From an uncultured Bacteroidales bacterium (GTDB taxonomy: Bacteria > Bacteroidota > Bacteroidia > Bacteroidales > UBA10428): a stretch of 57,111 nucleotides of DNA. This document shows positions 1-57,111 of this stretch, one piece after another; within the stretch, counting starts at the first letter, position 1, and every line of letters starts with the position of its first letter. A program made the position numbers and the translations under genes. Location: positions 1 to 57,111 of the forward strand of contig CAZMVE010000006.1 in assembly GCA_964569585.1 (NCBI GenBank), given 5' to 3'. The notes under the pieces are model-generated. The model was not told the origin of the DNA and searched no databases. It saw nothing but the letters and a program-made list of their open reading frames with translations.

Positions 1-1
1 G

Positions 2-1879
2 TGGAATACCAATAATAACAATACCATAACAGGAAATGCTTACCTGGAGATACAACCCCTCAGAAGCCTGAAATTACGCTCCTCTTATGGTATAAATAAC
101 TGGTACGGTTCCAGCAGGCAGTGGGTGCCTGCCTATAACTTAGGTGTTCAAACTTTTGAGGAATACGATTTTCTGCGCCAGAATATGTGGTCGGGGTATA
201 CATGGACATCGACCAGTACGGCAAGCTACGATTTTAAGATCCAAAACATGCACTCATTTAGCATACTTACCGGTGCCGAGTTTATAAGAAATGCCAGGAG
301 CCTGAGCATTGAGGGTGAAAATAGAAACAGCGTTTATAACGATTACGAATATGCTTACCTGGATAATTTCGATCCGCTGGATGCTGGCAATGTTACACTG
401 GCCAGCTTCGGATCGAAAGATGAATATGGCTGGGCCATGATATCGTATTTTGGTAGGTTAACTTACGATTTCAAAGAAACCTACCTCCTGAATGCCACAC
501 TTCGTTATGACGGTTCTTCTAATTTCAATCGTGGCCATCGATTTGGAATGTTCCCTTCGTTCTCTGCCGGTTGGGTGCTTTCCAATGAGGATTTTATGCA
601 AAATACCTCATCGTGGCTCAATTTCATGAAATTGCGTTTTAGCTGGGGACAAAACGGGAACCAGGATGTTGGGAGAAAATTTGCTTACCAGGCGAATATT
701 TCTACTGAAGGAGTTAATTACTTTTTCGGCCCCGATCATTCACTTATCACTGTTGGTTCTACTCCCTACCAGGTGCCTAACTCAGGAATTCATTGGGAAA
801 CATCGGAACAAACTAATGTAGGTACCGATATGTATATGCTCAGTAATAAACTGCAGTTCTCGTTAGACTGGTACCGAAAAGATACAAAAGACTGGCTTAT
901 TGAAGCCCCTGCCTCCTCGATGAATGGAACAAGGCCTCCGGTTGTAAACGGCGGTAATGTAAGGAATACGGGTGTTGAAACCATGGTACGCTGGAACCAC
1001 CGCAAAGGCGACTTCAAATACAGTATTGCGGGAACTTTTGCCTATAATAAAAACGAGATGGTTAGTATCCCCAACAGCGACTCAATTATTCACGGCCCAG
1101 CCAACCAGCTCGGTAACAATACAACAGAAATGTTTCGTTGCGAAGTGGGCAAGCCTATTGGCTTCTTCTGGGGTTATATTACCGATGGAGTTATACAGGA
1201 TGAAGCTGACTTGATTGCTTACAACAGCCAGGGTACCGCTGTTGGTGATAGTGCATATTTTCCATATGCCTCCCTGAATCCCGGCGACCTGAAATTTGTG
1301 GATACCGATGGCGATGGTGATATTGATAGCGATGACAAAGTGATGATTGGTAATCCGCATCCCGATTTCATTTTCGGAATTCAACTTAATTTTGAATATA
1401 AAGGCTTTTACCTGAATTTAACAGGATACGGTCAGGCTGGCCATCAAATTGCCAAGAGTTATCGTTCGTCTGACAGCCAACGGGCAAACTGGACTGACGA
1501 GGTATATGAAACCTGGGATGGACCGGGTACATCGGACAGGTTGCCCCGTGTTGTACGAGGGGGAGGTCGTAATTGGAACTACATATCCGATATATACATT
1601 TATGATGCCGATTTCTTCCGAATCAGTAACCTGACCATTGGGTATAACCTGAAGCAGATATTCAAGAACCTTCCGGCACAGGAATTCCGTATTTACGGTG
1701 CAGCCAATAATCTCTACACCTTCACCAAGTATAATGGTATGGATCCGGAAGTGGGCTATTCTCCAACAAACGAAGGTGATCCAACAGCAGAAGATAACAC
1801 TCCCTGGGGTGCTGGTATTGACCTGGGAATCTATCCTCAATCCAGGACATTCATGCTAGGTGTAAACATTACTTTTTAA
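2..1879 (+). CDS. SusC/RagA-family TonB-dependent outer-membrane receptor, C-terminal part (5' end lies outside the window)
   Basis: The frame is open from position 2 (WNTNNNNTITGNAYLEIQPLRSLKLRSSYG...), upstream of the listed GTG at 125. It has beta-barrel-like repeats and ends in the aromatic terminus ...MLGVNITF. A SusD-like gene follows 19 nt downstream. Confidence 0.85.
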   Translation, partial: WNTNNNNTITGNAYLEIQPLRSLKLRSSYGINNWYGSSRQWVPAYNLGVQTFEEYDFLRQNMWSGYTWTSTSTASYDFKIQNMHSFSILTGAEFIRNARSLSIEGENRNSVYNDYEYAYLDNFDPLDAGNVTLASFGSKDEYGWAMISYFGRLTYDFKETYLLNATLRYDGSSNFNRGHRFGMFPSFSAGWVLSNEDFMQNTSSWLNFMKLRFSWGQNGNQDVGRKFAYQANISTEGVNYFFGPDHSLITVGSTPYQVPNSGIHWETSEQTNVGTDMYMLSNKLQFSLDWYRKDTKDWLIEAPASSMNGTRPPVVNGGNVRNTGVETMVRWNHRKGDFKYSIAGTFAYNKNEMVSIPNSDSIIHGPANQLGNNTTEMFRCEVGKPIGFFWGYITDGVIQDEADLIAYNSQGTAVGDSAYFPYASLNPGDLKFVDTDGDGDIDSDDKVMIGNPHPDFIFGIQLNFEYKGFYLNLTGYGQAGHQIAKSYRSSDSQRANWTDEVYETWDGPGTSDRLPRVVRGGGRNWNYISDIYIYDADFFRISNLTIGYNLKQIFKNLPAQEFRIYGAANNLYTFTKYNGMDPEVGYSPTNEGDPTAEDNTPWGAGIDLGIYPQSRTFMLGVNITF

Positions 1880-1897
1880 CCAAAAAACTGAATTGAC

Positions 1898-3571
1898 ATG
1901 AAAAAAATACTTTTTATTTTACCAGTAATTATGTTCCTATGGACAAGCTGTTCCGAAGAATGGCTTGACACAAAGAACTTGTACCAGAAAACTGACGAAA
2001 GCTATTTCCAAACCCCTGAGGATGTCCAGGAAATGTTAGCAGGCGCCTATTCTGCACTTCCGCTCGATGCCAATTTTAACCATCCGATGCTTGTTTCCGA
2101 CATATTGTCGGATGACTGCTTCGCTGGAGGCGATAACTCAAACGATCTTGATGGTTTTCACCGTACCGATAATTTTACAATTTCCAATCCCGATTTTTAT
2201 GAAGAACTTTATGACAGAAACTGGGAAGGAATATTAAGGACCAACCTTATTATTAAACGTTTCGATCAGGTTGAATACGAAGATGAGGTGGAACAAAACA
2301 GAGATCTTGGCGAAACTCATTTCCTGAGGGCCTATTTTTATTTCAGGGCATCGAAATTTTTCGGTCCGGTACCTCTGCGGCTCATGCCTGACGGTGATGA
2401 GGTTGTACGGGCAACTCCGGAAGTAATGTACGGGCAGATTGCCTCCGATATGAAAAAAGCCATTGAACTTCTTCCTTCAATTCGTTACCAGAATATCCCC
2501 ACAGAACGTCTGGGACATGCTACAAAATGGGCTGCACAAGCCATGATGGCGCGTATTTTCTTGTTTTATACAGGATATTACGGACAAACAGAACTTCCCC
2601 TTGCTGAAGGAGGTTCAGTATCGAAAGACCAGGTTATTAACTGGCTCGAGGAATGTATTAACAATAGCGGCCATGACCTGTTGCCCGACTTCAGAAATAA
2701 CTGGCCGTATTCTTCAGTAAGTGGTTATCCCTTTACTGCAAATAACAATCTTTCCTGGGCAGGTGAAGAAGGGGGTAATTATGAAACTATCCTGGCTGTT
2801 AAATATTCCCCCTATGCCGGGTATAACACTCCCGATCAACAACTACGTTACGCAAACATGCATAACTTAAATGTTGGTTTAAGAGACCAGTCAATCTTAC
2901 CCTTTGGTCAGGGCTGGGGACTTGGCACAGTTAATCCCCAGCTATGGGAAAGTTTCGAGGAAGGCGACCTGCGCAGGGAAGGGTCTATCCTAAACGTAAA
3001 TATTACGGATAATCCGGATGAAGCAACAGTGACTGATGCTTTTACCTGGGGAGGTGATAACCAGACTATGGAAACAGGGTACTTCCAGAAGAAATATGCC
3101 CCTATTGTTGATTATAACGCAGGAGGTGTCCTGGAGAGTATTTGGTATACAAGATATGGGGCACCATCTGACTTTATGTTGTGGAATATGCAAGACGATG
3201 TTTTAATCCGCTTTGCCGATGTTCTCCTCATGTCAGCTGAATTGGGCAGCCCGGGTGCTGCTAATTACTTTAACGAAGTTCGCACACGTGCCGGCCTGGA
3301 TCCTATTGACAACCCCTCACTCGATGATATTAAACTTGAACGCCGCCACGAATTTGCTTTCGAAGGCCTTCGTTACCACGATTTGCTGCGCTGGGGACTT
3401 GAAGATGCCAAAACTGCCATTGAAGCAGCCAATGGCATAACGGTTCTCTGGGTTTTAGAAGAGAGAGAATATTCAATTACCTTCCCGCTTGAAACAGGAG
3501 GTTTCCTTCCTATTCCTGAGACTGAAATTCTTTTAGCTGAGGGCGAATTGGTTCAGACCCCGGGATGGTAA
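1898..3571 (+). CDS. SusD/RagB-family nutrient-binding outer-membrane lipoprotein
   Basis: Lipoprotein signal (MKKILFILPVIMFLWTSC). Size is 557 aa. Typical SusD segments are present (RAYFYF, LLMSAE, ERRHEFAFEGLRYHDLLRWG). It sits directly after the SusC-like gene. Confidence 0.85.
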   Translation: MKKILFILPVIMFLWTSCSEEWLDTKNLYQKTDESYFQTPEDVQEMLAGAYSALPLDANFNHPMLVSDILSDDCFAGGDNSNDLDGFHRTDNFTISNPDFYEELYDRNWEGILRTNLIIKRFDQVEYEDEVEQNRDLGETHFLRAYFYFRASKFFGPVPLRLMPDGDEVVRATPEVMYGQIASDMKKAIELLPSIRYQNIPTERLGHATKWAAQAMMARIFLFYTGYYGQTELPLAEGGSVSKDQVINWLEECINNSGHDLLPDFRNNWPYSSVSGYPFTANNNLSWAGEEGGNYETILAVKYSPYAGYNTPDQQLRYANMHNLNVGLRDQSILPFGQGWGLGTVNPQLWESFEEGDLRREGSILNVNITDNPDEATVTDAFTWGGDNQTMETGYFQKKYAPIVDYNAGGVLESIWYTRYGAPSDFMLWNMQDDVLIRFADVLLMSAELGSPGAANYFNEVRTRAGLDPIDNPSLDDIKLERRHEFAFEGLRYHDLLRWGLEDAKTAIEAANGITVLWVLEEREYSITFPLETGGFLPIPETEILLAEGELVQTPGW

Positions 3572-3606
3572 TTTTTTAATAATAGTATTAAGGAATTGAT
3601 AATTTA

Positions 3607-3645
3607 GAAAAAGAGGTTGTCAAAATGTGGCAACCTCTTTTTTTT
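3607..3645. terminator. Bidirectional rho-independent terminator between convergent genes
   Basis: AAGAGGTTG (3611-3619) pairs with CAACCTCTT (3631-3639). An A-run lies on the left and a T-run on the right. Confidence 0.6.
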
Positions 3646-3648
3646 GAG

Positions 3649-4140
3649 TTAATCAATTATCTCATACCACTTGCTTAACGAAAATTTTCCTTCTCCGTTA
3701 TAGTATCGAAAACGTATCAACTGCACCTCGGGATCTATTTCGCGCCACGAAATTTCAAGTGCTCCGGGATGGGTCAGATTGGTGATGTATCCCCTTGTTT
3801 CCCTTCGCATTCGATCTGCCTCACGGATAGTTATTTTCTTTTTTAAATCAAGTTTCCAGCGTTGTTTTGCAAATGCTTCTTCTATGCTTTCATCGCCCAA
3901 TACTACAATATCGATACTATTAAATGTAGTAATATAGCCTTTGTAGGGCGGAACAGTTTTGCCCAACTCCAATTGTTCGATATCACTCCAAAGTTCAGGT
4001 GTCTTTTTCTTAAAGATTAATAATTCTGCTATTTTGGAATTGATGGTATCCTGAAAGACTACATGCCTGAAATTATCCCCATCCTGAGCTTCACCAATCA
4101 ATCCAAACCGTATTATTTTTACAAAATGATTCCTTGCCAT
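3649..4140 (-). CDS. Hypothetical protein (163 aa)
   Basis: Clean ORF in an otherwise empty interval, convergent with the SusD-like gene. No family recognised by eye. Confidence 0.5.
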   Translation of the reverse strand: MARNHFVKIIRFGLIGEAQDGDNFRHVVFQDTINSKIAELLIFKKKTPELWSDIEQLELGKTVPPYKGYITTFNSIDIVVLGDESIEEAFAKQRWKLDLKKKITIREADRMRRETRGYITNLTHPGALEISWREIDPEVQLIRFRYYNGEGKFSLSKWYEIID

Positions 4141-4295
4141 GAATTTCCTTTTCAGTCAATTCTTATACAATTTTACAAATATCCGCGAACACCTGAGCCA
4201 ACTTATCAACTAATCCCCGGAAAGAAGAATGGTTTACTTTATGCACCCATCATTTTAACTTTCTTTTATATATTTGTGCAAATGCTTTTTTTCTG

Positions 4296-5159
4296 ATGGA
4301 TAAGAAAGAAAAAAGAAACTTTTTTCAAAAGATAAGAGATAAATACAGATTTTCGGTTTACCGTGACGAAAGTTATGAAGAGGTGCTCAACTTAAGACTA
4401 TCGCGCATGAATGTGATAGCCTGGGGAGGAATTGCTACCCTTCTTTTTCTCGGAATTGTCATATCTATTATTGTCTATACACCGGTTAGAGAATTTATTC
4501 CGGGTTACCCTGATGAAAACACGCTAAAAAGCAGTATCAGAAATAAGCAACGACTGGATTCACTTGAAATTGAACTGAACAGGCGCGATATGTACCTGGA
4601 TAATATTAACCGTATCATATCGGGTGAAGAACCTGAGAATTACAATAATGTCAGGGATACAAACCAAAATTATAATGATATTAAATTCACTCGCTCTACA
4701 GAGGATTCTCTGATGAGGGAATATTTCAGGGAGGAAGAACAATTTGGAATAAATAAAGACAAGAAAAGCGAGACCATAGGAGGTATTTCCCAGATGCATT
4801 TCTTTGCACCTGTCAAAGGACTGGTTACCAATTCATTCAATTCGGTAGGAGATCATTATGGTACGGATATAGTTGCTGCTGCAAACGAAGTTGTAAAAGC
4901 TACGCTGGCAGGTACCATAATTATGGCAACATGGACACTCGAAACGGGTTGGGTTATTCAGATTCAGCATAAAAATAATCTTATATCAATTTATAAACAC
5001 AATGCTGAATTACTTAAAAGAGTTGGCGATTATGTAGAAGTTGGAGAAGCTATTGCAATTATTGGTAATTCCGGTGAATTAACAACGGGTCCGCATTTGC
5101 ATTTCGAATTGTGGTACAATGGTATTCCTCTTGACCCTGAAGATTATATTTCGTTCTGA
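4296..5159 (+). CDS. M23-family metallopeptidase (LytM/peptidoglycan DD-endopeptidase-like) with an N-terminal TM helix
   Basis: The C-terminal domain has GTDIVAAANEVVKATLAGTII...IQHKNNLISIYKHN...GNSGELTTGPHLHFELW, the M23 HxH signature context. Confidence 0.8.
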   Translation: MDKKEKRNFFQKIRDKYRFSVYRDESYEEVLNLRLSRMNVIAWGGIATLLFLGIVISIIVYTPVREFIPGYPDENTLKSSIRNKQRLDSLEIELNRRDMYLDNINRIISGEEPENYNNVRDTNQNYNDIKFTRSTEDSLMREYFREEEQFGINKDKKSETIGGISQMHFFAPVKGLVTNSFNSVGDHYGTDIVAAANEVVKATLAGTIIMATWTLETGWVIQIQHKNNLISIYKHNAELLKRVGDYVEVGEAIAIIGNSGELTTGPHLHFELWYNGIPLDPEDYISF

Positions 5160-5178
5160 AAGTGTTCATCCTTTATAA

Positions 5179-6333
5179 TTGATAATGAGAAAGAGAGTAG
5201 CCATTCTGGGATCGACTGGTTCAATTGGCACACAAACACTCGATGTCATTTCACATCATCCGGAAGTTTTTGAGGTATCGGTAATTACTGCCAGAAATAA
5301 CGTTGATCTGCTCGTTGATCAGGCGCTCAGATATATTCCAAAACATGTTGTTGTTACCAATGAAAAACGCTACCGGGAAGTATCAGATGCACTTAAAGGA
5401 TTACCAACTGAAGTACATGCAGGCGATAAGTATCTTTCGGAAATAGTACAACTGAAAGAGATTGATATTGTACTCTCTGCGCTTGTAGGATTTGCTGGTT
5501 TATTACCCACCATCAAAGCACTGGAATCGGGCAAGAATATTGCGTTGGCCAATAAAGAAACTCTTGTGGTTGCCGGAGAACTTATTACAGAACTGGCCCG
5601 GAATAATGACTGTCAAATTTATCCGGTCGATTCGGAACATTCGGCAATTTTTCAGTGTCTTGTCGGTGAGAACCGGAAAAGCATCGAAAAAATTTATCTT
5701 ACAGCCTCGGGAGGACCTTTTCGGGGAATGAACGCAGAACAGTTAAAGAAAGTAACGCTGCATCAGGCACTGGATCACCCCAACTGGTGCATGGGGAATA
5801 AGGTTACTATTGATTCAGCATCGCTGATGAATAAAGGACTGGAGGCTATTGAAGCAAAATGGCTTTTTGATCTTACACCTGAACAAGTAGAGATAATTAT
5901 CCATCCGCAATCTATTATTCATTCTATTGTTCAGTTTCACGACGGATCTATGAAAGCTCAGATGGGACTGCCTGATATGAGATTGCCCATTCAATATGCA
6001 CTGGGTTATCCGGAAAGATTATCAAGCGATTTCCCCCGATTTAATTTTATCGATTATCCGAAACTTACTTTCGAAAAACCTGATACTGATGTTTTTCGTA
6101 ATCTCGCCCTGGCTCTAAATTCTATGCATTCAGGTGGCAACATGCCGTGCATTATGAATGCAGCCAATGAAGTTACAGTTGATGCTTTTCTTAACGATCG
6201 GATTCCTTTTTACAGGATGCCTGAGATCATTGAAAACGCAATGGCTAAAGTCAGTTTTATAACCCACCCATCAATAGAGGATTATACGATAAGTGATTCC
6301 GAAGCAAGACAATTTGCAAGCGAGATGATATAA
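5179..6333 (+). CDS. dxr: 1-deoxy-D-xylulose-5-phosphate reductoisomerase
   Basis: N-terminal NADPH-binding motif VAILGSTGSIGTQTLDV, plus LANKE, PVDSEHSAIFQC and GGPF motifs. Size is 384 aa. The start may be the second Met at 5185. Confidence 0.93.
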   Translation: MIMRKRVAILGSTGSIGTQTLDVISHHPEVFEVSVITARNNVDLLVDQALRYIPKHVVVTNEKRYREVSDALKGLPTEVHAGDKYLSEIVQLKEIDIVLSALVGFAGLLPTIKALESGKNIALANKETLVVAGELITELARNNDCQIYPVDSEHSAIFQCLVGENRKSIEKIYLTASGGPFRGMNAEQLKKVTLHQALDHPNWCMGNKVTIDSASLMNKGLEAIEAKWLFDLTPEQVEIIIHPQSIIHSIVQFHDGSMKAQMGLPDMRLPIQYALGYPERLSSDFPRFNFIDYPKLTFEKPDTDVFRNLALALNSMHSGGNMPCIMNAANEVTVDAFLNDRIPFYRMPEIIENAMAKVSFITHPSIEDYTISDSEARQFASEMI

Positions 6334-6558
6334 ATTGACCGCTTTCTTGACCTTGTGTTCAAATATTATAATTTTGCAGGGCTTTATTTATTGCTATACT
6401 GGTTTCTTTTCTTTTAATAATATTGCCGGATAGCATAACAGAACACTCAAGATTATAGTTATTCAATTTAACTAACTACTTGCTGTAAATATAGCTTAAA
6501 TCAAAAAATGAACTTTTTTGTACACAATTGTTTAATGAATTATATCTTAATTTAAAGA

Positions 6559-7923
6559 ATGAAAATAATAATCCAGATTGGTCAGCTACTTTTATCCCTA
6601 TCCATTCTCATTATACTCCATGAATTAGGGCATTTCATATTCGCACGTATTTTTAAAACCCGTGTCGAAAAATTTTACTTATTTTTTAATCCATGGTTTT
6701 CACTTTTTAAGGTAAAAAAAGGAGAAACTGAATATGGTATAGGCTGGTTGCCTTTGGGGGGGTATGTAAAAATTTCCGGGATGATAGATGAATCGATGGA
6801 TAAGGAACAATTGAAGAAACCTCCCCAACCTTATGAATTTCGTACAAAACCTGCATGGCAGCGTTTATTTATTATGCTTGGAGGGGTACTGGTGAATCTT
6901 CTGCTTGGATTTTTAATTTTCACTTTCATTCTTTTTAACTGGGGCGAAAAATACCTGCCGAATACCAATCTAACAGATGGAATCTGGGTTACAGATTCGA
7001 TAATGTATGATGTGGGCCTGCAAACAGGCGATAAGATAATATCCGTTAATGATACGAAGCCTGAAAGTTTTATTAACATCCTGGAGGAGATGCTTTATGG
7101 AGGAGAAATGCATCTTGTCAGGAATAACCGCGATACTGTTGTGATTATTCCCCAGGATTTTGCAGGCAGAATTGTGGATAACAGCATTCACAAACGTGGA
7201 TTCCTTATTTACCCGAGGATACCTTTTATCATCAGAGAAGTTCCGGATACATCACAAAATGCCGGCTCCGGGCTTGAAGCCAAGGATATGATTGTTCAGA
7301 TCAATGATATACCGGTGAAATATGCCGACGAAATTGTATCAATACTCGATACTATTCGTGGGAAGACCATTTCGGTTGTTATCGACCGGAAAGGAGAAGA
7401 ACATGAACTGATGGTGGATGTGAGTGATGAAGGTAAACTTGGGATTGTATACGGTTTCCTGAACTTCGATCAACTCGAAAAATTGGGAGTATATAATTTT
7501 TCGACCTACGAATATACCTTCCTGCAATCGATTCCTGCAGGATTTCTTCGTGCTAAGGAAGAACTTCTTTCCTACATCCGGCAGATCGGGTTGATATTTA
7601 ATTTTAAATCGGGTGCTTATAAAGCTGTTGGGGGTTTTGGAGCCATAACGAATCTTTTTCCTCCAATCTGGAATTGGGAAGCTTTCTGGAATATTACCGC
7701 TCTTTTATCTATTATGCTGGCTTTTATAAATATACTTCCTATTCCTGCTCTTGACGGCGGGCATGTTACATTTTTAATTTTTGAAATGGTTACGGGGCGC
7801 AAACCCGGGGAGAAATTTCTTGAATATGCTCAAATGGTTGGTATGTTTATTATACTTTTCCTCCTGTTGTATGCAAATGGTAACGATGTTTACCGATTAA
7901 TTCTCCGATGGATCGGAAAATAA
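6559..7923 (+). CDS. rseP: RIP (site-2) zinc metalloprotease RseP
   Basis: HELGHF zinc motif in the first TM helix, central PDZ-like region, and C-terminal LPIPALDGGH motif. Confidence 0.85.
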   Translation: MKIIIQIGQLLLSLSILIILHELGHFIFARIFKTRVEKFYLFFNPWFSLFKVKKGETEYGIGWLPLGGYVKISGMIDESMDKEQLKKPPQPYEFRTKPAWQRLFIMLGGVLVNLLLGFLIFTFILFNWGEKYLPNTNLTDGIWVTDSIMYDVGLQTGDKIISVNDTKPESFINILEEMLYGGEMHLVRNNRDTVVIIPQDFAGRIVDNSIHKRGFLIYPRIPFIIREVPDTSQNAGSGLEAKDMIVQINDIPVKYADEIVSILDTIRGKTISVVIDRKGEEHELMVDVSDEGKLGIVYGFLNFDQLEKLGVYNFSTYEYTFLQSIPAGFLRAKEELLSYIRQIGLIFNFKSGAYKAVGGFGAITNLFPPIWNWEAFWNITALLSIMLAFINILPIPALDGGHVTFLIFEMVTGRKPGEKFLEYAQMVGMFIILFLLLYANGNDVYRLILRWIGK

Positions 7924-7951
7924 TATGTAACTTTGATTAAAATATACTGAA

Positions 7952-8155
7952 ATGGCTACAATCATTTTGCTTGGAACACCGGGTCCTTTTGAGATTATTC
8001 TGATAGTAGTTATATTGCTTTTGCTTTTTGGTGGGCGAAAAATTCCGGAGTTAATGCGAGGGCTGGGTCAGGGGATGAAGGAGTTTAAAAAAGCAACCCG
8101 GGATGATGCTCCGGAAGAAAAGAAAAAAGACGTTATTGATCCTGAGAAGGAATAG
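7952..8155 (+). CDS. tatA: Twin-arginine translocase subunit TatA/E
   Basis: A 67-aa protein with a single TM helix followed by FGGRKIPELMRGLGQGMKEFKKA, the amphipathic helix typical of TatA. Confidence 0.85.
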   Translation: MATIILLGTPGPFEIILIVVILLLLFGGRKIPELMRGLGQGMKEFKKATRDDAPEEKKKDVIDPEKE

Positions 8156-8213
8156 TATAACAGAAGAGATTCTTTGAGAAGGTAATACCCTAACGCTAAA
8201 TAATTCATTTATA

Positions 8214-9413
8214 ATGAAAAGGAATTTTTTTCCTTTACTATTTATTATCATTCCTTTCCTCAGTCAGAATTTATTTTGTCAATCATATACCGGAACTGCC
8301 GGTACCACTTTTACCTCATTAGATAATCCTAATATAATATCCGGAAATCCTTCTGCTTTCAGTTCGTCCTATAATTTTGAATATGATGTGGGGACACTAA
8401 ATAAATGTACACCCATCGATCTTCAGTTTAATACGGAGGTAGAAAAGGCAATTAATTATTTCCTTTCAAAACGACGGGCTGATATTAAAGTTTATCTGCA
8501 GCGTTCAACCTATTACTTCCCACTGATCGAAGAGCTACTTGATAAGTACGATCTCCCACTCGAACTAAAGTACATTGTTGTTATTGAATCGGGATTAAAT
8601 CCTTTAGCCAAATCGAGTTCAGGAGCGGTTGGGCTTTGGCAGTTCCTGTTTTCAACCTGTTCTTTATTCGATTTAAAAGTCGACTCCTATATTGATGAGC
8701 GCAGGGATATATATAAATCGACCGAGGCTGCCTGTAGATACATGCAATATCTTTATCGTACCTATAACGATTGGAACCTGGTAATGGCGGGTTATTGCGG
8801 TGGTCCCGGTGATGTTCGTAAAGCTATTGAACGTTCCGGTGGTAAAACTGATTATTGGGAAATTCGTCCTTTTCTTACTGAACAGGCACGTAACTACATT
8901 CCGACCTTTCTTGCCATTGACTATCTGATGAATTATTATGAAGCATATGATATTGCGCCTGGTAAGTTAAGTTATTCATGGAGCGATGTGGATACAATTC
9001 AAATAAATTACTCCGTTTCATTTCAGCAGATTGCTTCTGTGCTTGGTATTCCGGTATCAGAAATTGAATGGCTAAACCCGGTTTATCGGAAAGGAATCAT
9101 TCCTGACCTGCCGGAGCCTTGTATTTTAATTCTTCCTAAAGATCATATGTTGAATTATATTCGAAACGAAAGCAGGATAATTGCTGTTTCTGTACCAGAG
9201 AAAGACTATAATACACTGATGGCATTTGCAGGAACAACAGATAATTGTAAATTGATCACTCATACCGTGAGGAGCGGAGAGTATTTCCACAAAATAGCTA
9301 TAAACTATAATTGTACTATAGAGAATATAAAGGCATGGAATAACCTGAATAGCCTGAATGCCTATCCCGGGCAAATACTTAAGATATGGATACCCAGCAA
9401 AGATGAATATTGA
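8214..9413 (+). CDS. Lytic murein transglycosylase (SLT domain) with a C-terminal LysM domain, MltD-like
   Basis: Signal peptide. SLT catalytic segment VIESGLNPLAKSSSGAVGLWQF. C-terminal LysM-like HTVRSGEYFHKIAINYNCTIENIKAWNNL. Confidence 0.8.
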   Translation: MKRNFFPLLFIIIPFLSQNLFCQSYTGTAGTTFTSLDNPNIISGNPSAFSSSYNFEYDVGTLNKCTPIDLQFNTEVEKAINYFLSKRRADIKVYLQRSTYYFPLIEELLDKYDLPLELKYIVVIESGLNPLAKSSSGAVGLWQFLFSTCSLFDLKVDSYIDERRDIYKSTEAACRYMQYLYRTYNDWNLVMAGYCGGPGDVRKAIERSGGKTDYWEIRPFLTEQARNYIPTFLAIDYLMNYYEAYDIAPGKLSYSWSDVDTIQINYSVSFQQIASVLGIPVSEIEWLNPVYRKGIIPDLPEPCILILPKDHMLNYIRNESRIIAVSVPEKDYNTLMAFAGTTDNCKLITHTVRSGEYFHKIAINYNCTIENIKAWNNLNSLNAYPGQILKIWIPSKDEY

Positions 9414-9477
9414 ATTCTATTAGCGGCAGGTTTTTTGTAAGGAATTTCATAATTAGTAATATAAAACATCCCTAAAA

Positions 9478-10485
9478 ATGAGAATTTCTATTTTATCACT
9501 GATTATAGCATTGATGATATCCTGTAAACCTGGTAATAGGGAATCGCTGAAACCCATGCCATCCGGTGCGCCGGGAGATCTTCTTCTGGTAATGAGCAAT
9601 AAATTATGGGAATCGTTTTCAGGCGATACAATTCGCAGTATTTTGGCGGGTCCGGTTGATGCTCTTCCCCAGGATGAGCCGCGATTTGATGTAATTAGAA
9701 TTGACCATAGTGCTTTTGGGAAACATTTTAAACAACAGCGTAATATCGTTGTTGTAAAGGTCGGCTCAGATCAGCAGGAAGCAGAAATATTGGTACAGAA
9801 GGGACTTTGGGCACGCACACAAATTTTAATTTCATTACTTGCTCCCGATGAGAGCGCATTAATACTATTATTAAATGAGAATCGCGATAAACTTTTATCG
9901 CTGCTTGTAAACACTGAGCTTAAAAGATTAATGGATGCCTATCATTCCAGTAGTGACAAAACCCTTACTGATAAGTTAAAGGAAGAACAGAATTTATTGC
10001 TGACAGTTCCGGTAGGATATGAAATAAATACCTTAGATAAGGATTTCGTATGGCTCTCGCAGGAGTACCGCGATATTATTCAGGGGATTCTGATTTATAG
10101 CTATCCCTATACTGATAAAGAAACTTTTACACGTGATTATTTAGTGGCGAAAAGAAATATTTTTCTTAAGAAGAATGTTCCCGGAGAACTGGAAGGTTCC
10201 TATATGACAACCGAACCTTTATTCCCTCCTTTATTTAGGGAGTATGAGATGAATGATGAAAATTATACAGCTGAGCTGCGCGGCTTATGGCGGGTACAGG
10301 ATGGATTGGCAATGGGGGGTCCGTTTGTCAGCATAACACAACTCGATCAGGAACGTAATCGGATTGTTACCGTAGAAGGTTTTGTCTTTGCTCCGGGCCA
10401 TAAAAAAAGAGACCTGCTACAGCAACTTGAAGCCATAATTTTCACACTAAATTTTATCGATAACCAGAGTACCCATAGTGAATGA
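9478..10485 (+). CDS. Putative lipoprotein of unknown function (possibly DUF4837-like)
   Basis: Lipoprotein signal (LIIALMISC). The ORF is 335 aa. The family assignment is from memory of this gene neighbourhood only, so it is weak. Confidence 0.5.
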   Translation: MRISILSLIIALMISCKPGNRESLKPMPSGAPGDLLLVMSNKLWESFSGDTIRSILAGPVDALPQDEPRFDVIRIDHSAFGKHFKQQRNIVVVKVGSDQQEAEILVQKGLWARTQILISLLAPDESALILLLNENRDKLLSLLVNTELKRLMDAYHSSSDKTLTDKLKEEQNLLLTVPVGYEINTLDKDFVWLSQEYRDIIQGILIYSYPYTDKETFTRDYLVAKRNIFLKKNVPGELEGSYMTTEPLFPPLFREYEMNDENYTAELRGLWRVQDGLAMGGPFVSITQLDQERNRIVTVEGFVFAPGHKKRDLLQQLEAIIFTLNFIDNQSTHSE

Positions 10486-10852
10486 GTTGGTACCTCTATC
10501 CGGGGATGATATTAATCGATATCGTAACGACCGTGAAATTGTTCGTAAAACTGCGCTGCAAATAATTAAAGATTTTGACCGATTTAGGATTGAGGTTCAG
10601 TTTCCCGGTGACCTGCATATGGCATATGATGACTTATTCGCTCAACTTTCGCCCGTAATTCAGAATTTACTAAATACTAGTCATTCTACACTTTATGCAT
10701 TGCTCTATACCATCGATCTGAACGAACGCGCCATTGTCAAGGGAGTTACTGAGATGGCAAACCTGGAAATACACGAGGTCATTTCCCATCTGCTTCTCGA
10801 GCGTGAATTAAAAAAAGTTATTACGCGCGAATATTTTAGTCGGAACAAATAG
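10478..10852 (+). CDS. Hypothetical protein (124 aa), translationally coupled to the upstream gene
   Basis: The only usable start is a GTG overlapping the upstream stop (GTGAATGA). The next Met is 47 codons in. No family recognised. Confidence 0.4.
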   Translation: MNELVPLSGDDINRYRNDREIVRKTALQIIKDFDRFRIEVQFPGDLHMAYDDLFAQLSPVIQNLLNTSHSTLYALLYTIDLNERAIVKGVTEMANLEIHEVISHLLLERELKKVITREYFSRNK

Positions 10853-10990
10853 AATTCTTTTAGCTTTAGCAGGTACCTATAATTATTCAATTCTCACTTA
10901 GAATTATTATTTTTAGCCAATGTTAGAAAAAATTGGAAAGGAATAATTTTAAAATCCTTATTTATGGAACAGGATTAATGGGAGAATGAT

Positions 10991-12043
10991 ATGAGAAACA
11001 ATAGAATACTTGTTGGAATAACTCACGGCGATATAAATAGTATAAGTTATGAAGTAATTATAAAAGCCTTATTAGACAACAGGCTTTATGATTCCTGTAC
11101 TCCTATAGTATATGGATCGCCAAAAGTTGCAGCCTACCATCGCAAAGCTTTAAATATAGATAATTTTAGTTTCAACACAATTAAGTCGCCCGATGAGGCA
11201 AACCCGAAGAAATCAAATATTATTAATTGCATCGATGAGGATGCAAGAGTTGAGCTGGGCAAAATAACGGATTATGCCGGTAATTCGTCTATTATGGCTC
11301 TCGAAATAGCTACTCAGGATCTGGCTGATAAAAAAATTGATGTTTTGGTTACGGGCCCTGTCAATAAGTACAATATTCAGTCGGATAAATTCAATTATGC
11401 CGGCCATACGGAATTCCTTGAATCGCGATTTAATTCTGAAGGGGCTCTGATGTTTATGATTAACGATTTTATAAGAGTAGGGGTTGTTACCGGACATATT
11501 CCTATAGACAAGGTTACGGAATATATTACTAAGGATAGTATTATGCGTAAGCTTCGCATTATGAATAATTCTCTTATTCAGGATTTTGGAATCAGAAAAC
11601 CACGTATTGCCGTTCTTGGACTTAATCCGCATGCCGGCGATAATGGAGTCATAGGCGATGAGGAACAACGTGAGATAATTCCGGCATTAACTGCTATCCG
11701 CGAAGAAAACATACTGACATTTGGGCCCTTCCCGGCTGATGGTTTTTTTGGCTCTTCAAATTATACCAAGTTCGATGGAATACTGGCGATGTATCATGAT
11801 CAGGGTCTTATTCCATTTAAGGCAATGAGTCCTGACGGAGGTGTAAATTTTACTGCAGGCTTGTCGGTTATCCGCACTTCGCCGGCACATGGTACTGCTT
11901 ATGAAATTGCCGGCAAAAATGAAGCATCCCCCGATTCATTTCGACATGCTATTTATCTTGCGTGTGATATATTTAATACACGAAATGGATATAAAGAACT
12001 TACTACCAATCCATTAAAATCTTATGATATTTCTGATCTTTAA
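10991..12043 (+). CDS. pdxA: 4-hydroxythreonine-4-phosphate dehydrogenase
   Basis: ITHGDINSISYEVI start, GHTEFL, LNPHAGDNG, AMYHDQGLIPFK and IRTSPAHGTA motifs. Confidence 0.9.
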   Translation: MRNNRILVGITHGDINSISYEVIIKALLDNRLYDSCTPIVYGSPKVAAYHRKALNIDNFSFNTIKSPDEANPKKSNIINCIDEDARVELGKITDYAGNSSIMALEIATQDLADKKIDVLVTGPVNKYNIQSDKFNYAGHTEFLESRFNSEGALMFMINDFIRVGVVTGHIPIDKVTEYITKDSIMRKLRIMNNSLIQDFGIRKPRIAVLGLNPHAGDNGVIGDEEQREIIPALTAIREENILTFGPFPADGFFGSSNYTKFDGILAMYHDQGLIPFKAMSPDGGVNFTAGLSVIRTSPAHGTAYEIAGKNEASPDSFRHAIYLACDIFNTRNGYKELTTNPLKSYDISDL

Positions 12044-12105
12044 TTTTTTTGCATACACGGATATCGAAAGAGAAGAGAGTATGCTTAATTTTAAAATTAA
12101 TCTGA

Positions 12106-12687
12106 ATGCTTGATTATATTAAAGGTGAAATTGCCGAACTAACACCCACTCATATTATTCTCGAACAGAGTGGTATAGGTTATGAGATTAATATCTCACT
12201 ATTTAGTTACTCTAAATTGCAGGGATTAAGTGAGTGTAAAATTTATTTGCACCAGGTAATTCGTGAAGATGCTCATCTGCTTTTTGGATTTTCCTCACTG
12301 GAGGAAAGAAAAATCTTCCGGTTACTGATTTCAGTTTCAGGCGTAGGAGCCAATACAGCAAGAATGATTTTGTCTTCCATGTCGTCCGATGAGGTGCAAT
12401 TGGCAATTGCTGAAGGTAATGTTAGTATATTACAATCCATAAAAGGAATTGGAGCTAAGTCGGCTCAACGCATTATTATCGATCTGAAAGATAAAGTGAT
12501 AAAATCGGCTGATGGTGCACAAATATTCAGATCGGCGGACAATACAATAAAAAATGAAGCGTTATCTGCACTGGAGATACTTGGATTTGCAAGGAAACAA
12601 TCGGAGAAGGTAGTTGATAACTTATTGTTGAAAAATGCTAATATGCCTGTCGAAGATTTAATCAAACAAGCATTAAAGCTTCTATAG
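12106..12687 (+). CDS. ruvA: Holliday junction branch-migration complex subunit RuvA
   Basis: MLDYIKGEI...GIGYEINISL start, HhH motifs (SGVGANTARMILS, IKGIGAKSAQRIIIDLKDK), 193 aa. Confidence 0.9.
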   Translation: MLDYIKGEIAELTPTHIILEQSGIGYEINISLFSYSKLQGLSECKIYLHQVIREDAHLLFGFSSLEERKIFRLLISVSGVGANTARMILSSMSSDEVQLAIAEGNVSILQSIKGIGAKSAQRIIIDLKDKVIKSADGAQIFRSADNTIKNEALSALEILGFARKQSEKVVDNLLLKNANMPVEDLIKQALKLL

Positions 12688-12742
12688 CCTTAATTTTAAC
12701 CGGGTGCAAGTAGAAACGGGAAGGATTAAATATACAGGGATA

Positions 12743-15700
12743 ATGAGAAGTAGGTTTTATAGACCTGCTGTTCTAGTATTTGCCATAGGTTTATTGTTTT
12801 TCAATTCATCTGTATTTTCACAGAACTCATCGCCTTCTGATACTTTACCAACCACTGGTTTACGATATCCTATTAGAGAGCGTGATAATTATCCTTTTTC
12901 AAACTCAGGAAGCCAGTCACCTCTATTGTTGCGTCCGCCATCGAATGTGAAGCAAAACATAGAGTACGATCCCGAATCGAAGCAATATATTTTAAGCGAA
13001 ACAGTGGGGCAATTGAATTATCGACCTCCTGCTTCCATGTCTTTTGATGAGTACAAGCGATATGATGCACAGAAGTCAGAAAGAGATTACTGGCGGGAGA
13101 AATCGCTCGAGGAATCCGGAGCTGGTCCTTCCTTCATGAAAAACCTCAGGCTTGGCAACCAGGCTGTCGATAAAGTATTTGGTACCGATGTCATTAACAT
13201 AACTCCGCAGGGGAGTGCTGAACTGATATTTGGGTATACTATTTCGAGGAACGAAAATCCGTTGTTGCCGGTAAAAAACAGGCGCAACGGTTCTTTACTC
13301 TTCAAATCGAAAATTCAGATGAACGTTACCGGATCGATAGGTAATAAATTTGAAGTTGGTCTGAGTTACAATACCGAAGCAACTTTCGATTTTGAGAATA
13401 AGACAAAACTGGAATATTCCGGGGAAGAAGATGAGATCATTAAGAAAATTGAAGCCGGGGATATTTCATTTTCGTTGCCAGGATCTCTCATCACAGGAAG
13501 TCAGAGTTTATTTGGACTTAAAACCGAATTACAGTTTGGAAGACTTTCCGTAACAAGTGTAATGAGCCACCAGAGGGGTGAATCGTCATCAATAAATGTA
13601 CAGGGAGGAGCACAGCTTGTCGAGTTCGAAATAGATGTCGATGAATACGATGCCAATAGACATTTCTTTCTGGCACATTTCTTTCGCGATCATTATAACC
13701 AATGGATGAAGAACTTGCCCTATATCGAGTCGCAGGTTCAGATACAACAAATAGAAGTATGGGTAGTAAACAAACAGAGCGATTATTCTGAAGTTCGCAA
13801 CATCGCAGCTTTCATGGATCTGGGAGAAGGTTATGATTCGAATGGCAATCCAAATTTCTATTCAGGTACTAACATTATAGGCCCAATACGGGGAGTCGAT
13901 GCGCCTGCTTCGAACAATAATAATGCTCTTTATGGAATGTTGATGAACCAAAGTGGTATAAGAGCACTGGGTACTGCCAACAATGCCATAACGTCGGCTA
14001 GCAGGGACGAATTCACAGCAGGCCGCGATTATGTTTTACTTGAGAGTGCACGTCCACTTTCCGACAGAGAATATACCCTGAATCAGGAACTGGGATATAT
14101 CTCTCTTAATTCTCCATTACGCAACGATGAGATACTTGCTGTTGCATTTACTTTTACATACCGTGGACGAACCTATCAGGTTGGTGAACTTTCCAATCAT
14201 GTTGGCTCGCCGGGCGTTTTAGTATTAAAGCTTCTGAAAGGAATTACACCATCGCCGAAATTTCCCAACTGGGATCTTATGATGAAAAACGTATATGCGA
14301 TAGGTGCTTACCAGGTCAGTTCGGAAAATTTTGTATTAAATTTATTGTACCGTAATGATAAAACAGGTGTCCCCGTAAATTATATTTCTGAGACTGACTC
14401 CGCTAATATATCTCCGTTGGTGCAAAAACAGCCTTTGCTGAAAGTTCTGGAGCTGGATAATCTTGACACACGAAACGAACCTAATCCTGATGGGGTTTTC
14501 GATTATGTTGAAGGAATAACTATTAACTCAAGGAACGGAAGGATTTACTTCCCTTTGCTCGAACCTTTTGGCTCCGATTTACGAAGAAAAATAGTTGAGG
14601 GAGCCAGCAATCCATTTGAGGCAGAGCGTATTGCTGATAAATATGTTTTTGAAGAATTATATGATTCAACAAAAACAAGGGCCGAACAGGTTGCCGAAAA
14701 AAACAAATTTTTCTTTAAGGGACAATATCAGTCCTCATCAAGTTCAGAAATACAGCTCAATGCGATGAATATTCCTAGAGGCTCAGTGGTTGTAACCGCC
14801 GGTGGGCGAACCTTGGATGAAAATGTGGATTATACTGTCGATTATACGCTGGGCAGGGTGAAGATCATTAATCAGGGGCTTCTGGAATCAGGTACGCCTA
14901 TTCGTATCTCCCTTGAAAGCAACTCTCTTTTCAATATTCAGACAAAAACCTTATTAGGAACCCACCTCGATTACCGTATTTCCGAAAACTTCAACATTGG
15001 TGCTACTCTGATGAAACTGACTGAGACACCTTTAACAAAAAAGGTCAATATGGGCGATGAACCCATTTCAAATACCATATGGGGCTTAAACACATCGTAC
15101 CGTACTCAGAGTCAGCTACTCACCACTCTGGTAGATAAGTTGCCCTTTCTTGAAACCAAACAAACTTCAAGCATTATGTTTGAAGCTGAATTTGCCCAAC
15201 TGATACCTGGTCAGGCTAAAATAATCGGTAAAAATGGGGTGGCCTATATCGACGATTTTGAAGCAGCTCAGACCAAAATTGAGATGAAGACTTTCTCAAG
15301 CTGGCACCTGGCTAGTCCGCCAAAAAATAATCCTGATTTTTCATTTAACAACGAAAGTGGCATCGGAATTGGCTATGGACGTGCTAAACTCGCCTGGTAT
15401 GTTATCGATCCGCTTTTTTATCGAAGTAGCGGGCTAAATCCCGGCAATCAGGAAATCAATGATGATTTGAAAAGTCATTACGGACGAAGGATCAGGGAAA
15501 ATGAAATATTTCCTACCAAAGAAAGTGAACTCCCTGGCGAAAATTTTATTTCTATTTTAAATCTTGCCTATTATCCTGATGAAAGAGGCCCCTATAATTA
15601 TGATCCTGACCTGAATCTCGATGTTAAATTACCAAATCCTGTAAACAGATGGGGTGGTATAATGAGGGAGATTATCAATAGCGATTTTGAAACCTCGAAC

Positions 15701-18700
15701 ATCGAATTTATTGAGTTCTGGTTAATGGACCCATTTCTTGAAGATTCGACTAATGAAGGAGGTGACTTTTTCATACATTTGGGAGAAATTTCCGAAGATA
15801 TCCTGCCTGACTCCCGGAAAGCATTTGAAGGAGGCTTACCCAGCAGCCCTAACGATACTATCGGAGTTGATTATACAATCTGGGGACGTGTTCCTTCCGG
15901 ACAGGCTTATTTGAATACATTTGCGGGTGAAGAAGGAAGGCAATACCAGGATGTTGGTCTCGATGGATTAATCAATACTGATGAGGAAGATTTTTTTAAC
16001 AGCTACCTTCTGAGTGTTGACCAGAGTATTGTACCTACTATACGTGAAGACATTTCGGCCGATGATTTTGAATATTTTCTTAGCGACGGACATAACCTGG
16101 CGGGCCATGGAATCCTGGATCGGTATAAGAATTTTAATAACCTGGAAGGAAATTCTCCACCTCTGGGATCCGGTCTGGAATATACACCCTCCAACTCGAA
16201 TGAGCCAGATATTGAGGACATAAACCGTGATAATACTTTAAATACAGTAGAAACTTATTTTCAGTACCGGGTAAGCTTACGTTCTGAGGATCTTGAACAG
16301 GTGGGTCAAAATTTTATAGTCGATAAAATTGAAGCAGAGGTACCTGATTTTGAACAGAATGTGCGTTGGTATCAGTTCCGCATTCCCTTGAGTGAATGGG
16401 AAAGCAAAATGGGCGATATTGAAGATTTCAAATCTGTACGGTTTATGCGTGTCATGCTTTCCGGATTCGAACAAAAAGTAGTTCTTCGATTTGCCACTCT
16501 CGATCTGTTAAGGGGTGAGTGGAGAAGGTACAATTTTGATATCAGCGAAACCAATCCCGATGCGACCATTCAACCCGGAGGGACAGGCTTTGAGGTATCT
16601 GCTGTTAATTTCGAAGAAAATTCGGAACGTACTCCGATTAATTATATACTGCCCCCCGGAATTGATCGTGTAATTGATCCGGGCAATCCACAGGTGGCAC
16701 ATCTGAACGAACAGTCTATTTCACTTAAAATTGGCAACCTCGAAGATGCCGATGGGAGGTCAGTATTCAAGAATGTCCAGCTCGATTTGCGTCAATATAA
16801 GAATCTCGAGATGTTTATACATGCCGAGGATCTTCCGGGCCAGAATACAAATCTGGGTGATTTCGAAATATCTGCATTCATCCGTATTGGCTCCGATTAT
16901 AAAAATAATTACTATGAAATTGAGGTACCACTAATGGTAACCCCTCCAGGGCAGTATGATGATAGAAATGATAATCACCGCCAGATTGTGTGGCCTGATT
17001 TTAACAAAATAGAGATGATTCTGGAACAGTTAGTGGAACTGAAAAAAGAACGAAACAGAAGGGTGCAGGAAGATCCTTTGAATTACTCGTCGCAAAGCGT
17101 ATACAGTAAGCAGGTTCCTGTATATGATGATTTCGGGGAATATATAAAAAGCAATACAATAAAGGTAAAAGGGAATCCTAATCTTGGGAATATAAGACAA
17201 ATCATGCTTGGTGTGAGAAACCCGGGCGATATAGCGAGTTTTGACAGGGTCAATGACGGTTTTCCGAAATCGGCTGAAGTATGGTTTAACGAGTTGCGCT
17301 TATCCGATTTCAACAACAGGGGAGGATGGGCTGCTAATGGCAGAGTACAGGCACAACTGGCCGATTTTGGTGTAGTAAACATTGCCGGTAGCACAAGCAC
17401 TCCAGGATTTGGCAGCATTGAAGAGAAGGTGGAAGAACGCTCCATGGAAGAGGTTAATCAGTATGATATCTCGACAAACCTTGAACTCGGTAAATTTTTC
17501 GCTGAAAAAGCCAACGTTTCTATTCCGCTTTATTTTGGTACATCTAAAACTATTATCAATCCGGAGTATTTTCCCAAGGACCCCGATATTAAATTCGAGG
17601 ATATTCTTGCCGAGGCGCAAACCAAAGCTGATCGTGATAGTCTGAAACTGATTTCTCAGGATTTAACCACACGGACGAGTATCAATATTACAAACATGCG
17701 TTGGAATAAGCGTTTTAAAAAGGTCGAGTTATTGTCTCCGGCAAATTTATCGGCCAGCATTGGTTATGCTCAAACTTTGGCTCATAATTACAGTACGGAG
17801 TATAATAACCTATGGAAATATAACTTGGGACTGAATTATGTTTATAATACGCGACCGAAAAATATACAACCTTTTAAAAAGTCAAAGAAATTAAGAAAGC
17901 CGGCATTCCAGCTAATTCGCGATCTGAATTTTAATCCCTACCCATCCCGGTTTTCTCTGGGTACTCAATTCGACAGGAATTACCAGGAAATGAAAATGCG
18001 AAATGTATTCGAAGATATCGAATTGCTGATAGAACCAACAGTTAACAAGGATTTCACCTGGAACCGGAAATTTGATATAAAGTGGGACTTTACACGTGCA
18101 TTGAGGATGGATTATTCGGCAACAACTATTACCCGGATTGATGAGCCTCAGGGTCAGCAGGATTTGTTTATCCCTGACAATACACTGTGGAAGGATTCTG
18201 TTTGGAACAGTATACGCGAAGGCGGACGAAAAATGAATTACACTCAGAAAATGGATATTAACTATACTGTCCCTATAAATAAGATCCCGGGCTTCAACTG
18301 GATAAATCTTAACACTTCCTATGGGACTACCTACAACTGGCTTCGGGGTGAAATAGTTCCCGGCAGGATTTTAGGAAATACAATTAAAAATTCAAATTCG
18401 ATAAAAGCTAATAGTACCCTGAATTTGAGAAGCCTGTATTCGAAAATTGGATATTTAAAGAAACTGGATGCCAAATATTCAAAGCCCAAATCGACTCGGG
18501 CAAAAGCCCCCGAAGACATGCGCTATAAAGAAGTGCGCTATGAGCAGCGTACATTTTTTAAGAAAGATGTCCCCAAAAATATAAACCATAGATTAAAAAC
18601 CGAGAATGTGGAAATTCAGGTTCTTGATGCGGATGGGAATGAGATTGAAGTTGAAACTAGTATTGTAAACGAGAACAGGATTACAATTACCGCCACCAGC

Positions 18701-20224
18701 GATCTTACGGGAGTAACAGTTATTGTTGTGGGAAAAATTCCCCGGGGCGAGAATCCGATTATCTTCCTTGCCGAAAATAGTATTCGCTTGTTAACCGGGT
18801 TTAAGACAATTAGTATTTCATGGATGCAATCATCGGGGAGCGTACTTCCCGGATTTACTCCTGAAATAGATTTATTTGGGATGAACCTCTCCGATAATAA
18901 TGGCGCACCGGGCTGGCCTTTTGTGTTTGGGATGCAGGATACCGGTATTGTTCGCAAATTCATCGACAGGGATTGGCTTACAAGAGAAAGTACATTCAGC
19001 AAACCCTTTCAGTTTAACAGGAGCAAAGAACTTAATATCAGGGCAACCTATGAGCCTTTCAAAGGATTGCGGATCGATATAAATGCAAGCCGGTCGTATT
19101 CGGAATTCAATGAACAGCTTTATTTTTACGATGATTCCTTGGAACTCTCTAATTACGGCAATTATTTTATCGATCATATTTATACCGGAGGTAGTTTTTC
19201 GATTTCAGTAATTACACTATCAACAGCATTCGAACGGCCCAGTGAGAAAAATAACTGGCATTCTCCGGCCTTTGATCGTCTCAACGATAACCGGTCGGTT
19301 ATATCTGCCAGGCGTTATCGCGAACGGATCAGCAGCAGTGAGGAATATAACTATACACTATATCATGGCGATGCCGAGCAGTTTTACGATGGTTATGGAC
19401 CTACATCTCAGGAAGTACTTATACCTGCATTTCTTTCAGCTTATACCGGAGTTGACCCTCAAAATATTACGCTGGAAGCTTTTTTCTGGACTATGATGCC
19501 CAATTGGAAAGTCTCTTTCGATGGTCTTTCTAAACTGGATTTTATCCAGAAATTTCTCAAAACTATAGTCTTATCACATTCCTATAAATCCACATATTCA
19601 ATTACCGGTTTTGGTACTAATGTCAGTTACTTCGACGACTTCGAATCAGGAATATTTGACAGTGATGACGACATTCGTAGTGTAATGCGTGATGATCAAC
19701 TTAATTATATTGCGCAATATCAGTATAGCTCGGTTTCCATTAAGGAACAATTGAGTCCTCTGATTGGATTTGATATGACCTGGCATAACAGCCTTCTGAC
19801 GAAATTTGAGATTGGCAACACCCGGATGGTACTTCTGAGTCTGAACAATAATCAGGTTAATGAAACACGAAATAGAGATTACACTATTGGAGCCGGTTAC
19901 AGGTTTAAGGAGGTGCCTCTTAATATCACAGCCGGTGGTACAAAACGACAAATAACCAGCGATCTTAATGTTCGTTTCGATATTTCGCTGCGCAATAACG
20001 TTACCATTATACGTTTCCTTACCGAACAACTGGACGAAGTAAACGATTACAGGGTAACCACTGGGGCTAAAAGAGTTACAATGGGACTCACCGCCGATTA
20101 TGTCTTTAGCAAAAACTTCAATGTCCAATTCTTTTTCGACAGGGAAGTTAATACACCCTTTACTACAACTACATTCAAAACAGCTGAAACAAATATTGGA
20201 TTTAGTTTACGACTCTCTCTGTAA
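12743..20224 (+). CDS. sprA: T9SS outer-membrane translocon / gliding-motility protein SprA (Sov)
   Basis: Giant ORF of about 2490 aa with a signal peptide starting at MRSRFYRPAVLVFAIGLLFF. The listed GTG at 12704 is probably too far upstream. Size and beta-rich composition are characteristic of Bacteroidota SprA. It ends in a beta-barrel-like terminus ...IGFSLRLSL. Confidence 0.9.
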   Translation: MRSRFYRPAVLVFAIGLLFFNSSVFSQNSSPSDTLPTTGLRYPIRERDNYPFSNSGSQSPLLLRPPSNVKQNIEYDPESKQYILSETVGQLNYRPPASMSFDEYKRYDAQKSERDYWREKSLEESGAGPSFMKNLRLGNQAVDKVFGTDVINITPQGSAELIFGYTISRNENPLLPVKNRRNGSLLFKSKIQMNVTGSIGNKFEVGLSYNTEATFDFENKTKLEYSGEEDEIIKKIEAGDISFSLPGSLITGSQSLFGLKTELQFGRLSVTSVMSHQRGESSSINVQGGAQLVEFEIDVDEYDANRHFFLAHFFRDHYNQWMKNLPYIESQVQIQQIEVWVVNKQSDYSEVRNIAAFMDLGEGYDSNGNPNFYSGTNIIGPIRGVDAPASNNNNALYGMLMNQSGIRALGTANNAITSASRDEFTAGRDYVLLESARPLSDREYTLNQELGYISLNSPLRNDEILAVAFTFTYRGRTYQVGELSNHVGSPGVLVLKLLKGITPSPKFPNWDLMMKNVYAIGAYQVSSENFVLNLLYRNDKTGVPVNYISETDSANISPLVQKQPLLKVLELDNLDTRNEPNPDGVFDYVEGITINSRNGRIYFPLLEPFGSDLRRKIVEGASNPFEAERIADKYVFEELYDSTKTRAEQVAEKNKFFFKGQYQSSSSSEIQLNAMNIPRGSVVVTAGGRTLDENVDYTVDYTLGRVKIINQGLLESGTPIRISLESNSLFNIQTKTLLGTHLDYRISENFNIGATLMKLTETPLTKKVNMGDEPISNTIWGLNTSYRTQSQLLTTLVDKLPFLETKQTSSIMFEAEFAQLIPGQAKIIGKNGVAYIDDFEAAQTKIEMKTFSSWHLASPPKNNPDFSFNNESGIGIGYGRAKLAWYVIDPLFYRSSGLNPGNQEINDDLKSHYGRRIRENEIFPTKESELPGENFISILNLAYYPDERGPYNYDPDLNLDVKLPNPVNRWGGIMREIINSDFETSNIEFIEFWLMDPFLEDSTNEGGDFFIHLGEISEDILPDSRKAFEGGLPSSPNDTIGVDYTIWGRVPSGQAYLNTFAGEEGRQYQDVGLDGLINTDEEDFFNSYLLSVDQSIVPTIREDISADDFEYFLSDGHNLAGHGILDRYKNFNNLEGNSPPLGSGLEYTPSNSNEPDIEDINRDNTLNTVETYFQYRVSLRSEDLEQVGQNFIVDKIEAEVPDFEQNVRWYQFRIPLSEWESKMGDIEDFKSVRFMRVMLSGFEQKVVLRFATLDLLRGEWRRYNFDISETNPDATIQPGGTGFEVSAVNFEENSERTPINYILPPGIDRVIDPGNPQVAHLNEQSISLKIGNLEDADGRSVFKNVQLDLRQYKNLEMFIHAEDLPGQNTNLGDFEISAFIRIGSDYKNNYYEIEVPLMVTPPGQYDDRNDNHRQIVWPDFNKIEMILEQLVELKKERNRRVQEDPLNYSSQSVYSKQVPVYDDFGEYIKSNTIKVKGNPNLGNIRQIMLGVRNPGDIASFDRVNDGFPKSAEVWFNELRLSDFNNRGGWAANGRVQAQLADFGVVNIAGSTSTPGFGSIEEKVEERSMEEVNQYDISTNLELGKFFAEKANVSIPLYFGTSKTIINPEYFPKDPDIKFEDILAEAQTKADRDSLKLISQDLTTRTSINITNMRWNKRFKKVELLSPANLSASIGYAQTLAHNYSTEYNNLWKYNLGLNYVYNTRPKNIQPFKKSKKLRKPAFQLIRDLNFNPYPSRFSLGTQFDRNYQEMKMRNVFEDIELLIEPTVNKDFTWNRKFDIKWDFTRALRMDYSATTITRIDEPQGQQDLFIPDNTLWKDSVWNSIREGGRKMNYTQKMDINYTVPINKIPGFNWINLNTSYGTTYNWLRGEIVPGRILGNTIKNSNSIKANSTLNLRSLYSKIGYLKKLDAKYSKPKSTRAKAPEDMRYKEVRYEQRTFFKKDVPKNINHRLKTENVEIQVLDADGNEIEVETSIVNENRITITATSDLTGVTVIVVGKIPRGENPIIFLAENSIRLLTGFKTISISWMQSSGSVLPGFTPEIDLFGMNLSDNNGAPGWPFVFGMQDTGIVRKFIDRDWLTRESTFSKPFQFNRSKELNIRATYEPFKGLRIDINASRSYSEFNEQLYFYDDSLELSNYGNYFIDHIYTGGSFSISVITLSTAFERPSEKNNWHSPAFDRLNDNRSVISARRYRERISSSEEYNYTLYHGDAEQFYDGYGPTSQEVLIPAFLSAYTGVDPQNITLEAFFWTMMPNWKVSFDGLSKLDFIQKFLKTIVLSHSYKSTYSITGFGTNVSYFDDFESGIFDSDDDIRSVMRDDQLNYIAQYQYSSVSIKEQLSPLIGFDMTWHNSLLTKFEIGNTRMVLLSLNNNQVNETRNRDYTIGAGYRFKEVPLNITAGGTKRQITSDLNVRFDISLRNNVTIIRFLTEQLDEVNDYRVTTGAKRVTMGLTADYVFSKNFNVQFFFDREVNTPFTTTTFKTAETNIGFSLRLSL

Positions 20225-20345
20225 TTCGATAGCACGAAAGAAGAGAATAAAAGTTGTGCAATAAAAAGACAGAAGTGAAATTTTGTACATTCCCTTTTTT
20301 GGATATTTGTATATTTACAGGAAAGATCAAAATAAAACACGAGCT

Positions 20346-20729
20346 ATGGATATTCCCGATAATGTAAAGTACACTAAGGATCATGAATGGATCAGAATAG
20401 AAAATGATAGTAATGCTGTTGTAGGTGTCACTGATTATGCTCAGGGCGAACTTGGTGATATCGTTTTTTTGGAAATTGAAACACAGGGCGAGCAACTGGA
20501 TAAAGGTGAAGTTTTTGGAACTATAGAGGCAGTGAAAACTGTATCGGATCTTTTTATGCCGGCATCGGGCGAAATTGTCGCAATTAATGAAGAGCTAAAT
20601 GATTCGCCTGAACTCATCAACAGTGATCCGTTTGGGAAGGGATGGTTGATAAAGATTCAGCTAACTAATGTTTCGGAATTGGATACGCTGCTTGATGCCG
20701 CACAATATGAAGAATTAATAAATTCCTAG
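20346..20729 (+). CDS. gcvH: Glycine cleavage system H protein
   Basis: MDIPDNVKYTKDHEWIRIE..., lipoyl-lysine context GTIEAVKTVSDLFMPASGEIV. The ATG at 20346 gives the expected length of about 127 aa. The listed 20283 start is likely spurious. Confidence 0.9.
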   Translation: MDIPDNVKYTKDHEWIRIENDSNAVVGVTDYAQGELGDIVFLEIETQGEQLDKGEVFGTIEAVKTVSDLFMPASGEIVAINEELNDSPELINSDPFGKGWLIKIQLTNVSELDTLLDAAQYEELINS

Positions 20730-20836
20730 TAACCGGAAAGTAGCTTTAGGTGATACGTTTGTATTGAACCCTGTCCTAATGATTAGCAGGCAGCAGGTAT
20801 TATTACAATTGTGCCAGCTAGATTAAATTCAGTAAT

Positions 20837-21058
20837 TTAAAATAATCGAGGTTGTTCATCATCCCAGAGAGTAGGATAATTATCATCAAATTTCCGAAGA
20901 ACTTCAGATATAATAGCTTCACGCATAAATTTTGCCTTATTTCTTACCTTGAACTTTTCGCAATACTGAGTAATTGCACTATGCTCTCTCGAATTAAACC
21001 GGATTGTTTGTGTTATCGCTCTCTTTAAATTAAGGTCCTTCGCTGTTTTTCTCCTCAT
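20837..21058 (-). CDS. Small hypothetical protein (73 aa), possibly ribbon-helix-helix-like
   Basis: Isolated small basic ORF (RAITQTIRFNSREHSAITQYCEKFKVRNKAKFMREAII) inside a ~540-nt gene-poor interval. The fold guess is inference only. Confidence 0.35.
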   Translation of the reverse strand: MRRKTAKDLNLKRAITQTIRFNSREHSAITQYCEKFKVRNKAKFMREAIISEVLRKFDDNYPTLWDDEQPRLF

Positions 21059-21266
21059 AGTATTTCACGGCATAGGATTTACCCGAAAATACTAATTATT
21101 ATAAAGGCTTCAGGATCATACTTATTAACAAGATTTGGTATACAATATATTTAGTAAAAGGAGTTCAGTCCTGGCCGGAATTGTAATCTATTGATCTTTA
21201 TAGCCCTTAATAGATCAGTTATGGTGGAAAGGGATAAATATAATTCCTGTTGAAAAGTTCTACTTC

Positions 21267-22856
21267 CTATTCCAAATCTTTTTGTTTGAGAATGGAAAAT
21301 AATCCTTTAACACTAATCAGATCGAGTAGTAATGCTGTAAATAATCCAAATGTTGTAAGAATTATCATACTTGCCAGCCATTGAATTTTCAAATACCTGA
21401 ATAATAAAGAAATCAGGATTAGTATTGAAATATATCCGGTAAACTTAAGTATGGTCTTGTAATTTGCAGAAAGCTTGAATATCCTTTTTGCAAGCACTAT
21501 ATGAATTATGATTGTAAAAAATTGAACTGTAGCATTGGCTATAGCTGCGCCATATACTTTGTAAGTTGGTATTAGTATTAAATTTAAAGTAATACTCAGT
21601 ATCACGGCACAAGCAGCCATATAATTCAACTGTTTAAGATTTCCGTTAGCAGTTAGCAGGGCCCCAAAGGTATAGCACACACACATTCCTATGTAGCTCA
21701 GACTAAGAAAGGCATATATATCGCTAGATATTGTTGAATGTTCGTGATACAGAAGATCGAATATTTCCCGGCGATAAAAGATTGAGGGAATAATGCCAGC
21801 CAGTGAAGGTACTATGAGTAATAGAAAAGAAAGCTGCAACAGCCCATCGATACGTTGATTCTGACGAATGTGATGCGAAAAAATAGGGAGAAGCAATAAG
21901 GGGAATAACAGTGCGTAGTTCGACATGAAATCCAGGATACGAAAGGCATGAGCAAAAATACCTGCCTGGAGGTCGCCATCGGGTAATAAAATTCGGAGAA
22001 GTACCGAGTCGATCCGGTAGTAAACAGCCATCAATAAAACAAGCAGTGCATAGGGTTTGAGTTTTTGAATAATGGGAATAAGTTGCTTTATATTGATAGT
22101 AAAGCGGAACGATACGGTTTTCCCCAGTACCAGAAAAAAACTGGCTGTAAGTGTTACTGCATAAGCTAATGTCTGTGCCAGCACAAACCACATGATATGA
22201 AAGTTCTGGGAAGTAAGGGGATTAATTAAAAGATACCCCACAATTAGGATCATTATCAGGCGATCGAGGATGGAAATGATCCCCTCGGTTTTGAAAAATT
22301 GTAAACCACCAAGATTTGCCCTCATGGAAAGAATAAAGGAGGCCATGAACTGATTAAGTAGTATTATGAGGAGTAATGGAATTTCCTGTGGGCGGATATT
22401 CATAATAAGCGCAACCACAAAACAAATCAGCGCATAGGGTAGGGCAAGAATTAATTTCAGAATTACAATATTTGACAAATAACGGCTTATCAAAGCCGGA
22501 TATTGGGCTATCTCTCTTCTGATGAAATTTTCAATACCCAGATCCAGGATAATTTGAAAAATCAGGGCTGTATTAAAAAGTGAAAAGTAACTGCCATAAA
22601 TTTCGGCACCTACATTATTTTGAACAACCCGATCGATACCAAATACATATATTGGTTTAATAATGACATTCAGAAAAACTAAAAATCCGAGATTTGTAAT
22701 AAATTTCCTTTTCAATGTAATGCGATTATCAATGCAAAGGTAAAAAGATATGAATATGATAATAAACGGGGTGATTATTAATTGAAAATTGTTCAGATGG
22801 TTTAATTTTTTTATATTCACGTTCCCGCTATCAACGTGAAGGGCATTAATAATCAA
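21267..22856 (-). CDS. Polysaccharide/oligosaccharide flippase (MOP/Wzx superfamily) membrane protein
   Basis: About 14 predicted hydrophobic helices and a composition typical of Wzx-type flippases. The exact start is uncertain. Confidence 0.7.
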   Translation of the reverse strand: MIINALHVDSGNVNIKKLNHLNNFQLIITPFIIIFISFYLCIDNRITLKRKFITNLGFLVFLNVIIKPIYVFGIDRVVQNNVGAEIYGSYFSLFNTALIFQIILDLGIENFIRREIAQYPALISRYLSNIVILKLILALPYALICFVVALIMNIRPQEIPLLLIILLNQFMASFILSMRANLGGLQFFKTEGIISILDRLIMILIVGYLLINPLTSQNFHIMWFVLAQTLAYAVTLTASFFLVLGKTVSFRFTINIKQLIPIIQKLKPYALLVLLMAVYYRIDSVLLRILLPDGDLQAGIFAHAFRILDFMSNYALLFPLLLLPIFSHHIRQNQRIDGLLQLSFLLLIVPSLAGIIPSIFYRREIFDLLYHEHSTISSDIYAFLSLSYIGMCVCYTFGALLTANGNLKQLNYMAACAVILSITLNLILIPTYKVYGAAIANATVQFFTIIIHIVLAKRIFKLSANYKTILKFTGYISILILISLLFRYLKIQWLASMIILTTFGLFTALLLDLISVKGLFSILKQKDLE

Positions 22857-22867
22857 TCATTTCATAA

Positions 22868-23479
22868 TTGTTACAACGATTCTTAGAAATTAATGAGCTG
22901 GAGGCAGGGTGCGATGAGGCAGGCAGGGGATGCCTGGCCGGCCCGGTATGTTCGGCAGCAGTTATCATGCCCTCCGATTATCATAACTCCGAACTTAACG
23001 ATTCGAAAAAACTATCATCCAGAGTGCGGGACAAACTTCGAAAGGAGATAGAAAAAGTTGCCATTTCGTATGCTGTTGCATTTATCGATAACCATGTGAT
23101 TGATGAAATCAATATACTTAAGGCTTCAATAATCGGAATGCACCATGCGCTTGATAAGTTAACAGTTCGTCCCCATCATATATTGGTCGACGGAAATAAA
23201 TTTTTCTCCTACGGAGATATTCCCCATTCATGTATTGTCAAAGGCGACAGTAAATTTATTTCGATTGCAGCTGCTTCGGTGCTTGCAAAAACTTGTCGCG
23301 ACGAACTGATGGTGGATTTACACAATCGGCACAGTATTTACGGATGGAATAAGAACAAAGGATATCCGACCCGATATCATAGGGCGGCCATTATGAATTA
23401 TGGGATTACTGACCTCCACAGGCGGTCGTTTCACTTGATCGACACACAGACGGAGCTTGAATTTAAACATGAATACTGA
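22868..23479 (+). CDS. rnhB: Ribonuclease HII
   Basis: AGCDEAGRGCLAGPV catalytic motif, DSKKLS, VDGN, ASVLAK. Confidence 0.9.
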   Translation: MLQRFLEINELEAGCDEAGRGCLAGPVCSAAVIMPSDYHNSELNDSKKLSSRVRDKLRKEIEKVAISYAVAFIDNHVIDEINILKASIIGMHHALDKLTVRPHHILVDGNKFFSYGDIPHSCIVKGDSKFISIAAASVLAKTCRDELMVDLHNRHSIYGWNKNKGYPTRYHRAAIMNYGITDLHRRSFHLIDTQTELEFKHEY

Positions 23480-23513
23480 AAATAATTAGGAACATATATT
23501 AATTGATTGAATT

Positions 23514-25664
23514 ATGAAAAGAGTTATTAGCATTGTTATAAGTTTTGTTTTTACAGCTTCCATTTCCATTAAAGCCGACGAGGGTATGTGGATGCTTTCT
23601 CTGATCGAGAAACTGATAATGACAGATATGCAGGAGCTGGGAATAAAATTGACTGCCGAAGAAATATACAGCATTAATAATTCCAGTATCAAAGATGCAA
23701 TTGTAATTTTCGATAGGGGATGCACAGGAGAAATGGTATCGGGAGATGGTTTATTGTTTACCAACCATCATTGTGGTTTGGACCAGATTCAATATCACAG
23801 TACACTGGAACATGATTATCTTATCGAAGGTTTCTGGGCAAAGTCTCACCAAGAAGAGCTTCCAAATCCGAATATTCAGGTGAGGTTCCTCGACCGGATA
23901 GAGGATGTTTCGGTCAGAATCAATGACGAATTAGCCGATAGTTTGACGGAGGATGAAAGGAGAATGAAGATCCGTGAAATTATTGATGAAATTGAATCTG
24001 AGGTGAACGAGGAAGAATATGAAGCAACGGTTCGTTCATTTTATGCCGGGAACGAATATTATTTGTTTGTATACAAAGTGTTCAAAGATGTGCGCCTGGT
24101 GGGTGCACCCCCATCCTCAATCGGAAAATTCGGATACGACACCGATAACTGGGAATGGCCAAGGCATACCGGAGATTTTAGTATTTTCAGGGTGTATACT
24201 GCACCCGACGGATCTCCTGCTGAATATTCAGCTGATAATGTACCTTTAAAATCCAGGCAATTTCTGTCCATTTCACTGGATGGCTTTCAGAAAGGTGATT
24301 TTACATTTATCCTTGGATATCCGGGAGGTACCGACAGGTATATGTCTTCCTATGGAATAGTTGAAACGATGCAGGTTCAAAATGCAAATCGTATTCGAAT
24401 ACGTGGAGAAAGGCTCGATTTGTTGATGAAGGATATGCTGGTTGATCCCCAAATTAAAATTCAATATGCTACAAAATATTCACGGTCGAGCAATTACTGG
24501 AAATATTCTATTGGTCAGAATAATGGACTCAGAGTTCTTGATGTAATTGATAAAAAACAACAGGAAGAAATGGAATTCCAGCAATGGGCCAATGCTGATT
24601 CAGCTCGTTCAGCAAAATACGGGAACATTTTATCAGAAATGGAACAAATTTATGCCAGCAAAAGAGAGGCTGAAATGAATTTCAATGCTATAACAGAAGC
24701 GTTTTTTATAGCTTCTGAGATTATAGGTTATATCGCCGACTTTAATTATTTATATAAACTTATGAGAACAGAAGATTCCGATCCAGAAGAAATTCAGGAA
24801 GAGATTCTGTTATTAAAAGAGGAAGCAGAAGACTTTTACAAGGATTATAATTTGCCTACTGATATCCGGGTGACAAAAGCTATGTTTGTGCTTTACAGGA
24901 ATTTAATTAAGCCTGAAAGATATCCGGAAATATACTCTGAGATAGATAAAAAATACAAAGGCAGTATTGATAAATTTGTCGATCATCTGATTACTCATAC
25001 AATGTTTACGAATAAAGAAGAAATATTGGCTTTTCTTGACAATCCTTCAATAAAGATTCTTGAAAAAGACAGAGGTTTTAAGGCAACACGAAGTATTTTT
25101 ATGAAATACTTTGAAGAGTATACGGAGCTTGATGGATTTGATTTGAAACTTGAAAAGTTAGAAAGGTTTTATATTCAGGGCAGAATGGAAATGTATCCGG
25201 AGAAGTATAAATATCCCGATGCTAATTTTACAATGCGTCTGACCTATGGCACTGTAGAAAATTATTCTCCGCGCGACGCTGTTCATTATGATGAAATTAC
25301 TTTATTGAAAGGAGTCATGGAGAAGGAAGACTCTTCAAATTTTGAATTCGTTGTCCCTGATTATTTAAAGGAATTATATGAAAAGAAAGATTATGGTCCC
25401 TATGGAGTTAACGGACAGATGCCGGTATGTTTTATAACTAATAACGATATTACAGGAGGAAATTCTGGAAGCCCCGTATTAAATGCACGAGGCGAATTAA
25501 TAGGACTTGCTTTCGATGGAAACTGGGAGGCTATGAGCGGTGATATTGCCTATGAACCGGATTTACAGCGCTGTATCTGTGTCGATATCAGATATGTATT
25601 GTTTGTAATCGATAAGTATGCAAGAGCCACTAACCTCATCGATGAATTGAAAATTGTGAACTGA
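23514..25664 (+). CDS. S46-family serine peptidase (dipeptidyl-peptidase 7/11-like)
   Basis: Signal peptide followed by ADEGMWM. Catalytic-triad contexts are TNHHCG, the Asp region and GGNSGSPVLN. Size is 716 aa. Confidence 0.85.
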   Translation: MKRVISIVISFVFTASISIKADEGMWMLSLIEKLIMTDMQELGIKLTAEEIYSINNSSIKDAIVIFDRGCTGEMVSGDGLLFTNHHCGLDQIQYHSTLEHDYLIEGFWAKSHQEELPNPNIQVRFLDRIEDVSVRINDELADSLTEDERRMKIREIIDEIESEVNEEEYEATVRSFYAGNEYYLFVYKVFKDVRLVGAPPSSIGKFGYDTDNWEWPRHTGDFSIFRVYTAPDGSPAEYSADNVPLKSRQFLSISLDGFQKGDFTFILGYPGGTDRYMSSYGIVETMQVQNANRIRIRGERLDLLMKDMLVDPQIKIQYATKYSRSSNYWKYSIGQNNGLRVLDVIDKKQQEEMEFQQWANADSARSAKYGNILSEMEQIYASKREAEMNFNAITEAFFIASEIIGYIADFNYLYKLMRTEDSDPEEIQEEILLLKEEAEDFYKDYNLPTDIRVTKAMFVLYRNLIKPERYPEIYSEIDKKYKGSIDKFVDHLITHTMFTNKEEILAFLDNPSIKILEKDRGFKATRSIFMKYFEEYTELDGFDLKLEKLERFYIQGRMEMYPEKYKYPDANFTMRLTYGTVENYSPRDAVHYDEITLLKGVMEKEDSSNFEFVVPDYLKELYEKKDYGPYGVNGQMPVCFITNNDITGGNSGSPVLNARGELIGLAFDGNWEAMSGDIAYEPDLQRCICVDIRYVLFVIDKYARATNLIDELKIVN

Positions 25665-25677
25665 AACAGGAATAGCC

Positions 25678-26262
25678 ATGCAGCTTAATTTTCTTGATAT
25701 TATTACGGTTTTCATGGTTCTCTTTGCAGTAATCGACATTACGGGTTCAATTCCCATTATTCTGGAATTGAGAAAGAAAACGGGAGAAATTTTACCTCTG
25801 CGCACAACGCTGGTTGCATTTGTATTAATGTTGCTCTTTCTCTTTCTTGGAGAGCCCTTACTGAATCTCTTCGGTGTCGATCTTTCATCATTTGCTATAG
25901 CAGGGGCATTGATATTATTTTTTATCGGATGGGAACTTGTATTGGGGATAGAAATTTTCCATTATGAAAAAACCAAAGGAGCAGCAATTGTTCCGGTAGC
26001 TTTCCCTCTTATTGCCGGGGCAGGTTCAATGACTACTCTTATTTCTCTTAAAACTGAATATGGTATCTGGGATATTCTGGTTGCCCTAACTCTCAATATG
26101 GTATTTGTTTTCTTTGTGTTACGGGCAACTAATTTCTTTGAACGCATTCTTGGTGAAGCCGGAATCCAGATTCTTAAAAAAGCTTTTGGGATTATTCTTC
26201 TTGCCATCGCAATTCGCCTGTTCCTATCAAATACAGGAATAAAACTCCCCGGTGGTGCATGA
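25678..26262 (+). CDS. MarC/NAAT-family (UPF0056) integral membrane protein
   Basis: A 194-aa protein with six hydrophobic segments. It has the N-terminal FAVIDITGSIPI and FPLIAGAGSMTT motifs typical of MarC. Confidence 0.8.
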   Translation: MQLNFLDIITVFMVLFAVIDITGSIPIILELRKKTGEILPLRTTLVAFVLMLLFLFLGEPLLNLFGVDLSSFAIAGALILFFIGWELVLGIEIFHYEKTKGAAIVPVAFPLIAGAGSMTTLISLKTEYGIWDILVALTLNMVFVFFVLRATNFFERILGEAGIQILKKAFGIILLAIAIRLFLSNTGIKLPGGA

Positions 26263-26731
26263 AATTACAGTATATACCGATGGAGCTGCGAGTGGAAATC
26301 CCGGTCCAGGAGGATATGGTATTGTATTACAATCGGGTAAACACTACAAAGAAATTTCCCGGGGATATAAGCTTACAACAAACAATCGTATGGAATTGCT
26401 GGCAGTAATTATTGCCCTTGAAGCAATTAAAGTTAAAGGCAGTAAAGTGAATATATATACAGATTCCCGCTACGTTTGTGATGCAGTAGAGAAAGGATGG
26501 CTGATGGATTGGGAAAAGAAAAACTTTAATAAGAAGAAAAACGTTGACTTGTGGAAACGGTTTCTGATAGTTTTTCGTATACATAACGTGAAGTTCCACT
26601 GGGTCAAAGGACACACAAATATTCCGGAGAACGAGCGCTGTGACAAACTTGCTGTTCAGGCATCTCAGCAAAGAGACTTACTTATAGATGAGGAATACGA
26701 GAAAGAGAGTGATCAGGGGGCAATGTGGTGA
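26252..26731 (+). CDS. rnhA: Ribonuclease HI
   Basis: TDGAASGNPGPGGYG, NNRMEL, IYTDSRY, HWVKGHTNIPENERCDKLA. The GTG start overlaps the end of the MarC gene. Confidence 0.9.
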   Translation: MVHEITVYTDGAASGNPGPGGYGIVLQSGKHYKEISRGYKLTTNNRMELLAVIIALEAIKVKGSKVNIYTDSRYVCDAVEKGWLMDWEKKNFNKKKNVDLWKRFLIVFRIHNVKFHWVKGHTNIPENERCDKLAVQASQQRDLLIDEEYEKESDQGAMW

Positions 26732-26776
26732 TAAACAAATAATTATATATCTTCACTTGATGTTATTATAACAGGA

Positions 26777-27304
26777 ATGCTAAACAAATCCTGCAAAGAT
26801 ATTATTCTATATTTTAAAGGTTCTATTAGTTATGATACTATTGGTGAACTGATTGTTTCCCTGAAAGATAAAATGAGGGAGAAATGTGCACAATATGGGA
26901 ATTATAAGAGACTTCTTACTCTGATGATTGAATCCTTGGAAAACATAGTCCGGTATACTAATAGTCTTCATGTTAATGATAAACTTATAAAGAAATACCC
27001 GGCTGAGTTCATGATCTGTAATGATAAAAAAACTTACACAATTGAAACAGCGAACATCATTCAAAACTCTGATATTGCACTCCTGGAAGAAAAATTCAAA
27101 ATGTTAAGAAAAATGAACCCGGAGGAAATTAAAGAACTTTATAAAATTACTATTACCAACGGAAAGTTTTCGGATAAAGGCGGAGCTGGGTTAGGATTAA
27201 TAGAAATGGCAAAAATAGCAGATGAAAAAATAAAGATTGAATTTTCGGCAGTTGATGAAAATTTCTCTTATTTTATCCTGCGACTAATGATTAAACAAGC
27301 ATAA
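26777..27304 (+). CDS. Histidine-kinase-like ATPase fold protein (SiaB-like / anti-sigma-type serine kinase family)
   Basis: A 175-aa protein with the G-box-like GGAGLGLIEMAK near the C terminus. The family assignment is tentative. Confidence 0.45.
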   Translation: MLNKSCKDIILYFKGSISYDTIGELIVSLKDKMREKCAQYGNYKRLLTLMIESLENIVRYTNSLHVNDKLIKKYPAEFMICNDKKTYTIETANIIQNSDIALLEEKFKMLRKMNPEEIKELYKITITNGKFSDKGGAGLGLIEMAKIADEKIKIEFSAVDENFSYFILRLMIKQA

Positions 27305-27466
27305 TTGAATATCAGGTAAATAGGAATGACGAACAGTATACGTCTTCGTGCAGATTATTGTCCAATATCGCACATTTCATTTTGCTATGCATAATTCTAA
27401 ATCATTGATATAATGATATTTAAATAATGCGGTTCGATAATTGTATTTTTCTCTCAATACACTAGT

Positions 27467-29887
27467 ATGATCAGGAATTTTGTTATTATAACGCTTCGCA
27501 GCATAGCAACTCACAAAGTCTATACTTTTATAAATATTCTGGGTTTGGCAGTTGGCATGGCATGTGCACTCATGATCTCAATTTATGTTCTTCATGAAAC
27601 CAGCTTTGATAATTTTCATCGCGATGCCGATCAGATATACCGTGTTAGTGTTAGTGGAAGACTCAGGGGACAACCCCTTAATATTGCATTAACTTCTGCC
27701 CCAATGGCACAGGCATTACAAGAGGAATATCCTTCAGTAGAATCTGCTCTTCGGGTAGCAAAATTTGGAGCCTGGCTGGTTTCATACGATGATATACGGT
27801 ACAATGAAGATAACTTCCTGTTTGCCGATTCAAACTTCTTTAGTTTTTTTTCATTTAACCTTATAAAAGGTGATCCCGATAGTGTACTCAGCAAACCCAG
27901 AAGCCTAGTGCTTACACGTTCAACTGCCATTAAATATTTCGGCAGTGAAAATGTGATAGGGAAAAAATTAATGATTGAGACTTTTGATGATCCTTTCACT
28001 GTAACCGGACTGATGGATGATGTTAAGTCCAATTCTCATTTTCATTTTGATATGATAGGATCCTTAGTCACTCTGAATAAATATTTACGGCCGGTATGGG
28101 TAAGTCATAGTGTATATACCTATATAAAAACAGTACTAGGTACAAAAGCAAGTTCTCTCGAAGGGGAGATTGATGCTTTAATTGAAAAGAATGTTATTCC
28201 GGAGGTTGAGAAATTTCTGAATATATCCATTCAGGATTTTCTTGATGGCTCAAATGAACTTCATTATAAACTTCAGCCTTTAAAAAAGATACATCTCAAT
28301 TCCGATCTGGATGTTGAACTCGAAGCAAATGGCAATGGATTATACGTTTATGCATTCGGGATTCTGGCATTATTAATCATTTTTATTGCCTGTATGAATT
28401 TTGTTAATCTCTCCACAGCTAACTCTTCAAACAGGGCCAGAGAAGTAGTATTAAGAAAAATTGTGGGTAGTGAAAGAAGAATGCTGGTTTTCCAGTTTCT
28501 TACCGAATCGGTTCTGTTCAGCTTCTTTGCTTTGATCCTGGCATTATTAATAACAGAAATTGCCATGCCATATTTCAATAGTTATCTTTCTATCGATATG
28601 AAATTTACCATGCTCAATAATTTTTCTGCTATTAGTGCTATTGTGTTAATTACATTGTTATTAGGGCTTTTGGCGGGAAGTTATCCTGCATTCTTTATTT
28701 CATCGTACGAACCCGTGAAAGTGTTGCATGGCGTATTAAATAAAGGAATAAGAAGCCGAAAAGTGAGATCAATCTTTGTTGTTATTCAATTTTTTATTTC
28801 AATACTTATAATTATAATGACCATTGTAGTGGTTGCACAAGTTGAATTTATGCTAAATAAAGAGTTGGGCTTTGAGAAGGAAAGAATACTGGTTATCCGC
28901 AGATCGGATGCTTTAAAGGATAGGATTGATGAATTCAAGGCAGAAATTCTCAGGTATCCTAATATAGAGTCAGTAACTAATTCAAATTCAATACCCGGAA
29001 GAGATTTTCTTGCATCGACTTATGTTTATGAGATCGATTCAGTACGAAAAAATGTCTTTATGAATCAGATATTTGTCAACTATGATTTCAGTGAAGCTTT
29101 CGGCCTTACCCTTGCCGATGGCAGATTTTTCTCACCTTCGGTTTTGTCCGATTCATTGGCATGTGTAATTAATGAAACTGCTGCCCGGGAGATAAAATCA
29201 GGAAGTGTCATTGGCACTTATCTTGAGGCTCCTGCAATTAAGCATGAAGGCAATAGGTTAAAAATCATTGGTGTGGTAAGGGATTTTCATTTTGAATCGG
29301 TTGATAAACCCATTGAACCACTGATTATTTCTTTGATGCCTGGGAATTGGGAAGGATATTTGGACGTAAGATTAAGTAGCAAGGGAGTGGACAGGTCCAT
29401 TAAATATCTTGAGGAAACATGGCAGAAATACACTTCCGAATATCCCTTCTTGTATTTCTTTCTGGAAAAAGATTTCGATCAGAACTATCGTTCGGTGGTA
29501 CGCACCAGCCGGGTTCTCGTACTTTTTGCCCTTTTGTCGGTCTTTGTGGCCCTCCTTGGATTATTTGGTCTGATTCTCTTTACAACAAATCAAAGGATAC
29601 ATGAAATTGGAATCCGGAAAGCTTCCGGGGCAACCTATTATCAGATTATAATGCTGTTGGTAAAAGAAACTGTTCTGCTGATTCTATATGCCTCGGCAGC
29701 CGCATGGATTGTGGCTTATCTTATTATGCAATTCTGGCTGAAGGATTTCTACTCACGAATTACCCTTTCACCAAAATATTTCCTTTATTCGTCTGCTATC
29801 GTTCTGCTATTATCATTAGCGGTGGTGTTATATCAGTGTTCCCATGCTGCAAAGAGCGATCCCGCCGAAGCGCTGAAAGCAGACTAA
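27467..29887 (+). CDS. FtsX/MacB-type ABC transporter permease (duplicated FtsX domain)
   Basis: An 806-aa protein with an N-terminal TM helix and a large periplasmic domain. Two FtsX-like four-helix blocks are present (NLSTANSSNRAREVVLRKIVGS..., TNQRIHEIGIRKASGAT...). Confidence 0.85.
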   Translation: MIRNFVIITLRSIATHKVYTFINILGLAVGMACALMISIYVLHETSFDNFHRDADQIYRVSVSGRLRGQPLNIALTSAPMAQALQEEYPSVESALRVAKFGAWLVSYDDIRYNEDNFLFADSNFFSFFSFNLIKGDPDSVLSKPRSLVLTRSTAIKYFGSENVIGKKLMIETFDDPFTVTGLMDDVKSNSHFHFDMIGSLVTLNKYLRPVWVSHSVYTYIKTVLGTKASSLEGEIDALIEKNVIPEVEKFLNISIQDFLDGSNELHYKLQPLKKIHLNSDLDVELEANGNGLYVYAFGILALLIIFIACMNFVNLSTANSSNRAREVVLRKIVGSERRMLVFQFLTESVLFSFFALILALLITEIAMPYFNSYLSIDMKFTMLNNFSAISAIVLITLLLGLLAGSYPAFFISSYEPVKVLHGVLNKGIRSRKVRSIFVVIQFFISILIIIMTIVVVAQVEFMLNKELGFEKERILVIRRSDALKDRIDEFKAEILRYPNIESVTNSNSIPGRDFLASTYVYEIDSVRKNVFMNQIFVNYDFSEAFGLTLADGRFFSPSVLSDSLACVINETAAREIKSGSVIGTYLEAPAIKHEGNRLKIIGVVRDFHFESVDKPIEPLIISLMPGNWEGYLDVRLSSKGVDRSIKYLEETWQKYTSEYPFLYFFLEKDFDQNYRSVVRTSRVLVLFALLSVFVALLGLFGLILFTTNQRIHEIGIRKASGATYYQIIMLLVKETVLLILYASAAAWIVAYLIMQFWLKDFYSRITLSPKYFLYSSAIVLLLSLAVVLYQCSHAAKSDPAEALKAD

Positions 29888-29981
29888 AATGAATCCGGTA
29901 TATTCGTTAGCTCGATCCTGATCATCCCATTACTTTTTTTTTAATTTCAGCTTTATATCCTATCGGATTAAAAAATAATCT

Positions 29982-30018
29982 AAAAAAAGAGGTTACTTTT
30001 TTGAAATAACCTCTTTTT
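29982..30018. terminator. Bidirectional rho-independent terminator between convergent genes
   Basis: AGAGGTTA (29988-29995) pairs with TAACCTCT (30007-30014). It is flanked by an A-run and a T-run. Confidence 0.6.
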
Positions 30019-30037
30019 AAAAATTCGTGGTTAATTA

Positions 30038-31660
30038 TTACCAGAAAACAGTATATAATATTGCAAGGATTATCAATATGATATAGGCACTAATATTAAA
30101 TGTCCTGCCAGTAATAAAGGTTTCTTTCAGCAATGGAATAGCTTTTGGATTATCGTCGCCTTGTCCGGATCCCAGACTAACGCCAATTATCACTACAATA
30201 GTTATGATACAGGTGTACAACATCTGATCGAGGAAGGGCATATCAATAGGCAAAAGCTTAAGCAGCAGGGCAACCGGAATTGAGGCCAGAACACCTACAA
30301 TGGCTCCTTTTGTATTGGTTTTCTTCCAGAACAGTCCCATCATAAAAACTGCAAGGATACCCGGACTTACAAGCCCTGTATATTCCTGGATATATTGAAA
30401 CATTTGTTCAATAGAGCCCATTGTTGGTGCTACTACACATGCTATTACCAATGCTACTAATACTGCTATGCGCCCTACATTTACCAATTGTTTATTGGTA
30501 GCCTTTTTTGCAATATAAGGTTTATAAATATCCATGGTAAATATTGTAGCTGTTGAATTTAGCATTGATGCCAATGAGGATACTATGGCAGCAGCAAGAG
30601 CAGCTACAACAAGCCCTTTTAATCCAACAGGTATAAATCTGCCGATTAACCAGGGATAAGCATGATCGTTATTGGCACCTGCAATTCCTGAGAATACAGA
30701 ACCAGCACCTTCAGTATCCTGTGTGAACATTACAAAGGCTATGATTCCTGGGATAACAACAATAAGAGGTATAATTAACTTCAGGAAAGCTGCAAAAGCC
30801 AGACCGCGTTGCGCTTCACGAAGCGATTTTGCAGCCAGTGCCCGCTGTATTATATATTGATTGAATCCCCAGTAGTATAAGTTGGCAATCCACATACCTC
30901 CAATAAGCACTGCAATACCTGGCAGGTTTGTAAACTGTGGATTATCACTTTTCAGGATCATATGAAATTTTTCGCCGGCTACATTATAGATATGCGACAA
31001 CCCGTTTCCAATACCACCTTCAGGAGTAACATGGTGTAAAGCAATAATGGTGGTTATAATTCCACCGATTACCAGTAGTATCACTTGAATAACATCGGTC
31101 CAGGCTACTGCCGACAGACCACCCCATAGCGAATAGGCCGCAGCAAAAAATGCCAATCCTGCGATAAACCAGATTATCATGTTCCCCGATCCATTCCCCA
31201 TAATAGTATCAAGTGCTTTTGCACCTAAAAACAATACCGAGGTGAGGTTTACGAAAATGAATAACGCTATCCAGAAAACGGCCAATATGGTTTTTAAATT
31301 GGTGTTAAACCGTTTTTCAATGAACTCAGGAATTGTATAAAGTCCTTGTTTGATGAAAATAGGCAGAAAATATTTGGCAACAATTATTAAGGTGATTGCG
31401 GCCATCCATTCGTAGGAAGCTATGGCAAGACCTACTTTAAAACCCGATCCGGACATGCCAATAATTTGTTCGGCCGAAATATTGGCAGCAATCAGTGAGG
31501 CTCCAATGGCCCACCAGGGTAAGGATTTACCTGCCAGAAAATAATCTTCGGTGGTTTTTTCCTTTCCTTTCTTTGTTCGTGAAACCCATAAACCTACAGT
31601 CACAATAACGAGAGCGTAGATTCCGAAGATGAGATAATCAGGAAATTGAAATTGGCCCAT
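30038..31660 (-). CDS. Sodium:solute symporter (SSF/SGLT family), likely Na+/galactose-glucose transporter
   Basis: A 540-aa polytopic protein with LAGKSLPWWAIGASLIAANISAEQ and WTDVIQ motifs. It sits in an operon with galT and galK. Confidence 0.85.
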   Translation of the reverse strand: MGQFQFPDYLIFGIYALVIVTVGLWVSRTKKGKEKTTEDYFLAGKSLPWWAIGASLIAANISAEQIIGMSGSGFKVGLAIASYEWMAAITLIIVAKYFLPIFIKQGLYTIPEFIEKRFNTNLKTILAVFWIALFIFVNLTSVLFLGAKALDTIMGNGSGNMIIWFIAGLAFFAAAYSLWGGLSAVAWTDVIQVILLVIGGIITTIIALHHVTPEGGIGNGLSHIYNVAGEKFHMILKSDNPQFTNLPGIAVLIGGMWIANLYYWGFNQYIIQRALAAKSLREAQRGLAFAAFLKLIIPLIVVIPGIIAFVMFTQDTEGAGSVFSGIAGANNDHAYPWLIGRFIPVGLKGLVVAALAAAIVSSLASMLNSTATIFTMDIYKPYIAKKATNKQLVNVGRIAVLVALVIACVVAPTMGSIEQMFQYIQEYTGLVSPGILAVFMMGLFWKKTNTKGAIVGVLASIPVALLLKLLPIDMPFLDQMLYTCIITIVVIIGVSLGSGQGDDNPKAIPLLKETFITGRTFNISAYIILIILAILYTVFW

Positions 31661-31671
31661 AGTATTAATTA

Positions 31672-32721
31672 TTAGAGGTTAGTTTTATAATGTTTATCTG
31701 ATTGTTCCTGTAATCTTAAAGCGCTTTGTTCGGCTGTAAAATCCCGTTGTGGATTGGCGAGCATTTCATAACCCACCATGAATTTCTTAACTGTGGCAGA
31801 TCGAAGCAGGGGAGGATAGAAATGCATATGCAAATGCCATTCAGGATGTTTTTTTCCATCGGTCGGCGCCTGGTGAAATCCCATAGAATAAGGAAAAGAT
31901 GTTTGGAAAAGATTATCGTAACGTATGGTAAGTTGCCTATAAATATCAGCCAGATGGTTTTTTTCATCATCTACCAATTCTGCCAGATTGCTAATATTTC
32001 TTCTGCTAATGATCATAGTTTCGAATGGCCATACTGCCCAATAGGGTACCAGGGCTACAAAACTGGTATTGGAACACACGATACGTTCTTTTTTTCTGAG
32101 TTCGGCTTCGAGATAATCGGTCAGTAATGTTCTGCTATGTTCTTCATAATAGGCCGAAAGTTGGGATTGTTCTTTAGCAACTTCGACAGGTATATCGCTC
32201 TGTGCCCAAATCTGACAATGAGGATGAGGATTGCTGCAACCCATCATATTCCCCTTGTTTTCGAAAATCTGGACATGATTAATAAAATCCTTCCTGCTTA
32301 AGTCGACATACTCGTCGATCCACAATTCAACCACATTCCTGATATCGCTTATTTCCATTAAGGGAACAGTTACATTGTGCTTTGGAGAGAAGCATATCAC
32401 CCTGCAGATTCCCGGTTCCGATTTGGCAACAAACAGGTCGTTCTCATTAATTCTGCCCTCAGGCGTATCAGGCAACAAACTACTGAAATCGTTAGTGAAA
32501 ACAAAAGTATCGGTATAGTCTGGATTCTGGGCTCCGGCAGCTCTTGTATTTCCGGGGCACAGATAACAGGAAGGTTCGTATTCAGGCAAACTAACTACTT
32601 CTGCCGTTTCAACCTGACCTTGCCAGGGTCGCCTGGCGCGATGCGGTGAAACCAGTATCCATTCACCTGTGAGGGGATTGTACCTTCGATGAGGATGATC
32701 TTTAGGATTGAAACCTGCCAT
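31672..32721 (-). CDS. galT: Galactose-1-phosphate uridylyltransferase
   Basis: [23 protein letters not shown] zinc site, and the active-site [11 protein letters not shown] (HPH motif). Confidence 0.92.
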
Positions 32722-32730
32722 GTTCAGACA

Positions 32731-33903
32731 TTAAAAGTTTATAATTTTGCCGGCGCCATCCGCTATTTTTACCCGGTATATTTCAGTTTCGATATTCGTC
32801 TTCAGTTTATATTCTGTTTCAATCATTCTGATAAAATTTTCAGTCCCTTCTTTTTTGACTAGGTTGATAGTACACCCGCCAAATCCACCACCCATCATCC
32901 TTGAACCCAGCACCTGGGTATCCTTGAGAGCAATATCGACTAATATATCCAATTCTTTGCAGCTCACCTCATATTCTTTACTAAGGCCATCATGGGTTTC
33001 GTACATCAGTTTACCAAATGTAGTAAAATCATTCCTTAATAATGCCTGACAGGCATTTTCAACCCGCATGATCTCATGAATTACATAATGGCAGCGTAGG
33101 AAGACATTTTGACCCATCAGGGGTTTTACTTCCTCAAGCATTTGAGGTTTAACGTCGCGAAGGGATTGTATATGAGAGAATTTTCGTTGTATAATATTAA
33201 CTCCTTTCTCACATTCGGCCCTCCGGATATTGTATTCCGATGAAGCAAGCGAGTGTTTGACTTTGGTATCGCAAAGAATGATATCGGCATCATTAGTTGT
33301 AAAGGGATAATGTTTATAGTCAAGACTCCGGCAGTCAAGTTTCATAACGTGATTTTCTTTACCAAAGATACTGGCAAATTGATCCATGATGCCGCACTTT
33401 ACTCCGGCATATTCATGCTCGGCTTTTTGTGCTATAAGTATGAGTTCCGAATTTGCAATTCCAAAATTATATTGATCGTTCAGGCAAATTGCAAAACCAC
33501 ATTCGAGAGCTGCCGATGAAGAAAGACCGGCACCCAGGGGAATATCACCTCCGAACACACAGTCGATACCACCTGGTGTTAATCCTCTTTTCTGAAATTG
33601 CACCGCAACACCCATAAGATAGTTTGCCCAATGGGTTTCGGTTTTTTTTAATTCATTGAGTCTAATCTCGAAGTATTCATCATAGTCAACTGAATAGAGG
33701 CGTAGCTTATTTAAAGTATTTTTGCCAGCGGCAAAATAGATTGCTTTATCGATAGCTGCCGGAAGCACGAAACCATCATTATAATCGGTATGTTCACCAA
33801 TAAGGTTTATCCTGCCTGGAGCTTTATACAGTGAAGGTTGTGACTTGAAGGTTGAGAGAAATTTTTCTTTGAGTGTCTGTAGTAATTCTGTGGTGTATGA
33901 CAT
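32731..33903 (-). CDS. galK: Galactokinase
   Basis: Galactokinase signature GRINLIGEHTDYNDGFVLP and GHMP ATP-binding motif PLGAGLSSSAALE. Confidence 0.93.
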   Translation of the reverse strand: MSYTTELLQTLKEKFLSTFKSQPSLYKAPGRINLIGEHTDYNDGFVLPAAIDKAIYFAAGKNTLNKLRLYSVDYDEYFEIRLNELKKTETHWANYLMGVAVQFQKRGLTPGGIDCVFGGDIPLGAGLSSSAALECGFAICLNDQYNFGIANSELILIAQKAEHEYAGVKCGIMDQFASIFGKENHVMKLDCRSLDYKHYPFTTNDADIILCDTKVKHSLASSEYNIRRAECEKGVNIIQRKFSHIQSLRDVKPQMLEEVKPLMGQNVFLRCHYVIHEIMRVENACQALLRNDFTTFGKLMYETHDGLSKEYEVSCKELDILVDIALKDTQVLGSRMMGGGFGGCTINLVKKEGTENFIRMIETEYKLKTNIETEIYRVKIADGAGKIINF

Positions 33904-34077
33904 TTAAAAAAACAGATTTTTTATTATATACTGGCTGGACGTAAATATATAAGAAAAATAGGAATAGGAAGGTTTGTATATTTGTTTTAATGGTGTGTAA
34001 AATCGTCTTTAATTCGCACCGGAAAGTCTCCCAAATAAATATCCGGTTTAATTTATATTTTGAAAAGGAACAGGGAA

Positions 34078-34617
34078 TTAAAAAGGTTTCCTGTCGAAAA
34101 ACGGATTTTTGCTACTAACACTAAGTGGGATTCCATAAATAATTTTTACATCCTCACCCAGCAGATTCATTTCTTTCACAGCTTGTCCAACCGTATACAT
34201 GATACGGTTATCGACCCGGTTGTCCATAGCAACACTCACAGCCGATCCGATGGCTATGCCCAGGTCGCCGGTGTTGAATACACAGGGTATGTCGGGGTGC
34301 TTGTCTTTTTCATCGCAATTTTCAAATCCGCACATATCACAAATTTTTAAGCGCATTGGATTTATCTTACTGCCCAAAAGCAGCATATAGGGTGCAGCCA
34401 GTATATTTTCTGCATCGCGTGCAAAGGAATGGGGCCATCCCCTTTTATCGACCAGTTCCATCATTTTTGCTGAGATAGAGGCAATGGTTTTTTCATCGGC
34501 GCAACTGATTACCATATTATCGATGCCCTTGCCTTTTGGAGCCGTACGGGCCGCAATCATCATTTTTAAGGCTATATCATGAATCGCGTTCTTACGAATT
34601 TCTTCTTCGGTCTTCAT
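34078..34617 (-). CDS. DUF2148-like ferredoxin-domain protein
   Basis: A 179-aa protein with AARTAPKGKGIDN and the Cys cluster CDMCGFENCDEK. The family call is from memory. Confidence 0.55.
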   Translation of the reverse strand: MKTEEEIRKNAIHDIALKMMIAARTAPKGKGIDNMVISCADEKTIASISAKMMELVDKRGWPHSFARDAENILAAPYMLLLGSKINPMRLKICDMCGFENCDEKDKHPDIPCVFNTGDLGIAIGSAVSVAMDNRVDNRIMYTVGQAVKEMNLLGEDVKIIYGIPLSVSSKNPFFDRKPF

Positions 34618-34670
34618 AGGTAGGTAGAGTTTGACAGTTGGTTACAAGCAGTGAAAATAGTAACAATTCT

Positions 34671-35759
34671 TTATTTATATGCTTCAATAGCAAGTGATTT
34701 GAAGAGGCACCAAATCTTTTTTCCGGGTTTCAGTTCCAATGAATTCCCCGAATCGAGTGTGAGTCGCGTTATAATTTGAATACCGCAATCGACAATACAT
34801 ACCAGGTGATTGTGATGCTGAAAAATGGTTTCGACCTTTCCCTGGAACTGATTTCGTATAGAGATATTCCCGACATGGGTTAAGGACAAGGCCACATCGG
34901 AACCCCGAAGCAAAACTTTCACCGGATCGCCGGGATGAAACATAAACTCATCACTTTCGATGTTAAAAATCAGGCTTTCTTTTTCATCCATCTGAACTTT
35001 CGTAATCCCTTTTTTCATAAGCGTTTCTGCTACCTTGCCTGTAAAAATGTTGTAGTAATTTTCACTGAGTCCGTCAAATTCTGGTATTTTTTTCCGGCGT
35101 ATTAACTCCAGGTAGGAGTCTGGTTGTTCCATCAAACCATCCTTGATCAACAGAAGGTTTTGGGTCAGCATCAGCAAATCTTTCAGTTCATGACTTACAA
35201 TTATAACGGGGATATTTAGAATATGGATCACCTTATTAAGCAAGGAAATGGCCTGTTTTTTAATAATCGGATCGAGAGAGGTGAAGGGTTCGTCCAGCAG
35301 GAGTAATTGCACATTACTCATGAGTGCCCTGCCGATAGCTACCCGTTGATTCTGTCCTCCCGATAGTTGACCTGGCCGGCTTTTTAGTAAAGCGCGCAAC
35401 TGAAGCAGATCAACTATTTCATCGAAATATTGTTGATTATGGGTATTCCTTTTCCAACCGTATTTCAGGTTGGTTTCAATACTTAAATGAGGGAAAATCC
35501 TTCCCTCCTGGAATACATATCCTACCCTGCGCTTGTGTGTCGGAACAAAAACTTTCGAACGGGTATCGAAACAGACCTGATCGTTAATGCACAGAAAGCC
35601 CTCACGAGGCTTTTGTAAACCGGCAAGTAGGTGTAGCAGGGTAGTCTTGCCGGCGCCCGAGGGGCCGAATACTCCGGTAACCCGGCTTGTAATTTCGCAG
35701 TTGCCTGAAAAGTTAAAATTTCCTTTTCTCAGTTTTGTATTTAGCGTAATATAAGCCAT
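34671..35759 (-). CDS. modC: Molybdate ABC transporter ATP-binding protein
   Basis: Walker A GPSGAGKTT, signature LSGGQNQRVAIGRAL, Walker B LLLDEP, and a C-terminal TOBE-like domain. It lies downstream of modA-modB. Confidence 0.85.
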   Translation of the reverse strand: MAYITLNTKLRKGNFNFSGNCEITSRVTGVFGPSGAGKTTLLHLLAGLQKPREGFLCINDQVCFDTRSKVFVPTHKRRVGYVFQEGRIFPHLSIETNLKYGWKRNTHNQQYFDEIVDLLQLRALLKSRPGQLSGGQNQRVAIGRALMSNVQLLLLDEPFTSLDPIIKKQAISLLNKVIHILNIPVIIVSHELKDLLMLTQNLLLIKDGLMEQPDSYLELIRRKKIPEFDGLSENYYNIFTGKVAETLMKKGITKVQMDEKESLIFNIESDEFMFHPGDPVKVLLRGSDVALSLTHVGNISIRNQFQGKVETIFQHHNHLVCIVDCGIQIITRLTLDSGNSLELKPGKKIWCLFKSLAIEAYK

Positions 35760-35761
35760 AA

Positions 35762-36472
35762 TCAGTGTTTCCCCTTCACTTTTTTATTCAGATATTCAGC
35801 AAGAACCATAGCAATAAGAGAGATTATGGCTGAAAAAATTACCAGCCGCAGGGTGGCGCCTTCTTTACCGGGTACCTGCATTAAGGAATAGACGGCCAGT
35901 GCAATGGTTTGTGTTTCACCTTCAATGTTTCCGGCAAATGTAATGGTAGCTCCAAATTCGCCCAGGCACCGTGCAAAACCTAAAACGAGGCCGCTGATTA
36001 TTCCCGGCAAAGCCAGAGGAAATGTAATACTGAAGAATGTCAGAAATGGCGATACACCTAATGTACGGGAGGCATCCTCCATTCGCCTGTCGACCATTTC
36101 AATAGCTGTGCGGATCGACCGCGTAACAAGCGGGAAAGACACTATGATGCTGGCTATTATGGCCGATGTTTGATTAAATGCCAGCCGTATTCCAAATGTC
36201 CGGTATAGCCAACTTCCGATAAATCCTTGTGTTCCCAGTATTATTAAAAGCAGGTAGCCAGTTGTGACCGGCGGCATAACGAGAGGAAGATGGATGATAC
36301 CTTCGATCAGCGATTTTCCCCGGAAATTGCTCCTGGCCATACCCCGGCCAATGAATAGTGCAAAGGGAAACGATATTACCGAACTGATTACTGCAACTTT
36401 AAGGGATAGCAGAACAGCCGAAATTTCGGCAGGAGTAATTGAGATAAACGATATGAAACACAAAAAACTCAT
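35762..36472 (-). CDS. modB: Molybdate ABC transporter permease
   Basis: A 236-aa protein with the EAA-loop region (MEDASRTLGVSPFLTFFSITFPLALPG) and LPLVMPPVTTGY typical of ModB/CysTW permeases. Confidence 0.88.
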   Translation of the reverse strand: MSFLCFISFISITPAEISAVLLSLKVAVISSVISFPFALFIGRGMARSNFRGKSLIEGIIHLPLVMPPVTTGYLLLIILGTQGFIGSWLYRTFGIRLAFNQTSAIIASIIVSFPLVTRSIRTAIEMVDRRMEDASRTLGVSPFLTFFSITFPLALPGIISGLVLGFARCLGEFGATITFAGNIEGETQTIALAVYSLMQVPGKEGATLRLVIFSAIISLIAMVLAEYLNKKVKGKH

Positions 36473-37245
36473 GGTTTTATGCTTGTATCAAGCGAAGTAA
36501 AACCATTCTTTATCCAAATGGTTTGCATGGTCTCATCGGAAAGCAGGTTATAAAATTCTCTTGAGGCCTTAGTAGCATTTTTTGTCAGTAATGCGTAGAG
36601 AATTGCAGGCTGATAACTTCCTTCCGGAAATGTACCAAGTATTTTTACTTTACTCGATTGAATGGCATCGGAATAATAGACAATTCCCAGCTCGCATTCA
36701 CCCATTTCCACTACCATGAGTGCCGATCGAACATCTTTGGCCGGGAGAATTCTGTTTTCAACAGCCTGATACCAACCCAGTGCTGAGAGTGCCTGATATG
36801 CATACATACCAGCCGGAACATGAGCCGGATCGCCCATTGAAAGGTAGCCCTTAAACAATTGAGCAATCGGCTTATTAAAAATGATAGTATCAAGTTTACT
36901 TAACTTGGGTGCAATAATGACCAGTTTGTTTTTGTATAAAGGTTTTGGTGGGTTGAACAGATTCAGGCTATCAACATAACTGGCCCATTCTTCATTGGCC
37001 GAAATAAATATATCGGCAACATTTCCTTGTTCGATCTGACGGGCCAGCGTGCCACTTGAGGCTAAGTTAAGTTTTACTGTGGCCGTATTATGCAACATAA
37101 AACTATCCTTCAATTCTGTGATTACATTAGTCAGACTGGCTGCACAAAATACCATTACTTTATTGCCGTTTTTATTGTACGATGATTTACAATTCATCAG
37201 AAAGATTGGAATCATCAGGCAATATAGTAAATGGGAGGGCTTCAT
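36469..37245 (-). CDS. modA: Molybdate ABC transporter substrate-binding protein
   Basis: Signal/lipoprotein N terminus, VFCAASL...LASSGTLARQIEQGNVADIFISAN, 258 aa. It overlaps the modB start by 4 nt. Confidence 0.85.
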   Translation of the reverse strand: MKPSHLLYCLMIPIFLMNCKSSYNKNGNKVMVFCAASLTNVITELKDSFMLHNTATVKLNLASSGTLARQIEQGNVADIFISANEEWASYVDSLNLFNPPKPLYKNKLVIIAPKLSKLDTIIFNKPIAQLFKGYLSMGDPAHVPAGMYAYQALSALGWYQAVENRILPAKDVRSALMVVEMGECELGIVYYSDAIQSSKVKILGTFPEGSYQPAILYALLTKNATKASREFYNLLSDETMQTIWIKNGFTSLDTSIKP

Positions 37246-37403
37246 TCTATCGAAGGTATTAATAATTGAGAATTAATCATCTTAATTATTTAACATGCTA
37301 TTTGATGAATATGGCAGAATATACCCTAAAATTCAACAGAATAATAACCAGGTAAAAATGATGATTATTTACTTTCATGACATATTTTAATATTGTATCA
37401 TAA

Positions 37404-39311
37404 ATGAAACAATATATTTCTGCAATACTACTTATTTCGATATCCTTATCCGATTTCCTCTTATCGCAGGATGGTTTAATTATACAGGAGAATACGGTTG
37501 GAATTTGTACCATGGATGGAGTAGTAGAATCGAATGCTGATGGTTACACTGGTGATGGTTATGCAAATATTAATGATGGTGTTGGCGTAGGTATGAGTTG
37601 GAGTTTTGATGTTCCGGAAGCAGGCATCTACGATTTCTATTGGAGATATGCCCTCGGTGGCTCGGATCAAACGAGCCGGGATGGAAAGTTAATGGTCAAC
37701 AATTTATATACTTCCGATACTGTCAGATTTACTCATTCAGGATCGATATCATGGTCGGTATGGATTACTACCGATACTTTTTCTGTATCATTGAATGCCG
37801 GTCATAATACAGTGCGTCTTGTTTCCATTAAACATAAGGGTTTACCTAATATCGATTATTTTCACATTTTTGGTAGTGGAATTGTTCCTTCCGAATGTGT
37901 TCCTTCCTATACTTTCAATATAGGTATTAACAACCCCGATGCCGGATCAGTTGATTATTCTCCTATTCAGGAATATTACGATCAGGGAACCGAAATTACT
38001 ATTTCGGCAACAAACAATCCGGGATATTTCTTTCATAGCTGGTCAGGCGAAGCTGCAAGTATAAATAGTGAACATTCGTTTGTGATTGAAACTAACATCA
38101 CTATGACAGCATTATTTTATCCTGATGGAATAGAAATGGATAGTAATGCCATTGGTTATGCAACCCTGCAACACGATAACGGGACACCTTATTTACTGAT
38201 TGGGGGATCACTTGGTGAAACTGTTCAGGCCAATACATTGGAGGATCTGCAGTTGTACATGGAGGCCGAAGAAGCTTATATAGTTGAGTTGTCAGAGCAT
38301 ATACAGGGGCTCAATACAGAGGAGATCAGGATATCGTCTCATAAAACTTTAATAGGCACTTCAGAGAATGCACACATTGAAGGTATACGAGTAAGCTTGA
38401 ACGCAGCACAGAATGTCATAATCCGGAATATAAAATTCTCGGGAGTGATACAATTCGATGAAATTGAGATAAACGGAGGCTCAAAAAATATCTGGATTGA
38501 CCATTGCGAGTTTTTCACCGACCTCGATCATGATATTGATTACTACGACGGATTGCTTGATATTAAAAATCAATCTTCGTTTATTACGATTTCCTGGTCG
38601 AAGTTTCACGACCATCAAAAATGTATTCTTATTAGTTCAGGCGATCAGGAGGTACAGGATACGGTGATCAGGATAACGTTCCATCATAATTACTTCTATA
38701 ATTGTAATTCGCGTTTACCAAGTATCCGGTTCGGGGAAGCACATATATTTAATAATCTTTATTATAATGCTGAAACCGCAATAAATTCTCGAATGGAAGC
38801 ATGCGTTAGAGTTGAGAGGAATTATTTTAAAGATGTTGGAATGGGTGTTGGCATGCTTTATAGTCCGGTTCCGGGAGCGGTACAATTAATTGATAATATT
38901 TTTAGTAATACCGATTTTATGGATTCACCCACTTGTGAATTGGATGTTCCGTATGACTATTCTTCCTTTCTACACGATACAGAAGATTTACCAGATACGA
39001 TTCCTGCAGGTACTTCAGGTCCTGAAATACCGGTTTTTTTACAAGATATTTCTAATGATTATCAGTTTACTGTTTACCCTAATCCCACTGATGGGATACT
39101 TAAAATAGAAGCGCAAATACCAAACGAATCAACTCTTGTAATTTCGATATATAATGTCCTCGGGCAGGAACAAAAAATAATAAAATATGAAGGATTGGGT
39201 GAGGACTCGAATCTGCAGGAAATAGATCTTTCTGCATTATCTCCCGGAATATTTATTCTTAAGGCAAGGATTGATGATAAAGTCTTTCTTGCAAAGATAA
39301 TGAGACATTAA
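37404..39311 (+). CDS. Secreted pectate lyase (PL1) with an N-terminal CBM6/35-like module, an InlB-B-repeat-like module and a T9SS C-terminal sorting domain
   Basis: PL1 motifs are IWIDHCEF, DGLLDIKNQSSFITISWSKFHDH and RLPSIRFGEAHIFNNLYY. The C terminus (TVYPNPTDGILKIEA...IFILKARIDDKVFLAKIM) is T9SS CTD-like. Confidence 0.8.
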   Translation: MKQYISAILLISISLSDFLLSQDGLIIQENTVGICTMDGVVESNADGYTGDGYANINDGVGVGMSWSFDVPEAGIYDFYWRYALGGSDQTSRDGKLMVNNLYTSDTVRFTHSGSISWSVWITTDTFSVSLNAGHNTVRLVSIKHKGLPNIDYFHIFGSGIVPSECVPSYTFNIGINNPDAGSVDYSPIQEYYDQGTEITISATNNPGYFFHSWSGEAASINSEHSFVIETNITMTALFYPDGIEMDSNAIGYATLQHDNGTPYLLIGGSLGETVQANTLEDLQLYMEAEEAYIVELSEHIQGLNTEEIRISSHKTLIGTSENAHIEGIRVSLNAAQNVIIRNIKFSGVIQFDEIEINGGSKNIWIDHCEFFTDLDHDIDYYDGLLDIKNQSSFITISWSKFHDHQKCILISSGDQEVQDTVIRITFHHNYFYNCNSRLPSIRFGEAHIFNNLYYNAETAINSRMEACVRVERNYFKDVGMGVGMLYSPVPGAVQLIDNIFSNTDFMDSPTCELDVPYDYSSFLHDTEDLPDTIPAGTSGPEIPVFLQDISNDYQFTVYPNPTDGILKIEAQIPNESTLVISIYNVLGQEQKIIKYEGLGEDSNLQEIDLSALSPGIFILKARIDDKVFLAKIMRH

Positions 39312-39379
39312 ATCATTATTCCAGATAAGGAAGGACTCTGTTAAATCCAAATAGACTTTAAAATATCACCAGAGAGTTA

Positions 39380-40183
39380 TTATTTCTTTTTATGGTATAA
39401 AAAATCTCCAATTCTCCGCATCCGTGCCAGCTCATCTTCATTCATGGGCCCAAGTTCAAGTAATTTAAGATTTTCATGCATTTGTTCGATGGTTTTAGAA
39501 CCTGTCAAACACAGATCAACAGCCGGGTTTGAAAGTACAAACCGGTAGCAATCGGATGCAGTAGGGGTGGTCTCTCCTTCAGGCATTCTTTTCTGATCGA
39601 GGAGCTGCCCCCAGCTTGTGGCCGTGTAGGCTACAATACCTGTTCGTTTAGCAGTCTGCAGATGAGGGAATACATCGGTTTCAGCTCCCCGGTGAACAGC
39701 ATTGTAGCGTATATGAAATACATCGAAAATATTTCTTTTATCGAGTTCAGGAAACAATTTCCGGTTATGTCCGGTCATACCAATAAATCGTATAAGACCC
39801 TTTTCTTTTAATTTCATGGCACTATCCAGAACTGATTTAGCAGGGTTCCAGCTATAATAGCCAAGCAACATAATATCGATATAATCAACTCCGAGTTGTT
39901 TCAGACTTCTTTTCATGAAATATTTGTTCATGAAAGCATTATGACCATAACTGTGCATAGCAATTACCAGCTGGTCACGTTTCCCGGCTTTCACAATGTT
40001 TCTGATAGCCTCGCGCATTTGTGACGAGCGGCCCTTAATAAATGTGTTCCACACAAAATAATTACACCCGTGTTCAAAGGCTTCTTCAAATGCTTTTGCA
40101 GGCGCTCCATAACTCGAGGCAATGCCGAGACGCCCGACCTGAAGGTTAGTTTTACCCATTAATCGTTTTTCCGAAAATTTCAT
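39380..40183 (-). CDS. Aldo/keto reductase family oxidoreductase
   Basis: A 267-aa protein with LGVDYIDIMLLGYYS and IGMTGHN segments typical of AKR proteins. Confidence 0.8.
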   Translation of the reverse strand: MKFSEKRLMGKTNLQVGRLGIASSYGAPAKAFEEAFEHGCNYFVWNTFIKGRSSQMREAIRNIVKAGKRDQLVIAMHSYGHNAFMNKYFMKRSLKQLGVDYIDIMLLGYYSWNPAKSVLDSAMKLKEKGLIRFIGMTGHNRKLFPELDKRNIFDVFHIRYNAVHRGAETDVFPHLQTAKRTGIVAYTATSWGQLLDQKRMPEGETTPTASDCYRFVLSNPAVDLCLTGSKTIEQMHENLKLLELGPMNEDELARMRRIGDFLYHKKK

Positions 40184-40342
40184 AAGGGTATTATTTGGAA
40201 GTTGGTACTAGTAAGTTAATTTTTACGTTTAAAGATAGGAAGATTATAAAAGGGGTAGTTTTATTGGATAGAGTATTTTTGTTAGGATTTGTAAATTATT
40301 CTGAAGTTTATGACATTTACCGGCAAATCATCAGATACTATC

Positions 40343-40546
40343 ATGAAGAAGTTTTTGTTATTCCGATATGGGTTTATTTTCCTGTTTCTTTTAAATATAG
40401 TTATGTTATCAGGGTGTGAGGCGAAAATAGACTGTACGGGTTGTGATAAAGAAGCCCCCTGGTCAAATATTGAATCGGACTACTGTTATCCTACGAAAGC
40501 TCAATGCGAAGCCACAGAAGGAAAAGAATGTGAGAAGTGTAATTAA
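40343..40546 (+). CDS. Small Cys-rich putative lipoprotein (67 aa)
   Basis: MKKFLLFRYGFIFLFLLNIVMLSGC lipobox, followed by a 43-aa mature part containing 6 further Cys (CTGCDKE...CYPTKAQCEATEGKECEKCN). Confidence 0.4.
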   Translation: MKKFLLFRYGFIFLFLLNIVMLSGCEAKIDCTGCDKEAPWSNIESDYCYPTKAQCEATEGKECEKCN

Positions 40547-40619
40547 TTCGAAAGTATTTCCAGGTTATATTTTCGCTTAACTGTAGACATGGTTTTATAT
40601 TAAAAATTTCAGACACCAA

Positions 40620-41204
40620 CTAAATCGTTTTTCCTTCCTCGTATTCCCGTAAAGGTTTTTGTTCCACCCGTATCAGGTTTTGAATGGTATAGCCCCTTTC
40701 TCTCGCTTGTTCAACCAGCTTTGTATAAATTTCTTCCGGCATGTAGGGTCGCCGGCATAAAATCCAGAGGTAGTTGGATGAGGAGCTGCCTACCAATGCA
40801 TATTCATAGTTAACCGTATCCAATTCAAGCACTAAGTAATCGGCATAAAAGAATAGAAAAAAAGATACTTTCAGATGTCCGACACCGGTTGTATCGGCAA
40901 TTTTAGCTTTACCTACTATGGTCTTGTACTTTCCTTTGAACGACTCTTTATAACCGGCATTTTCTACTTTGATCTTACCGTCGCTCCGGAGCGAGTATCT
41001 TGCGGTAACACCAATAAGACCTTTTTCAAAGGAATGTGGAAAACGGGCTATTTCATACCATGTACCCAGGTACCGGTTTAATTCGAAATTTGTAACAGGT
41101 TTATTATCAATCAACTTTTTATCGGCATTATTGGCGTTAATACACGAAATAAAACTAATCAGAACACTTATTATGAATGTTTTCATTAATTTTTTACTCA
41201 TCAT
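40620..41204 (-). CDS. blc: Bacterial lipocalin (Blc-like outer-membrane lipoprotein)
   Basis: Lipobox (LISFISC) and lipocalin signature LNRYLGTWYEIARFPHSFEKG...YLWILCR. Confidence 0.85.
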   Translation of the reverse strand: MMSKKLMKTFIISVLISFISCINANNADKKLIDNKPVTNFELNRYLGTWYEIARFPHSFEKGLIGVTARYSLRSDGKIKVENAGYKESFKGKYKTIVGKAKIADTTGVGHLKVSFFLFFYADYLVLELDTVNYEYALVGSSSSNYLWILCRRPYMPEEIYTKLVEQARERGYTIQNLIRVEQKPLREYEEGKTI

Positions 41205-41491
41205 TTGGGTTAAGTTATGATAAATTTATCATTCACTGTACTCCTTCGTTGTAAATGATTTTTAAAATTATCTTTTCCGTATGACGGAAGCTGATTTCTC
41301 TGAAGTTGAACTTGTATCTTACTTATGATAAGCAAAAGGAGGGATGCTTCCAAAGGCTTGGTACTGAATCTGGATAGGTGTACTACGATAACAGAAGAGA
41401 GAAAAAAAATAATGTAACGAGTTGGCAGGGATTGAAAATCAGGCTGCCGGAGCTGCCTATAGGTGAGAACAACTAATTACCGGTATCTCAA

Positions 41492-41938
41492 TCAGTCGTT
41501 TTTTCCCAGAAAAAGTTGAGTATCATTCATCCAGAGGGAAGGTTTCATCATCCAACTTTCGATGGCATATTCTTCCGAATCGTCAATCAGGATATCTTCC
41601 CAGAAAGTACTATGAACATCATACATCCATTTTTCGAGACTCATTTCGTTTTCCTGCCAGAAAAAATTATCCGGATTCAACATCCAGTTCTCAATTTCCA
41701 TTTCATTTTCCGATGCTTCTAAAAGATATGAAGCATTGTAATAAAGTGCATCTGATTTGCCTGCATTTTCGGCTTCCTGAATATGCATCTCTTTTTTCCG
41801 GACTGCTTTTCCCGAATCGGAACAGATTTCATCATCTCCTTCCGAAGCCATTACAAAGGGCTGGATAAAAAGAAAGACAAGTCCTGTTACTAAGACCAGT
41901 CCGATTTTTTTGCCTGGGGTTAAACTTTTATTGCACAT
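41492..41938 (-). CDS. Hypothetical secreted/membrane-anchored acidic protein with repeated E-x-W-M motifs
   Basis: N-terminal hydrophobic segment, then IENWMLNPDNFFWQENEMSLEKWMYDVHSTFWED...AIESWMMKPSLWMND (three [ES]-x-WM units). Confidence 0.45.
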   Translation of the reverse strand: MCNKSLTPGKKIGLVLVTGLVFLFIQPFVMASEGDDEICSDSGKAVRKKEMHIQEAENAGKSDALYYNASYLLEASENEMEIENWMLNPDNFFWQENEMSLEKWMYDVHSTFWEDILIDDSEEYAIESWMMKPSLWMNDTQLFLGKND

Positions 41939-42147
41939 GGTTTATAGTTATTAATGAGTTGTCCCAAATAATTCATTAAGTATGCCAAATATTCCAACTT
42001 ACATCATATCAGAATTTTATATGTAAAAATAAGAAAGGAGAGAGTGGCAACAATTGATCGGTAATCTGACAATCGGTGTACGTATCCGTACATCAAGTTT
42101 CAAAAAAGCGAAGAACTTTATTTATGATTGATAGATATAAAACAACA

Positions 42148-42182
42148 AACCCGCACTTTTCTGCAAGGATAAAAGGCGGGTT
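42148..42182 (-). terminator. Probable rho-independent terminator of the xylanase gene
   Basis: On the minus strand, AACCCGCC...(inner CTTTT/AAAAG pairing)...GCGGGTT is followed by TGTTGTTTT. It lies 22 nt after the stop. Confidence 0.5.
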
Positions 42183-42203
42183 CGGAATATGAGTAAGGAA
42201 TTG

Positions 42204-44039
42204 TTATTCTTTAATTACCACTTTTTTAGCAACAATCGATCTTTTTTTATACACCATTAATTGATAGGAACCTGGAATAAGCTCAGAGGTACGTAATGAA
42301 TAATAGTTAGTATTCCCGGTTTCAATTTGTAAGATTTCCTTTCCGCTCATATCAATCAGTACTATCCGGTCGAAACTACCCGATGGGTTGGCTTCGATAA
42401 GCAGTTCGTTATTAAAAGGATTGGGGTAAAGCTGTATTGCAGATGATGCCTCCTGGTGTTCAACACCGGAAGGATCCATCATGTTGGGTACGGTTTCAGG
42501 TCCAAATATTTCAAGCACCCCTCCATTAGTAGAAGTCAGAGTACCGGATGTATAGCACAGGCTGTAGTAAATGCCATATTGAAGGTTCGATGCCAGGTTC
42601 AATTCAACGATGCCTGGATCAGTACCTGAATTGGCCGAATTTATGGTTATGGGATCAGCAGCATACAACAGGAAATCGGATACACTTGGGGAGGGATCGT
42701 TCATGGGCTTATCGAAATGCAGGTACACCACATTTCCTTCCGGGTTATGATCGATTCCTGTAAGCCTGGGGCGCTCCGGTACAGCATCGGCCAGGTTTAG
42801 GGCTATTTCCGTTTCGTTGTTAATTGTCAGGCACGATGCGGGGATCAACAGGTACTCACCACCTGTTTTTACACCGATTTCATAATCGCCAAAGAATCCA
42901 TGAAACGAAATGGTACCGTCGGCGGCTAGCTTATCCCTGATGCTTGTCGACCATTTTTCATGTATCAGGAGGTATACCGTATCGGCAGCAATTTTGGGTA
43001 TCCTGTTTTCATCATAAATGCCGGAGCCGTCCCTCCAGGTAGGATCCTTGAATCCCCACCATATCAATCCTTCTACAGCCGGGTGCGAGAAGCAGACACG
43101 CATCATCAGGCCATACGAGTTAGCCATACTCTGATCGCCGATGTTTTGTTCATCGATCTTCATATCGAACTCAGTTACTTTTATGGGTAAGCCGAGTGTT
43201 GCTACCTGGTCGAGTTTGGTTTTGATATCCGACCAGCTAAGGGTGCCTTCCATATGCCCCTGCACGCCAATGCCATCGATAGGAGCACCCTCGTCGAGCA
43301 TTTCCTGGATGGTGTTAATATAATTAGGAGCCGAACCCCAGACAATAATATTGAATTCATTGACAAACAAGCGGGCATCGGGATCTTCTTCGTGTGCCCA
43401 CTTAAAAGCATTCCATTTTATCGAATCGCCTGCATTCTCGTAGAGCCAGGTTTCATGAATGGGTTCGTTTATTACATCATAATCCTTAATAATACCCCCG
43501 TACCGGCTTACTTCCCTTCGTACACGCGTTTCGCAGGCATTATACAGGGGTTCGCCTGTCATGCTCAGGGTCCATCCCGGCATCTGCCAGTTTGCATCAC
43601 CTCCCCAGATGAGGGTATGCGCCCGTACATCCCAACCGACCCGACTGGCCCAGGCATAGATAGTATCGACCTGGGTATAGAATAGATTACCCTCTGTGGC
43701 TTCCATGTAGGGCCATTTAAATCGTTCCACTACGCCATAGTTGTAATATTTCTGCAGCACAGCCTGCCTCCATCGCGATTGGACAGAATTACCGATGGGT
43801 TCTACAGTATTTCCCCATTGAAATTCGTGTTTTTTCAGGCGGATATAAACGGAGTCGGTAAGGGGGTTATCCAACTCATCGGTGATCCGCAGTGTAAAAT
43901 CACCTTTGCGGAGCGTGTCGATACGCGCTTCAGCCGTCTCGTACCAGATTTGAGCCTGAGTATCGAACCGGCAAACAAAGCAGAGGCTTATCAGAAGTAT
44001 ACCGGTTTTCATCGACAGGGCGAAGTATTGTTTTTTCAT
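42204..44039 (-). CDS. GH10 endo-1,4-beta-xylanase with C-terminal extra domains and a T9SS sorting domain
   Basis: GH10 motifs are RAHTLIWG, DYDVINEPIHE (acid/base Glu) and PIKVTEFDMK (nucleophile Glu). The C terminus (LYPNPFNNELLIEA...YQLMVYKKRSIVAKKVVIK) is CTD-like. Confidence 0.85.
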   Translation of the reverse strand: MKKQYFALSMKTGILLISLCFVCRFDTQAQIWYETAEARIDTLRKGDFTLRITDELDNPLTDSVYIRLKKHEFQWGNTVEPIGNSVQSRWRQAVLQKYYNYGVVERFKWPYMEATEGNLFYTQVDTIYAWASRVGWDVRAHTLIWGGDANWQMPGWTLSMTGEPLYNACETRVRREVSRYGGIIKDYDVINEPIHETWLYENAGDSIKWNAFKWAHEEDPDARLFVNEFNIIVWGSAPNYINTIQEMLDEGAPIDGIGVQGHMEGTLSWSDIKTKLDQVATLGLPIKVTEFDMKIDEQNIGDQSMANSYGLMMRVCFSHPAVEGLIWWGFKDPTWRDGSGIYDENRIPKIAADTVYLLIHEKWSTSIRDKLAADGTISFHGFFGDYEIGVKTGGEYLLIPASCLTINNETEIALNLADAVPERPRLTGIDHNPEGNVVYLHFDKPMNDPSPSVSDFLLYAADPITINSANSGTDPGIVELNLASNLQYGIYYSLCYTSGTLTSTNGGVLEIFGPETVPNMMDPSGVEHQEASSAIQLYPNPFNNELLIEANPSGSFDRIVLIDMSGKEILQIETGNTNYYSLRTSELIPGSYQLMVYKKRSIVAKKVVIKE

Positions 44040-44202
44040 GGTTGTAACATTTTACTAATAAATGAGAGTTGAAATTATAAAAGAACCGTAAAAAATGTTG
44101 GATTTGTATCAGTCAGGTTCGTCAAATTTACTGAATAAAGTGCGTTTTACCATTCTTTATATTCATAACATTCCTGCGTGGGGGTGTGGATTGAAACTTC
44201 TG

Positions 44203-44756
44203 AAATATTCAATTCTCAGCGACTTAAATAATTTCATAACGTCATGGCATGTGTAGCTCCTTCTCCGTAGTAAAACTACGAAGGAGAAGCGAAGCAATCT
44301 TGTTGGTTTTTGCCCTCATGCTGGGCAGGTAGGTTAGCAATTCATTTGCGAATTTTATTCGTTATAGTCATGTTCATTTCTTTTCCTTGATGAAAAGAAA
44401 CGAACCAAAGAAAAACCGAACGAAGTGAGTTCACGAATACCATTGAAAATAATAAATAGTATGAGTAATCAAGGCCCGGGCTTCTCAGCGATCCACCATC
44501 GGTTTGCTGTCTATCCCGATCAAGAATTTGTTGGATTTTGAATAACAAAACCTTACAAATTCTAAATCGGGATCATTTGCCCTTCGGGCACGAACAGCTT
44601 CACCGGGTGGATACCCTCGCCTCCGAAGCCAATGGCCGGTTATAATATTCCGCATCAAATGCGGAATCCAGTGAAATAGGATGTACTTTTTCGGACGAGG
44701 AACCAGATTGCGGCGACACTTTTTGGTAATGTACCGGAAGGAGTTTGGATTGAAAC
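44203..44756. repeat. Composite noncoding repeat, copy A (modules X1 44203-44330, W1 44326-44388, Y1 44467-44573, Z1 44574-44756)
   Basis: Positions 44467-44756 differ from 48856-49142 at only about a dozen positions. X1 shares both ends with 48692-48820. W1 recurs at 46551-46609. Y contains a 61-nt hairpin at 44513-44573. Confidence 0.85.
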
Positions 44757-44838
44757 GTTCTTTATATGAAAACTTCATCTGGCGTTTTCTAGCCCAAAGT
44801 TAAAAGAGGCTTTTGTAGGGTATGCATTATATTGTGGC

Positions 44839-46299
44839 CTATGGACTGAATTTCTTTAAACGGTATATTCTGACAGAACCCTTTTCAGCGATTAATTCAT
44901 CGAGTAAGCTAATGATCTCTTCATTGCCATCAAGTTTCCGGGAATCGCTATATAAATATTCCGCACCCTTTTCAATCATCGTTCTGAGTTTTTGTGCGTC
45001 CAGGTTGTCATTGTAATAACTCCAGCCTTTCTTATCGATGTAATAGAAAAATATATGATGCGAGCGGTCGTTCCCGGCTACTACCAGTGAGTTTTTCGGA
45101 ACAGCGTCCCGGAGTTCTGTTTTATAAAGCAGTAAATCTTTATTGAATCCGGGGGAATCCGGATTCCATCGTACCTGCATTCTTAAATAACAGGTAACAG
45201 GTAAAAGCAGCAAAAGAGCAAAGGTTAAATACCGGGTGAAGGGAATATTTAAACTTAGAAGATTATAAGCTCCGTAAGCTACCAGAATAAAAAGTAAAGG
45301 ATAAAAGGGGAACAGGTAATAATCGTGAATTTTTGCAATGGCATTCACCTCAAAAAGATAATAGGCCAACACTACCATGCTCCAGGCAAGAATCAAGGGG
45401 AACTTTGAATTTTTATAGGCTTTTCTTTGAAACAGAAAATATAATCCTGCCAGGAAGAATAATACGGAACCATAATTTAATAGTAATTCAGGCAATGTTG
45501 AAATCAGGTTGTGTTGAAGATAATCAAGGACAGTTAATAAAGACTCATGAGCAGCCAGAATTCCTTTTATTGTTACATTGCCATGCCACTGGAGTACTAC
45601 GGTTCCATACCAAACTATGGGCAAAATTGAAAAACTAAATATTCCAGTTGCCTGGGAAACAACTTTTTTGTTTATTCCATTTTTAAAAGAAAATATTATA
45701 AAATATACAATAGGCACGATGTAGTAAATGATAAAAGGGAGCTTACATAATGCCCCGATACTCAATAATAATCCGCTGCCCAATAAGGATTTCACTCTGC
45801 CATTACTGCGCCATTTGAAGAATAAAACAATACCCCAAATGGAACAACACAAAGCCAGATTATCGGGAATTGGATTTATTGTATAATAATAGAAAGCCGG
45901 TGAAAAATTAAAGGCCCATGCACCAATAAGCGATAATACTTCATTATGAAATAATGTAGCTAATAGTTTATAGATACCTAAGACTGAAATCAATCCGATA
46001 ATAAACATTAACATGCGGCATAGTATCAGGTGGTTTCCGAAAATCTTATAAGTACAGGCTACCAGCCATTGCATCAGGGGAAATTCCAATCTCATTATTC
46101 CATCCGTGTCACCCCTGTCATTTCGGCGAGGATTGAAAATATTCATATCCTCTTCATAAAAATTTATGATGTTCGATTGAGTCTGAGTTTGTCGCCAAAC
46201 ATGAATACTCATTAAATCCTGTGAGAAATGTTCAAAATGCATTAAAAAGCTAATCACAGCAATTGAAACCAAAATACTGTTTCGGAGAATCTTCTTCAT
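44839..46299 (-). CDS. GT39/GT83-like (ArnT/PMT-type) polytopic membrane glycosyltransferase
   Basis: A 486-aa protein with about 11 hydrophobic helices. The N-terminal loop motif HVWRQTQT...FPLMQW resembles ArnT/PMT-family enzymes, and there is a soluble C-terminal tail. Confidence 0.6.
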   Translation of the reverse strand: MKKILRNSILVSIAVISFLMHFEHFSQDLMSIHVWRQTQTQSNIINFYEEDMNIFNPRRNDRGDTDGIMRLEFPLMQWLVACTYKIFGNHLILCRMLMFIIGLISVLGIYKLLATLFHNEVLSLIGAWAFNFSPAFYYYTINPIPDNLALCCSIWGIVLFFKWRSNGRVKSLLGSGLLLSIGALCKLPFIIYYIVPIVYFIIFSFKNGINKKVVSQATGIFSFSILPIVWYGTVVLQWHGNVTIKGILAAHESLLTVLDYLQHNLISTLPELLLNYGSVLFFLAGLYFLFQRKAYKNSKFPLILAWSMVVLAYYLFEVNAIAKIHDYYLFPFYPLLFILVAYGAYNLLSLNIPFTRYLTFALLLLLPVTCYLRMQVRWNPDSPGFNKDLLLYKTELRDAVPKNSLVVAGNDRSHHIFFYYIDKKGWSYYNDNLDAQKLRTMIEKGAEYLYSDSRKLDGNEEIISLLDELIAEKGSVRIYRLKKFSP

Positions 46300-46550
46300 T
46301 TATTTTTTCATTTTATACATCCTGATGTTCTAAAAATTTTATCTGTAACTGGTATAAATATATGTAACAAACTTACGTACATTTTCTTTCTGACAGCTAT
46401 ATTTCCAAATTACCACTTGTTTTTTGGAACTAGTTTTCTTATTTAACGTGAGTTCGAAATAAGACTATCTTGTTAAAGCCTTATTATCAATTATCTCCAA
46501 GTTGATAGATGGTTTTTTTGGAAGAAAAGAATAAGCTATTAATTCAGCTA

Positions 46551-46609
46551 GCAGGTTAACAATTCATTTGCGAATTTTATTCGTAGAGATCATGTTCCTT
46601 TCTTTTCCT
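46551..46609. repeat. Module W2, a short copy of part of the composite repeat
   Basis: gcaggttaacaattcatttgcgaattttattcgtagagatcatgttcctttcttttcct closely matches 44326-44388. Confidence 0.7.
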
Positions 46610-46663
46610 ATTTAATATAATATTTTCTTGTTCTTAATTAAGTGCCTATTCTATAATTACCTC

Positions 46664-48388
46664 CTATTTTAAATAAACAACAAATATTTTTTTGTTGAAT
46701 GCGAATCCATTTTCAACTAAACAATTCGTGTCTGATAGTACAATTCCTTGTAGTCTTAAATTTGCATAAGCATATGCTAGCATTTCTGAGGGCCATTCAC
46801 CATTCACAGTATGCATATATATTTCAGGTTTAATTGCCTGTGATAAACAATTTGGACGTAAAGATTTAACTATCAATAAAGCAACATCGTTATCTGCACC
46901 ACCATGAATATAAATATGAATTTCTTTGATTTGAGGTTCTTGAGTTTTATTTATGGTATTAGTTTTCAGCTCCTTTTTGTTCTTAATAATTTCTAAGGCA
47001 TTTTCAGCGCGCCAGGATAAAAGTTTATTTTCATCCTTGAGGACAGATTGAAGATGTTCAATTATACTTGAGTCATCAAATACAGAAAGTGCTTTCGCAG
47101 CATATGAACTTATTGTCAGCTCAATTTTTGGCCAATCTGATTCCGAAAGTAAAGTGGCGAGCCAATTAACCAAGTCTTCATCTTCAATAGATTCTGCTTG
47201 AACCATAAATGCTTTTTTTATTAATGACATTGCTTGTTCTTCACTACATTCATAGTGGGATTTCATATTATCTATCCCTTTTTGATCGACTACTACTTTA
47301 CCATGAACTAAATATTCTGCCAATTCACGTGAAATATTTAATATACTTTCATTATCCTGTAAAGCAGAAATAAGTACACCAATAGCACCCGGGTTTTTAA
47401 TTTCGCCAAGAAATTCGGTAGCATTCTTCCTTCTATAAACAGATTTATCATGTTGCAGGATTGATTTTAGAGATCCAACAGCCATATCGCCTAATTTTAA
47501 CATTTCATCCCTGGCCTGTTTCTCGGATCTATTATCATCCATCTTTTTAATTAACTTTTTTACTTTTGTGTCATAATTAATTTTAATTTTTTTGTCTTGG
47601 TTTAAATAGTCTTTTTCAGTGGATTGTCCTTCATACTCTGAGGTACCGAATGCTAAAATCGGAAAGAAAATAAAACTCAGAAATATTAATCCAACTGTAA
47701 ATCCCTCATTTTTCCCAAAACTTTTTGAAAGTAAATTGATGGACCAAACAATCCAAATGATCTGTAAATAGGGAATTAACATCAGGAACAACCACCACCA
47801 GGGTTTTTTTACAATTTCCAAGAAAACAATTATGTTATATACCGGTATAATGCAAGCCCATCCTGGTTGTCCAGCCTTTTGAAAGATGCGCCACATGGAG
47901 ATTATCAGGAGTATCAGTATAATATAGATCAATATCGGAGACGAAGATTCTTCAGATTCCGGTTTGTTGAGTTCAGCAATTAATTCATTGGTTATACCGG
48001 TTTGTTTAATTTCTTCTATTGTCCCCTGTTTATTTTCAGCGGGGAAAATGATTTTTAAATAATAGGCTGTTTCCTGTTCAATATTAAATGTATCGGAGAC
48101 GTATGTAGATTCATCTTCTCCGAATTGTGCCGAAATCACCAGACTTTCCTGTGAATACACTTTTTGATGAAATTTATCGGATGTGGAAACCGGCTGATTG
48201 AAAACAATAGAATCATTACTTGTTACTTTGATCTTAGGACATAATTCTGCTTTTTTAAAGCATACGTTATGATTTCTGATTGTAAAATTAATGATTGAAA
48301 AACTTGTATCCGATTGTGCTTTTGCATAGAAAAAGCCAGAAAGAATAATGGATATAAGGAAAACTTTTTTTGCGAATACCTTTTTCAT
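46664..48388 (-). CDS. Membrane protein with a DUF5684-like TM core and cytoplasmic HEAT/PBS-lyase-like repeats
   Basis: Signal-like start MKKVFAKKVFLISIILSGFFYAKA (the listed start 48433 is probably too early). The TM block WRIFQKAGQPGWACIIPVYNIIVFLEIVKKPWWWLFLMLIPY is the DUF5684 signature as I remember it. HEAT-like segment: EFLGEIKNPGAIGVLISALQDNES. Confidence 0.55.
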   Translation of the reverse strand: MKKVFAKKVFLISIILSGFFYAKAQSDTSFSIINFTIRNHNVCFKKAELCPKIKVTSNDSIVFNQPVSTSDKFHQKVYSQESLVISAQFGEDESTYVSDTFNIEQETAYYLKIIFPAENKQGTIEEIKQTGITNELIAELNKPESEESSSPILIYIILILLIISMWRIFQKAGQPGWACIIPVYNIIVFLEIVKKPWWWLFLMLIPYLQIIWIVWSINLLSKSFGKNEGFTVGLIFLSFIFFPILAFGTSEYEGQSTEKDYLNQDKKIKINYDTKVKKLIKKMDDNRSEKQARDEMLKLGDMAVGSLKSILQHDKSVYRRKNATEFLGEIKNPGAIGVLISALQDNESILNISRELAEYLVHGKVVVDQKGIDNMKSHYECSEEQAMSLIKKAFMVQAESIEDEDLVNWLATLLSESDWPKIELTISSYAAKALSVFDDSSIIEHLQSVLKDENKLLSWRAENALEIIKNKKELKTNTINKTQEPQIKEIHIYIHGGADNDVALLIVKSLRPNCLSQAIKPEIYMHTVNGEWPSEMLAYAYANLRLQGIVLSDTNCLVENGFAFNKKIFVVYLK

Positions 48389-48549
48389 ATTGATAATTTT
48401 AAAACAAGAAACGAAAAATACTGCATAAAACAAATTCGTGAAATTTTAAGTTACCCCGATTCAGATCAACGGTATATTTTGAATAGCTTGCTTTGCAATC
48501 TGGCTTCAACAACTATTATGTAACGCTAACGCGGCACTTAGACAAATTT

Positions 48550-49142
48550 CATTTGCCCTTCGGGCACGAACAGCTGCACCGGGTGGGTCCCCGCTTCCGA
48601 AGCCAATGGCCGATTATAACATTCCGCATTAATTGCGGAATCCAGTTAAATAGGATGTACTTTTTCGGACGAGGAACCGGATTGCGGCGACAAATATTCA
48701 ATTCTCAACGACTCGAATATATTTAAAACGTCATTGCGAGCACAGCGAAGCAACCGAGAACGAAGTACGAGTTCGGCGAAGCCAATCTTGTTGGTTTATG
48801 CCCTCATGCCGGGCGGGCACTTCCTTTTCTCCTTAATGAGAAAAGGAAGCAAAAGAATCAAGGCCTGGGCTTCTCAGCGATTCACCAGCGGTTTGCTGTC
48901 TATCCCGATCAAGAATTTGTTGGATTTTGAATAACAAAACCTTACAAATTCTAAATCGGGATCATTTGCCCTTCGGGCACGAACAGCTTCACCGGGTGGA
49001 TACCCTCGCCTCCGAAGCCAATGGCCGGTTATAATATTCCGCATCAAATGCGGAATCCAGTGAAATAGGATGTACTTTTTCGGACGAGGAGCCGGATTAC
49101 GGGGACACTTTTTGGTGATGTGCCCTAAGGAGTTTGGATTGA
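48550..49142. repeat. Composite noncoding repeat, copy B (modules Z2 48550-48692, X2 48692-48820, Y2 48856-48962, Z3 48963-49142)
   Basis: The same module set as copy A, with an extra diverged Z copy at the left. Z2 differs from Z3 by scattered substitutions and a 2-nt indel. Y2 hairpin at 48902-48962. Confidence 0.85.
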
Positions 49143-49160
49143 TTTAAATCCTTTGGGGCT

Positions 49161-49412
49161 TGTTCTTACTACTCTTCCTGCTGCTCTGTCAGGTTCAACT
49201 GCTGTTCTGTCAGGTTCAGGCTTTGTTTTGTGTGCGTAAGGTCCTGTTTTATGACTTTCATGCCCTGTTCTGTGATGTTGATAGGATGTTCTGACTAATT
49301 CACATGCTGTTTTGAGCAGGGAAGGCTTTGTTCTATGGTTGTCGACTCCTGTTTTCAGGTGTTCGTTCCTTGTTTTGACAGGGTAAGGTTGTGTTTTGAG
49401 GTGTTCACATGG
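49161..49412. repeat. Array of 12 tandem direct repeats with an exact 21-bp period
   Basis: TGTTYT (TGCTCT in unit 2) begins at 49161, 49182, 49203, ... 49392, always 21 nt apart. The remaining ~15 nt of each unit are diverged. Confidence 0.9.
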
Positions 49413-49433
49413 AGGGTTGGGATATTTATATAA

Positions 49434-49466
49434 AACCCTGACAGGGTTCTGTACCCTGTCAGGGTT
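49434..49466. repeat. REP-like hairpin (14-bp stem, 5-nt loop)
   Basis: AACCCTGACAGGGT (49434-49447) pairs with ACCCTGTCAGGGTT (49453-49466). It is a sibling of the palindrome at 55135-55167 and lies 16 nt downstream of the stop of the minus-strand ORF 49482-50168. Confidence 0.8.
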
Positions 49467-49481
49467 AACAAGTGATCAAAA

Positions 49482-50168
49482 TCACTGTACGGTTTCCACG
49501 GTTTTATTTTTCAGGGTTTTGCCCTTGCCATAATCGGTAATGTTGCGCCACGATTTGTAGCGGTTGATGAATTCCTGATCTTCGACAAGGCCCTTTACCA
49601 GGTCGTCCATGATATCGAGGCTGTTACGCAGGTTTTTTATTTTTTCGACGATTTCTGATCCCTTCTCCGATTTGTCTTTCGATACGGTAGTGCGCTCGGA
49701 GGCCTGCTTCCTGTAGTCGGTAATTAGCTGACGGATATTATCTATATCGGCGTTCGTTACCTTGAATGATGCCAGGTTTTCAAGATTTTCAACAGCTTTA
49801 TCGGCAATACCGGCACAACGGTTTACGGATTCCGGTTCGGGCCCGCGTGAGAGTGCCGAGTAGGAAATACCTACCAGGGGGAGCAGGGTAAGCCGGTTGT
49901 TCTTCTTGGCCCAGGCGCTCATTTTTTTCATCAGTTTGTAAGTGGTGTTCATCAGCTGGTCATAGGTGTTGTCCTTTAAATCGGTTAATCCGCCGGGGTC
50001 CGTGGCCGATACCGATTCGTTCAGACTGTTCACCTGGTTATACTCCGTATCGAGCAGGGAGTATGTCGATGCAATTTCGGGCTCATTTTCCCAGAGGGAA
50101 CGTTCGTTGTTCATGCCGTTGAGTACTACGCCCAACATGTTCAGAAAATTAAATTGTGTTTGTCTCAT
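49482..50168 (-). CDS. Hypothetical protein (228 aa, predicted mostly alpha-helical)
   Basis: Clean ORF with coding-like composition. No family recognised. It is followed by the small hairpin AGTGATTTTGATCACT, which contains its TGA stop and a second in-frame TGA. Confidence 0.55.
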   Translation of the reverse strand: MRQTQFNFLNMLGVVLNGMNNERSLWENEPEIASTYSLLDTEYNQVNSLNESVSATDPGGLTDLKDNTYDQLMNTTYKLMKKMSAWAKKNNRLTLLPLVGISYSALSRGPEPESVNRCAGIADKAVENLENLASFKVTNADIDNIRQLITDYRKQASERTTVSKDKSEKGSEIVEKIKNLRNSLDIMDDLVKGLVEDQEFINRYKSWRNITDYGKGKTLKNKTVETVQ

Positions 50169-50633
50169 AATAATGTAAGGTTTTAAATTAATAAATATAA
50201 CAGTTAATGAAAACTCTATTGAAACCCTTACAGGAACCGGCTTATTTCAAATATAACTTCTTCTCTTACCTATGAGGCTGCCCCGTGAGGCAGCCTGTTT
50301 CGCAATTGCCTTTACCTGAATTGTTATTTACAACGTGAATATAAAAAAAATAGTATAAAAATAAAATATGTATGGGCCGTTGAGTGAAATTAATTTTGGA
50401 TTTTGTGATAGGGGTGAAAATTAAATCATTGTTTTCAAGATTATTACTGAAGAAAAGAATACGTATTTTAGGCCGGAACGGGCAAATTTTGTAAATTTCT
50501 GGGGAGTTAGGGGAGAGGAAAAATTAAAAGCCCCCGTATTGTAAGACGAGGGTGGCTTACATGTTTTCACAACGGAATAATTTTTATTTATTGAAACAAC
50601 TATGTATCACGATAGAATTAATTGAGTAATAAG

Positions 50634-50715
50634 AAAAAATCCCACGGAGTACGCGGGATTTAGAATTTCTTCGGCTTATAGCCTTGTTGTGAATTGTCTT
50701 TCGAATACGAAGATA
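50634..50715 (-). ncRNA. Predicted tracrRNA, divergent from cas9
   Basis: The minus strand reads CUUCGUAUUCGAAAGACAAUUCACAAC|AAGGCUAUAAGCCGAAGAAAUUCUAAAUCCCGCGUACUCCGUGGGAUUUUUU. The anti-repeat pairs with repeat nt 1-11 perfectly and with nt 12-16 after a 1-nt bulge. An AAGGCU..AGCC nexus-like hairpin follows, then a 9-bp terminator hairpin plus a U-run. The 5' end is not defined. Confidence 0.7.
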
Positions 50716-50730
50716 TAAAAAAATAATGAA

Positions 50731-53700
50731 ATGGAAAAAACGCTTGGTATTGATCTAGGAACAAACTCTATAGGTCTGGCTCTTAAAAAGGGAAATGAAT
50801 TCGAATGGTTTGGGGTATATACTTTTAAGAAAGGTGTTGGACAAGATAAATCTGGTGAGTTTTCTTTTGCTGCTGATAGGACAAAGCACAGATCATCCAG
50901 AAGATTATACAATGCCAGACGATATAGAAAATGGGAAACTTTAAAGGTGTTAATTGAAAATAATTATTGTCCACTTGATTTGAAAAATTTAAGTAAATGG
51001 AAACATTACATAAGAGGCATTGGAAGAAAGTATCCGATTGAAAATAATTCGTTCCAAAAATGGATAAAACTGGATTTTAATGGAGATGGCAAGCCTGATT
51101 ATTCTAGTCCTTATCAACTCAGAAGGGAGCTAATAGAAAAAGAATTAGACTTAGGAAATAAAGAAAACCGATATAAAATTGGCAGAGTGTTTTATCATAT
51201 TGCTCAAAGAAGAGGTTTTAAAAGTAGCAGAAAGCTCGGAGCCAATGAAAAAACAGCCGTATACAAAGGTAGTAGTGAAACAAATACGATCGGGCGGAAT
51301 GAATATGAAAGCTTACTTATTGAATGCGGTTCTTTAGGAGCAGCATTGGCAAGACTGGAAGAGGAAGGGATAAGAATTCGTAATAGATACACATTACGAA
51401 AAGATTATAAGAATGAAATAGATCAAATTATTTCAAAACAAAAAATTTCTGATGAATCCTTCTCAGAGCGGCTCATAAAAGCAATATTCTATCAAAGACC
51501 ATTAAGATCCCAAAAAGGTTTGGTTGGTAAATGTACATTAGAACCTAGAAAGCATAGATGTCCAATTAGCCATCCAAAATTTGAATTATATAGAGCTTGG
51601 TCTTTCATAAATAATATTAAGTTTAGGAACACAGATAACGGTGATTGCCAACAGTTACCTTTAGATATTAGAAATGGTATTTTTGAAAACGTCTTTATGC
51701 GTTTAAAATCAAGCTTTCCTTTTGAAGATATTAGAAAGTATATTGAAAAGAAAGGTGATAAAAACTGGGAATTAAATTATAAGAAAAAGGCTGATAAGGT
51801 AAGTGTTTCAGGTTGTCCGGTTTCTGCAAGATTTAGAGCTGTTTTTGGAGAAAATTGGCTAATATTTAAGAAAGAAATAGCCAGAACAAACAAAAAAGGA
51901 GAACCAGTAAACAAAACTTATGATATTGAGGGTATTTGGCATATACTGTTTTCTTCAGAAGACGAAGAGTTTATTGAAGAATTTTTATTGTCTGTTCTAA
52001 ACCTAGAGGAAGAAAATGTAAAGGGCTTAATGACATTATGGAACCATTTTCCGGTTGGGTATGCCAATTTAAGTTTAAAAGCCATCAATAATATCCTCCC
52101 TTTTTTACAAGAGGGCATTATTTATGTCGAATCCGTTTTTTTAGCTAAAATTCCTGAGATAATAGGGGATAAAACATTTAATCAAAATAAAGAATTAATC
52201 CTGTCAACACTGCAAACTGAAATTGAACAAAACAGATTAGAAAAAGCAGTAGTTGATATTACTAATAATCTTATTTCGAAATATTATTTACTTGACTATA
52301 ACGAAAGGTTTGGATGGAAAAATACTGATTACAAGTTGGATCGAAACGATAAAAATGACATAATACAATGTTGCATTGAGCATTATGGTGAAAAAAGATG
52401 GAATAATTTTATGGATGTTGTACTAAAAAATACAATTCTTGCAGGTGTAGAATCAAAATACCAGACTTTTTTTGAAGATCATAAAAGAGAACATATAAAA
52501 CAACCGCAATTATTAGATCAAATTCAGCAATGGATAATGGCTAATTTTAATGAAGTGACAGAAAAACAATTATCCAAATTATATCATCCTTCAAAAATTG
52601 ATATTTATCCTAGTATAGAGGGTCAAACATATTTAAAAAGTCCTAAGACGGGAGCCTTTAAAAATCCAATGGCCTATAAGACTTTACATATTTTAAGACG
52701 AGTAATTAATCATTTAATTGAAACTGGGAAAATTGATCAAGAAACCAGGATAGTAGTAGAAGTCTCGCGTGAAATGAACGACGCTAATAAAAGATGGGCA
52801 ATTGAAACATACCAAAGAAAAAGAGAAAATGAAAACAAGGAATTTGCTATTGCAATAGCAGGATTAGTTCAAGACCAGGATTTTAGGGGAGAAGCTGATC
52901 CCAGCAGTGAGAAAGACATGGAAAAGTTTAGATTGTGGTTTGATCAATTAGACGATAGCAGTACGATTTTAAAAGAGATTAATGCAACTAAATCAGACAT
53001 TGATAAATACCGGCTTTGGAAAGAACAGGGATGTAAATGTATGTATACAGGCAAAACCATAAACTTAACAGATTTATTTGATACAAATAAAATTGATTTT
53101 GAGCATACAATTCCTAGGAGTAAGTCATTTGATAGTTCAATGGAGAACATGACTGTCTGCTATGCGGACTATAACAGAAATGTTAAAAGAAATAAAATAC
53201 CTACTGAGTTACCGAACTATTTAGTTGACACACCGGAAGGTAATGCTATTGAACCTAGGTTAGAAGTATGGAGAAAAAAGGTTGATGAATTAAAAAAACA
53301 AGTTGAAGATTGCAAGTTTCGATCTAAAATAGCTATTGATAAAAAACAAAAAGATGAAGCCATAAAACAAAAGCACCTTAGGACATTTGACTTCGATTAT
53401 TGGAGAAATAAGCTGGACCGATTTACAAGAGAAGACATCCCAAGCGGATTTAAGAGAAGTCAATTAGTGGATACACAAATTATTACAAAGTATGCGTTTC
53501 ATTATTTAAAGACCGTTTTTCAAAAAGTAGATATCCAAAAAGGATTAGTGACTGCCGAATTTAGAAAGATTTATGAGATTCAACCCAAGGAGATTAAGAA
53601 GAATAGAACAAGGCACCATCATCATGCAATAGATGCGGCTGTTTTAACTTTAATTCCACCTGCTTTACAACGACAAGAAATTTTAAAGAAAGCCTATGAA

Positions 53701-54807
53701 TACAATGAAGCAACCGGTGAACAATATCATGAAAAGCCCTTCAATAGTTTTAACTCAAATTCTATTAAGGATATTGAAAAAACAATTCTGATAAATGATA
53801 TGCCTAATAAGGATCAAGCATTTTCTCCTGGAAAAAAATTGGTAAGAAAAAGGGGGCGAGTGGTCTGGACTAAGGATTCAAATGGACAAGTTGCGAGGGA
53901 CACAAGTGGTAAAAAAATTCCAAAAATAGCTCAAGGAGATTCTATTAGAGGGCAGTTGCATTTAGATACATTTTATGGCAAAATTGAATCATTAGAAAAA
54001 AAAGGTGAGTTTTGGATGGTTGGCCGAAAAATGGTTGAGGATATAAATTTGAAATCTGATGCAATTATTGATAAGACTTTGGCTGAACATATTAAAAAGC
54101 AAGTAGATGAAGGAGTTTCTCTTTCATTACTTGTCGACTTAAATGGCAATAGACTTAGACATGTTAGATGCAGAGTTAAAGCAGGTAGGGGATTCTTGGC
54201 AACTGAGAGCGTAACAGTGATAAAAGAACAAACTTATAAATCAAAGCATGAATACAAGAATTACTACTATACAAATTCTGGCGACAATTATGCATTTGGC
54301 TTATATGTAGGCGCTAATCAAAGAAAAATTGTTCCGGTCAATTTATTTGATGCTTCAAAAATTAATAATTACAAACATGTTGATGATTCTAAAGAATTAT
54401 TCGAGCCATTAATTTTCATAGGAAATGGGAAGAATAAAGTAGAAGCAAAGCTGTATCATGTTTTTCAACCTGGACAAAAGGTTCTGTTCTATAATGAAAA
54501 TAAAGATGAGCTTAAAGATTTGGGTACTGAAGAATTGTCTAAACGACTTTATTATGTTAGAACATTAGCAGATGCCAAACAAGGATTAATTCAATTTCAG
54601 CATCATTTAGAAGCAAGAAATGATGAACAATTAAACAACGATTTTCCCAAGGATCAATTTGGTGCTAAAGGCAAAAATGGATTTTCTATTTTTTCGTTAG
54701 AGTTTGTTGCTCCTAGATTATTATTAAGTGCTGGAAACTTCAATTTTATTATAGAAAATAAGGATTTTGAATTTACAATGTATGGTAGTATTCTGTTTAA
54801 ATACTAA
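50731..54807 (+). CDS. cas9: Type II-C CRISPR-associated endonuclease Cas9 (1358 aa)
   Basis: RuvC-I MEKTLGIDLGTNSIGLA, RuvC-II RIVVEVSREMN, HNH KIDFEHTIPRSKSFDSSMENMTVCYADYNRNVKRNKIP, RuvC-III RHHHHAIDAAVL. Arg-rich bridge-helix-like segment RTKHRSSRRLYNARRYRKW. Confidence 0.95.
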   Translation: MEKTLGIDLGTNSIGLALKKGNEFEWFGVYTFKKGVGQDKSGEFSFAADRTKHRSSRRLYNARRYRKWETLKVLIENNYCPLDLKNLSKWKHYIRGIGRKYPIENNSFQKWIKLDFNGDGKPDYSSPYQLRRELIEKELDLGNKENRYKIGRVFYHIAQRRGFKSSRKLGANEKTAVYKGSSETNTIGRNEYESLLIECGSLGAALARLEEEGIRIRNRYTLRKDYKNEIDQIISKQKISDESFSERLIKAIFYQRPLRSQKGLVGKCTLEPRKHRCPISHPKFELYRAWSFINNIKFRNTDNGDCQQLPLDIRNGIFENVFMRLKSSFPFEDIRKYIEKKGDKNWELNYKKKADKVSVSGCPVSARFRAVFGENWLIFKKEIARTNKKGEPVNKTYDIEGIWHILFSSEDEEFIEEFLLSVLNLEEENVKGLMTLWNHFPVGYANLSLKAINNILPFLQEGIIYVESVFLAKIPEIIGDKTFNQNKELILSTLQTEIEQNRLEKAVVDITNNLISKYYLLDYNERFGWKNTDYKLDRNDKNDIIQCCIEHYGEKRWNNFMDVVLKNTILAGVESKYQTFFEDHKREHIKQPQLLDQIQQWIMANFNEVTEKQLSKLYHPSKIDIYPSIEGQTYLKSPKTGAFKNPMAYKTLHILRRVINHLIETGKIDQETRIVVEVSREMNDANKRWAIETYQRKRENENKEFAIAIAGLVQDQDFRGEADPSSEKDMEKFRLWFDQLDDSSTILKEINATKSDIDKYRLWKEQGCKCMYTGKTINLTDLFDTNKIDFEHTIPRSKSFDSSMENMTVCYADYNRNVKRNKIPTELPNYLVDTPEGNAIEPRLEVWRKKVDELKKQVEDCKFRSKIAIDKKQKDEAIKQKHLRTFDFDYWRNKLDRFTREDIPSGFKRSQLVDTQIITKYAFHYLKTVFQKVDIQKGLVTAEFRKIYEIQPKEIKKNRTRHHHHAIDAAVLTLIPPALQRQEILKKAYEYNEATGEQYHEKPFNSFNSNSIKDIEKTILINDMPNKDQAFSPGKKLVRKRGRVVWTKDSNGQVARDTSGKKIPKIAQGDSIRGQLHLDTFYGKIESLEKKGEFWMVGRKMVEDINLKSDAIIDKTLAEHIKKQVDEGVSLSLLVDLNGNRLRHVRCRVKAGRGFLATESVTVIKEQTYKSKHEYKNYYYTNSGDNYAFGLYVGANQRKIVPVNLFDASKINNYKHVDDSKELFEPLIFIGNGKNKVEAKLYHVFQPGQKVLFYNENKDELKDLGTEELSKRLYYVRTLADAKQGLIQFQHHLEARNDEQLNNDFPKDQFGAKGKNGFSIFSLEFVAPRLLLSAGNFNFIIENKDFEFTMYGSILFKY

Positions 54808-54910
54808 AGTTTATTTATACCCACTTGTTGACCCGTCAGCTTCCAAAGGATATGGCAGCGTCTTAACGAAATTGAAGCTCCAGATTTCATGTAATAATTA
54901 AAACCGTAAT

Positions 54911-55534
54911 ATGCAAAAAATAGAACCTCTGCAACACGGCCAGTACTACCACATTTATAATTGCGGGATAAACGGGGAACAGTTGTTTCGCGAAACAACA
55001 AACTACGAACATTTTCTGCGGTTATATGAAAAATATATCGACCCTGTTGCCAAAACCTTTGCCTGGTGCCTGATGGGGAATCATTTTCATTTTTTGGTGA
55101 GAATCAGGGAAGAGAAGGAGATTGATGCAAAATTAAACCTGACAGGTTTTCAAAACCTGTCAGGTTTGGGAGCAACAAAACCGCTCCATCAGTACTTTTC
55201 AAACTTATTTAATGCATATACAAAAGCATTTAATAAATGGTATTCGCGTCATGGTAGCTTATTTGAACGACCCTTCAAACGGAAGCGAATCGATAACGAA
55301 TCCTATTTAAAACAAGTTGTAATTTATATTCATAACAACCCGGTACATCATGGTTTTTGCAACCACGCGATCGAATATCCATGGAGTTCATACTTAACCT
55401 GTATTTCTTTAAAAACTACAAAAATAAAACGCCCCGATGTACTGGACTGGTTTGGCGGTAAAAAACGGTTTGAAACGGACCATAAGGAAGCCGGAGCCGG
55501 AATTAACGAAGTTGAAGCCATTCTGGAATTATAA
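54911..55534 (+). CDS. IS200/IS605-type Y1 (HUH) transposase-like protein, RAYT-like (REP-associated tyrosine transposase family)
   Basis: HUH motif CLMGNHFHFLVRI and catalytic-Tyr context VVIYIHNNPVHHG. Size is 207 aa. It has a palindrome-encoded insert LNLTGFQNLSGL between the two motifs. No companion tnpB and no obvious IS ends were seen. Confidence 0.8.
   Translation: MQKIEPLQHGQYYHIYNCGINGEQLFRETTNYEHFLRLYEKYIDPVAKTFAWCLMGNHFHFLVRIREEKEIDAKLNLTGFQNLSGLGATKPLHQYFSNLFNAYTKAFNKWYSRHGSLFERPFKRKRIDNESYLKQVVIYIHNNPVHHGFCNHAIEYPWSSYLTCISLKTTKIKRPDVLDWFGGKKRFETDHKEAGAGINEVEAILEL
55135..55167. repeat. Perfect 33-nt palindrome (15-bp stem, 3-nt loop) inside the Y1 transposase-like CDS
   Basis: AAACCTGACAGGTTT-TCA-AAACCTGTCAGGTTT. 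It is translated in frame as LNLTGFQNLSGL. Confidence 0.9.
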
Positions 55535-55619
55535 TCGATGAATAATGCAGGAGCGGATCGCAATATAACTATGTAAAAATTCATGTATTTATTGTAATCT
55601 ATTTAAAAAATAAGTTGCT

Positions 55620-56519
55620 ATGATCAAGCGAACCCTGTATTTCGGAAATCCCTGCCACTTAAGTAAAAAAGACCTTCAACTGCTCTTCGAACCGAAGGAT
55701 GATAATGAACCGAAAACCATCCCGATAGAAGATATAGGGATGGTGGTTCTCGATAACCAGCAGATTACCCTGAGCAATGCCCTGCTGATGGCATTAATGG
55801 ACAATAATGCTGCCGTGCTTACAACAAACTTTCAGCATTTACCCGAAGGATTGCTTCTTCCTATGGCCGGGCATCATGCTTTTACCGATAAGGTGAAAAA
55901 TCAGTTCGAAGCTTCCGAACCTTTAAAAAAAAACCTCTGGCAGCAAACTGTATCGGCTAAAATAAGGAACCAGGCAGCTTTATTGAAGGTTATGGGCATC
56001 GATACGGAAAATATGCTGTTCTGGGCATCGAAGGTTCGCAGCGGCGACCCCGATAATTATGAAGCACGTGCTGCTGTCTGGTACTGGCAAAACCTGTTTG
56101 TAGGTAATGAAAAGTTTAAGCGTGGCCGTTTTGAAGCGCCGCCCAATAATTTGCTGAATTACGGGTATGCTATTTTGCGGGGTGTTATTGCCCGTTCGCT
56201 GGTAGGAAGCGGCATGACCACTTTTACAGGTATTCATCACCGGAATAAATACAATCCGTATTGCCTGGCCGATGATATTATGGAACCCTACCGGCCCTTT
56301 GTCGATAAGGTTGTGCTGGATATACTCTTTGAAGAAGAACAAATCGAAGAGCTTACGCCTGCAATAAAGAAAAAATTGCTGGTGATACCGGCCATGGATA
56401 TTGTGATCGATGCACAGTCGAGCCCCTTAATGATCGGGACACAACGTACAGCCGCCTCGCTGATGGATTGTTTTGAAGGGATCGGCAGAAAGATAATATT
56501 TCCTGTTTTGATATTATAA
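55620..56519 (+). CDS. cas1: CRISPR-associated endonuclease Cas1 (type II)
   Basis: A 299-aa protein starting MIKRTLYFGNPCHLS. NYGYAILRG and HHRNKYNPYCLADDIMEPYRPFVD are conserved Cas1 metal-site contexts. Confidence 0.93.
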   Translation: MIKRTLYFGNPCHLSKKDLQLLFEPKDDNEPKTIPIEDIGMVVLDNQQITLSNALLMALMDNNAAVLTTNFQHLPEGLLLPMAGHHAFTDKVKNQFEASEPLKKNLWQQTVSAKIRNQAALLKVMGIDTENMLFWASKVRSGDPDNYEARAAVWYWQNLFVGNEKFKRGRFEAPPNNLLNYGYAILRGVIARSLVGSGMTTFTGIHHRNKYNPYCLADDIMEPYRPFVDKVVLDILFEEEQIEELTPAIKKKLLVIPAMDIVIDAQSSPLMIGTQRTAASLMDCFEGIGRKIIFPVLIL

Positions 56520-56551
56520 TGAAAATTTTTTGAAAGGGGTATGGATAATAG

Positions 56552-56911
<360 letters not shown>

Positions 56912-57064
56912 CTAATTTACTGTATCCCTGACTGTATTTTAATCCCTGGGATACAGGAATGAAAAAACCGCCCTGCTAATGAACAAAGCGGTTATTCCGA
57001 CACAGTTTTTTAATCGTAAAAGACCACTAAAACACAGTAAAACCGGGCACTTCAGGCTTGTTAT

Positions 57065-57110
57065 GCTGTGTCAAAGATCGTTTAAATACAGAATGAAAGC
57101 AATTCACAAC
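57065..57110 (-). CRISPR. First (only visible) CRISPR repeat of the array adjoining cas2; the array continues beyond the window
   Basis: The minus strand reads GTTGTGAATTGCTTTCATTCTGTATTTAAACGATCTTTGACACAGC (46 nt). It begins GTTGTGA and ends ACAGC like the 46-47-nt Bacteroidota II-C repeats. Its first 16 nt are complementary to the predicted tracrRNA anti-repeat. With a single copy, the boundaries are approximate. Confidence 0.7.
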
Positions 57111-57111
57111 T

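Follow-up and report, generated by a model that had tools for sequence, protein, structure and literature searches.

The three intergenic regions described here are probably filled by a lineage-restricted family of mosaic non-coding hairpin repeats of the REP/BIME/ERIC/BOX/foldback-MITE kind, to which local duplication has added further copies. They lie inside a 5-kb section of a 57,111-nt stretch of DNA from an uncultured Bacteroidales bacterium; the stretch is called the window. At the centre of the family is a 175-nt rod-like hairpin, accompanied by a set of smaller units: the X core (a short palindrome that carries a CGTC tag and whose loop varies), the hairpins h1, h2 and h3, an 8-bp AT-footed hairpin with a CCA tail, and the elements V and W. 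The order and orientation of the small units around the rod vary, some are nested in the loops of others, and the rod and several of the units adjoin different sequence in other organisms. The family, undescribed so far, looks like selfish or relic mobile DNA of an ordinary sort and not like a new type of system.

Repeats of the three intergenic regions

The intergenic regions comprise 799, 364 and 1048 nt, or 2211 nt of non-coding DNA in total (the sum rises to about 2256 nt with the ATG start of the DUF5684 gene that is called in contig L026), which agrees with the 2.2 kb of the original prediction. All repeats proposed there were recovered at their coordinates by comparing the window with itself, with E-values far beyond chance. 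The two copies of about 290 nt (44467-44753 and 48856-49142, the YZ pair) are 287 nt long and 96% identical, with 11 mismatches (blastn E ~1e-134). A third, more diverged copy of module Z was confirmed (Z2, 92% identical to Z1), as was the recurrence of module W (44331-44387 against 46553-46609, 88-91%). Module X does keep its ends while its interior is exchanged: X1 and X2 (44203-44329 and 48692-48817) are 73% identical overall, with 84% over the 5′ 43 nt, 92% over the 3′ 39 nt and different cores. No further module copy was found in the other 52 kb of the window. An independent assembly contig, L026, confirms positions 44675-48578 and ends inside Z1 and Z2, as is expected of repeats.

Table 1. 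Repeat units of the three intergenic regions (positions in the window)
Unit	Position	Strand	Description
YZ-end copy, short	44181..44197	+	GGGGTGTGGATTGAAAC; 15/17 nt identical to 44740-44756, the final 17 nt of YZ
X1	44203..44330	+	Ends conserved with X2; core ACGTCAT-GGC ... GCAAT-CTTG, with a 40-nt hairpin inside the 'loop' and a small 3′ hairpin TGCCC..GGGCA
W1 5′ part	44331..44371	+	AGGTTAGCAATTCATTTGCGAATTTTATTCG...; common to W2 only; absent from L038-L043
h1	44372..44400	+	Pyrimidine/purine hairpin TTTCTTTTCcttgatGAAAAGAAA, an inverted repeat; left arm is the 3′ part of W as first proposed; homologous in L039, L041, L042 and L043
V + spacer	44401..44466	+	GAACCAAAGAAAAACCGAA ... TGAGTTCACGAAT ... 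GAGT; with the rod, 84% identity over 284 nt to other metagenomes
Rod R1	44467..44641	+	Imperfect hairpin AATCAAGGCC ... AATGGCCG; tip is the Y hairpin (44513-44573); side hairpin GCCCTTCGGGC at 44579-44589
Z-tail 1	44642..44756	+	REP-like hairpin ATTCCGCA-tcaaa-TGCGGAAT + CCA at 44647-44670, unstructured conserved stretch, h3 (44719-44741), end GGAGTTTGGATTGAAAC; copies in the window, not found in L038-L043
W2	46553..46609	+	Lies directly past the stop codon of the minus-strand DUF5684/HEAT gene
Z2 fragment	48549..48692	+	Rod 3′ 70 nt and first ~77 nt of Z-tail; rod profile matches positions 109-175 only; left limit at the foot of the Y hairpin, right limit at X2
X2	48692..48820	+	X1-type ends; core ACGTCAT-TGC gagcacagcgaa GCAA + CCGAGAACgaagtacGAGTTCGG ... 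GCCAAT-CTTG
h2	48820..48849	+	Pyrimidine/purine hairpin CTTCCTTTTCTCcttaatgGAGAAAAGGAAG; 30-nt palindrome, 93% complementary; homologous to h1 in form and to some extent in sequence; together with the X 3′ end, 84-86% over 51 nt to L038, L041 and L042
Rod R3	48856..49030	+	3 differences from R1, all in the 5′ arm
Z-tail 3	49031..49142	+	8 differences from Z-tail 1, all within the last 52 nt

The short copy of the YZ end lies 5 nt upstream of X1 and is possibly a remnant of an older Z-tail.

Fold and conservation of the rod

The 61-nt Y hairpin exists as proposed, with 28-nt arms (82% complementary) and a 5-nt loop. Y and Z do not stand as separate modules, as Y, the 46 nt upstream of it and the first 70 nt of Z belong to one long hairpin, the rod. 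Likewise, the description of the modules as highly structured applies to the rod (fold z = -5 on both strands) and to the W1-h1-V stretch (-2.5/-3.8) but not to X2 (-0.2/+0.6), and X1 is marginal (-1.4/-2.6). In an alignment with metagenome homologues, which holds only three independent rod sequences and from which the structure was itself derived, 54 base pairs are kept, 5 of 108 paired columns vary against 26 of 57 unpaired ones (p = 4e-10), and pairing holds in 99.5% of cells, compared with 30-46% when the partners are slid. One compensatory change was counted, a G-C to A-U pair, and a second is likely from the alignment (GCTGT/ACAGC to GCTGG/CCAGC).

Such conservation could indicate that the rod, and perhaps other modules, are functional structured RNAs selected for folding, either a small-RNA gene family or a cis-acting UTR element. 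The very stable fold, the conserved stems with at least one compensatory change and the constant orientation of the rod relative to genes wherever these are known (YZ1 and YZ3 of the window; L041/L042) are consistent with this, as is the observation that, of five predicted paired positions at which YZ1 and YZ3 differ, four yield G-U on the + strand. However, this explanation, which was also raised in the original prediction, is unlikely. No Rfam family matches the modules, even at E-values up to 5. The sequences upstream of the two full copies are unrelated and share no promoter-like motif, in a comparison made by eye and accompanied by a sigma-70-type scan, a model that is unlike Bacteroidota promoters. 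In addition, the fold is equally good on either strand, only the stems are kept, and the variation sits in loops and bulges, the parts whose sequence is usually conserved in functional RNAs. The rod is also found beside unrelated genes, is missing in a close relative and is tolerated as the truncated copy Z2.

Copies in other metagenomes and local history

When 1.84 billion protein representatives were scanned with a 97-aa ORF across the rod (44485-44778, minus strand), it matched three short ORFs that carry no annotation; these are translations of homologous DNA. The rod was found in six ENA metagenome contigs (L038-L043) with 86-88% identity, and on one side the homology to the window halts where the rod ends. 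The sequence around the rod is arranged in at least two additional ways in these contigs. The flanks in L040-L043 have no match to the window. L040 carries an IG3-type flank. Flanking genes are known for one non-window arrangement only (L041/L042), where genes for a methyltransferase, an aminotransferase-rhodanese and a 193-aa protein are close to the rod; none of them matches a window gene. L040 and L043 are gene-free contigs with flanks unlike those of L041/L042.

The accessory units are shuffled as well. The h1-V-spacer adjoins the rod in IG1 of the window and in L041, and is inverted in L043, 140 nt past the opposite rod end. Compared with L039, L038 has additional hairpins nested in the h1 loop. 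A 17-nt hairpin (TCCCGC..GCGGGA) interrupts V at CCGAA|TGAG in other metagenomes and is lacking in the V of the window. The X core occurs with other loops in L038 and L041 (ACGTCAT-YGC ... GCRAT-CTKG). Because homologues of the rod and of several accessory modules exist at these other loci, those units are not unique to the window. For the X flanks, the 5′ part of W and the Z-tail, all known copies lie inside the window. Exact searches gave chance matches only for a Z 20-mer in 185,579 representative genomes, for a Z 21-mer and an X 20-mer in JGI metagenomes and for three patterns in IMG/VR, and exact k-mers had zero matches in plasmids and phages, hence the family is rare or narrowly distributed.

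A close relative is represented by two contigs (L036, L037), which match the window at 85-94% nucleotide identity across 28956-43955, with synteny extending as far as the GH10 gene. On the upstream side of GH10, a different gene and an unrelated spacer of 400 nt are present in L037, and the modules are missing at the syntenic site. An alternative explanation is that the repeats are purely local, that is, scars of a segmental duplication or recombination that brought in the low-GC PMT_2 and DUF5684 segment, with no dispersed family. All window copies lie at a synteny breakpoint, beside CRISPR-Cas; the direct 287-nt repeats flank a 4.1-kb segment whose GC content is 31-36%, against 42-49% in its neighbours; the identical 202-nt core of the YZ pair suggests a recent conversion; and the k-mer scans of large collections gave no more copies. 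Local duplication is very likely part of the history (YZ1, YZ3 and Z2) but cannot explain all of it. Other metagenomes contain the rod, h1-V, h2 and the X core with unrelated neighbouring sequence and in other arrangements, and the unequal ages of the copies (96%, 92%, 88-91% and 73% identity) would require several independent local duplications of short non-coding pieces. A purely local origin is therefore quite unlikely.

Neighbouring systems and known repeat families

The repeats separate four co-directional genes, and X, with its conserved ends and variable centre, could be read as a recombination site bounding gene cassettes, either integron attC-like or of another site-specific system; from the sequence, the ends TCAAC...GTTGG could pair. 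This is very unlikely: no integrase or site-specific recombinase was found among the repeat-adjoining genes or the window ORFs scanned (those from 23 kb onwards), the spacers are heterogeneous (360-1050 nt) and do not provide one site per gene, X1 is without the AAC of the attC core, the modules of L041 lie between divergent genes, and PMT_2 is an ordinary conserved gene whose neighbours vary in relatives.

A relation to CRISPR, as orphan repeats or as tracrRNA-like RNAs of the adjacent type II-C or another system, is highly improbable. The cas9-cas1-cas2 locus begins 1.6 kb downstream, and GGATTGAAAC occurs at 44188-44197 and 44747-44756; the YZ unit ends with it after a hairpin, which we take to recall the 3′ ends of type I repeats. 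However, the 559-nt spacing is unlike an array, copy 3 has lost the motif (GGATTGATTT), which L038-L043 also lack, the type II-C repeat (GTTGTGAATTGC...) and the anti-repeat at ~50686 are unrelated to the modules, and the tracrRNA is already accounted for upstream of cas9. That the repeats are pieces of a protein-coding or small-protein gene is improbable in the extreme. The 97-aa frame is open across the rod, and gene calls in other assemblies include homologous frames, but substitutions fall 8/7/8 over the codon positions, indels of 2 and 5 nt break the frame, amino-acid identity (58-74%) is lower than nucleotide identity (87%), the frame is truncated in copy 3 and a word search with the ORF returned zero homologues; from these patterns, the rod is not coding.

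Mosaic hairpin repeats, the preferred explanation, have several known counterparts. BOX elements of Streptococcus pneumoniae are modular (boxA-boxB(n)-boxC); their A-B-C grammar is fixed, and they number more than 100 copies. Like the window repeats, they are non-coding and intergenic, with modules variable in number and order and stable predicted folds, although in the window module order and orientation vary. The enterobacterial ERIC/IRU elements are 127-nt imperfect palindromes with longer variants arising through internal insertions. They share with the window repeats a long imperfect palindrome folding as a rod between co-directional genes, size variants via internal insertions with stems kept, and a patchy distribution among related strains; neither is known to have a transposase. 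However, there is no sequence relationship, ERIC/IRU belong to another phylum, and the window rod sits among accessory hairpin modules. Foldback MITEs are similar in size (100-300 nt), in their lack of coding capacity and in their long terminal inverted repeats (the rod arms are ~70 nt), as well as in presence or absence between relatives, assembly breaks at copies and mutual nesting. Unlike in foldback MITEs, no target-site duplication was evident around the window rod in the alignment with metagenome copies, and no autonomous element or transposase matching the modules was found. No parent insertion sequence whose ends match is known.

In REP/BIME arrays, as in the window, short extragenic palindromes and conserved motifs form intergenic mosaics. 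CGTC-tagged REPs, families described as having an AT-footed stem of 8 bp, a loop of 5 nt and a CCA tail, were reported in Bacteroidetes and are without a dedicated transposase, and REPs nested within longer palindromes are documented (Di Nocera et al. 2013, PMC3733652). The X core opens with CGTC, after which the stem begins with AT, and the Z-tail hairpin has such a stem, loop and tail. However, no single window unit combines all of these traits: in X, a stem of 4-6 bp carries a loop of 10-55 nt and the tail reads CTKG, and the Z-tail hairpin is without the CGTC tag. Moreover, the dominant unit, the rod, far exceeds REP length, and REPs are defined by more than 100 copies per genome, whereas the modules appear low-copy within the 57-kb window. 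REPIN-RAYT systems also form long hairpins from inverted doublets, and the hallmark of RAYT subclass 2.4 is a palindrome inside the transposase reading frame (Bertels & Rainey 2011, PMC3116915; Quentin et al. 2018, PMC6006769). At 54911-55534, 6 kb from the repeats, the window contains a gene for a REP-associated tyrosine transposase, with the subclass 2.4 motifs NHFH and YIHNNP and a palindrome, CCTGACAGG...CCTGTCAGG, inside its own reading frame. This palindrome, which is not X/W/R/Z, is repeated at 49434-49470, and the gene has no X/W/R/Z modules on its flanks. The transposase appears to have a cognate hairpin other than the modules.

Of the readings in the original prediction, that of nested MITE/REP-type elements is favoured, with the rod and accessory modules found elsewhere, shuffled and nested, and absent from the syntenic site of the relative. 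We infer that the units spread, now or formerly, as non-autonomous mobile DNA, probably via single-stranded hairpin intermediates, which would favour insertion beside or into other hairpins. Composites would then be duplicated locally; the YZ pair of 287 nt and the fragment Z2 would be such copies, and the YZ pair would have been partly homogenised by gene conversion, as its identical 202-nt core suggests. The effects of the repeats are likely to be passive, as substrates for recombination and as stable stem-loops that would arise when read-through from the co-directional genes transcribes them. Recombination between the two YZ copies could excise the low-GC two-gene segment that they bracket.

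Modular repeats in the window and at unrelated sites

At least two organisms carry, at sites unrelated to one another, a family of noncoding hairpin modules whose order, orientation and nesting vary. In the window, every repeat listed in the original prediction was recovered by repeat finding and blastn (see table), and the predicted total of about 2.2 kb of noncoding DNA was confirmed as the sum of the spacers between four genes, which individually measure 360-1050 nt and form the module-bearing intergenic regions IG1, IG2 and IG3. Neither blastn nor a rod profile detected further module copies elsewhere in the 57-kb window, which contains two full copies and one fragment of a long hairpin, the rod, all inside 5 kb.

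Coordinates of the modules and neighbouring features
Feature	Positions	Strand	Details
GH10 xylanase	42204-44039	minus	T9SS sorting domain
X copies (X1; X2)	44203-44329; 48692-48817		73% identity overall; 43-nt and 39-nt ends conserved
W copies	44331-44387; 46553-46609		88-91% identity
YZ copies (YZ1; YZ3)	44467-44753; 48856-49142		287 nt; 96% identity; E ~1e-134
Y hairpin	44513-44573		
Z-tail	44642-44756		
PMT_2 glycosyltransferase	44839-46299	minus	
DUF5684/HEAT protein	46664-48433	minus	
Z2 fragment	48549-48692		92% identical
Direct-repeat array	49160-49410		period ~21 nt
228-aa protein	49482-50168	minus	function not assigned
Probable tracrRNA	~50630-50720	minus	
cas9	50731-54807		1358 aa; HNH, RuvC_III and Cas9_a domains
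RAYT-like gene	54911-55534		between cas9 and cas1; NCBIfam NF047646 E = 1e-14 (below cut-off); Pfam Y1_Tnp weak
cas1	55620-56519		
cas2-like ORF	~56567-56911		
Apparent first long Bacteroidota-type repeat	~57056-57111		reverse complement GTTGTGAATTGCTTTCATTCTG...; runs off contig end

A 97-aa ORF covers the rod, and a phmmer search with it against 1.84 billion representatives matched three short unannotated ORFs, which read ...NNPDLEFVKFWTPKSNKFLIGIASKPLVDR where the window ORF reads NDPDLEFVRFCYSKSNKFLIGIDSKPMVDR. The contigs encoding these ORFs and their cluster mates, from six ENA assemblies (L038-L043), contain homologous DNA. A word-indexed protein search with the same ORF gave no match. 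At the nucleotide level, an exact 20-mer of module Z gave 25 matches in representative genomes, all by chance and 20-24 nt long, 13 of them in one GC-rich deltaproteobacterial MAG, while an exact Z 21-mer had no match in JGI metagenomes, where a 20-mer from the 3′ end of X had five, all by chance. Three patterns found nothing in IMG/VR, and blastn of 44160-44800 found nothing in plasmids and phages. Homologues of the PMT_2 protein (at most 76% amino acid identity) lie in loci lacking both synteny and modules, and exact-protein look-ups with the GH10 and 228-aa proteins returned no identical record. The deltaproteobacterial MAG (JAYVCF01) itself harbours 13 copies of an unrelated GC-rich repeat, mostly at contig ends (L001, L004, L007-L009, L012, L015-L018, L021, L023), which by chance shares 23 nt (TTCGCCCTTCGGGCACGAACAGC) with a side hairpin of the rod.

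Anatomy and conservation of the rod

Homology with the six metagenome contigs starts at AATCAAGGCC (44467) and stops at AATGGCCG (~44641). These limits define the unit as a 175-nt rod, composed of 46 nt preceding Y, the Y hairpin as its tip and the first ~70 nt of what had been called Z. Hence the Y hairpin of the original prediction is real, but the division into Y followed by Z does not hold, as both belong to one rod over this length. The alignment-defined rod corresponds exactly to the long hairpin predicted from a single sequence. Pairing between its arms (44467-44540 and 44546-44641) runs from end to end, with 82% complementarity in the inner 28 nt and 54 pairs overall. The remaining Z-tail is a separate module, not found in L038-L043, and the Z2 fragment consists of the last 70 nt of a rod and 77 nt of Z-tail.

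The rod is accompanied by smaller units, whose arrangement varies. To its left, a pyrimidine/purine hairpin (h1), a unit named V and a spacer are shared by IG1, L038, L039, L041 and L042, with 84% identity over 284 nt including the rod. The V of the relatives contains a 17-nt hairpin (TCCCGC...GCGGGA) which is lacking in the window V, and the h1 loop of L038 holds additional nested hairpins compared with L039. In IG3, L040 and L043, another small hairpin of the h2 type adjoins the rod, and in L043 an inverted h1-V unit lies beyond the opposite rod end. The X core, CGTC-AT(Y)GC ... GC(R)AT-CTKG, encloses different contents inside a short outer stem, and the X2 copy folds no better than shuffled sequence does. 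This core is also present in L038 and L041, and L038 displays the order X core, h1, V, spacer and rod, parallel to IG1. The flanks of L041 and L042 encode a methyltransferase, an aminotransferase-rhodanese protein and a 193-aa ORF with no match in the window. Beyond the arrangements seen in the window, the other metagenomes contain at least two further ones of sequence around the rod. In L041, a 1.6-kb noncoding stretch between divergent genes (1514-3151) is crowded with hairpins and includes GC-rich units, e.g., CCTGCCTACCGGCAGGCAGG, which are not in the window; the family as a whole has more kinds of module than the window displays.

The stems of the rod are conserved. RNAalifold on four distinct rod sequences, which represent three independent lineages only and from which the structure was itself derived, gave 54 pairs, with standard pairing in 99.5% of cells compared with 30-46% when the partners were slid by 1-3 columns. 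Variable columns are concentrated outside the pairs (5 out of 108 paired versus 26 out of 57 unpaired columns, Fisher p = 4e-10), and a shuffle control (72 out of 500) was non-significant with so few sequences. One pair changed on both sides, from G-C to A-U, and a second paired change, from GCTGT/ACAGC to GCTGG/CCAGC, becomes visible after shifting a gap. Both strands of the rod fold equally well, and RNA and single-stranded DNA are hence not distinguished as the target of this constraint. The ORF overlapping the rod is noncoding: substitutions are spread evenly over the codon positions (8/7/8), and indels of 2 and 5 nt break the frame.

YZ1 and YZ3 share a core of 202 nt (44500-44701) without a single mismatch, and their 11 differences are confined to the first 33 and the last 52 nt. 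This pattern points to recent gene conversion or a very recent duplication of the core. Local duplication clearly contributed to the repeats. However, the repeats are of unequal age and other organisms have copies too, which shows that more than local duplication was at work.

Comparison with known classes of repeats

Much is known about interspersed hairpin repeats in Proteobacteria, cyanobacteria and a few Firmicutes, and very little about those in environmental Bacteroidales. The kinds nearest to the modules are REP/BIME mosaics, ERIC/IRU rods, pneumococcal BOX modules and foldback MITEs. As in MITEs, the rod has terminal inverted repeats, since its arms pair throughout, and at 175 nt it is small and devoid of coding capacity. 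In an alignment of the window, L041 and L040, the sequences bordering the rod show no direct repeat indicative of a target-site duplication, and neither the window nor the other loci examined contain a parent insertion sequence whose ends match.

REP/BIME elements typically exceed 100 copies per genome. A particular type, the CGTC-tagged REPs, occurs in Bacteroidetes, sometimes nested in longer palindromes, and has a CGTC (or GTAG) tetranucleotide at one palindrome end, an AT-footed stem of 8-9 bp, a loop of 4-5 nt and a CCA tail, while a transposase dedicated to these REPs is lacking (PMC3733652). In the modules, these features are divided between different units. The hairpin ATTCCGCA-tcaaa-TGCGGAAT-CCA of the Z-tail (44647-44670, 48621-48644 and 49036-49059) agrees with the REP stem, loop and tail, and is preceded by TAAT or TAAC instead of the tag. 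The tag is found, as ACGTCAT, in the X core of X1, X2, L038 and L041, where the stem is 4-6 bp, the loop 10-55 nt and the tail CTKG. With 2 occurrences versus 4.6 expected, ACGTCAT shows no over-representation in the window. No unit combines the tag with the REP stem; together with the lack of a detected target-site duplication or parent element, this keeps the modules out of any named family. They are filed under the general kind, and by this comparison would work like REP/BIME, ERIC/IRU, BOX and foldback MITE families. The nested MITE/REP-type reading of the original prediction is supported: the modules change in order, orientation and nesting, have homologues in other organisms and are missing from a relative's syntenic site.

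In REPIN-RAYT systems, a single-copy RAYT gene (REP-associated tyrosine transposase) is flanked by its cognate repeats, and a RAYT-like gene in the window is a candidate mobilising enzyme. Its motifs NHFH and YIHNNP, translated by eye, match subclass 2.4, characterised by REP insertions within the gene (Quentin et al. 2018, PMC6006769). The gene contains an in-frame perfect palindrome of 16+16 nt, AAACCTGACAGGTTTT/AAAACCTGTCAGGTTT (CCTGACAGG...CCTGTCAGG), at 55135-55167. The CCTGACAGG/CCTGTCAGG hairpin recurs at 49434-49470, just past the stop of the 228-aa gene, with a half-site at 33045-33053, amounting to five 9-mer matches versus 0.14 expected, and is probably the cognate REP of this transposase. 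None of the X, W, rod or Z modules flanks the RAYT-like gene, and with a recurring palindrome of its own it is, judging from these sequences, unlikely to be the mobiliser of the modules.

The alternative reading as a family of cis-regulatory or small RNAs was not supported. Rfam 15 covariance models gave no gathering-level match in the window, and permissive thresholds on 44000-49600 and L038-L042 gave only chance-level matches (E 0.5-1.7). A scan for sigma-70 promoters and terminators showed no excess over shuffles, with a model not built for Bacteroidota promoters. A 6S-like RNA is likewise rejected by the lack of an Rfam match and the multiple copies. An integron array is rejected as well. 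Its attC sites measure 57-141 nt, occur once after each cassette and have RYYYAAC / GTTRRRY core sites with an integrase nearby; the scanned window ORFs yielded no identified integrase, the spacers are longer and X1 reads CTCAGC instead of AAC. The modules share nothing with the locus CRISPR repeat (GTTGTGAATTGCTTTCA...) and are spaced 400-4400 nt apart, which dismisses a CRISPR array or tracrRNA. A retron or DGR is rejected too, with no reverse-transcriptase domain in the scanned ORFs.

According to the proposed mechanism, the modules would spread as non-autonomous mobile DNA via hairpin-forming single strands and land preferentially beside or within other hairpins, with passive effects on transcripts and recombination. 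A further proposal, which we consider very improbable, is that the rod and its satellites are substrates of a still-active insertion process that puts small palindromes into the loops or feet of others, or else that an unrecognised recombinase uses the rod as its RNA or DNA partner, comparable to bridge RNAs of IS110 or omega RNAs of IS605-type elements. In either case the pile-up beside CRISPR-Cas would be a preferred landing zone and not neutral accumulation.

Genomic setting and consequences of the repeats

The GH10 protein has a homologue with 83% amino acid identity, whose contigs (L036 and L037) are 85-94% identical at the nucleotide level to 28956-43955. Upstream of GH10, L037 has an unrelated 400-nt spacer and then a different gene; synteny thus breaks off where the modules lie, and this near relative lacks them at the corresponding site. 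Missing from L036 (GCA_964592225.1), when set against 35519-40272, are the pectate lyase (37404-39311), the aldo-keto reductase (39380-40183) and a portion of the ABC transporter genes' region. The entire 35-50 kb stretch therefore varies between close relatives. Otherwise the window consists of ordinary chromosomal DNA, with a gal operon, a molybdate-type ABC transporter and an S46 peptidase. It appears to span its entire contig, which is assigned to Bacteroidota by the T9SS sorting domains and by homologues in MAGs named as Bacteroidales or Prolixibacteraceae.

Immediately downstream of the modules is a type II-C CRISPR-Cas locus (50731-57111). Just upstream of cas9 lies a repeat-like GTTGTGAATTGTCTTTCGAA (50686-50705), with the anti-repeat at ~50686-50716. 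On the minus strand it would pair with the repeat of the crRNA, and AAGGCTATAAGCCGAAG and two terminator-like hairpins (50661-50637 and 50552-50531) come after it, forming a probable tracrRNA. The direct-repeat array that separates YZ3 from the CCTGACAGG hairpin comprises about eleven degenerate copies sharing the core CTGTTYTG, the first two being 95% identical (TRF score 75). It looks like iterons or a protein-binding array, or like decayed tandem REP half-sites (CTGTCAGGTTCA).

The PMT_2 and DUF5684/HEAT genes have a GC content of 31-36%, compared with 42-49% in neighbouring genes, and the direct YZ copies bracket this low-GC segment (44754-48855), which is possibly an acquired one. Recombination between the YZ copies could delete the two-gene segment. 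The repeats also break short-read assemblies: an independent Logan contig (L026, SRR8556479), 100% identical to 44675-48578, ends within the Z sequences of YZ1 and Z2, the usual assembler behaviour at repeats. Furthermore, they yield spurious small ORF calls in metagenome annotation, through which the homologues were found. The family leaves the general understanding of such elements unchanged and provides a compact example, readable from a handful of copies, of discrete modules, hairpin-in-loop nesting and stems that are kept while loops drift.

Follow-up and report, generated by a model that had tools for sequence, protein, structure and literature searches.

A helically phased 21-bp repeat array beside the gene of an orphan all-helical protein in Bacteroidota, a candidate DNA binding-site array

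The array and its surroundings in the window

The window, i.e., the whole 57,111-bp stretch of DNA that was analysed, derives from an uncultured Bacteroidales bacterium and carries an array of 21-bp direct repeats close to a gene encoding a 228-aa protein. On the minus strand the gene comes first, followed by its intrinsic terminator, a gap of 7 nt after the T tail, and then the array (Table 1). Setting the sequence in rows of 21 confirms that the 12 units follow one another with zero indels, as the initial annotation had described. The count of twelve TGTTYT cores and their spacing of 21 bp also hold, with the correction that the core is present in 11 of the 12 units, the unit at 49182 carrying TGCTCT (one mismatch), which had gone unmentioned. 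Read on the strand of the gene, each unit has CARAACA at its end and a weaker GAAC-like box 10–11 nt upstream of it.

Table 1. Features of the module in the window, and arrays upstream of the gene at remote loci
Feature	Position	Strand	Description
Repeat array	49161..49412	−	12 head-to-tail 21-bp units; recognised from layout, statistics and the same architecture in homologous loci
Intrinsic terminator of the 228-aa gene	49434..49466	−	14-bp perfect stem, 5-nt loop, then UUUUAUAU
Partner gene	49482..50168	−	228-aa all-alpha rod-like orphan protein; basic C-terminal tail DYGKGKTLKNK conserved
Probable promoter and upstream part of the module	50169..50357	−	putative extent, by analogy with paralogous copies only
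L045/L046			upstream array, 21 nt
L049 (Flaviaesturariibacter aridisoli)			upstream array, 41 nt
L051			upstream, 42 nt, two different arrays
L052			upstream array, 21/42 nt
L054			upstream array, 41 nt, 7 units, 98% identical throughout
L058			upstream array, 21 nt, 15 units
L060			upstream array, 21 nt, 14 units

The hexamer TGTTYT occurs 64 times on the plus strand of the window (1.1 per kb), and no other chain of three or more is present there at any spacing from 6 to 60. The exact chain of 10 within the array compares with a maximum of 2 in 200 shuffles, and array-like target sites elsewhere in the window do not exceed chance. Between units, pairwise identity reaches 0.88 for the core and 0.38 for the remaining 15 nt; the heavy divergence outside the hexamer that had been reported is thus real, yet the remainder is still well above register-scrambled controls (0.256, sd 0.014), with semi-conserved positions at 7 (G), 8 (W), 9 (S), 13 (K), 14 (T), and 16 (A). 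With an identity of 0.59 to its own consensus, this is the most degenerate array of the set compared here, its core being retained. Tandem Repeats Finder recovers units 2–3 only, and the remark that standard annotation does not explain the array is borne out.

Several neighbours named by the initial annotation lose their relevance upon comparison. The hairpin beside the array had been called a REP hairpin. Rather, its minus-strand stem and the T tail behind it identify it as the intrinsic terminator of the 228-aa gene (ΔG −29.9 kcal/mol, z −5.9). A REP/RAYT element was rejected, as the palindrome CCCTGWCAGGG is found in the window only at 49436–49464; at other loci the terminator position is taken by different terminators, and no Y1 gene is present. 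The 5′ arm of the terminator (49434–49447, AACCCTGACAGGGT) resembles the best-conserved array unit (49199–49219, AACCTGACAGAAC), likewise in the orthologous locus L001, and the terminator and the array units may share ancestry. The CRISPR-Cas locus and the Y1 protein had been put forward as neighbours of interest. Since no other locus shares a cas or Y1 gene, their vicinity is coincidental. The RAYT-like Y1 transposase gene (54911–55534, plus strand) lies between cas9 (50731–54807) and cas1 (55620–56519), and its product matches NCBIfam REP_Tyr_transpos at E 1.2e-14 with a score below the curated cut-off.

Similarly, the structured repeat module 'Z3', which had been named as lying beside the array, is an unrelated interspersed repeat that is absent from all related loci and hence not part of the module. 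It is about 150 nt long and occurs at 44573–44718, 48549–48700, and 48962–49107 in the same orientation with 90–92% identity; the first copy overlaps a 97-aa ORF (44485..44778) that has no family match and may be spurious. Hairpins are found between the copies at 48902–48962 and 48820–48849; the arms of one measure 28 nt (82% complementary) and enclose a 5-nt loop, whereas those of the other measure 15 nt (93% complementary) and have no loop. No direct repeats flank the module in the window, the 150-nt repeat being on one side only. The GC content is 0.43–0.53 over 48400–50100 against 0.30–0.35 on either side, and this raised GC suggests that the gene, the array, and the adjacent repeats may constitute a compositionally foreign insert.

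Translation of the array had been named as a finding that would overturn its description as a binding array. A translated array would specify a heptad-repeat peptide (21 nt equal 7 codons), or would be the pseudogene of one, and there is something to suggest this: the frame xCA-GAA-Cxx (relative to the core) has the fewest stops and is wholly open in 6 arrays, JGI ORF calls of 62–66 aa exist in L006/L007, and the window has a 44-aa ORF on the plus strand (49160–49294) besides a long open frame on the minus strand. In the latter (49130–49484), the TGA of the gene is followed by TTT, a second TGA, and 115 codons without a stop that span the terminator and the entire array. The best explanation is the T-poor strand, on which open frames are expected by chance, and the same frame is closed in L001. 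A readthrough extension of the 228-aa gene was rejected on the strength of the two stops and of the closed frame in L001. Six-frame translation gives at least one stop in every frame over the array region, and the sole frame open across the 12 units, in phase with the upstream gene, has no start codon. In L021/L024 the consensus unit has TAA in the best frame, which results in 12 stops, and each forward-strand frame has at least 4; likewise, the remote arrays of 41-nt period have stops inside the unit. No 3-nt periodicity is seen in the conservation across the related arrays, and their core does not vary at what would be third codon positions. Frames, stop counts in 29 arrays, and the pattern of conservation agree in marking the array as non-coding; the coding explanation is refuted for the family, and the probability that it retains is very small.

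Homologous loci and the extent of the module

The 39 close homologues of the 228-aa protein are found in Bacteroidales and Mariniphaga MAGs and in metagenomes; a second, word-indexed homologue search with a broad alignment added almost nothing. In total 61 loci were retrieved, and repeat periods were read from lag autocorrelation. At about 30 distinct loci, a count that depends on metagenome assemblies often broken at repeats, proteins of 43–82% identity are accompanied by a 21-nt-period array directly downstream of the gene, and no downstream period other than 21 and its multiples was seen among them. The arrays of this close clade comprise 10–28 units in uniform orientation. An array is lacking at three or four loci whose gene is intact or partial, among them L011, the closest GTDB relative (80% identity). 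A hairpin and T tail follow the stop codon in 21 of 24 related loci, and at 5 loci, the window included, the array begins −3 to 9 nt from the T tail, too close to leave room for a promoter. In L021/L024 (~4687–4910) the array begins 12 nt past the stop codon without a terminator and must hence be co-transcribed as part of the 3′ UTR; the consensus unit there contains TAA. A 67%-identical homologue (L013) has a weak six-unit stretch of 21-nt period upstream (414–540), its downstream side being cut by the contig end.

When the units are aligned on the core, the gene strand gives a family consensus of CAGAAC-nGC-nnnn-wAAC-mTGA (short form CAGAAC-N8-AAC-NTGA). The boxes CAGAAC (columns 1–6) and AAC (columns 15–17) are conserved at about 1.1 bit per position, with drift in the remaining columns. 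About 60% of all units have an AA step at columns 4 and 15. The 10.5-nt harmonic exceeds the 21-nt fundamental 2.8-fold on average, the values for the window being 0.091 and 0.024. Hence, one A-rich box is presented per turn of B-DNA, with all boxes on one face of the helix, which supports the same-face geometry of a binding array that had been proposed from the window.

No phase slip occurs in the 29 arrays examined (459 units), and only one edge unit fits another offset better. The absence of indels despite 25–40% divergence from the consensus implies selection on the phase, and together with the contrast between core and remainder it upholds the earlier claim that phase and core are under selection. 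Homogeneity is highest in the middle of an array and gives way to degenerate edges, with no polarity of growth seen, and copy number varies between close relatives with conserved flanks (at least 22 units in L029 against 14 in L020). Such features indicate that the arrays turn over like satellites, under constraint. They are also what a functionless minisatellite, generated by slippage and now decaying, would display, as would the degeneracy of the window array and the few array-less loci. The initial annotation had named variable unit lengths without a conserved core at orthologous loci as the mark of a neutral minisatellite; upon comparison, the period is identical at about 30 loci and related in remote clades, and the core motif is conserved across proteins only 22–45% identical. 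With the phase kept throughout and the core held at 0.88 while the remainder falls to 0.38, a neutral origin is already largely refuted and very improbable; the neutral and the coding explanations together take up only a slight part of the probability.

The module is autonomous. All-vs-all comparison of the ORFs at 40 loci revealed no other conserved neighbour gene. L006 and L007, from one metagenome and with unrelated flanks, share 1265 bp (4812–6076) at 99% identity, beginning 189 bp before the ATG and stopping exactly with the last array unit, with no terminal inverted repeats or target-site duplication seen at the junctions. Likewise, two paralogues in one MAG have 1148 bp in common at 81% identity, again up to the end of the array. 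The shared segment of the paralogous or duplicated copies starts 128–189 bp upstream of the start codon, and one MAG holds three copies. The gene and the array thus behave as a discrete unit of about 1.2 kb, with several copies per genome. The module is also vertically inherited, since L001 shares synteny with the window (GH10 and lipocalin genes). A tblastn comparison with 72,556 plasmids and 50,697 phages was negative, IMG/VR yielded no relative, and the loci lie on chromosomal-looking contigs of up to 181 kb with housekeeping neighbours. At the F. aridisoli locus, direct repeats of about 230 bp with 87% identity (2407–2644 and 3721–3938) bracket the array and the gene. Each repeat begins immediately behind a terminator, a picture that would fit either the integration of a small circle through homologous recombination or a duplication of the target region.

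The wider family extends well beyond these loci. A profile search of 1.84 billion representative proteins gave 2,719 matches at E ≤ 1e-3, which are protein clusters at 50% identity and a lower bound for the family; at E ≤ 1e-10 the number is 676. Of the 150 matches listed, nearly all are 200–235 aa long, and the sampled members carry no Pfam domain. P0166 (343 aa) and P0185 (411 aa) have an extra C-terminal domain of 120–190 aa after a conserved D-x-G-K-G motif. Named members are annotated as 'hypothetical protein' of Chitinophagaceae, including that of the cultured F. aridisoli (WP_131851790.1). All seven remote loci for which upstream sequence is available have an array upstream of the gene, inverted and T-rich on the gene strand, with a period of 21 or 41–42 nt (Table 1). 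The CARAA/GAAC-type core is retained in the remote arrays of L045/L046, L049, and L054; in reverse complement it reads CCARAATG in L049 and CGAACTGTAAAAG in L054, to be compared with CAGAACTGTAAAC in L024. A single inversion of the gene cassette would turn this upstream-inverted layout into the downstream-direct layout of the clade of the window. Divergence of the array consensus follows that of the protein tree (Mantel rho 0.54, p 5e-4), a pattern that would also be expected from simple co-inheritance. The ORF 49482–50168, which had been suggested for binding experiments merely as a neighbour, has thereby emerged as the evolutionary partner of the array, with arrays beside the gene family at about 30 close and 7 remote loci.

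The partner protein and the reading of the array

The 228-aa protein has no match in Pfam, NCBIfam, PHROGs, PADLOC, or the sequences of the PDB, either with a single sequence or with a profile. An AlphaFold2 model built on a diverse alignment (pLDDT 94.9, pTM 0.79) consists of helices only, with no beta strand, and comprises one helix of 56 residues plus a low-confidence C-terminal tail that carries the DYGKGKTLKNK motif. In the model this helix would measure about 84 Å (1.5 Å per residue) against 71 Å for 21 bp of B-DNA (3.4 Å/bp). Foldseek searches with the model against the PDB (twice) and BFVD returned nothing significant (best E 0.035, TM ≤ 0.44), the best matches being generic coiled-coil proteins. 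No helix-turn-helix, winged helix, or ribbon-helix-helix is recognisable in the protein. The median pI of the family is 5.9–6.4, and the last 20 residues are basic in most members. The G-K/R-G tail is presumably reminiscent of minor-groove hooks of the AT-hook, H-NS, and Lsr2 kind, which is taken as a lead only. A PWM scan of promoter regions gave no enrichment of unit-like operators in the promoter of the gene itself, and an autoregulatory operator was therefore rejected.

Gene and array point to a two-part module of which the array is the cis-acting half. Its best explanation, to which a probability of about one half is given, is a phased array of candidate DNA binding sites for the adjacent protein. 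Each 21-bp unit would present two A-rich boxes (CARAAC and GAAC/AAAC) 10–11 bp apart, i.e., one box per helical turn and all on the same face of the duplex. The elongated all-helical protein may bind these boxes cooperatively and form an extended nucleoprotein complex, which could serve in anchoring or segregation, in local silencing or insulation, or in the maintenance of a selfish cassette. A role at the level of DNA is suggested by several aspects. The periods of 21, 41, and 42 equal 2 or 4 helical turns, an integer in every clade; the orientation of the array relative to the gene flips between clades while its location beside the gene is kept; at several loci the array directly abuts a strong terminator; and the module ends at the last unit, so that no distal promoter can belong to it. 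Moreover, neither strand of the array folds better than shuffles (z −0.5 and −0.15), and Rfam 15 has no match at the gathering threshold in the whole window and none in the array at E up to 1. Against binding by this protein stand the lack of a recognisable DNA-binding fold in the predicted structure, the pI of the family, the lack of an operator in its own promoter, the three or four array-less loci, and the co-transcribed array of L021/L024.

The missing fold and the array of L021/L024 lend some weight to a module acting as RNA, in which the array would be transcribed, through read-through of the terminator or from a promoter of its own, and the repeat RNA bound or processed by the adjacent protein; it might then be a sponge, the antitoxin partner of a system like type III toxin-antitoxins, or a short guide like that of TIGR-Tas. 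A mobile, multi-copy module of a protein plus repeats with no other partner is the layout of ToxIN and of TIGR-TasA. TIGR arrays too lie up- or downstream of a small helical protein and alternate short conserved boxes with variable stretches, and the conserved strand of the arrays described here always reads away from the gene. Nevertheless, an RNA function appears unlikely. A strong terminator precedes the array at 21 of the 24 loci, promoter room is lacking at five, and no distal promoter belongs to the module. In remote clades it is the complementary strand that runs in the direction of the gene, neither strand has a predicted structure, and a half-period of 10.5 nt makes no evident sense at the level of RNA. 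The variable positions change by descent between neighbouring units, unlike acquired spacers, and the protein has neither a Nop domain (52 members and a fold search) nor a ToxN-like match.

The opposite departure from the binding-site array is a DNA element that acts independently of the neighbouring protein, the gene being mere cargo. Such an element could be curved or easily wrapped phased A-rich DNA, a set of sites for a host factor, or an end used in the recombination or mobility of the cassette. It would agree with AA steps phased at 10.5 bp over at least 24 turns, with the exact coincidence of the module boundary and the array end, with the direct repeats that bracket the F. aridisoli module, and with the absence of a DNA-binding fold in the protein. 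However, the array occurs only beside this protein family, down to about 22% protein identity, and its consensus co-diverges with the protein; the window has no sites beyond chance outside the array, and sites for a host factor would have no need to accompany a single gene. An array indifferent to its protein is accordingly improbable.

A more far-reaching version, put forward tentatively as possible rather than probable, is that the module represents an undescribed system, widespread in Bacteroidota, in which a rod protein of a new fold assembles on its own phased array, either as DNA or as TIGR-like RNA. One protein would then occupy each 21-bp unit of the DNA, or assembly would take place on the repeat RNA, and the whole would be a self-contained nucleoprotein module with its own mobility that does not derive from any known Rep, Par, Tas, or toxin-antitoxin family.

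A 'hypothetical protein' present in thousands of Bacteroidota genomes and metagenomes gains a first functional handle in the form of a cis partner that looks obligate, keeps strictly to a period of two helical turns, and has a CARAA/GAAC core of deep conservation. Polymerisation of the protein on the array would mean a new fold for DNA binding and a new kind of nucleoprotein structure on the chromosome, in a phylum where little is known about nucleoid organisers, silencers, and centromere-like sites. Should the array act as RNA, then CRISPR, TIGR, and type III toxin-antitoxin would be joined by a new system composed of a protein and repeat RNA. Both outcomes are directly testable, as F. aridisoli is a cultured carrier. 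In addition, lag autocorrelation finds arrays with a 6-nt core that are missed by Tandem Repeats Finder and annotation pipelines.

Comparison with known systems

The initial annotation had likened the array to iterons and parC-type centromeres. In its layout the likeness is good: twelve 21-bp sites, directly repeated at constant helical phase next to a gene, agree with the 17–22-bp sites by which iterons are recognised. At the level of the protein, membership in either family fails, with no family match and no fold match. The repA-incA iterons of P1 and the sopB-sopC locus of F, in which twelve 43-bp repeats lie downstream of sopB, are examples of repeats that flank the gene of their binder. 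Rep proteins have winged-helix domains and ParB/SopB proteins have a helix-turn-helix, and their replicons possess an AT-rich unwinding region or a ParA partner. The present module shares with incA and sopC a dozen or so phased direct repeats next to a partner gene and the co-evolution of protein and repeats, whereas winged helix, helix-turn-helix, ParA partner, and replicon context are all missing here. A plasmid iteron/Rep system was rejected for want of winged-helix (Rep_3, RepA, pi, TrfA) domains and of any plasmid or phage setting.

The parC repeats measure 10–11 bp in R1 and 20 bp in pSK41, lie beside the gene of the binding protein, and offer one site per turn. ParR binds them cooperatively through a ribbon-helix-helix N-terminus, which results in an extended helical nucleoprotein, and the ParM ATPase is encoded in the same plasmid operon. 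Similarly, the array described here has one A-rich box per 10.5 bp in a 21-bp unit and adjoins its partner gene. It differs from parC/ParR in its all-alpha protein of no known fold, the absence of an NTPase neighbour, its chromosomal loci, and arrays of up to 28 units. Both ParR-parC and SopB-sopC were rejected, as no ribbon-helix-helix or ParB-type helix-turn-helix is present and no ParM, ParA, or TubZ neighbour occurs at 40 loci.

In ToxIN, 36-nt ToxI repeats lie upstream of the toxin gene on the same transcript and form pseudoknots that are bound by an endoribonuclease of the ToxN fold. The present module resembles it as a mobile pair of protein and tandem repeats with a terminator between them, often in several copies. 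Unlike ToxI, the units are 21 nt long, lie downstream of the terminator, and have no predicted structure, and the all-alpha protein has no similarity to ToxN/AbiQ. A type III toxin-antitoxin (ToxIN, CptIN, TenpIN) was rejected since the array lies behind a strong terminator, folds no better than shuffles on either strand, and is accompanied by no ToxN/AbiQ match in PADLOC or Pfam. A search of the literature on 21-bp repeats, silencers, or type III toxin-antitoxins in Bacteroidetes found nothing relevant.

TIGR-Tas systems and solo TasA combine a small helical, coiled-coil-like protein with a long tandem array up- or downstream of it; these arrays elude standard repeat finders, co-evolve with the protein, and have no adaptation genes, and the hallmarks of TIGR-Tas are a Nop domain, a 36-nt unit, and box C/D dual spacers (PMC12045711; bioRxiv 10.64898/2026.09.09.750476). 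The pairing of a single small helical protein with a hard-to-detect array of which only short boxes are conserved is common to TIGR-TasA and the module described here, as are the co-evolution of the two and the absence of adaptation genes. The units of the latter differ in being 21 nt long (41–42 in remote clades), with a variable block of about 5–8 nt that descends by duplication; in L054 the units are 98% identical throughout. TIGR-Tas was rejected, as none of 52 family members had a Nop match at E up to 10, and no Nop5, Prp31, Tas, or IS110 structure was among the best 50 Foldseek matches in the PDB. In geometry and layout the array is like parC, incA, and sopC, and the module is best described as a protein, of a fold without known match, with its cognate phased repeat array.

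Follow-up and report, generated by a model that had tools for sequence, protein, structure and literature searches.

A gene encoding a Y1 (HUH) enzyme, assigned by its predicted fold to the RAYT class (REP-associated tyrosine transposases), lies between cas9 and cas1 in a CRISPR-Cas locus of an uncultured Bacteroidales bacterium (contig CAZMVE010000006.1, positions 1 to 57,111; this whole stretch is referred to below as the window). Nearly all related CRISPR loci of Bacteroidota carry a RAYT in the same slot, often a member of another subfamily, which points to a specific and undescribed link between RAYTs and CRISPR-Cas. The encoded protein is best read as a hairpin-specific enzyme that would cut and join single-stranded DNA (ssDNA) at the junction of two modules.

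Architecture of the CRISPR-Cas locus

The locus around the Y1 gene looks like a complete type II-C system, comprising cas9, cas1, cas2, a putative tracrRNA and an array, with neither csn2 nor cas4 (Table 1). It shares all core parts, their usual order and a 47-nt repeat of the Bacteroidota type with canonical type II-C systems (Neisseria meningitidis, Flavobacterium spp.), from which it differs by the extra, co-oriented Y1 gene at the cas9-cas1 boundary. Homologues of the window Cas1 reach 94% identity, and the repeat is 100% identical to that of a 28-copy array in locus L085 and related to the arrays of L086 to L091. The tracrRNA is a candidate whose anti-repeat was matched by eye to the first CRISPR repeat and whose terminator-like site is predicted on the minus strand. 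The cas2 reading frame opens with TTG, an in-frame ATG at 56567 being the likelier start. At the gathering threshold no Rfam family matched any part of the window, chance-level matches occurring only at 48400-50760, and none of the PADLOC models matched the Y1 gene.

Table 1. Features of the cas9-Y1-cas1 locus and its surroundings (window coordinates).
Feature	Position	Strand	Description
Dispersed palindrome copy	49434-49472		AACCCTGACAGGGT tctgt ACCCTGTCAGGGTT; just downstream of the minus-strand gene 49482-50168
Candidate tracrRNA	50628-50730	-	anti-repeat ~50686-50716; terminator hairpin 50661-50637, then a T-run
cas9	50731-54807	+	type II-C effector, 1358 aa; TIGR01865 E=1e-113; HNH_4, RuvC_III and Cas9_a domains
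cas9-Y1 spacer	54808-54910	+	103 nt; palindrome-free
Y1 (HUH) gene, RAYT class	54911-55534	+	207 aa; ATG start; uninterrupted ORF
HUH motif H58-F59-H60 (GNHFHFLV)	55082-55090	+	metal-binding catalytic histidines; H58 55082-55084, H60 55088-55090
In-frame REP-like palindrome	55135-55167		33 nt, perfect (16-nt arms, 1-nt loop); encodes NLTGFQNLSGL
Catalytic Tyr Y139 (YIHNNPV)	55325-55327	+	in the YIHNNP helix; direct sequence reading
Y1-cas1 spacer	55535-55619	+	85 nt; similarity breakpoint 55602-55619
cas1	55620-56519	+	type II, NMENI class; TIGR03639 (cas1_NMENI) E=8e-86
cas2	56561-56911	+	TIGR01573 E=3e-20
First CRISPR repeat	57065-57111	-	47 nt; the window end cuts the array here

As the first-pass annotation of this DNA had stated, the Y1 gene is co-oriented with the cas genes at exactly 103 nt from cas9 and 85 nt from cas1, and it is a single gene (one copy in 57 kb) with no tnpB in the window. 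The lack of a predicted terminator on the sense strand makes co-transcription with cas9, cas1 and cas2 probable. A 16-nt direct repeat, TTAACGAA(A/G)TTGAAGC, occurs at 54863 and 55503, with the reading 'LNEIEAPDFM*'; the idea of an older Y1 relic in the gap behind cas9 found no support in blastx or Y1 HMM searches.

Identity of the Y1 protein

The open reading frame is intact and both of the catalytic signatures first noticed, HFH and Tyr, can be read directly from the sequence. H58, H60 and Y139 are invariant in alignment A1, and the two motifs are kept in all 18 cas-linked Y1 proteins. The AF2 model (pLDDT 87, pTM 0.83) found its best Foldseek match in 4ER8, the E. coli TnpA_REP-REP complex (E=1.8e-8, TM 0.72 on the target), and in a PDB profile match both the HUH and the Tyr regions were aligned, the Y139 helix with the Tyr helix of 4ER8. 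More than 3000 homologues were found. Against the NCBIfam model REP_Tyr_transpos (NF047646) the protein scored 54.5 bits (E=1.2e-14), below the equivalog cutoff of 80 bits, and other cas-linked Y1 proteins scored between 45 and 70 bits; significant scores under the cutoff indicate a divergent subclass and not an E. coli-type equivalog. The Pfam Y1_Tnp profile gave 18.4 bits against a gathering score of 23, the alignment being limited to the N-terminal half. The RAYT-like nature suggested in the first pass is borne out by fold (E=1.8e-8) and by REP_Tyr_transpos (E=1e-14). Judged by the modelled fold, the gene is an intact RAYT and not an IS200/IS605 element.

Like the window protein, 4ER8 has a single-domain Y1 enzyme fold, and it acts on ssDNA hairpins. 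The two share 18% identity over proteins of 165 aa (4ER8) and 207 aa, and the window protein has, unlike 4ER8, an extra C-terminal helical region and a loop encoded by a palindrome. The TnpA proteins of IS200/IS605 elements (IS608, ISDra2, IS200) share the Y1 HUH fold (Foldseek E ~2e-4) and presumably the chemistry, but the window gene is sub-threshold for Y1_Tnp, lacks the left-end and right-end subterminal hairpins, has no tnpB or iscB partner and is not multicopy in the window.

From its motifs and features, the protein appears most like TnpA_REP subclass 2.4 (Quentin et al. 2018, PMC6006769), which corresponds to the Group 4 RAYTs of Bertels et al. 2017 (PMC5581495). Members of this subclass have NH[IFV]H and YIxNNP motifs and a median length of ~194 aa, and are found, abundantly but at low copy number, among Bacteroidetes and Cyanobacteria; their genes have REP-like palindromes on the flanks and, uniquely, also in frame in their interior, between beta3 (HUH) and alphaC (PMC6006769). 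The window protein has NHFH, YIHNNP, 207 aa and a palindrome beginning 17 aa past H58, so that the in-frame palindrome after the HUH strand is placed exactly as in the subclass. The window copy differs in having no flanking palindromes, and the palindromes found here in lacking the canonical GT[AG]G foot, which, in either orientation, was present in only 6 of 84 palindromes of this type.

REP-like palindromes in and around the gene

In the AF2 model the peptide encoded by the in-frame palindrome forms a low-confidence surface loop following the HUH strand. Of 78 relatives, 30 have a palindrome of the same kind in the stretch that separates the HUH motif from the Tyr motif; every one of the three reading frames is used, and the arms comprise 23 distinct sequences. 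The other 48 have no perfect in-ORF palindrome. The window holds two palindromes of this type within its 57 kb, the in-ORF one and the dispersed copy, and none flanking the gene. The motif CCTGACAGGTTT (<=1 mismatch) has six matches in the window against 0.23 expected, but four of the six lie inside the in-ORF palindrome, as hits that overlap or fall on both strands.

No palindromes of >=12 bp were found flanking the window Y1 gene, and the subterminal hairpins that the first-pass annotation had proposed to look for are absent from its flanks. The statement of that annotation that recognisable ends are lacking holds for the flanks, but it overlooked the palindrome within the gene. Because flanking palindromes are absent, the gene may have lost its own mobility. 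Among non-cas relatives, 34 of 65 have a perfect palindrome of >=12 bp in or beside the Y1 gene, with more copies in the flanks; palindromes of the same type number ~1 per kb near Y1 versus 0.035 per kb in the flanks. Several relatives have a palindrome at the position of the Y1-cas1 breakpoint, where the window has none, and in L094, 15 nt separate the end of a REP-like hairpin upstream from the start of similarity. Partial and tandem Y1 duplications end at palindromes: in L002 the palindrome of an N-terminal Y1 fragment marks its exact end, and a full copy comes next, and the layout of L094 is similar.

As RNA, the in-frame palindrome folds with -31.8 kcal/mol (z=-6.4); it receives a terminator score on the minus strand only, no intrinsic terminator being predicted there on the sense strand. 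In one clade of Y1 proteins that is exclusively cas-linked (8/8), third codon positions of the in-ORF hairpin are conserved at 64-91%, versus 35-49% elsewhere, and locus L088 keeps palindromes in its gap without a Y1 gene. The very stable fold, the minus-strand score, the conservation of hairpin nucleotides beyond coding needs and the L088 palindromes would all suit a chiefly regulatory function, in which the palindrome, or the gene as donor of a spacer or promoter, acts like classic intercistronic REPs and the enzyme is secondary. This explanation is improbable: it leaves the conservation of the HUH and Tyr motifs and the low dN/dS (below) unexplained, no sense-strand terminator is predicted, and the 48 relatives without a perfect in-ORF palindrome speak against it. 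On this improbable reading the element would stabilise the upstream cas9 mRNA, attenuate or uncouple cas1-cas2 expression, and block antisense transcription from the array.

Conservation of the slot between cas9 and cas1

Loci centred on Cas9 or Cas1 were compared. Both Cas9-centred loci (L001 and L002) have Y1 after cas9, and about eight of the ten loci in the modest Cas1-centred sample carry Y1 in the cas9-cas1 gap. The gene is present in L083, L085, L089, L090, L091 and L093, the last with two tandem copies; L086 and L087, two contigs with the same Cas1 (P0126), both carry Y1 C-termini, and a 221-aa ORF was found on the contig of P0123. There is no Y1 in L088 and L092. Degenerate Y1 pseudogenes were searched for in the gaps of L088, L092, L048, L066, L071 and L083 and none was found; the 149-aa 'ORF' of L088 is the frameshifted Cas9 C-terminus. 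The order cas9-Y1-cas1, which according to the first-pass annotation might have been absent from close relatives, is thus kept in relatives.

Occupants of the slot belong to at least four subfamilies, 25-50% identical, all of them co-oriented and with intact catalytic motifs. Values of dN/dS of 0.12 (the two L093 copies) and 0.24 (L089/L090) indicate purifying selection. In the NJ tree one Y1 clade is cas-linked in 8 of 8 cases, with no dispersed palindromes nearby. Carriers with the gene in the II-C slot include Prolixibacteraceae, Hydrotalea, Pelobium, Fluviicola, Paenimyroides, Flammeovirgaceae and Salinivirga, together with one MAG labelled Akkermansia. Cultured carriers include Salinivirga cyanobacteriivorans (WP_057952187.1, WP_057952186.1), Hydrotalea flava (WP_068246096.1), Paenimyroides aquimaris (WP_091096901.1) and Labilibaculum filiforme (WP_101260960.1). 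Public annotation of the genes in cultured strains reads only 'transposase' or 'hypothetical', which would explain how guilt-by-association screens based on family-wide clustering could miss the link. In Bacteroidota the II-C slot lies at the boundary between an effector module (tracrRNA-cas9) and an adaptation module (cas1-cas2-array).

Genomic contexts of the Y1 family

Among 80 Y1-centred loci from 78 species genomes (two of the genomes contributing 2 loci each), a modest sample chosen for resemblance to the protein of the window, 20 fall within CRISPR-Cas loci of types II-C and I-B, those of L013, L016 and L060 being assigned to type I solely by tblastn to Cas3 and ORF-size patterns. The position of Y1 varies in the type I-B loci: between cas6 and cas8, upstream of the operon, or between cas3 and cas4. 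In L017, L038 and L041 it lies directly upstream of cas4 and co-oriented with it; in L011 another ORF separates the two. No other context recurs, the neighbours in the remaining loci matching 159 Pfam families, each in at most 5 of 110 proteins. A general association with defence islands or horizontally transferred regions was also considered and rejected, the neighbours of non-CRISPR Y1 genes being diverse and mostly housekeeping. Linkage of the family to cas genes is non-random and conserved across lineages.

Turnover of the occupant and exchange of modules

The closest homologues of the window Y1, P0002 (77%) and P0008 (69%), sit among housekeeping genes and are not cas-linked, and similarity to non-cas relatives begins at 54895, 16 nt ahead of the ATG. 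These comparisons suggest that the window gene was recruited recently, from a RAYT lineage whose members are mostly not cas-linked. Mantel tests gave r=0.03 for Y1 versus Cas9, -0.11 for Y1 versus Cas1 and -0.24 for Cas9 versus Cas1; the three trees are uncorrelated and neither of the correlations involving Y1 is significant, indicating no co-evolution of Y1 with Cas9 or Cas1.

Pairwise comparison of II-C loci revealed independent shuffling of Cas9, Y1 and Cas1, similarity breaking off at the Y1 edges. The window and L083/L085 share Cas1 (89-91% identical) and Cas2 (96-99%), against ~28% for Cas9 and 29-42% for Y1. Nucleotide identity of 68-81% with L083, L084, L085, L086, L087, L088, L089 and L090 begins 1-18 nt before the cas1 ATG, at 55602-55619, and spans cas1, cas2 and the leader up to the repeats; upstream of this breakpoint only short patches are conserved (within the Y1 ORF and ahead of cas9), along with the 3' end of the ORF in L086. 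L089 and L090 agree in their flanks and in Y1-cas1-cas2, whereas cas9 has been swapped and the break falls after the cas9 stop codon and before the ATG of Y1; between L085 and L090 Y1 is swapped and cas9 and cas1 are conserved. Breakpoints at gene edges are also expected from ordinary homologous recombination between conserved genes. In the II-C locus of Flavobacterium psychrophilum cas9 was swapped by recombination, with retention of tracrRNA, cas1 and the neighbourhood (PMC10309648), a pattern like that of L089 versus L090; unlike here, the study reports no Y1 gene for the locus, and its transposases are IS982 and IS256 insertions.

The non-cas position of the closest homologues, the start of similarity just before the ATG and the lack of co-evolution with cas genes would suit a plain passenger, that is, a recent selfish insertion that has no particular tie to CRISPR-Cas and entered the operon at its one permissive intergenic gap. 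Such a passenger is unlikely given how regularly the slot is filled (~8/10 Cas1-centred and 2/2 Cas9-centred loci), the CRISPR linkage of 20 in 80 loci against at most ~1% expected for a random gene (inferred from typical genome sizes), the clade that is cas-linked throughout (8/8) and the lack of any other recurrent context. The choice originally put forward, between a passenger and an ssDNA-processing partner, is answered only in part: the slot is conserved and the CRISPR-Cas link specific, but the occupant has been repeatedly replaced and the window copy is apparently a recent recruit.

The first-pass annotation had also tied the gene to the descent of Cas9 from IscB of IS200/IS605 elements. 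A transposase kept beside cas9 since that origin would share with the observed gene its Y1 fold, co-orientation and adjacency to cas9, and nothing else. The protein is of the RAYT class and not TnpA_IS200 (sub-threshold Y1_Tnp score, 207 aa, fold match to TnpA_REP); several RAYT subfamilies fill the slot in a polyphyletic pattern, and no correlation with Cas9 was seen (Mantel r=0.03); relatives also occur in type I-B operons, which lack Cas9; and the closest homologues are free-standing. Tree and context data effectively refute such a relic, which we regard as extremely improbable, and the suggested tie is not supported.

A proposed hairpin-marked junction

The best explanation for these observations, to which we would give an even chance, is that the gene encodes an active RAYT-class Y1 enzyme with an in-frame REP-like palindrome, and that its conserved slot is a recombination junction marked by hairpins. 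By analogy with E. coli TnpA_REP and IS608 TnpA, the enzyme would bind its own palindromes folded as ssDNA hairpins, and would cut and rejoin the DNA beside them via a 5'-phosphotyrosine intermediate, cleavage at the palindromes being extrapolated from homologues only ~18% identical. The hairpin-marked gap could in this way become a site-specific recombination junction, which would explain why Y1 genes have repeatedly arrived there and been replaced, and why cas9 and cas1-cas2 cassettes have been swapped. In addition, the stable mRNA hairpin of Y1 may modulate expression of the downstream cas1-cas2. The recombination-junction model does not by itself account for the specific enrichment in CRISPR-Cas loci, which fits a functional link equally well.

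Such a link would exist if Y1 were a true CRISPR accessory protein acting with Cas1-Cas2 or the array in spacer acquisition, any RAYT-type enzyme being sufficient; possible roles are the making or trimming of single-stranded prespacer ends, or the resolution of integration intermediates. This is conceivable, if rather doubtful. The gene lies directly upstream of the first adaptation gene and co-oriented with it (cas1 in II-C; cas4 in L017, L038 and L041), CRISPR-Cas is the sole recurrent context of the family, the catalytic residues are conserved under purifying selection, and the exclusively cas-linked clade is without dispersed palindromes nearby. Against it count the lack of co-evolution with Cas1 or Cas9, the unrelated Y1 subfamilies beside nearly identical Cas1-Cas2, the nearest relatives of the window Y1 not being cas-linked, the loci without Y1 (L092, L088) and the varying position among type I-B loci. 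Characterised II-C systems, to our knowledge, also work without such a Y1 gene.

Relation to previous reports and significance

The host function of RAYTs has been an open question since 2010. A CRISPR-like role for them was speculated on by Bertels et al. 2017 (PMC5581495). The papers on subclass 2.4 (PMC6006769, PMC5581495) mention no CRISPR-Cas context, the word 'CRISPR' having no occurrence in PMC6006769, whereas the window gene is embedded among cas genes. An entry named 'Y1 TPase type III' (2023, PMC10910872) flagged a Y1 transposase-like gene as CRISPR-linked, in type III, with 6 members of ~1 kb; compared by description, it is, like the window Y1, a CRISPR-linked Y1 gene, but it is not described for II-C or I-B. 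No published description of the cas9-Y1-cas1 arrangement was found in a literature that took in only a minority of subscription papers, and an earlier mention may exist; what comes closest is the in-gene REP of subclass 2.4 and the 'Y1 TPase type III' entry.

We tentatively suggest, as a minority prospect, that RAYT-type Y1 HUH nucleases may form an unrecognised CRISPR-associated class in Bacteroidota, always between cas9 and cas1 in II-C and present also in I-B, serving acquisition or cassette-shuffling recombination. The RAYT family studied here has one specific recurrent context, inside CRISPR-Cas operons and, in II-C, always at the junction of effector and adaptation modules. Membership of such a class would at last assign the 'domesticated' RAYTs, long an enigma, a definite task in the cell. 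If the enzyme aids acquisition, the arrangement would represent a new II-C variant, endowed with an accessory activity that is also new; should it mediate exchange of cassettes, the modular shuffling for which cas9 and cas1-cas2 are well known would acquire a mechanism, with relevance to anti-CRISPR escape. Both possibilities are directly testable in cultured strains.

Identity of the Y1 protein and its setting

The Y1 gene is intact, carries both catalytic signatures and lies 103 nt from the end of cas9 and 85 nt from the start of cas1, all as described in the first-pass annotation. The core of the locus agrees with canonical type II-C, and the system looks complete; the first CRISPR repeat matches those of a 28-copy array in a relative (L085) at 100% identity. 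No tnpB, second Y1 copy or Y1-flanking palindromes were found in the window. The lack of tnpB had been noted before, as had a lack of recognisable ends, which holds for the Y1 flanks but overlooked a palindrome inside the ORF.

Features of the window at and near the Y1 gene
Feature	Position	Strand	Remarks
Direct repeats	48549-48692; 48962-49107		intergenic, ~145 nt, 90-93% identical
Degenerate unit run	~49170-49420		~11 units of ~21 nt
Further palindrome copy	49434-49472		REP-like
Candidate tracrRNA	~50730-50628	-	anti-repeat and terminator, just upstream of cas9
cas9	50731-54807		TIGR01865, E=1e-113
16-nt direct repeat	54863-54878; 55503-55518		TTAACGAA(A/G)TTGAAGC, brackets most of Y1
Y1 ORF	54911-55534	+	207 aa, ATG start, intact
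HUH motif GNHFHFLV	H58 55082-55084; H60 55088-55090	+	within Y1
Perfect palindrome	55135-55167		33 nt, 16-nt arms, 1-nt loop, within Y1 ORF
Tyr motif YIHNNPV	Y139 55325-55327	+	within Y1
cas1	55620-56519		cas1_NMENI, E=8e-86
cas2	56561-56911		3' of cas1
Second terminator-like hairpin	56966-56993	-	between cas2 and array
First CRISPR repeat	57065-57111		47 nt; window ends in repeat

The family scores of Y1 were 18.4 bits for Pfam Y1_Tnp, under the gathering score of 23, and 54.5 bits (E=1.2e-14) for NCBIfam REP_Tyr_transpos, short of its equivalog cutoff of 80. The sole meaningful PDB match of a 30-homologue profile was E. coli TnpA_REP (4er8), with both catalytic regions aligned, and the same structure was the best match (E=1.8e-8, TM 0.72) of the AlphaFold model (pLDDT 87, pTM 0.83), followed by the IS608, ISDra2 and IS200 TnpAs at E ~2e-4 and weaker. 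Family scores, profile and predicted fold thus identify the protein as a divergent REP-associated tyrosine transposase (RAYT) of the Y1 HUH class and not an IS200/IS605 transposase, in keeping with the earlier RAYT-like reading, Y1_Tnp itself matching only below threshold. Close homologues number more than 3000, chiefly from Bacteroidales and other Bacteroidota MAGs, within a family of 14,716 cluster representatives (E<=1e-3). Subclass 2.4 of TnpA_REP is defined by NH[IFV]H, YIxNNP and ~194 aa, occurs in Bacteroidetes and Cyanobacteria, and is unique in having in-frame REP insertions inside the gene (Quentin et al. 2018, PMC6006769); the window protein resembles it in NHFH, YIHNNP and the in-gene REP-like palindrome, whereas window-type palindromes are without the GT[AG]G foot of canonical REPs.

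Several other features were observed in the window. The hairpin between cas2 and the array is consistent with array transcription towards cas2. The ~145-nt repeats contain GC-rich stem-like segments without an Rfam match, and may represent a structured small RNA or a two-copy MITE-like element. The ~21-nt units, read from the sequence, have a common core CTGTTYTG; TRF finds 49178-49218 only, and the run stops at the REP-like palindrome. The upstream copy of the 16-nt repeat translates as LNEIEAPDFM*, the Y1 C-terminus being INEVEAILEL*; its reading as a remnant of an earlier Y1 was without support from blastx or HMM searches.

The palindrome within the gene

The in-gene palindrome encodes NLTGFQNLSGL, in the loop following the HUH strand and the sole low-confidence part of the AlphaFold model, and as RNA folds at -31.8 kcal/mol (z=-6.4). 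Homologues either keep an NLTGFQNLSGL-type peptide or have TPDRVQNPVRG instead, which, judging by the peptides, is apparently a palindrome of the same kind translated in a different frame. Perfect palindromes of at least 12 bp between the HUH and Tyr motifs occur in 30 of the 78 relatives with both motifs, in all three frames and with 23 distinct arm sequences, so that both arms change together. Around relatives away from cas genes, same-type palindromes flank Y1 and scatter nearby, at ~1 per kb near Y1 versus 0.035 per kb in the flanks.

Conservation of the cas9-cas1 slot

Both metagenomic relatives in the Cas9-centred sample (56% identity; L001, L002) have Y1 sequences 3' of cas9. The Cas1-centred sample (Cas1 63-91% identical) is unbiased as to Y1; here, one Y1 lies between cas9 and cas1 in L083, L085, L089, L090 and L091, and the cultured Salinivirga cyanobacteriivorans (L093, CP013118) has two in tandem (6602-7950), of 215 aa each and 94% identical, both maintained (dN/dS 0.12). 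Two contigs with the same Cas1 (P0126; L086, L087) begin inside a Y1 C-terminus directly 5' of cas1, and the 221-aa ORF in this position on the P0123 contig is very likely P0033, a Y1 63% identical to that of the window. In L092 cas9 and cas1 overlap, and the gap in L088 has palindrome remnants only, with no Y1. The L088 Cas9 C-terminus carries on in another frame (7464-7913), by either frameshift or assembly error.

The Y1-centred sample, like the Cas1-centred one of modest size, comprised 80 loci in 78 species genomes of GTDB, ranked by how closely they resemble the window Y1. The order cas9-Y1-cas1-cas2 was found in nine, from Prolixibacteraceae, two Hydrotalea, Pelobium, Fluviicola, Paenimyroides, Flammeovirgaceae and an 'Akkermansia' MAG; the Y1 of Ancylomarina (L012) adjoins the distal end of a II-C array. 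The cas9-Y1-cas1 order is conserved, recurring in all three samples, which answers the comparison proposed at first pass. The HUH and Tyr motifs are kept in 18/18 cas-linked Y1s and dN/dS is 0.24 for the L089/L090 pair, which, with the Salinivirga value, argues that cas-linked Y1s are functional proteins.

The II-C locus of the MAG labelled Akkermansia (L053), whose Y1 is of the cas clade, groups with Bacteroidota examples; either the locus was acquired horizontally by Verrucomicrobiota or the contig was misbinned. The gap also gathers other small genes: a toxin-antitoxin-looking pair between Y1 and cas1 (L066, 5829-6310), and two unknown ORFs each between cas9 and Y1 in L071 (8857-9938) and L048 (8797-9848).

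Type I-B-like loci and specificity of context

A repeat-array scan with Pfam and tblastn checks revealed ten further loci of the 80, one in Labilibaculum filiforme, in which Y1 lies within or borders a type I-B-like locus, always co-oriented. Y1 occupies the cas6-cas8 gap (L004, cas6-Y1-cas8-cas7-cas5-cas3-SWIM-cas4-x-cas1), the cas3-cas4 gap (L017 and L041, cas3-Y1-cas4-...-cas1; L011, cas3 ... Y1-x-cas4-cas1, another ORF separating Y1 and cas4) or a position upstream of the operon, as in L064 (Y1-cas6-cas8...) and before the cas8-cas7-cas5-cas3 pattern of L009, L013, L016 and L060, the last three called type I from tblastn and ORF sizes only; L038 reads Y1-cas4-cas1-cas2-array.

In total, 20/80 Y1 loci (25%) are CRISPR-linked; judging from genome sizes and CRISPR prevalence, ~1% or fewer of random genes would be expected to lie within 10 kb of cas genes. 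Nearest neighbours of the remaining loci fall into 159 Pfam families, mostly housekeeping, with no family matching over 5 of the 110 proteins, so that CRISPR-Cas is the only recurrent context among the 80 loci. Y1 is specifically enriched in cas operons. The earlier alternatives were a passenger or an ssDNA-processing partner; a plain passenger fits this enrichment and the conserved slot poorly and is improbable, and the partner survives as a rival reading.

Turnover of the occupant and module shuffling

At least four Y1 subfamilies, with mutual identity of only 25-50%, occupy the slot: the window type 'NCGINGE', the 'HANGxEN' clade, the 'KSVGGE/RAVGNE' group (L083, L089, L090) and the 'YNQGNN ... 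YIHQNPVKA' group (L085, L091, L093), similar to subclass 2.6. In NJ trees, the method used throughout, the HANG clade is cas-linked in 8/8 cases; third codon positions of its in-ORF hairpin (AACTTTTCCAAAGTT...) are 64-91% conserved versus 35-49% elsewhere, and no dispersed copies of the hairpin occur nearby. The window Y1 falls among general RAYT clades, not in the HANG clade, whose genes fill the slot in the nearest Cas9 relatives. Its closest homologues, P0002 (77%) and P0008 (69%), lie amid housekeeping genes, and similarity to the P0002 locus begins 16 nt 5' of the Y1 ATG, just 3' of the upstream palindrome of that locus. Tree placement, non-cas neighbours and this boundary suggest that the window Y1 is a fairly recent recruit.

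Among 16 cas-linked loci, Cas9, Y1 and Cas1 identities are uncorrelated (Mantel r: Y1/Cas9 0.03; Y1/Cas1 -0.11; Cas9/Cas1 -0.24). Given this and the RAYT class, the proposed tie to IscB and IS200/IS605 ancestry finds no footing, and Y1 as an IscB/TnpA relic is very improbable. Compared with L083/L085, the window is 89-91% identical in Cas1, 96-99% in Cas2, ~28% in Cas9 and 29-42% in Y1, nucleotide similarity starting sharply at 55602-55619, 1-18 nt 5' of the cas1 ATG, and continuing through cas1, cas2 and leader to the repeats. The syntenic L089 and L090 keep flanks and Y1-cas1-cas2-array, and the cas9 region is replaced from between the cas9 stop and Y1 ATG to the conserved flank. L085 and L090 have cas9 (71% nt) and cas1 (72% nt) in common; their Y1s are unrelated. 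In L002 (13927-14449) an N-terminal Y1 fragment stops exactly at its palindrome, next to a full copy ~88% identical (counted from sequence); similar partial tandem duplications, stopping at the palindrome 3' edge, occur in L001 (4679-5146) and L094 (18-1323), and same-type palindromes lie between Y1 and cas1 in several relatives. These comparisons, duplications and palindromes place recombination breakpoints at either side of Y1 as well as at the palindromes. The L002 palindrome pair has outer stems in common and different, compensated inner stems. Near-identical cas1-cas2-array modules pair with Cas9s only ~25-30% identical (window, L083/L085; L089 vs L090), indicating frequent effector swapping.

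A possible mechanism, and what appears new

As judged at sequence level, the locus holds an intact, selected RAYT enzyme with a cognate palindrome. The slot is conserved and its occupant turns over, modules being shuffled independently with breaks at the edges of Y1. If it acts like its homologues TnpA_REP and IS608 TnpA, Y1 would bind its palindromes as ssDNA hairpins and cut and rejoin beside them; the hairpin-marked gap would thereby be a site-specific recombination junction, accounting for repeated Y1 arrival and replacement, for the partial and tandem duplications and for the swapping of cassettes. Terminator prediction gave no sense-strand site from cas9 to cas1, which makes it likely that cas9, Y1 and cas1 are co-transcribed; the hairpin in the mRNA may adjust how much cas1-cas2 is expressed. 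This mechanism as a whole has about an even chance of being correct. The main rival, a genuine accessory protein in adaptation, is considerably less probable: Y1 lies directly 5' of cas1 or cas4, a cas-only clade exists and the context is specific to CRISPR-Cas, but Y1 does not co-evolve with Cas9 or Cas1, subfamilies exchange freely, its position varies in type I-B and some loci are without it. A mainly regulatory element fits the data less well and is as improbable as the passenger.

The in-gene palindrome is a published trait, and protein and palindrome belong to a known RAYT subclass (PMC6006769). Public records call cas-linked Y1 proteins 'transposase' or 'hypothetical', and PADLOC has no model for Y1. 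RAYT genes in CRISPR-Cas operons are not reported in the RAYT surveys (PMC5581495, PMC6006769), the Shmakov CRISPR-linked gene preprint or the tracrRNA/Cas9 family survey; 'Y1 TPase type III' (2023, PMC10910872), among the nearest published items, has 6 members and is linked to type III. Bertels et al. (PMC5581495) speculated that RAYTs and REPINs may play a CRISPR-like role. The literature searched, of partial coverage so that an earlier mention is possible, held no description of recurrent RAYT embedding in CRISPR-Cas operons, and it is this embedding that would constitute the new element.
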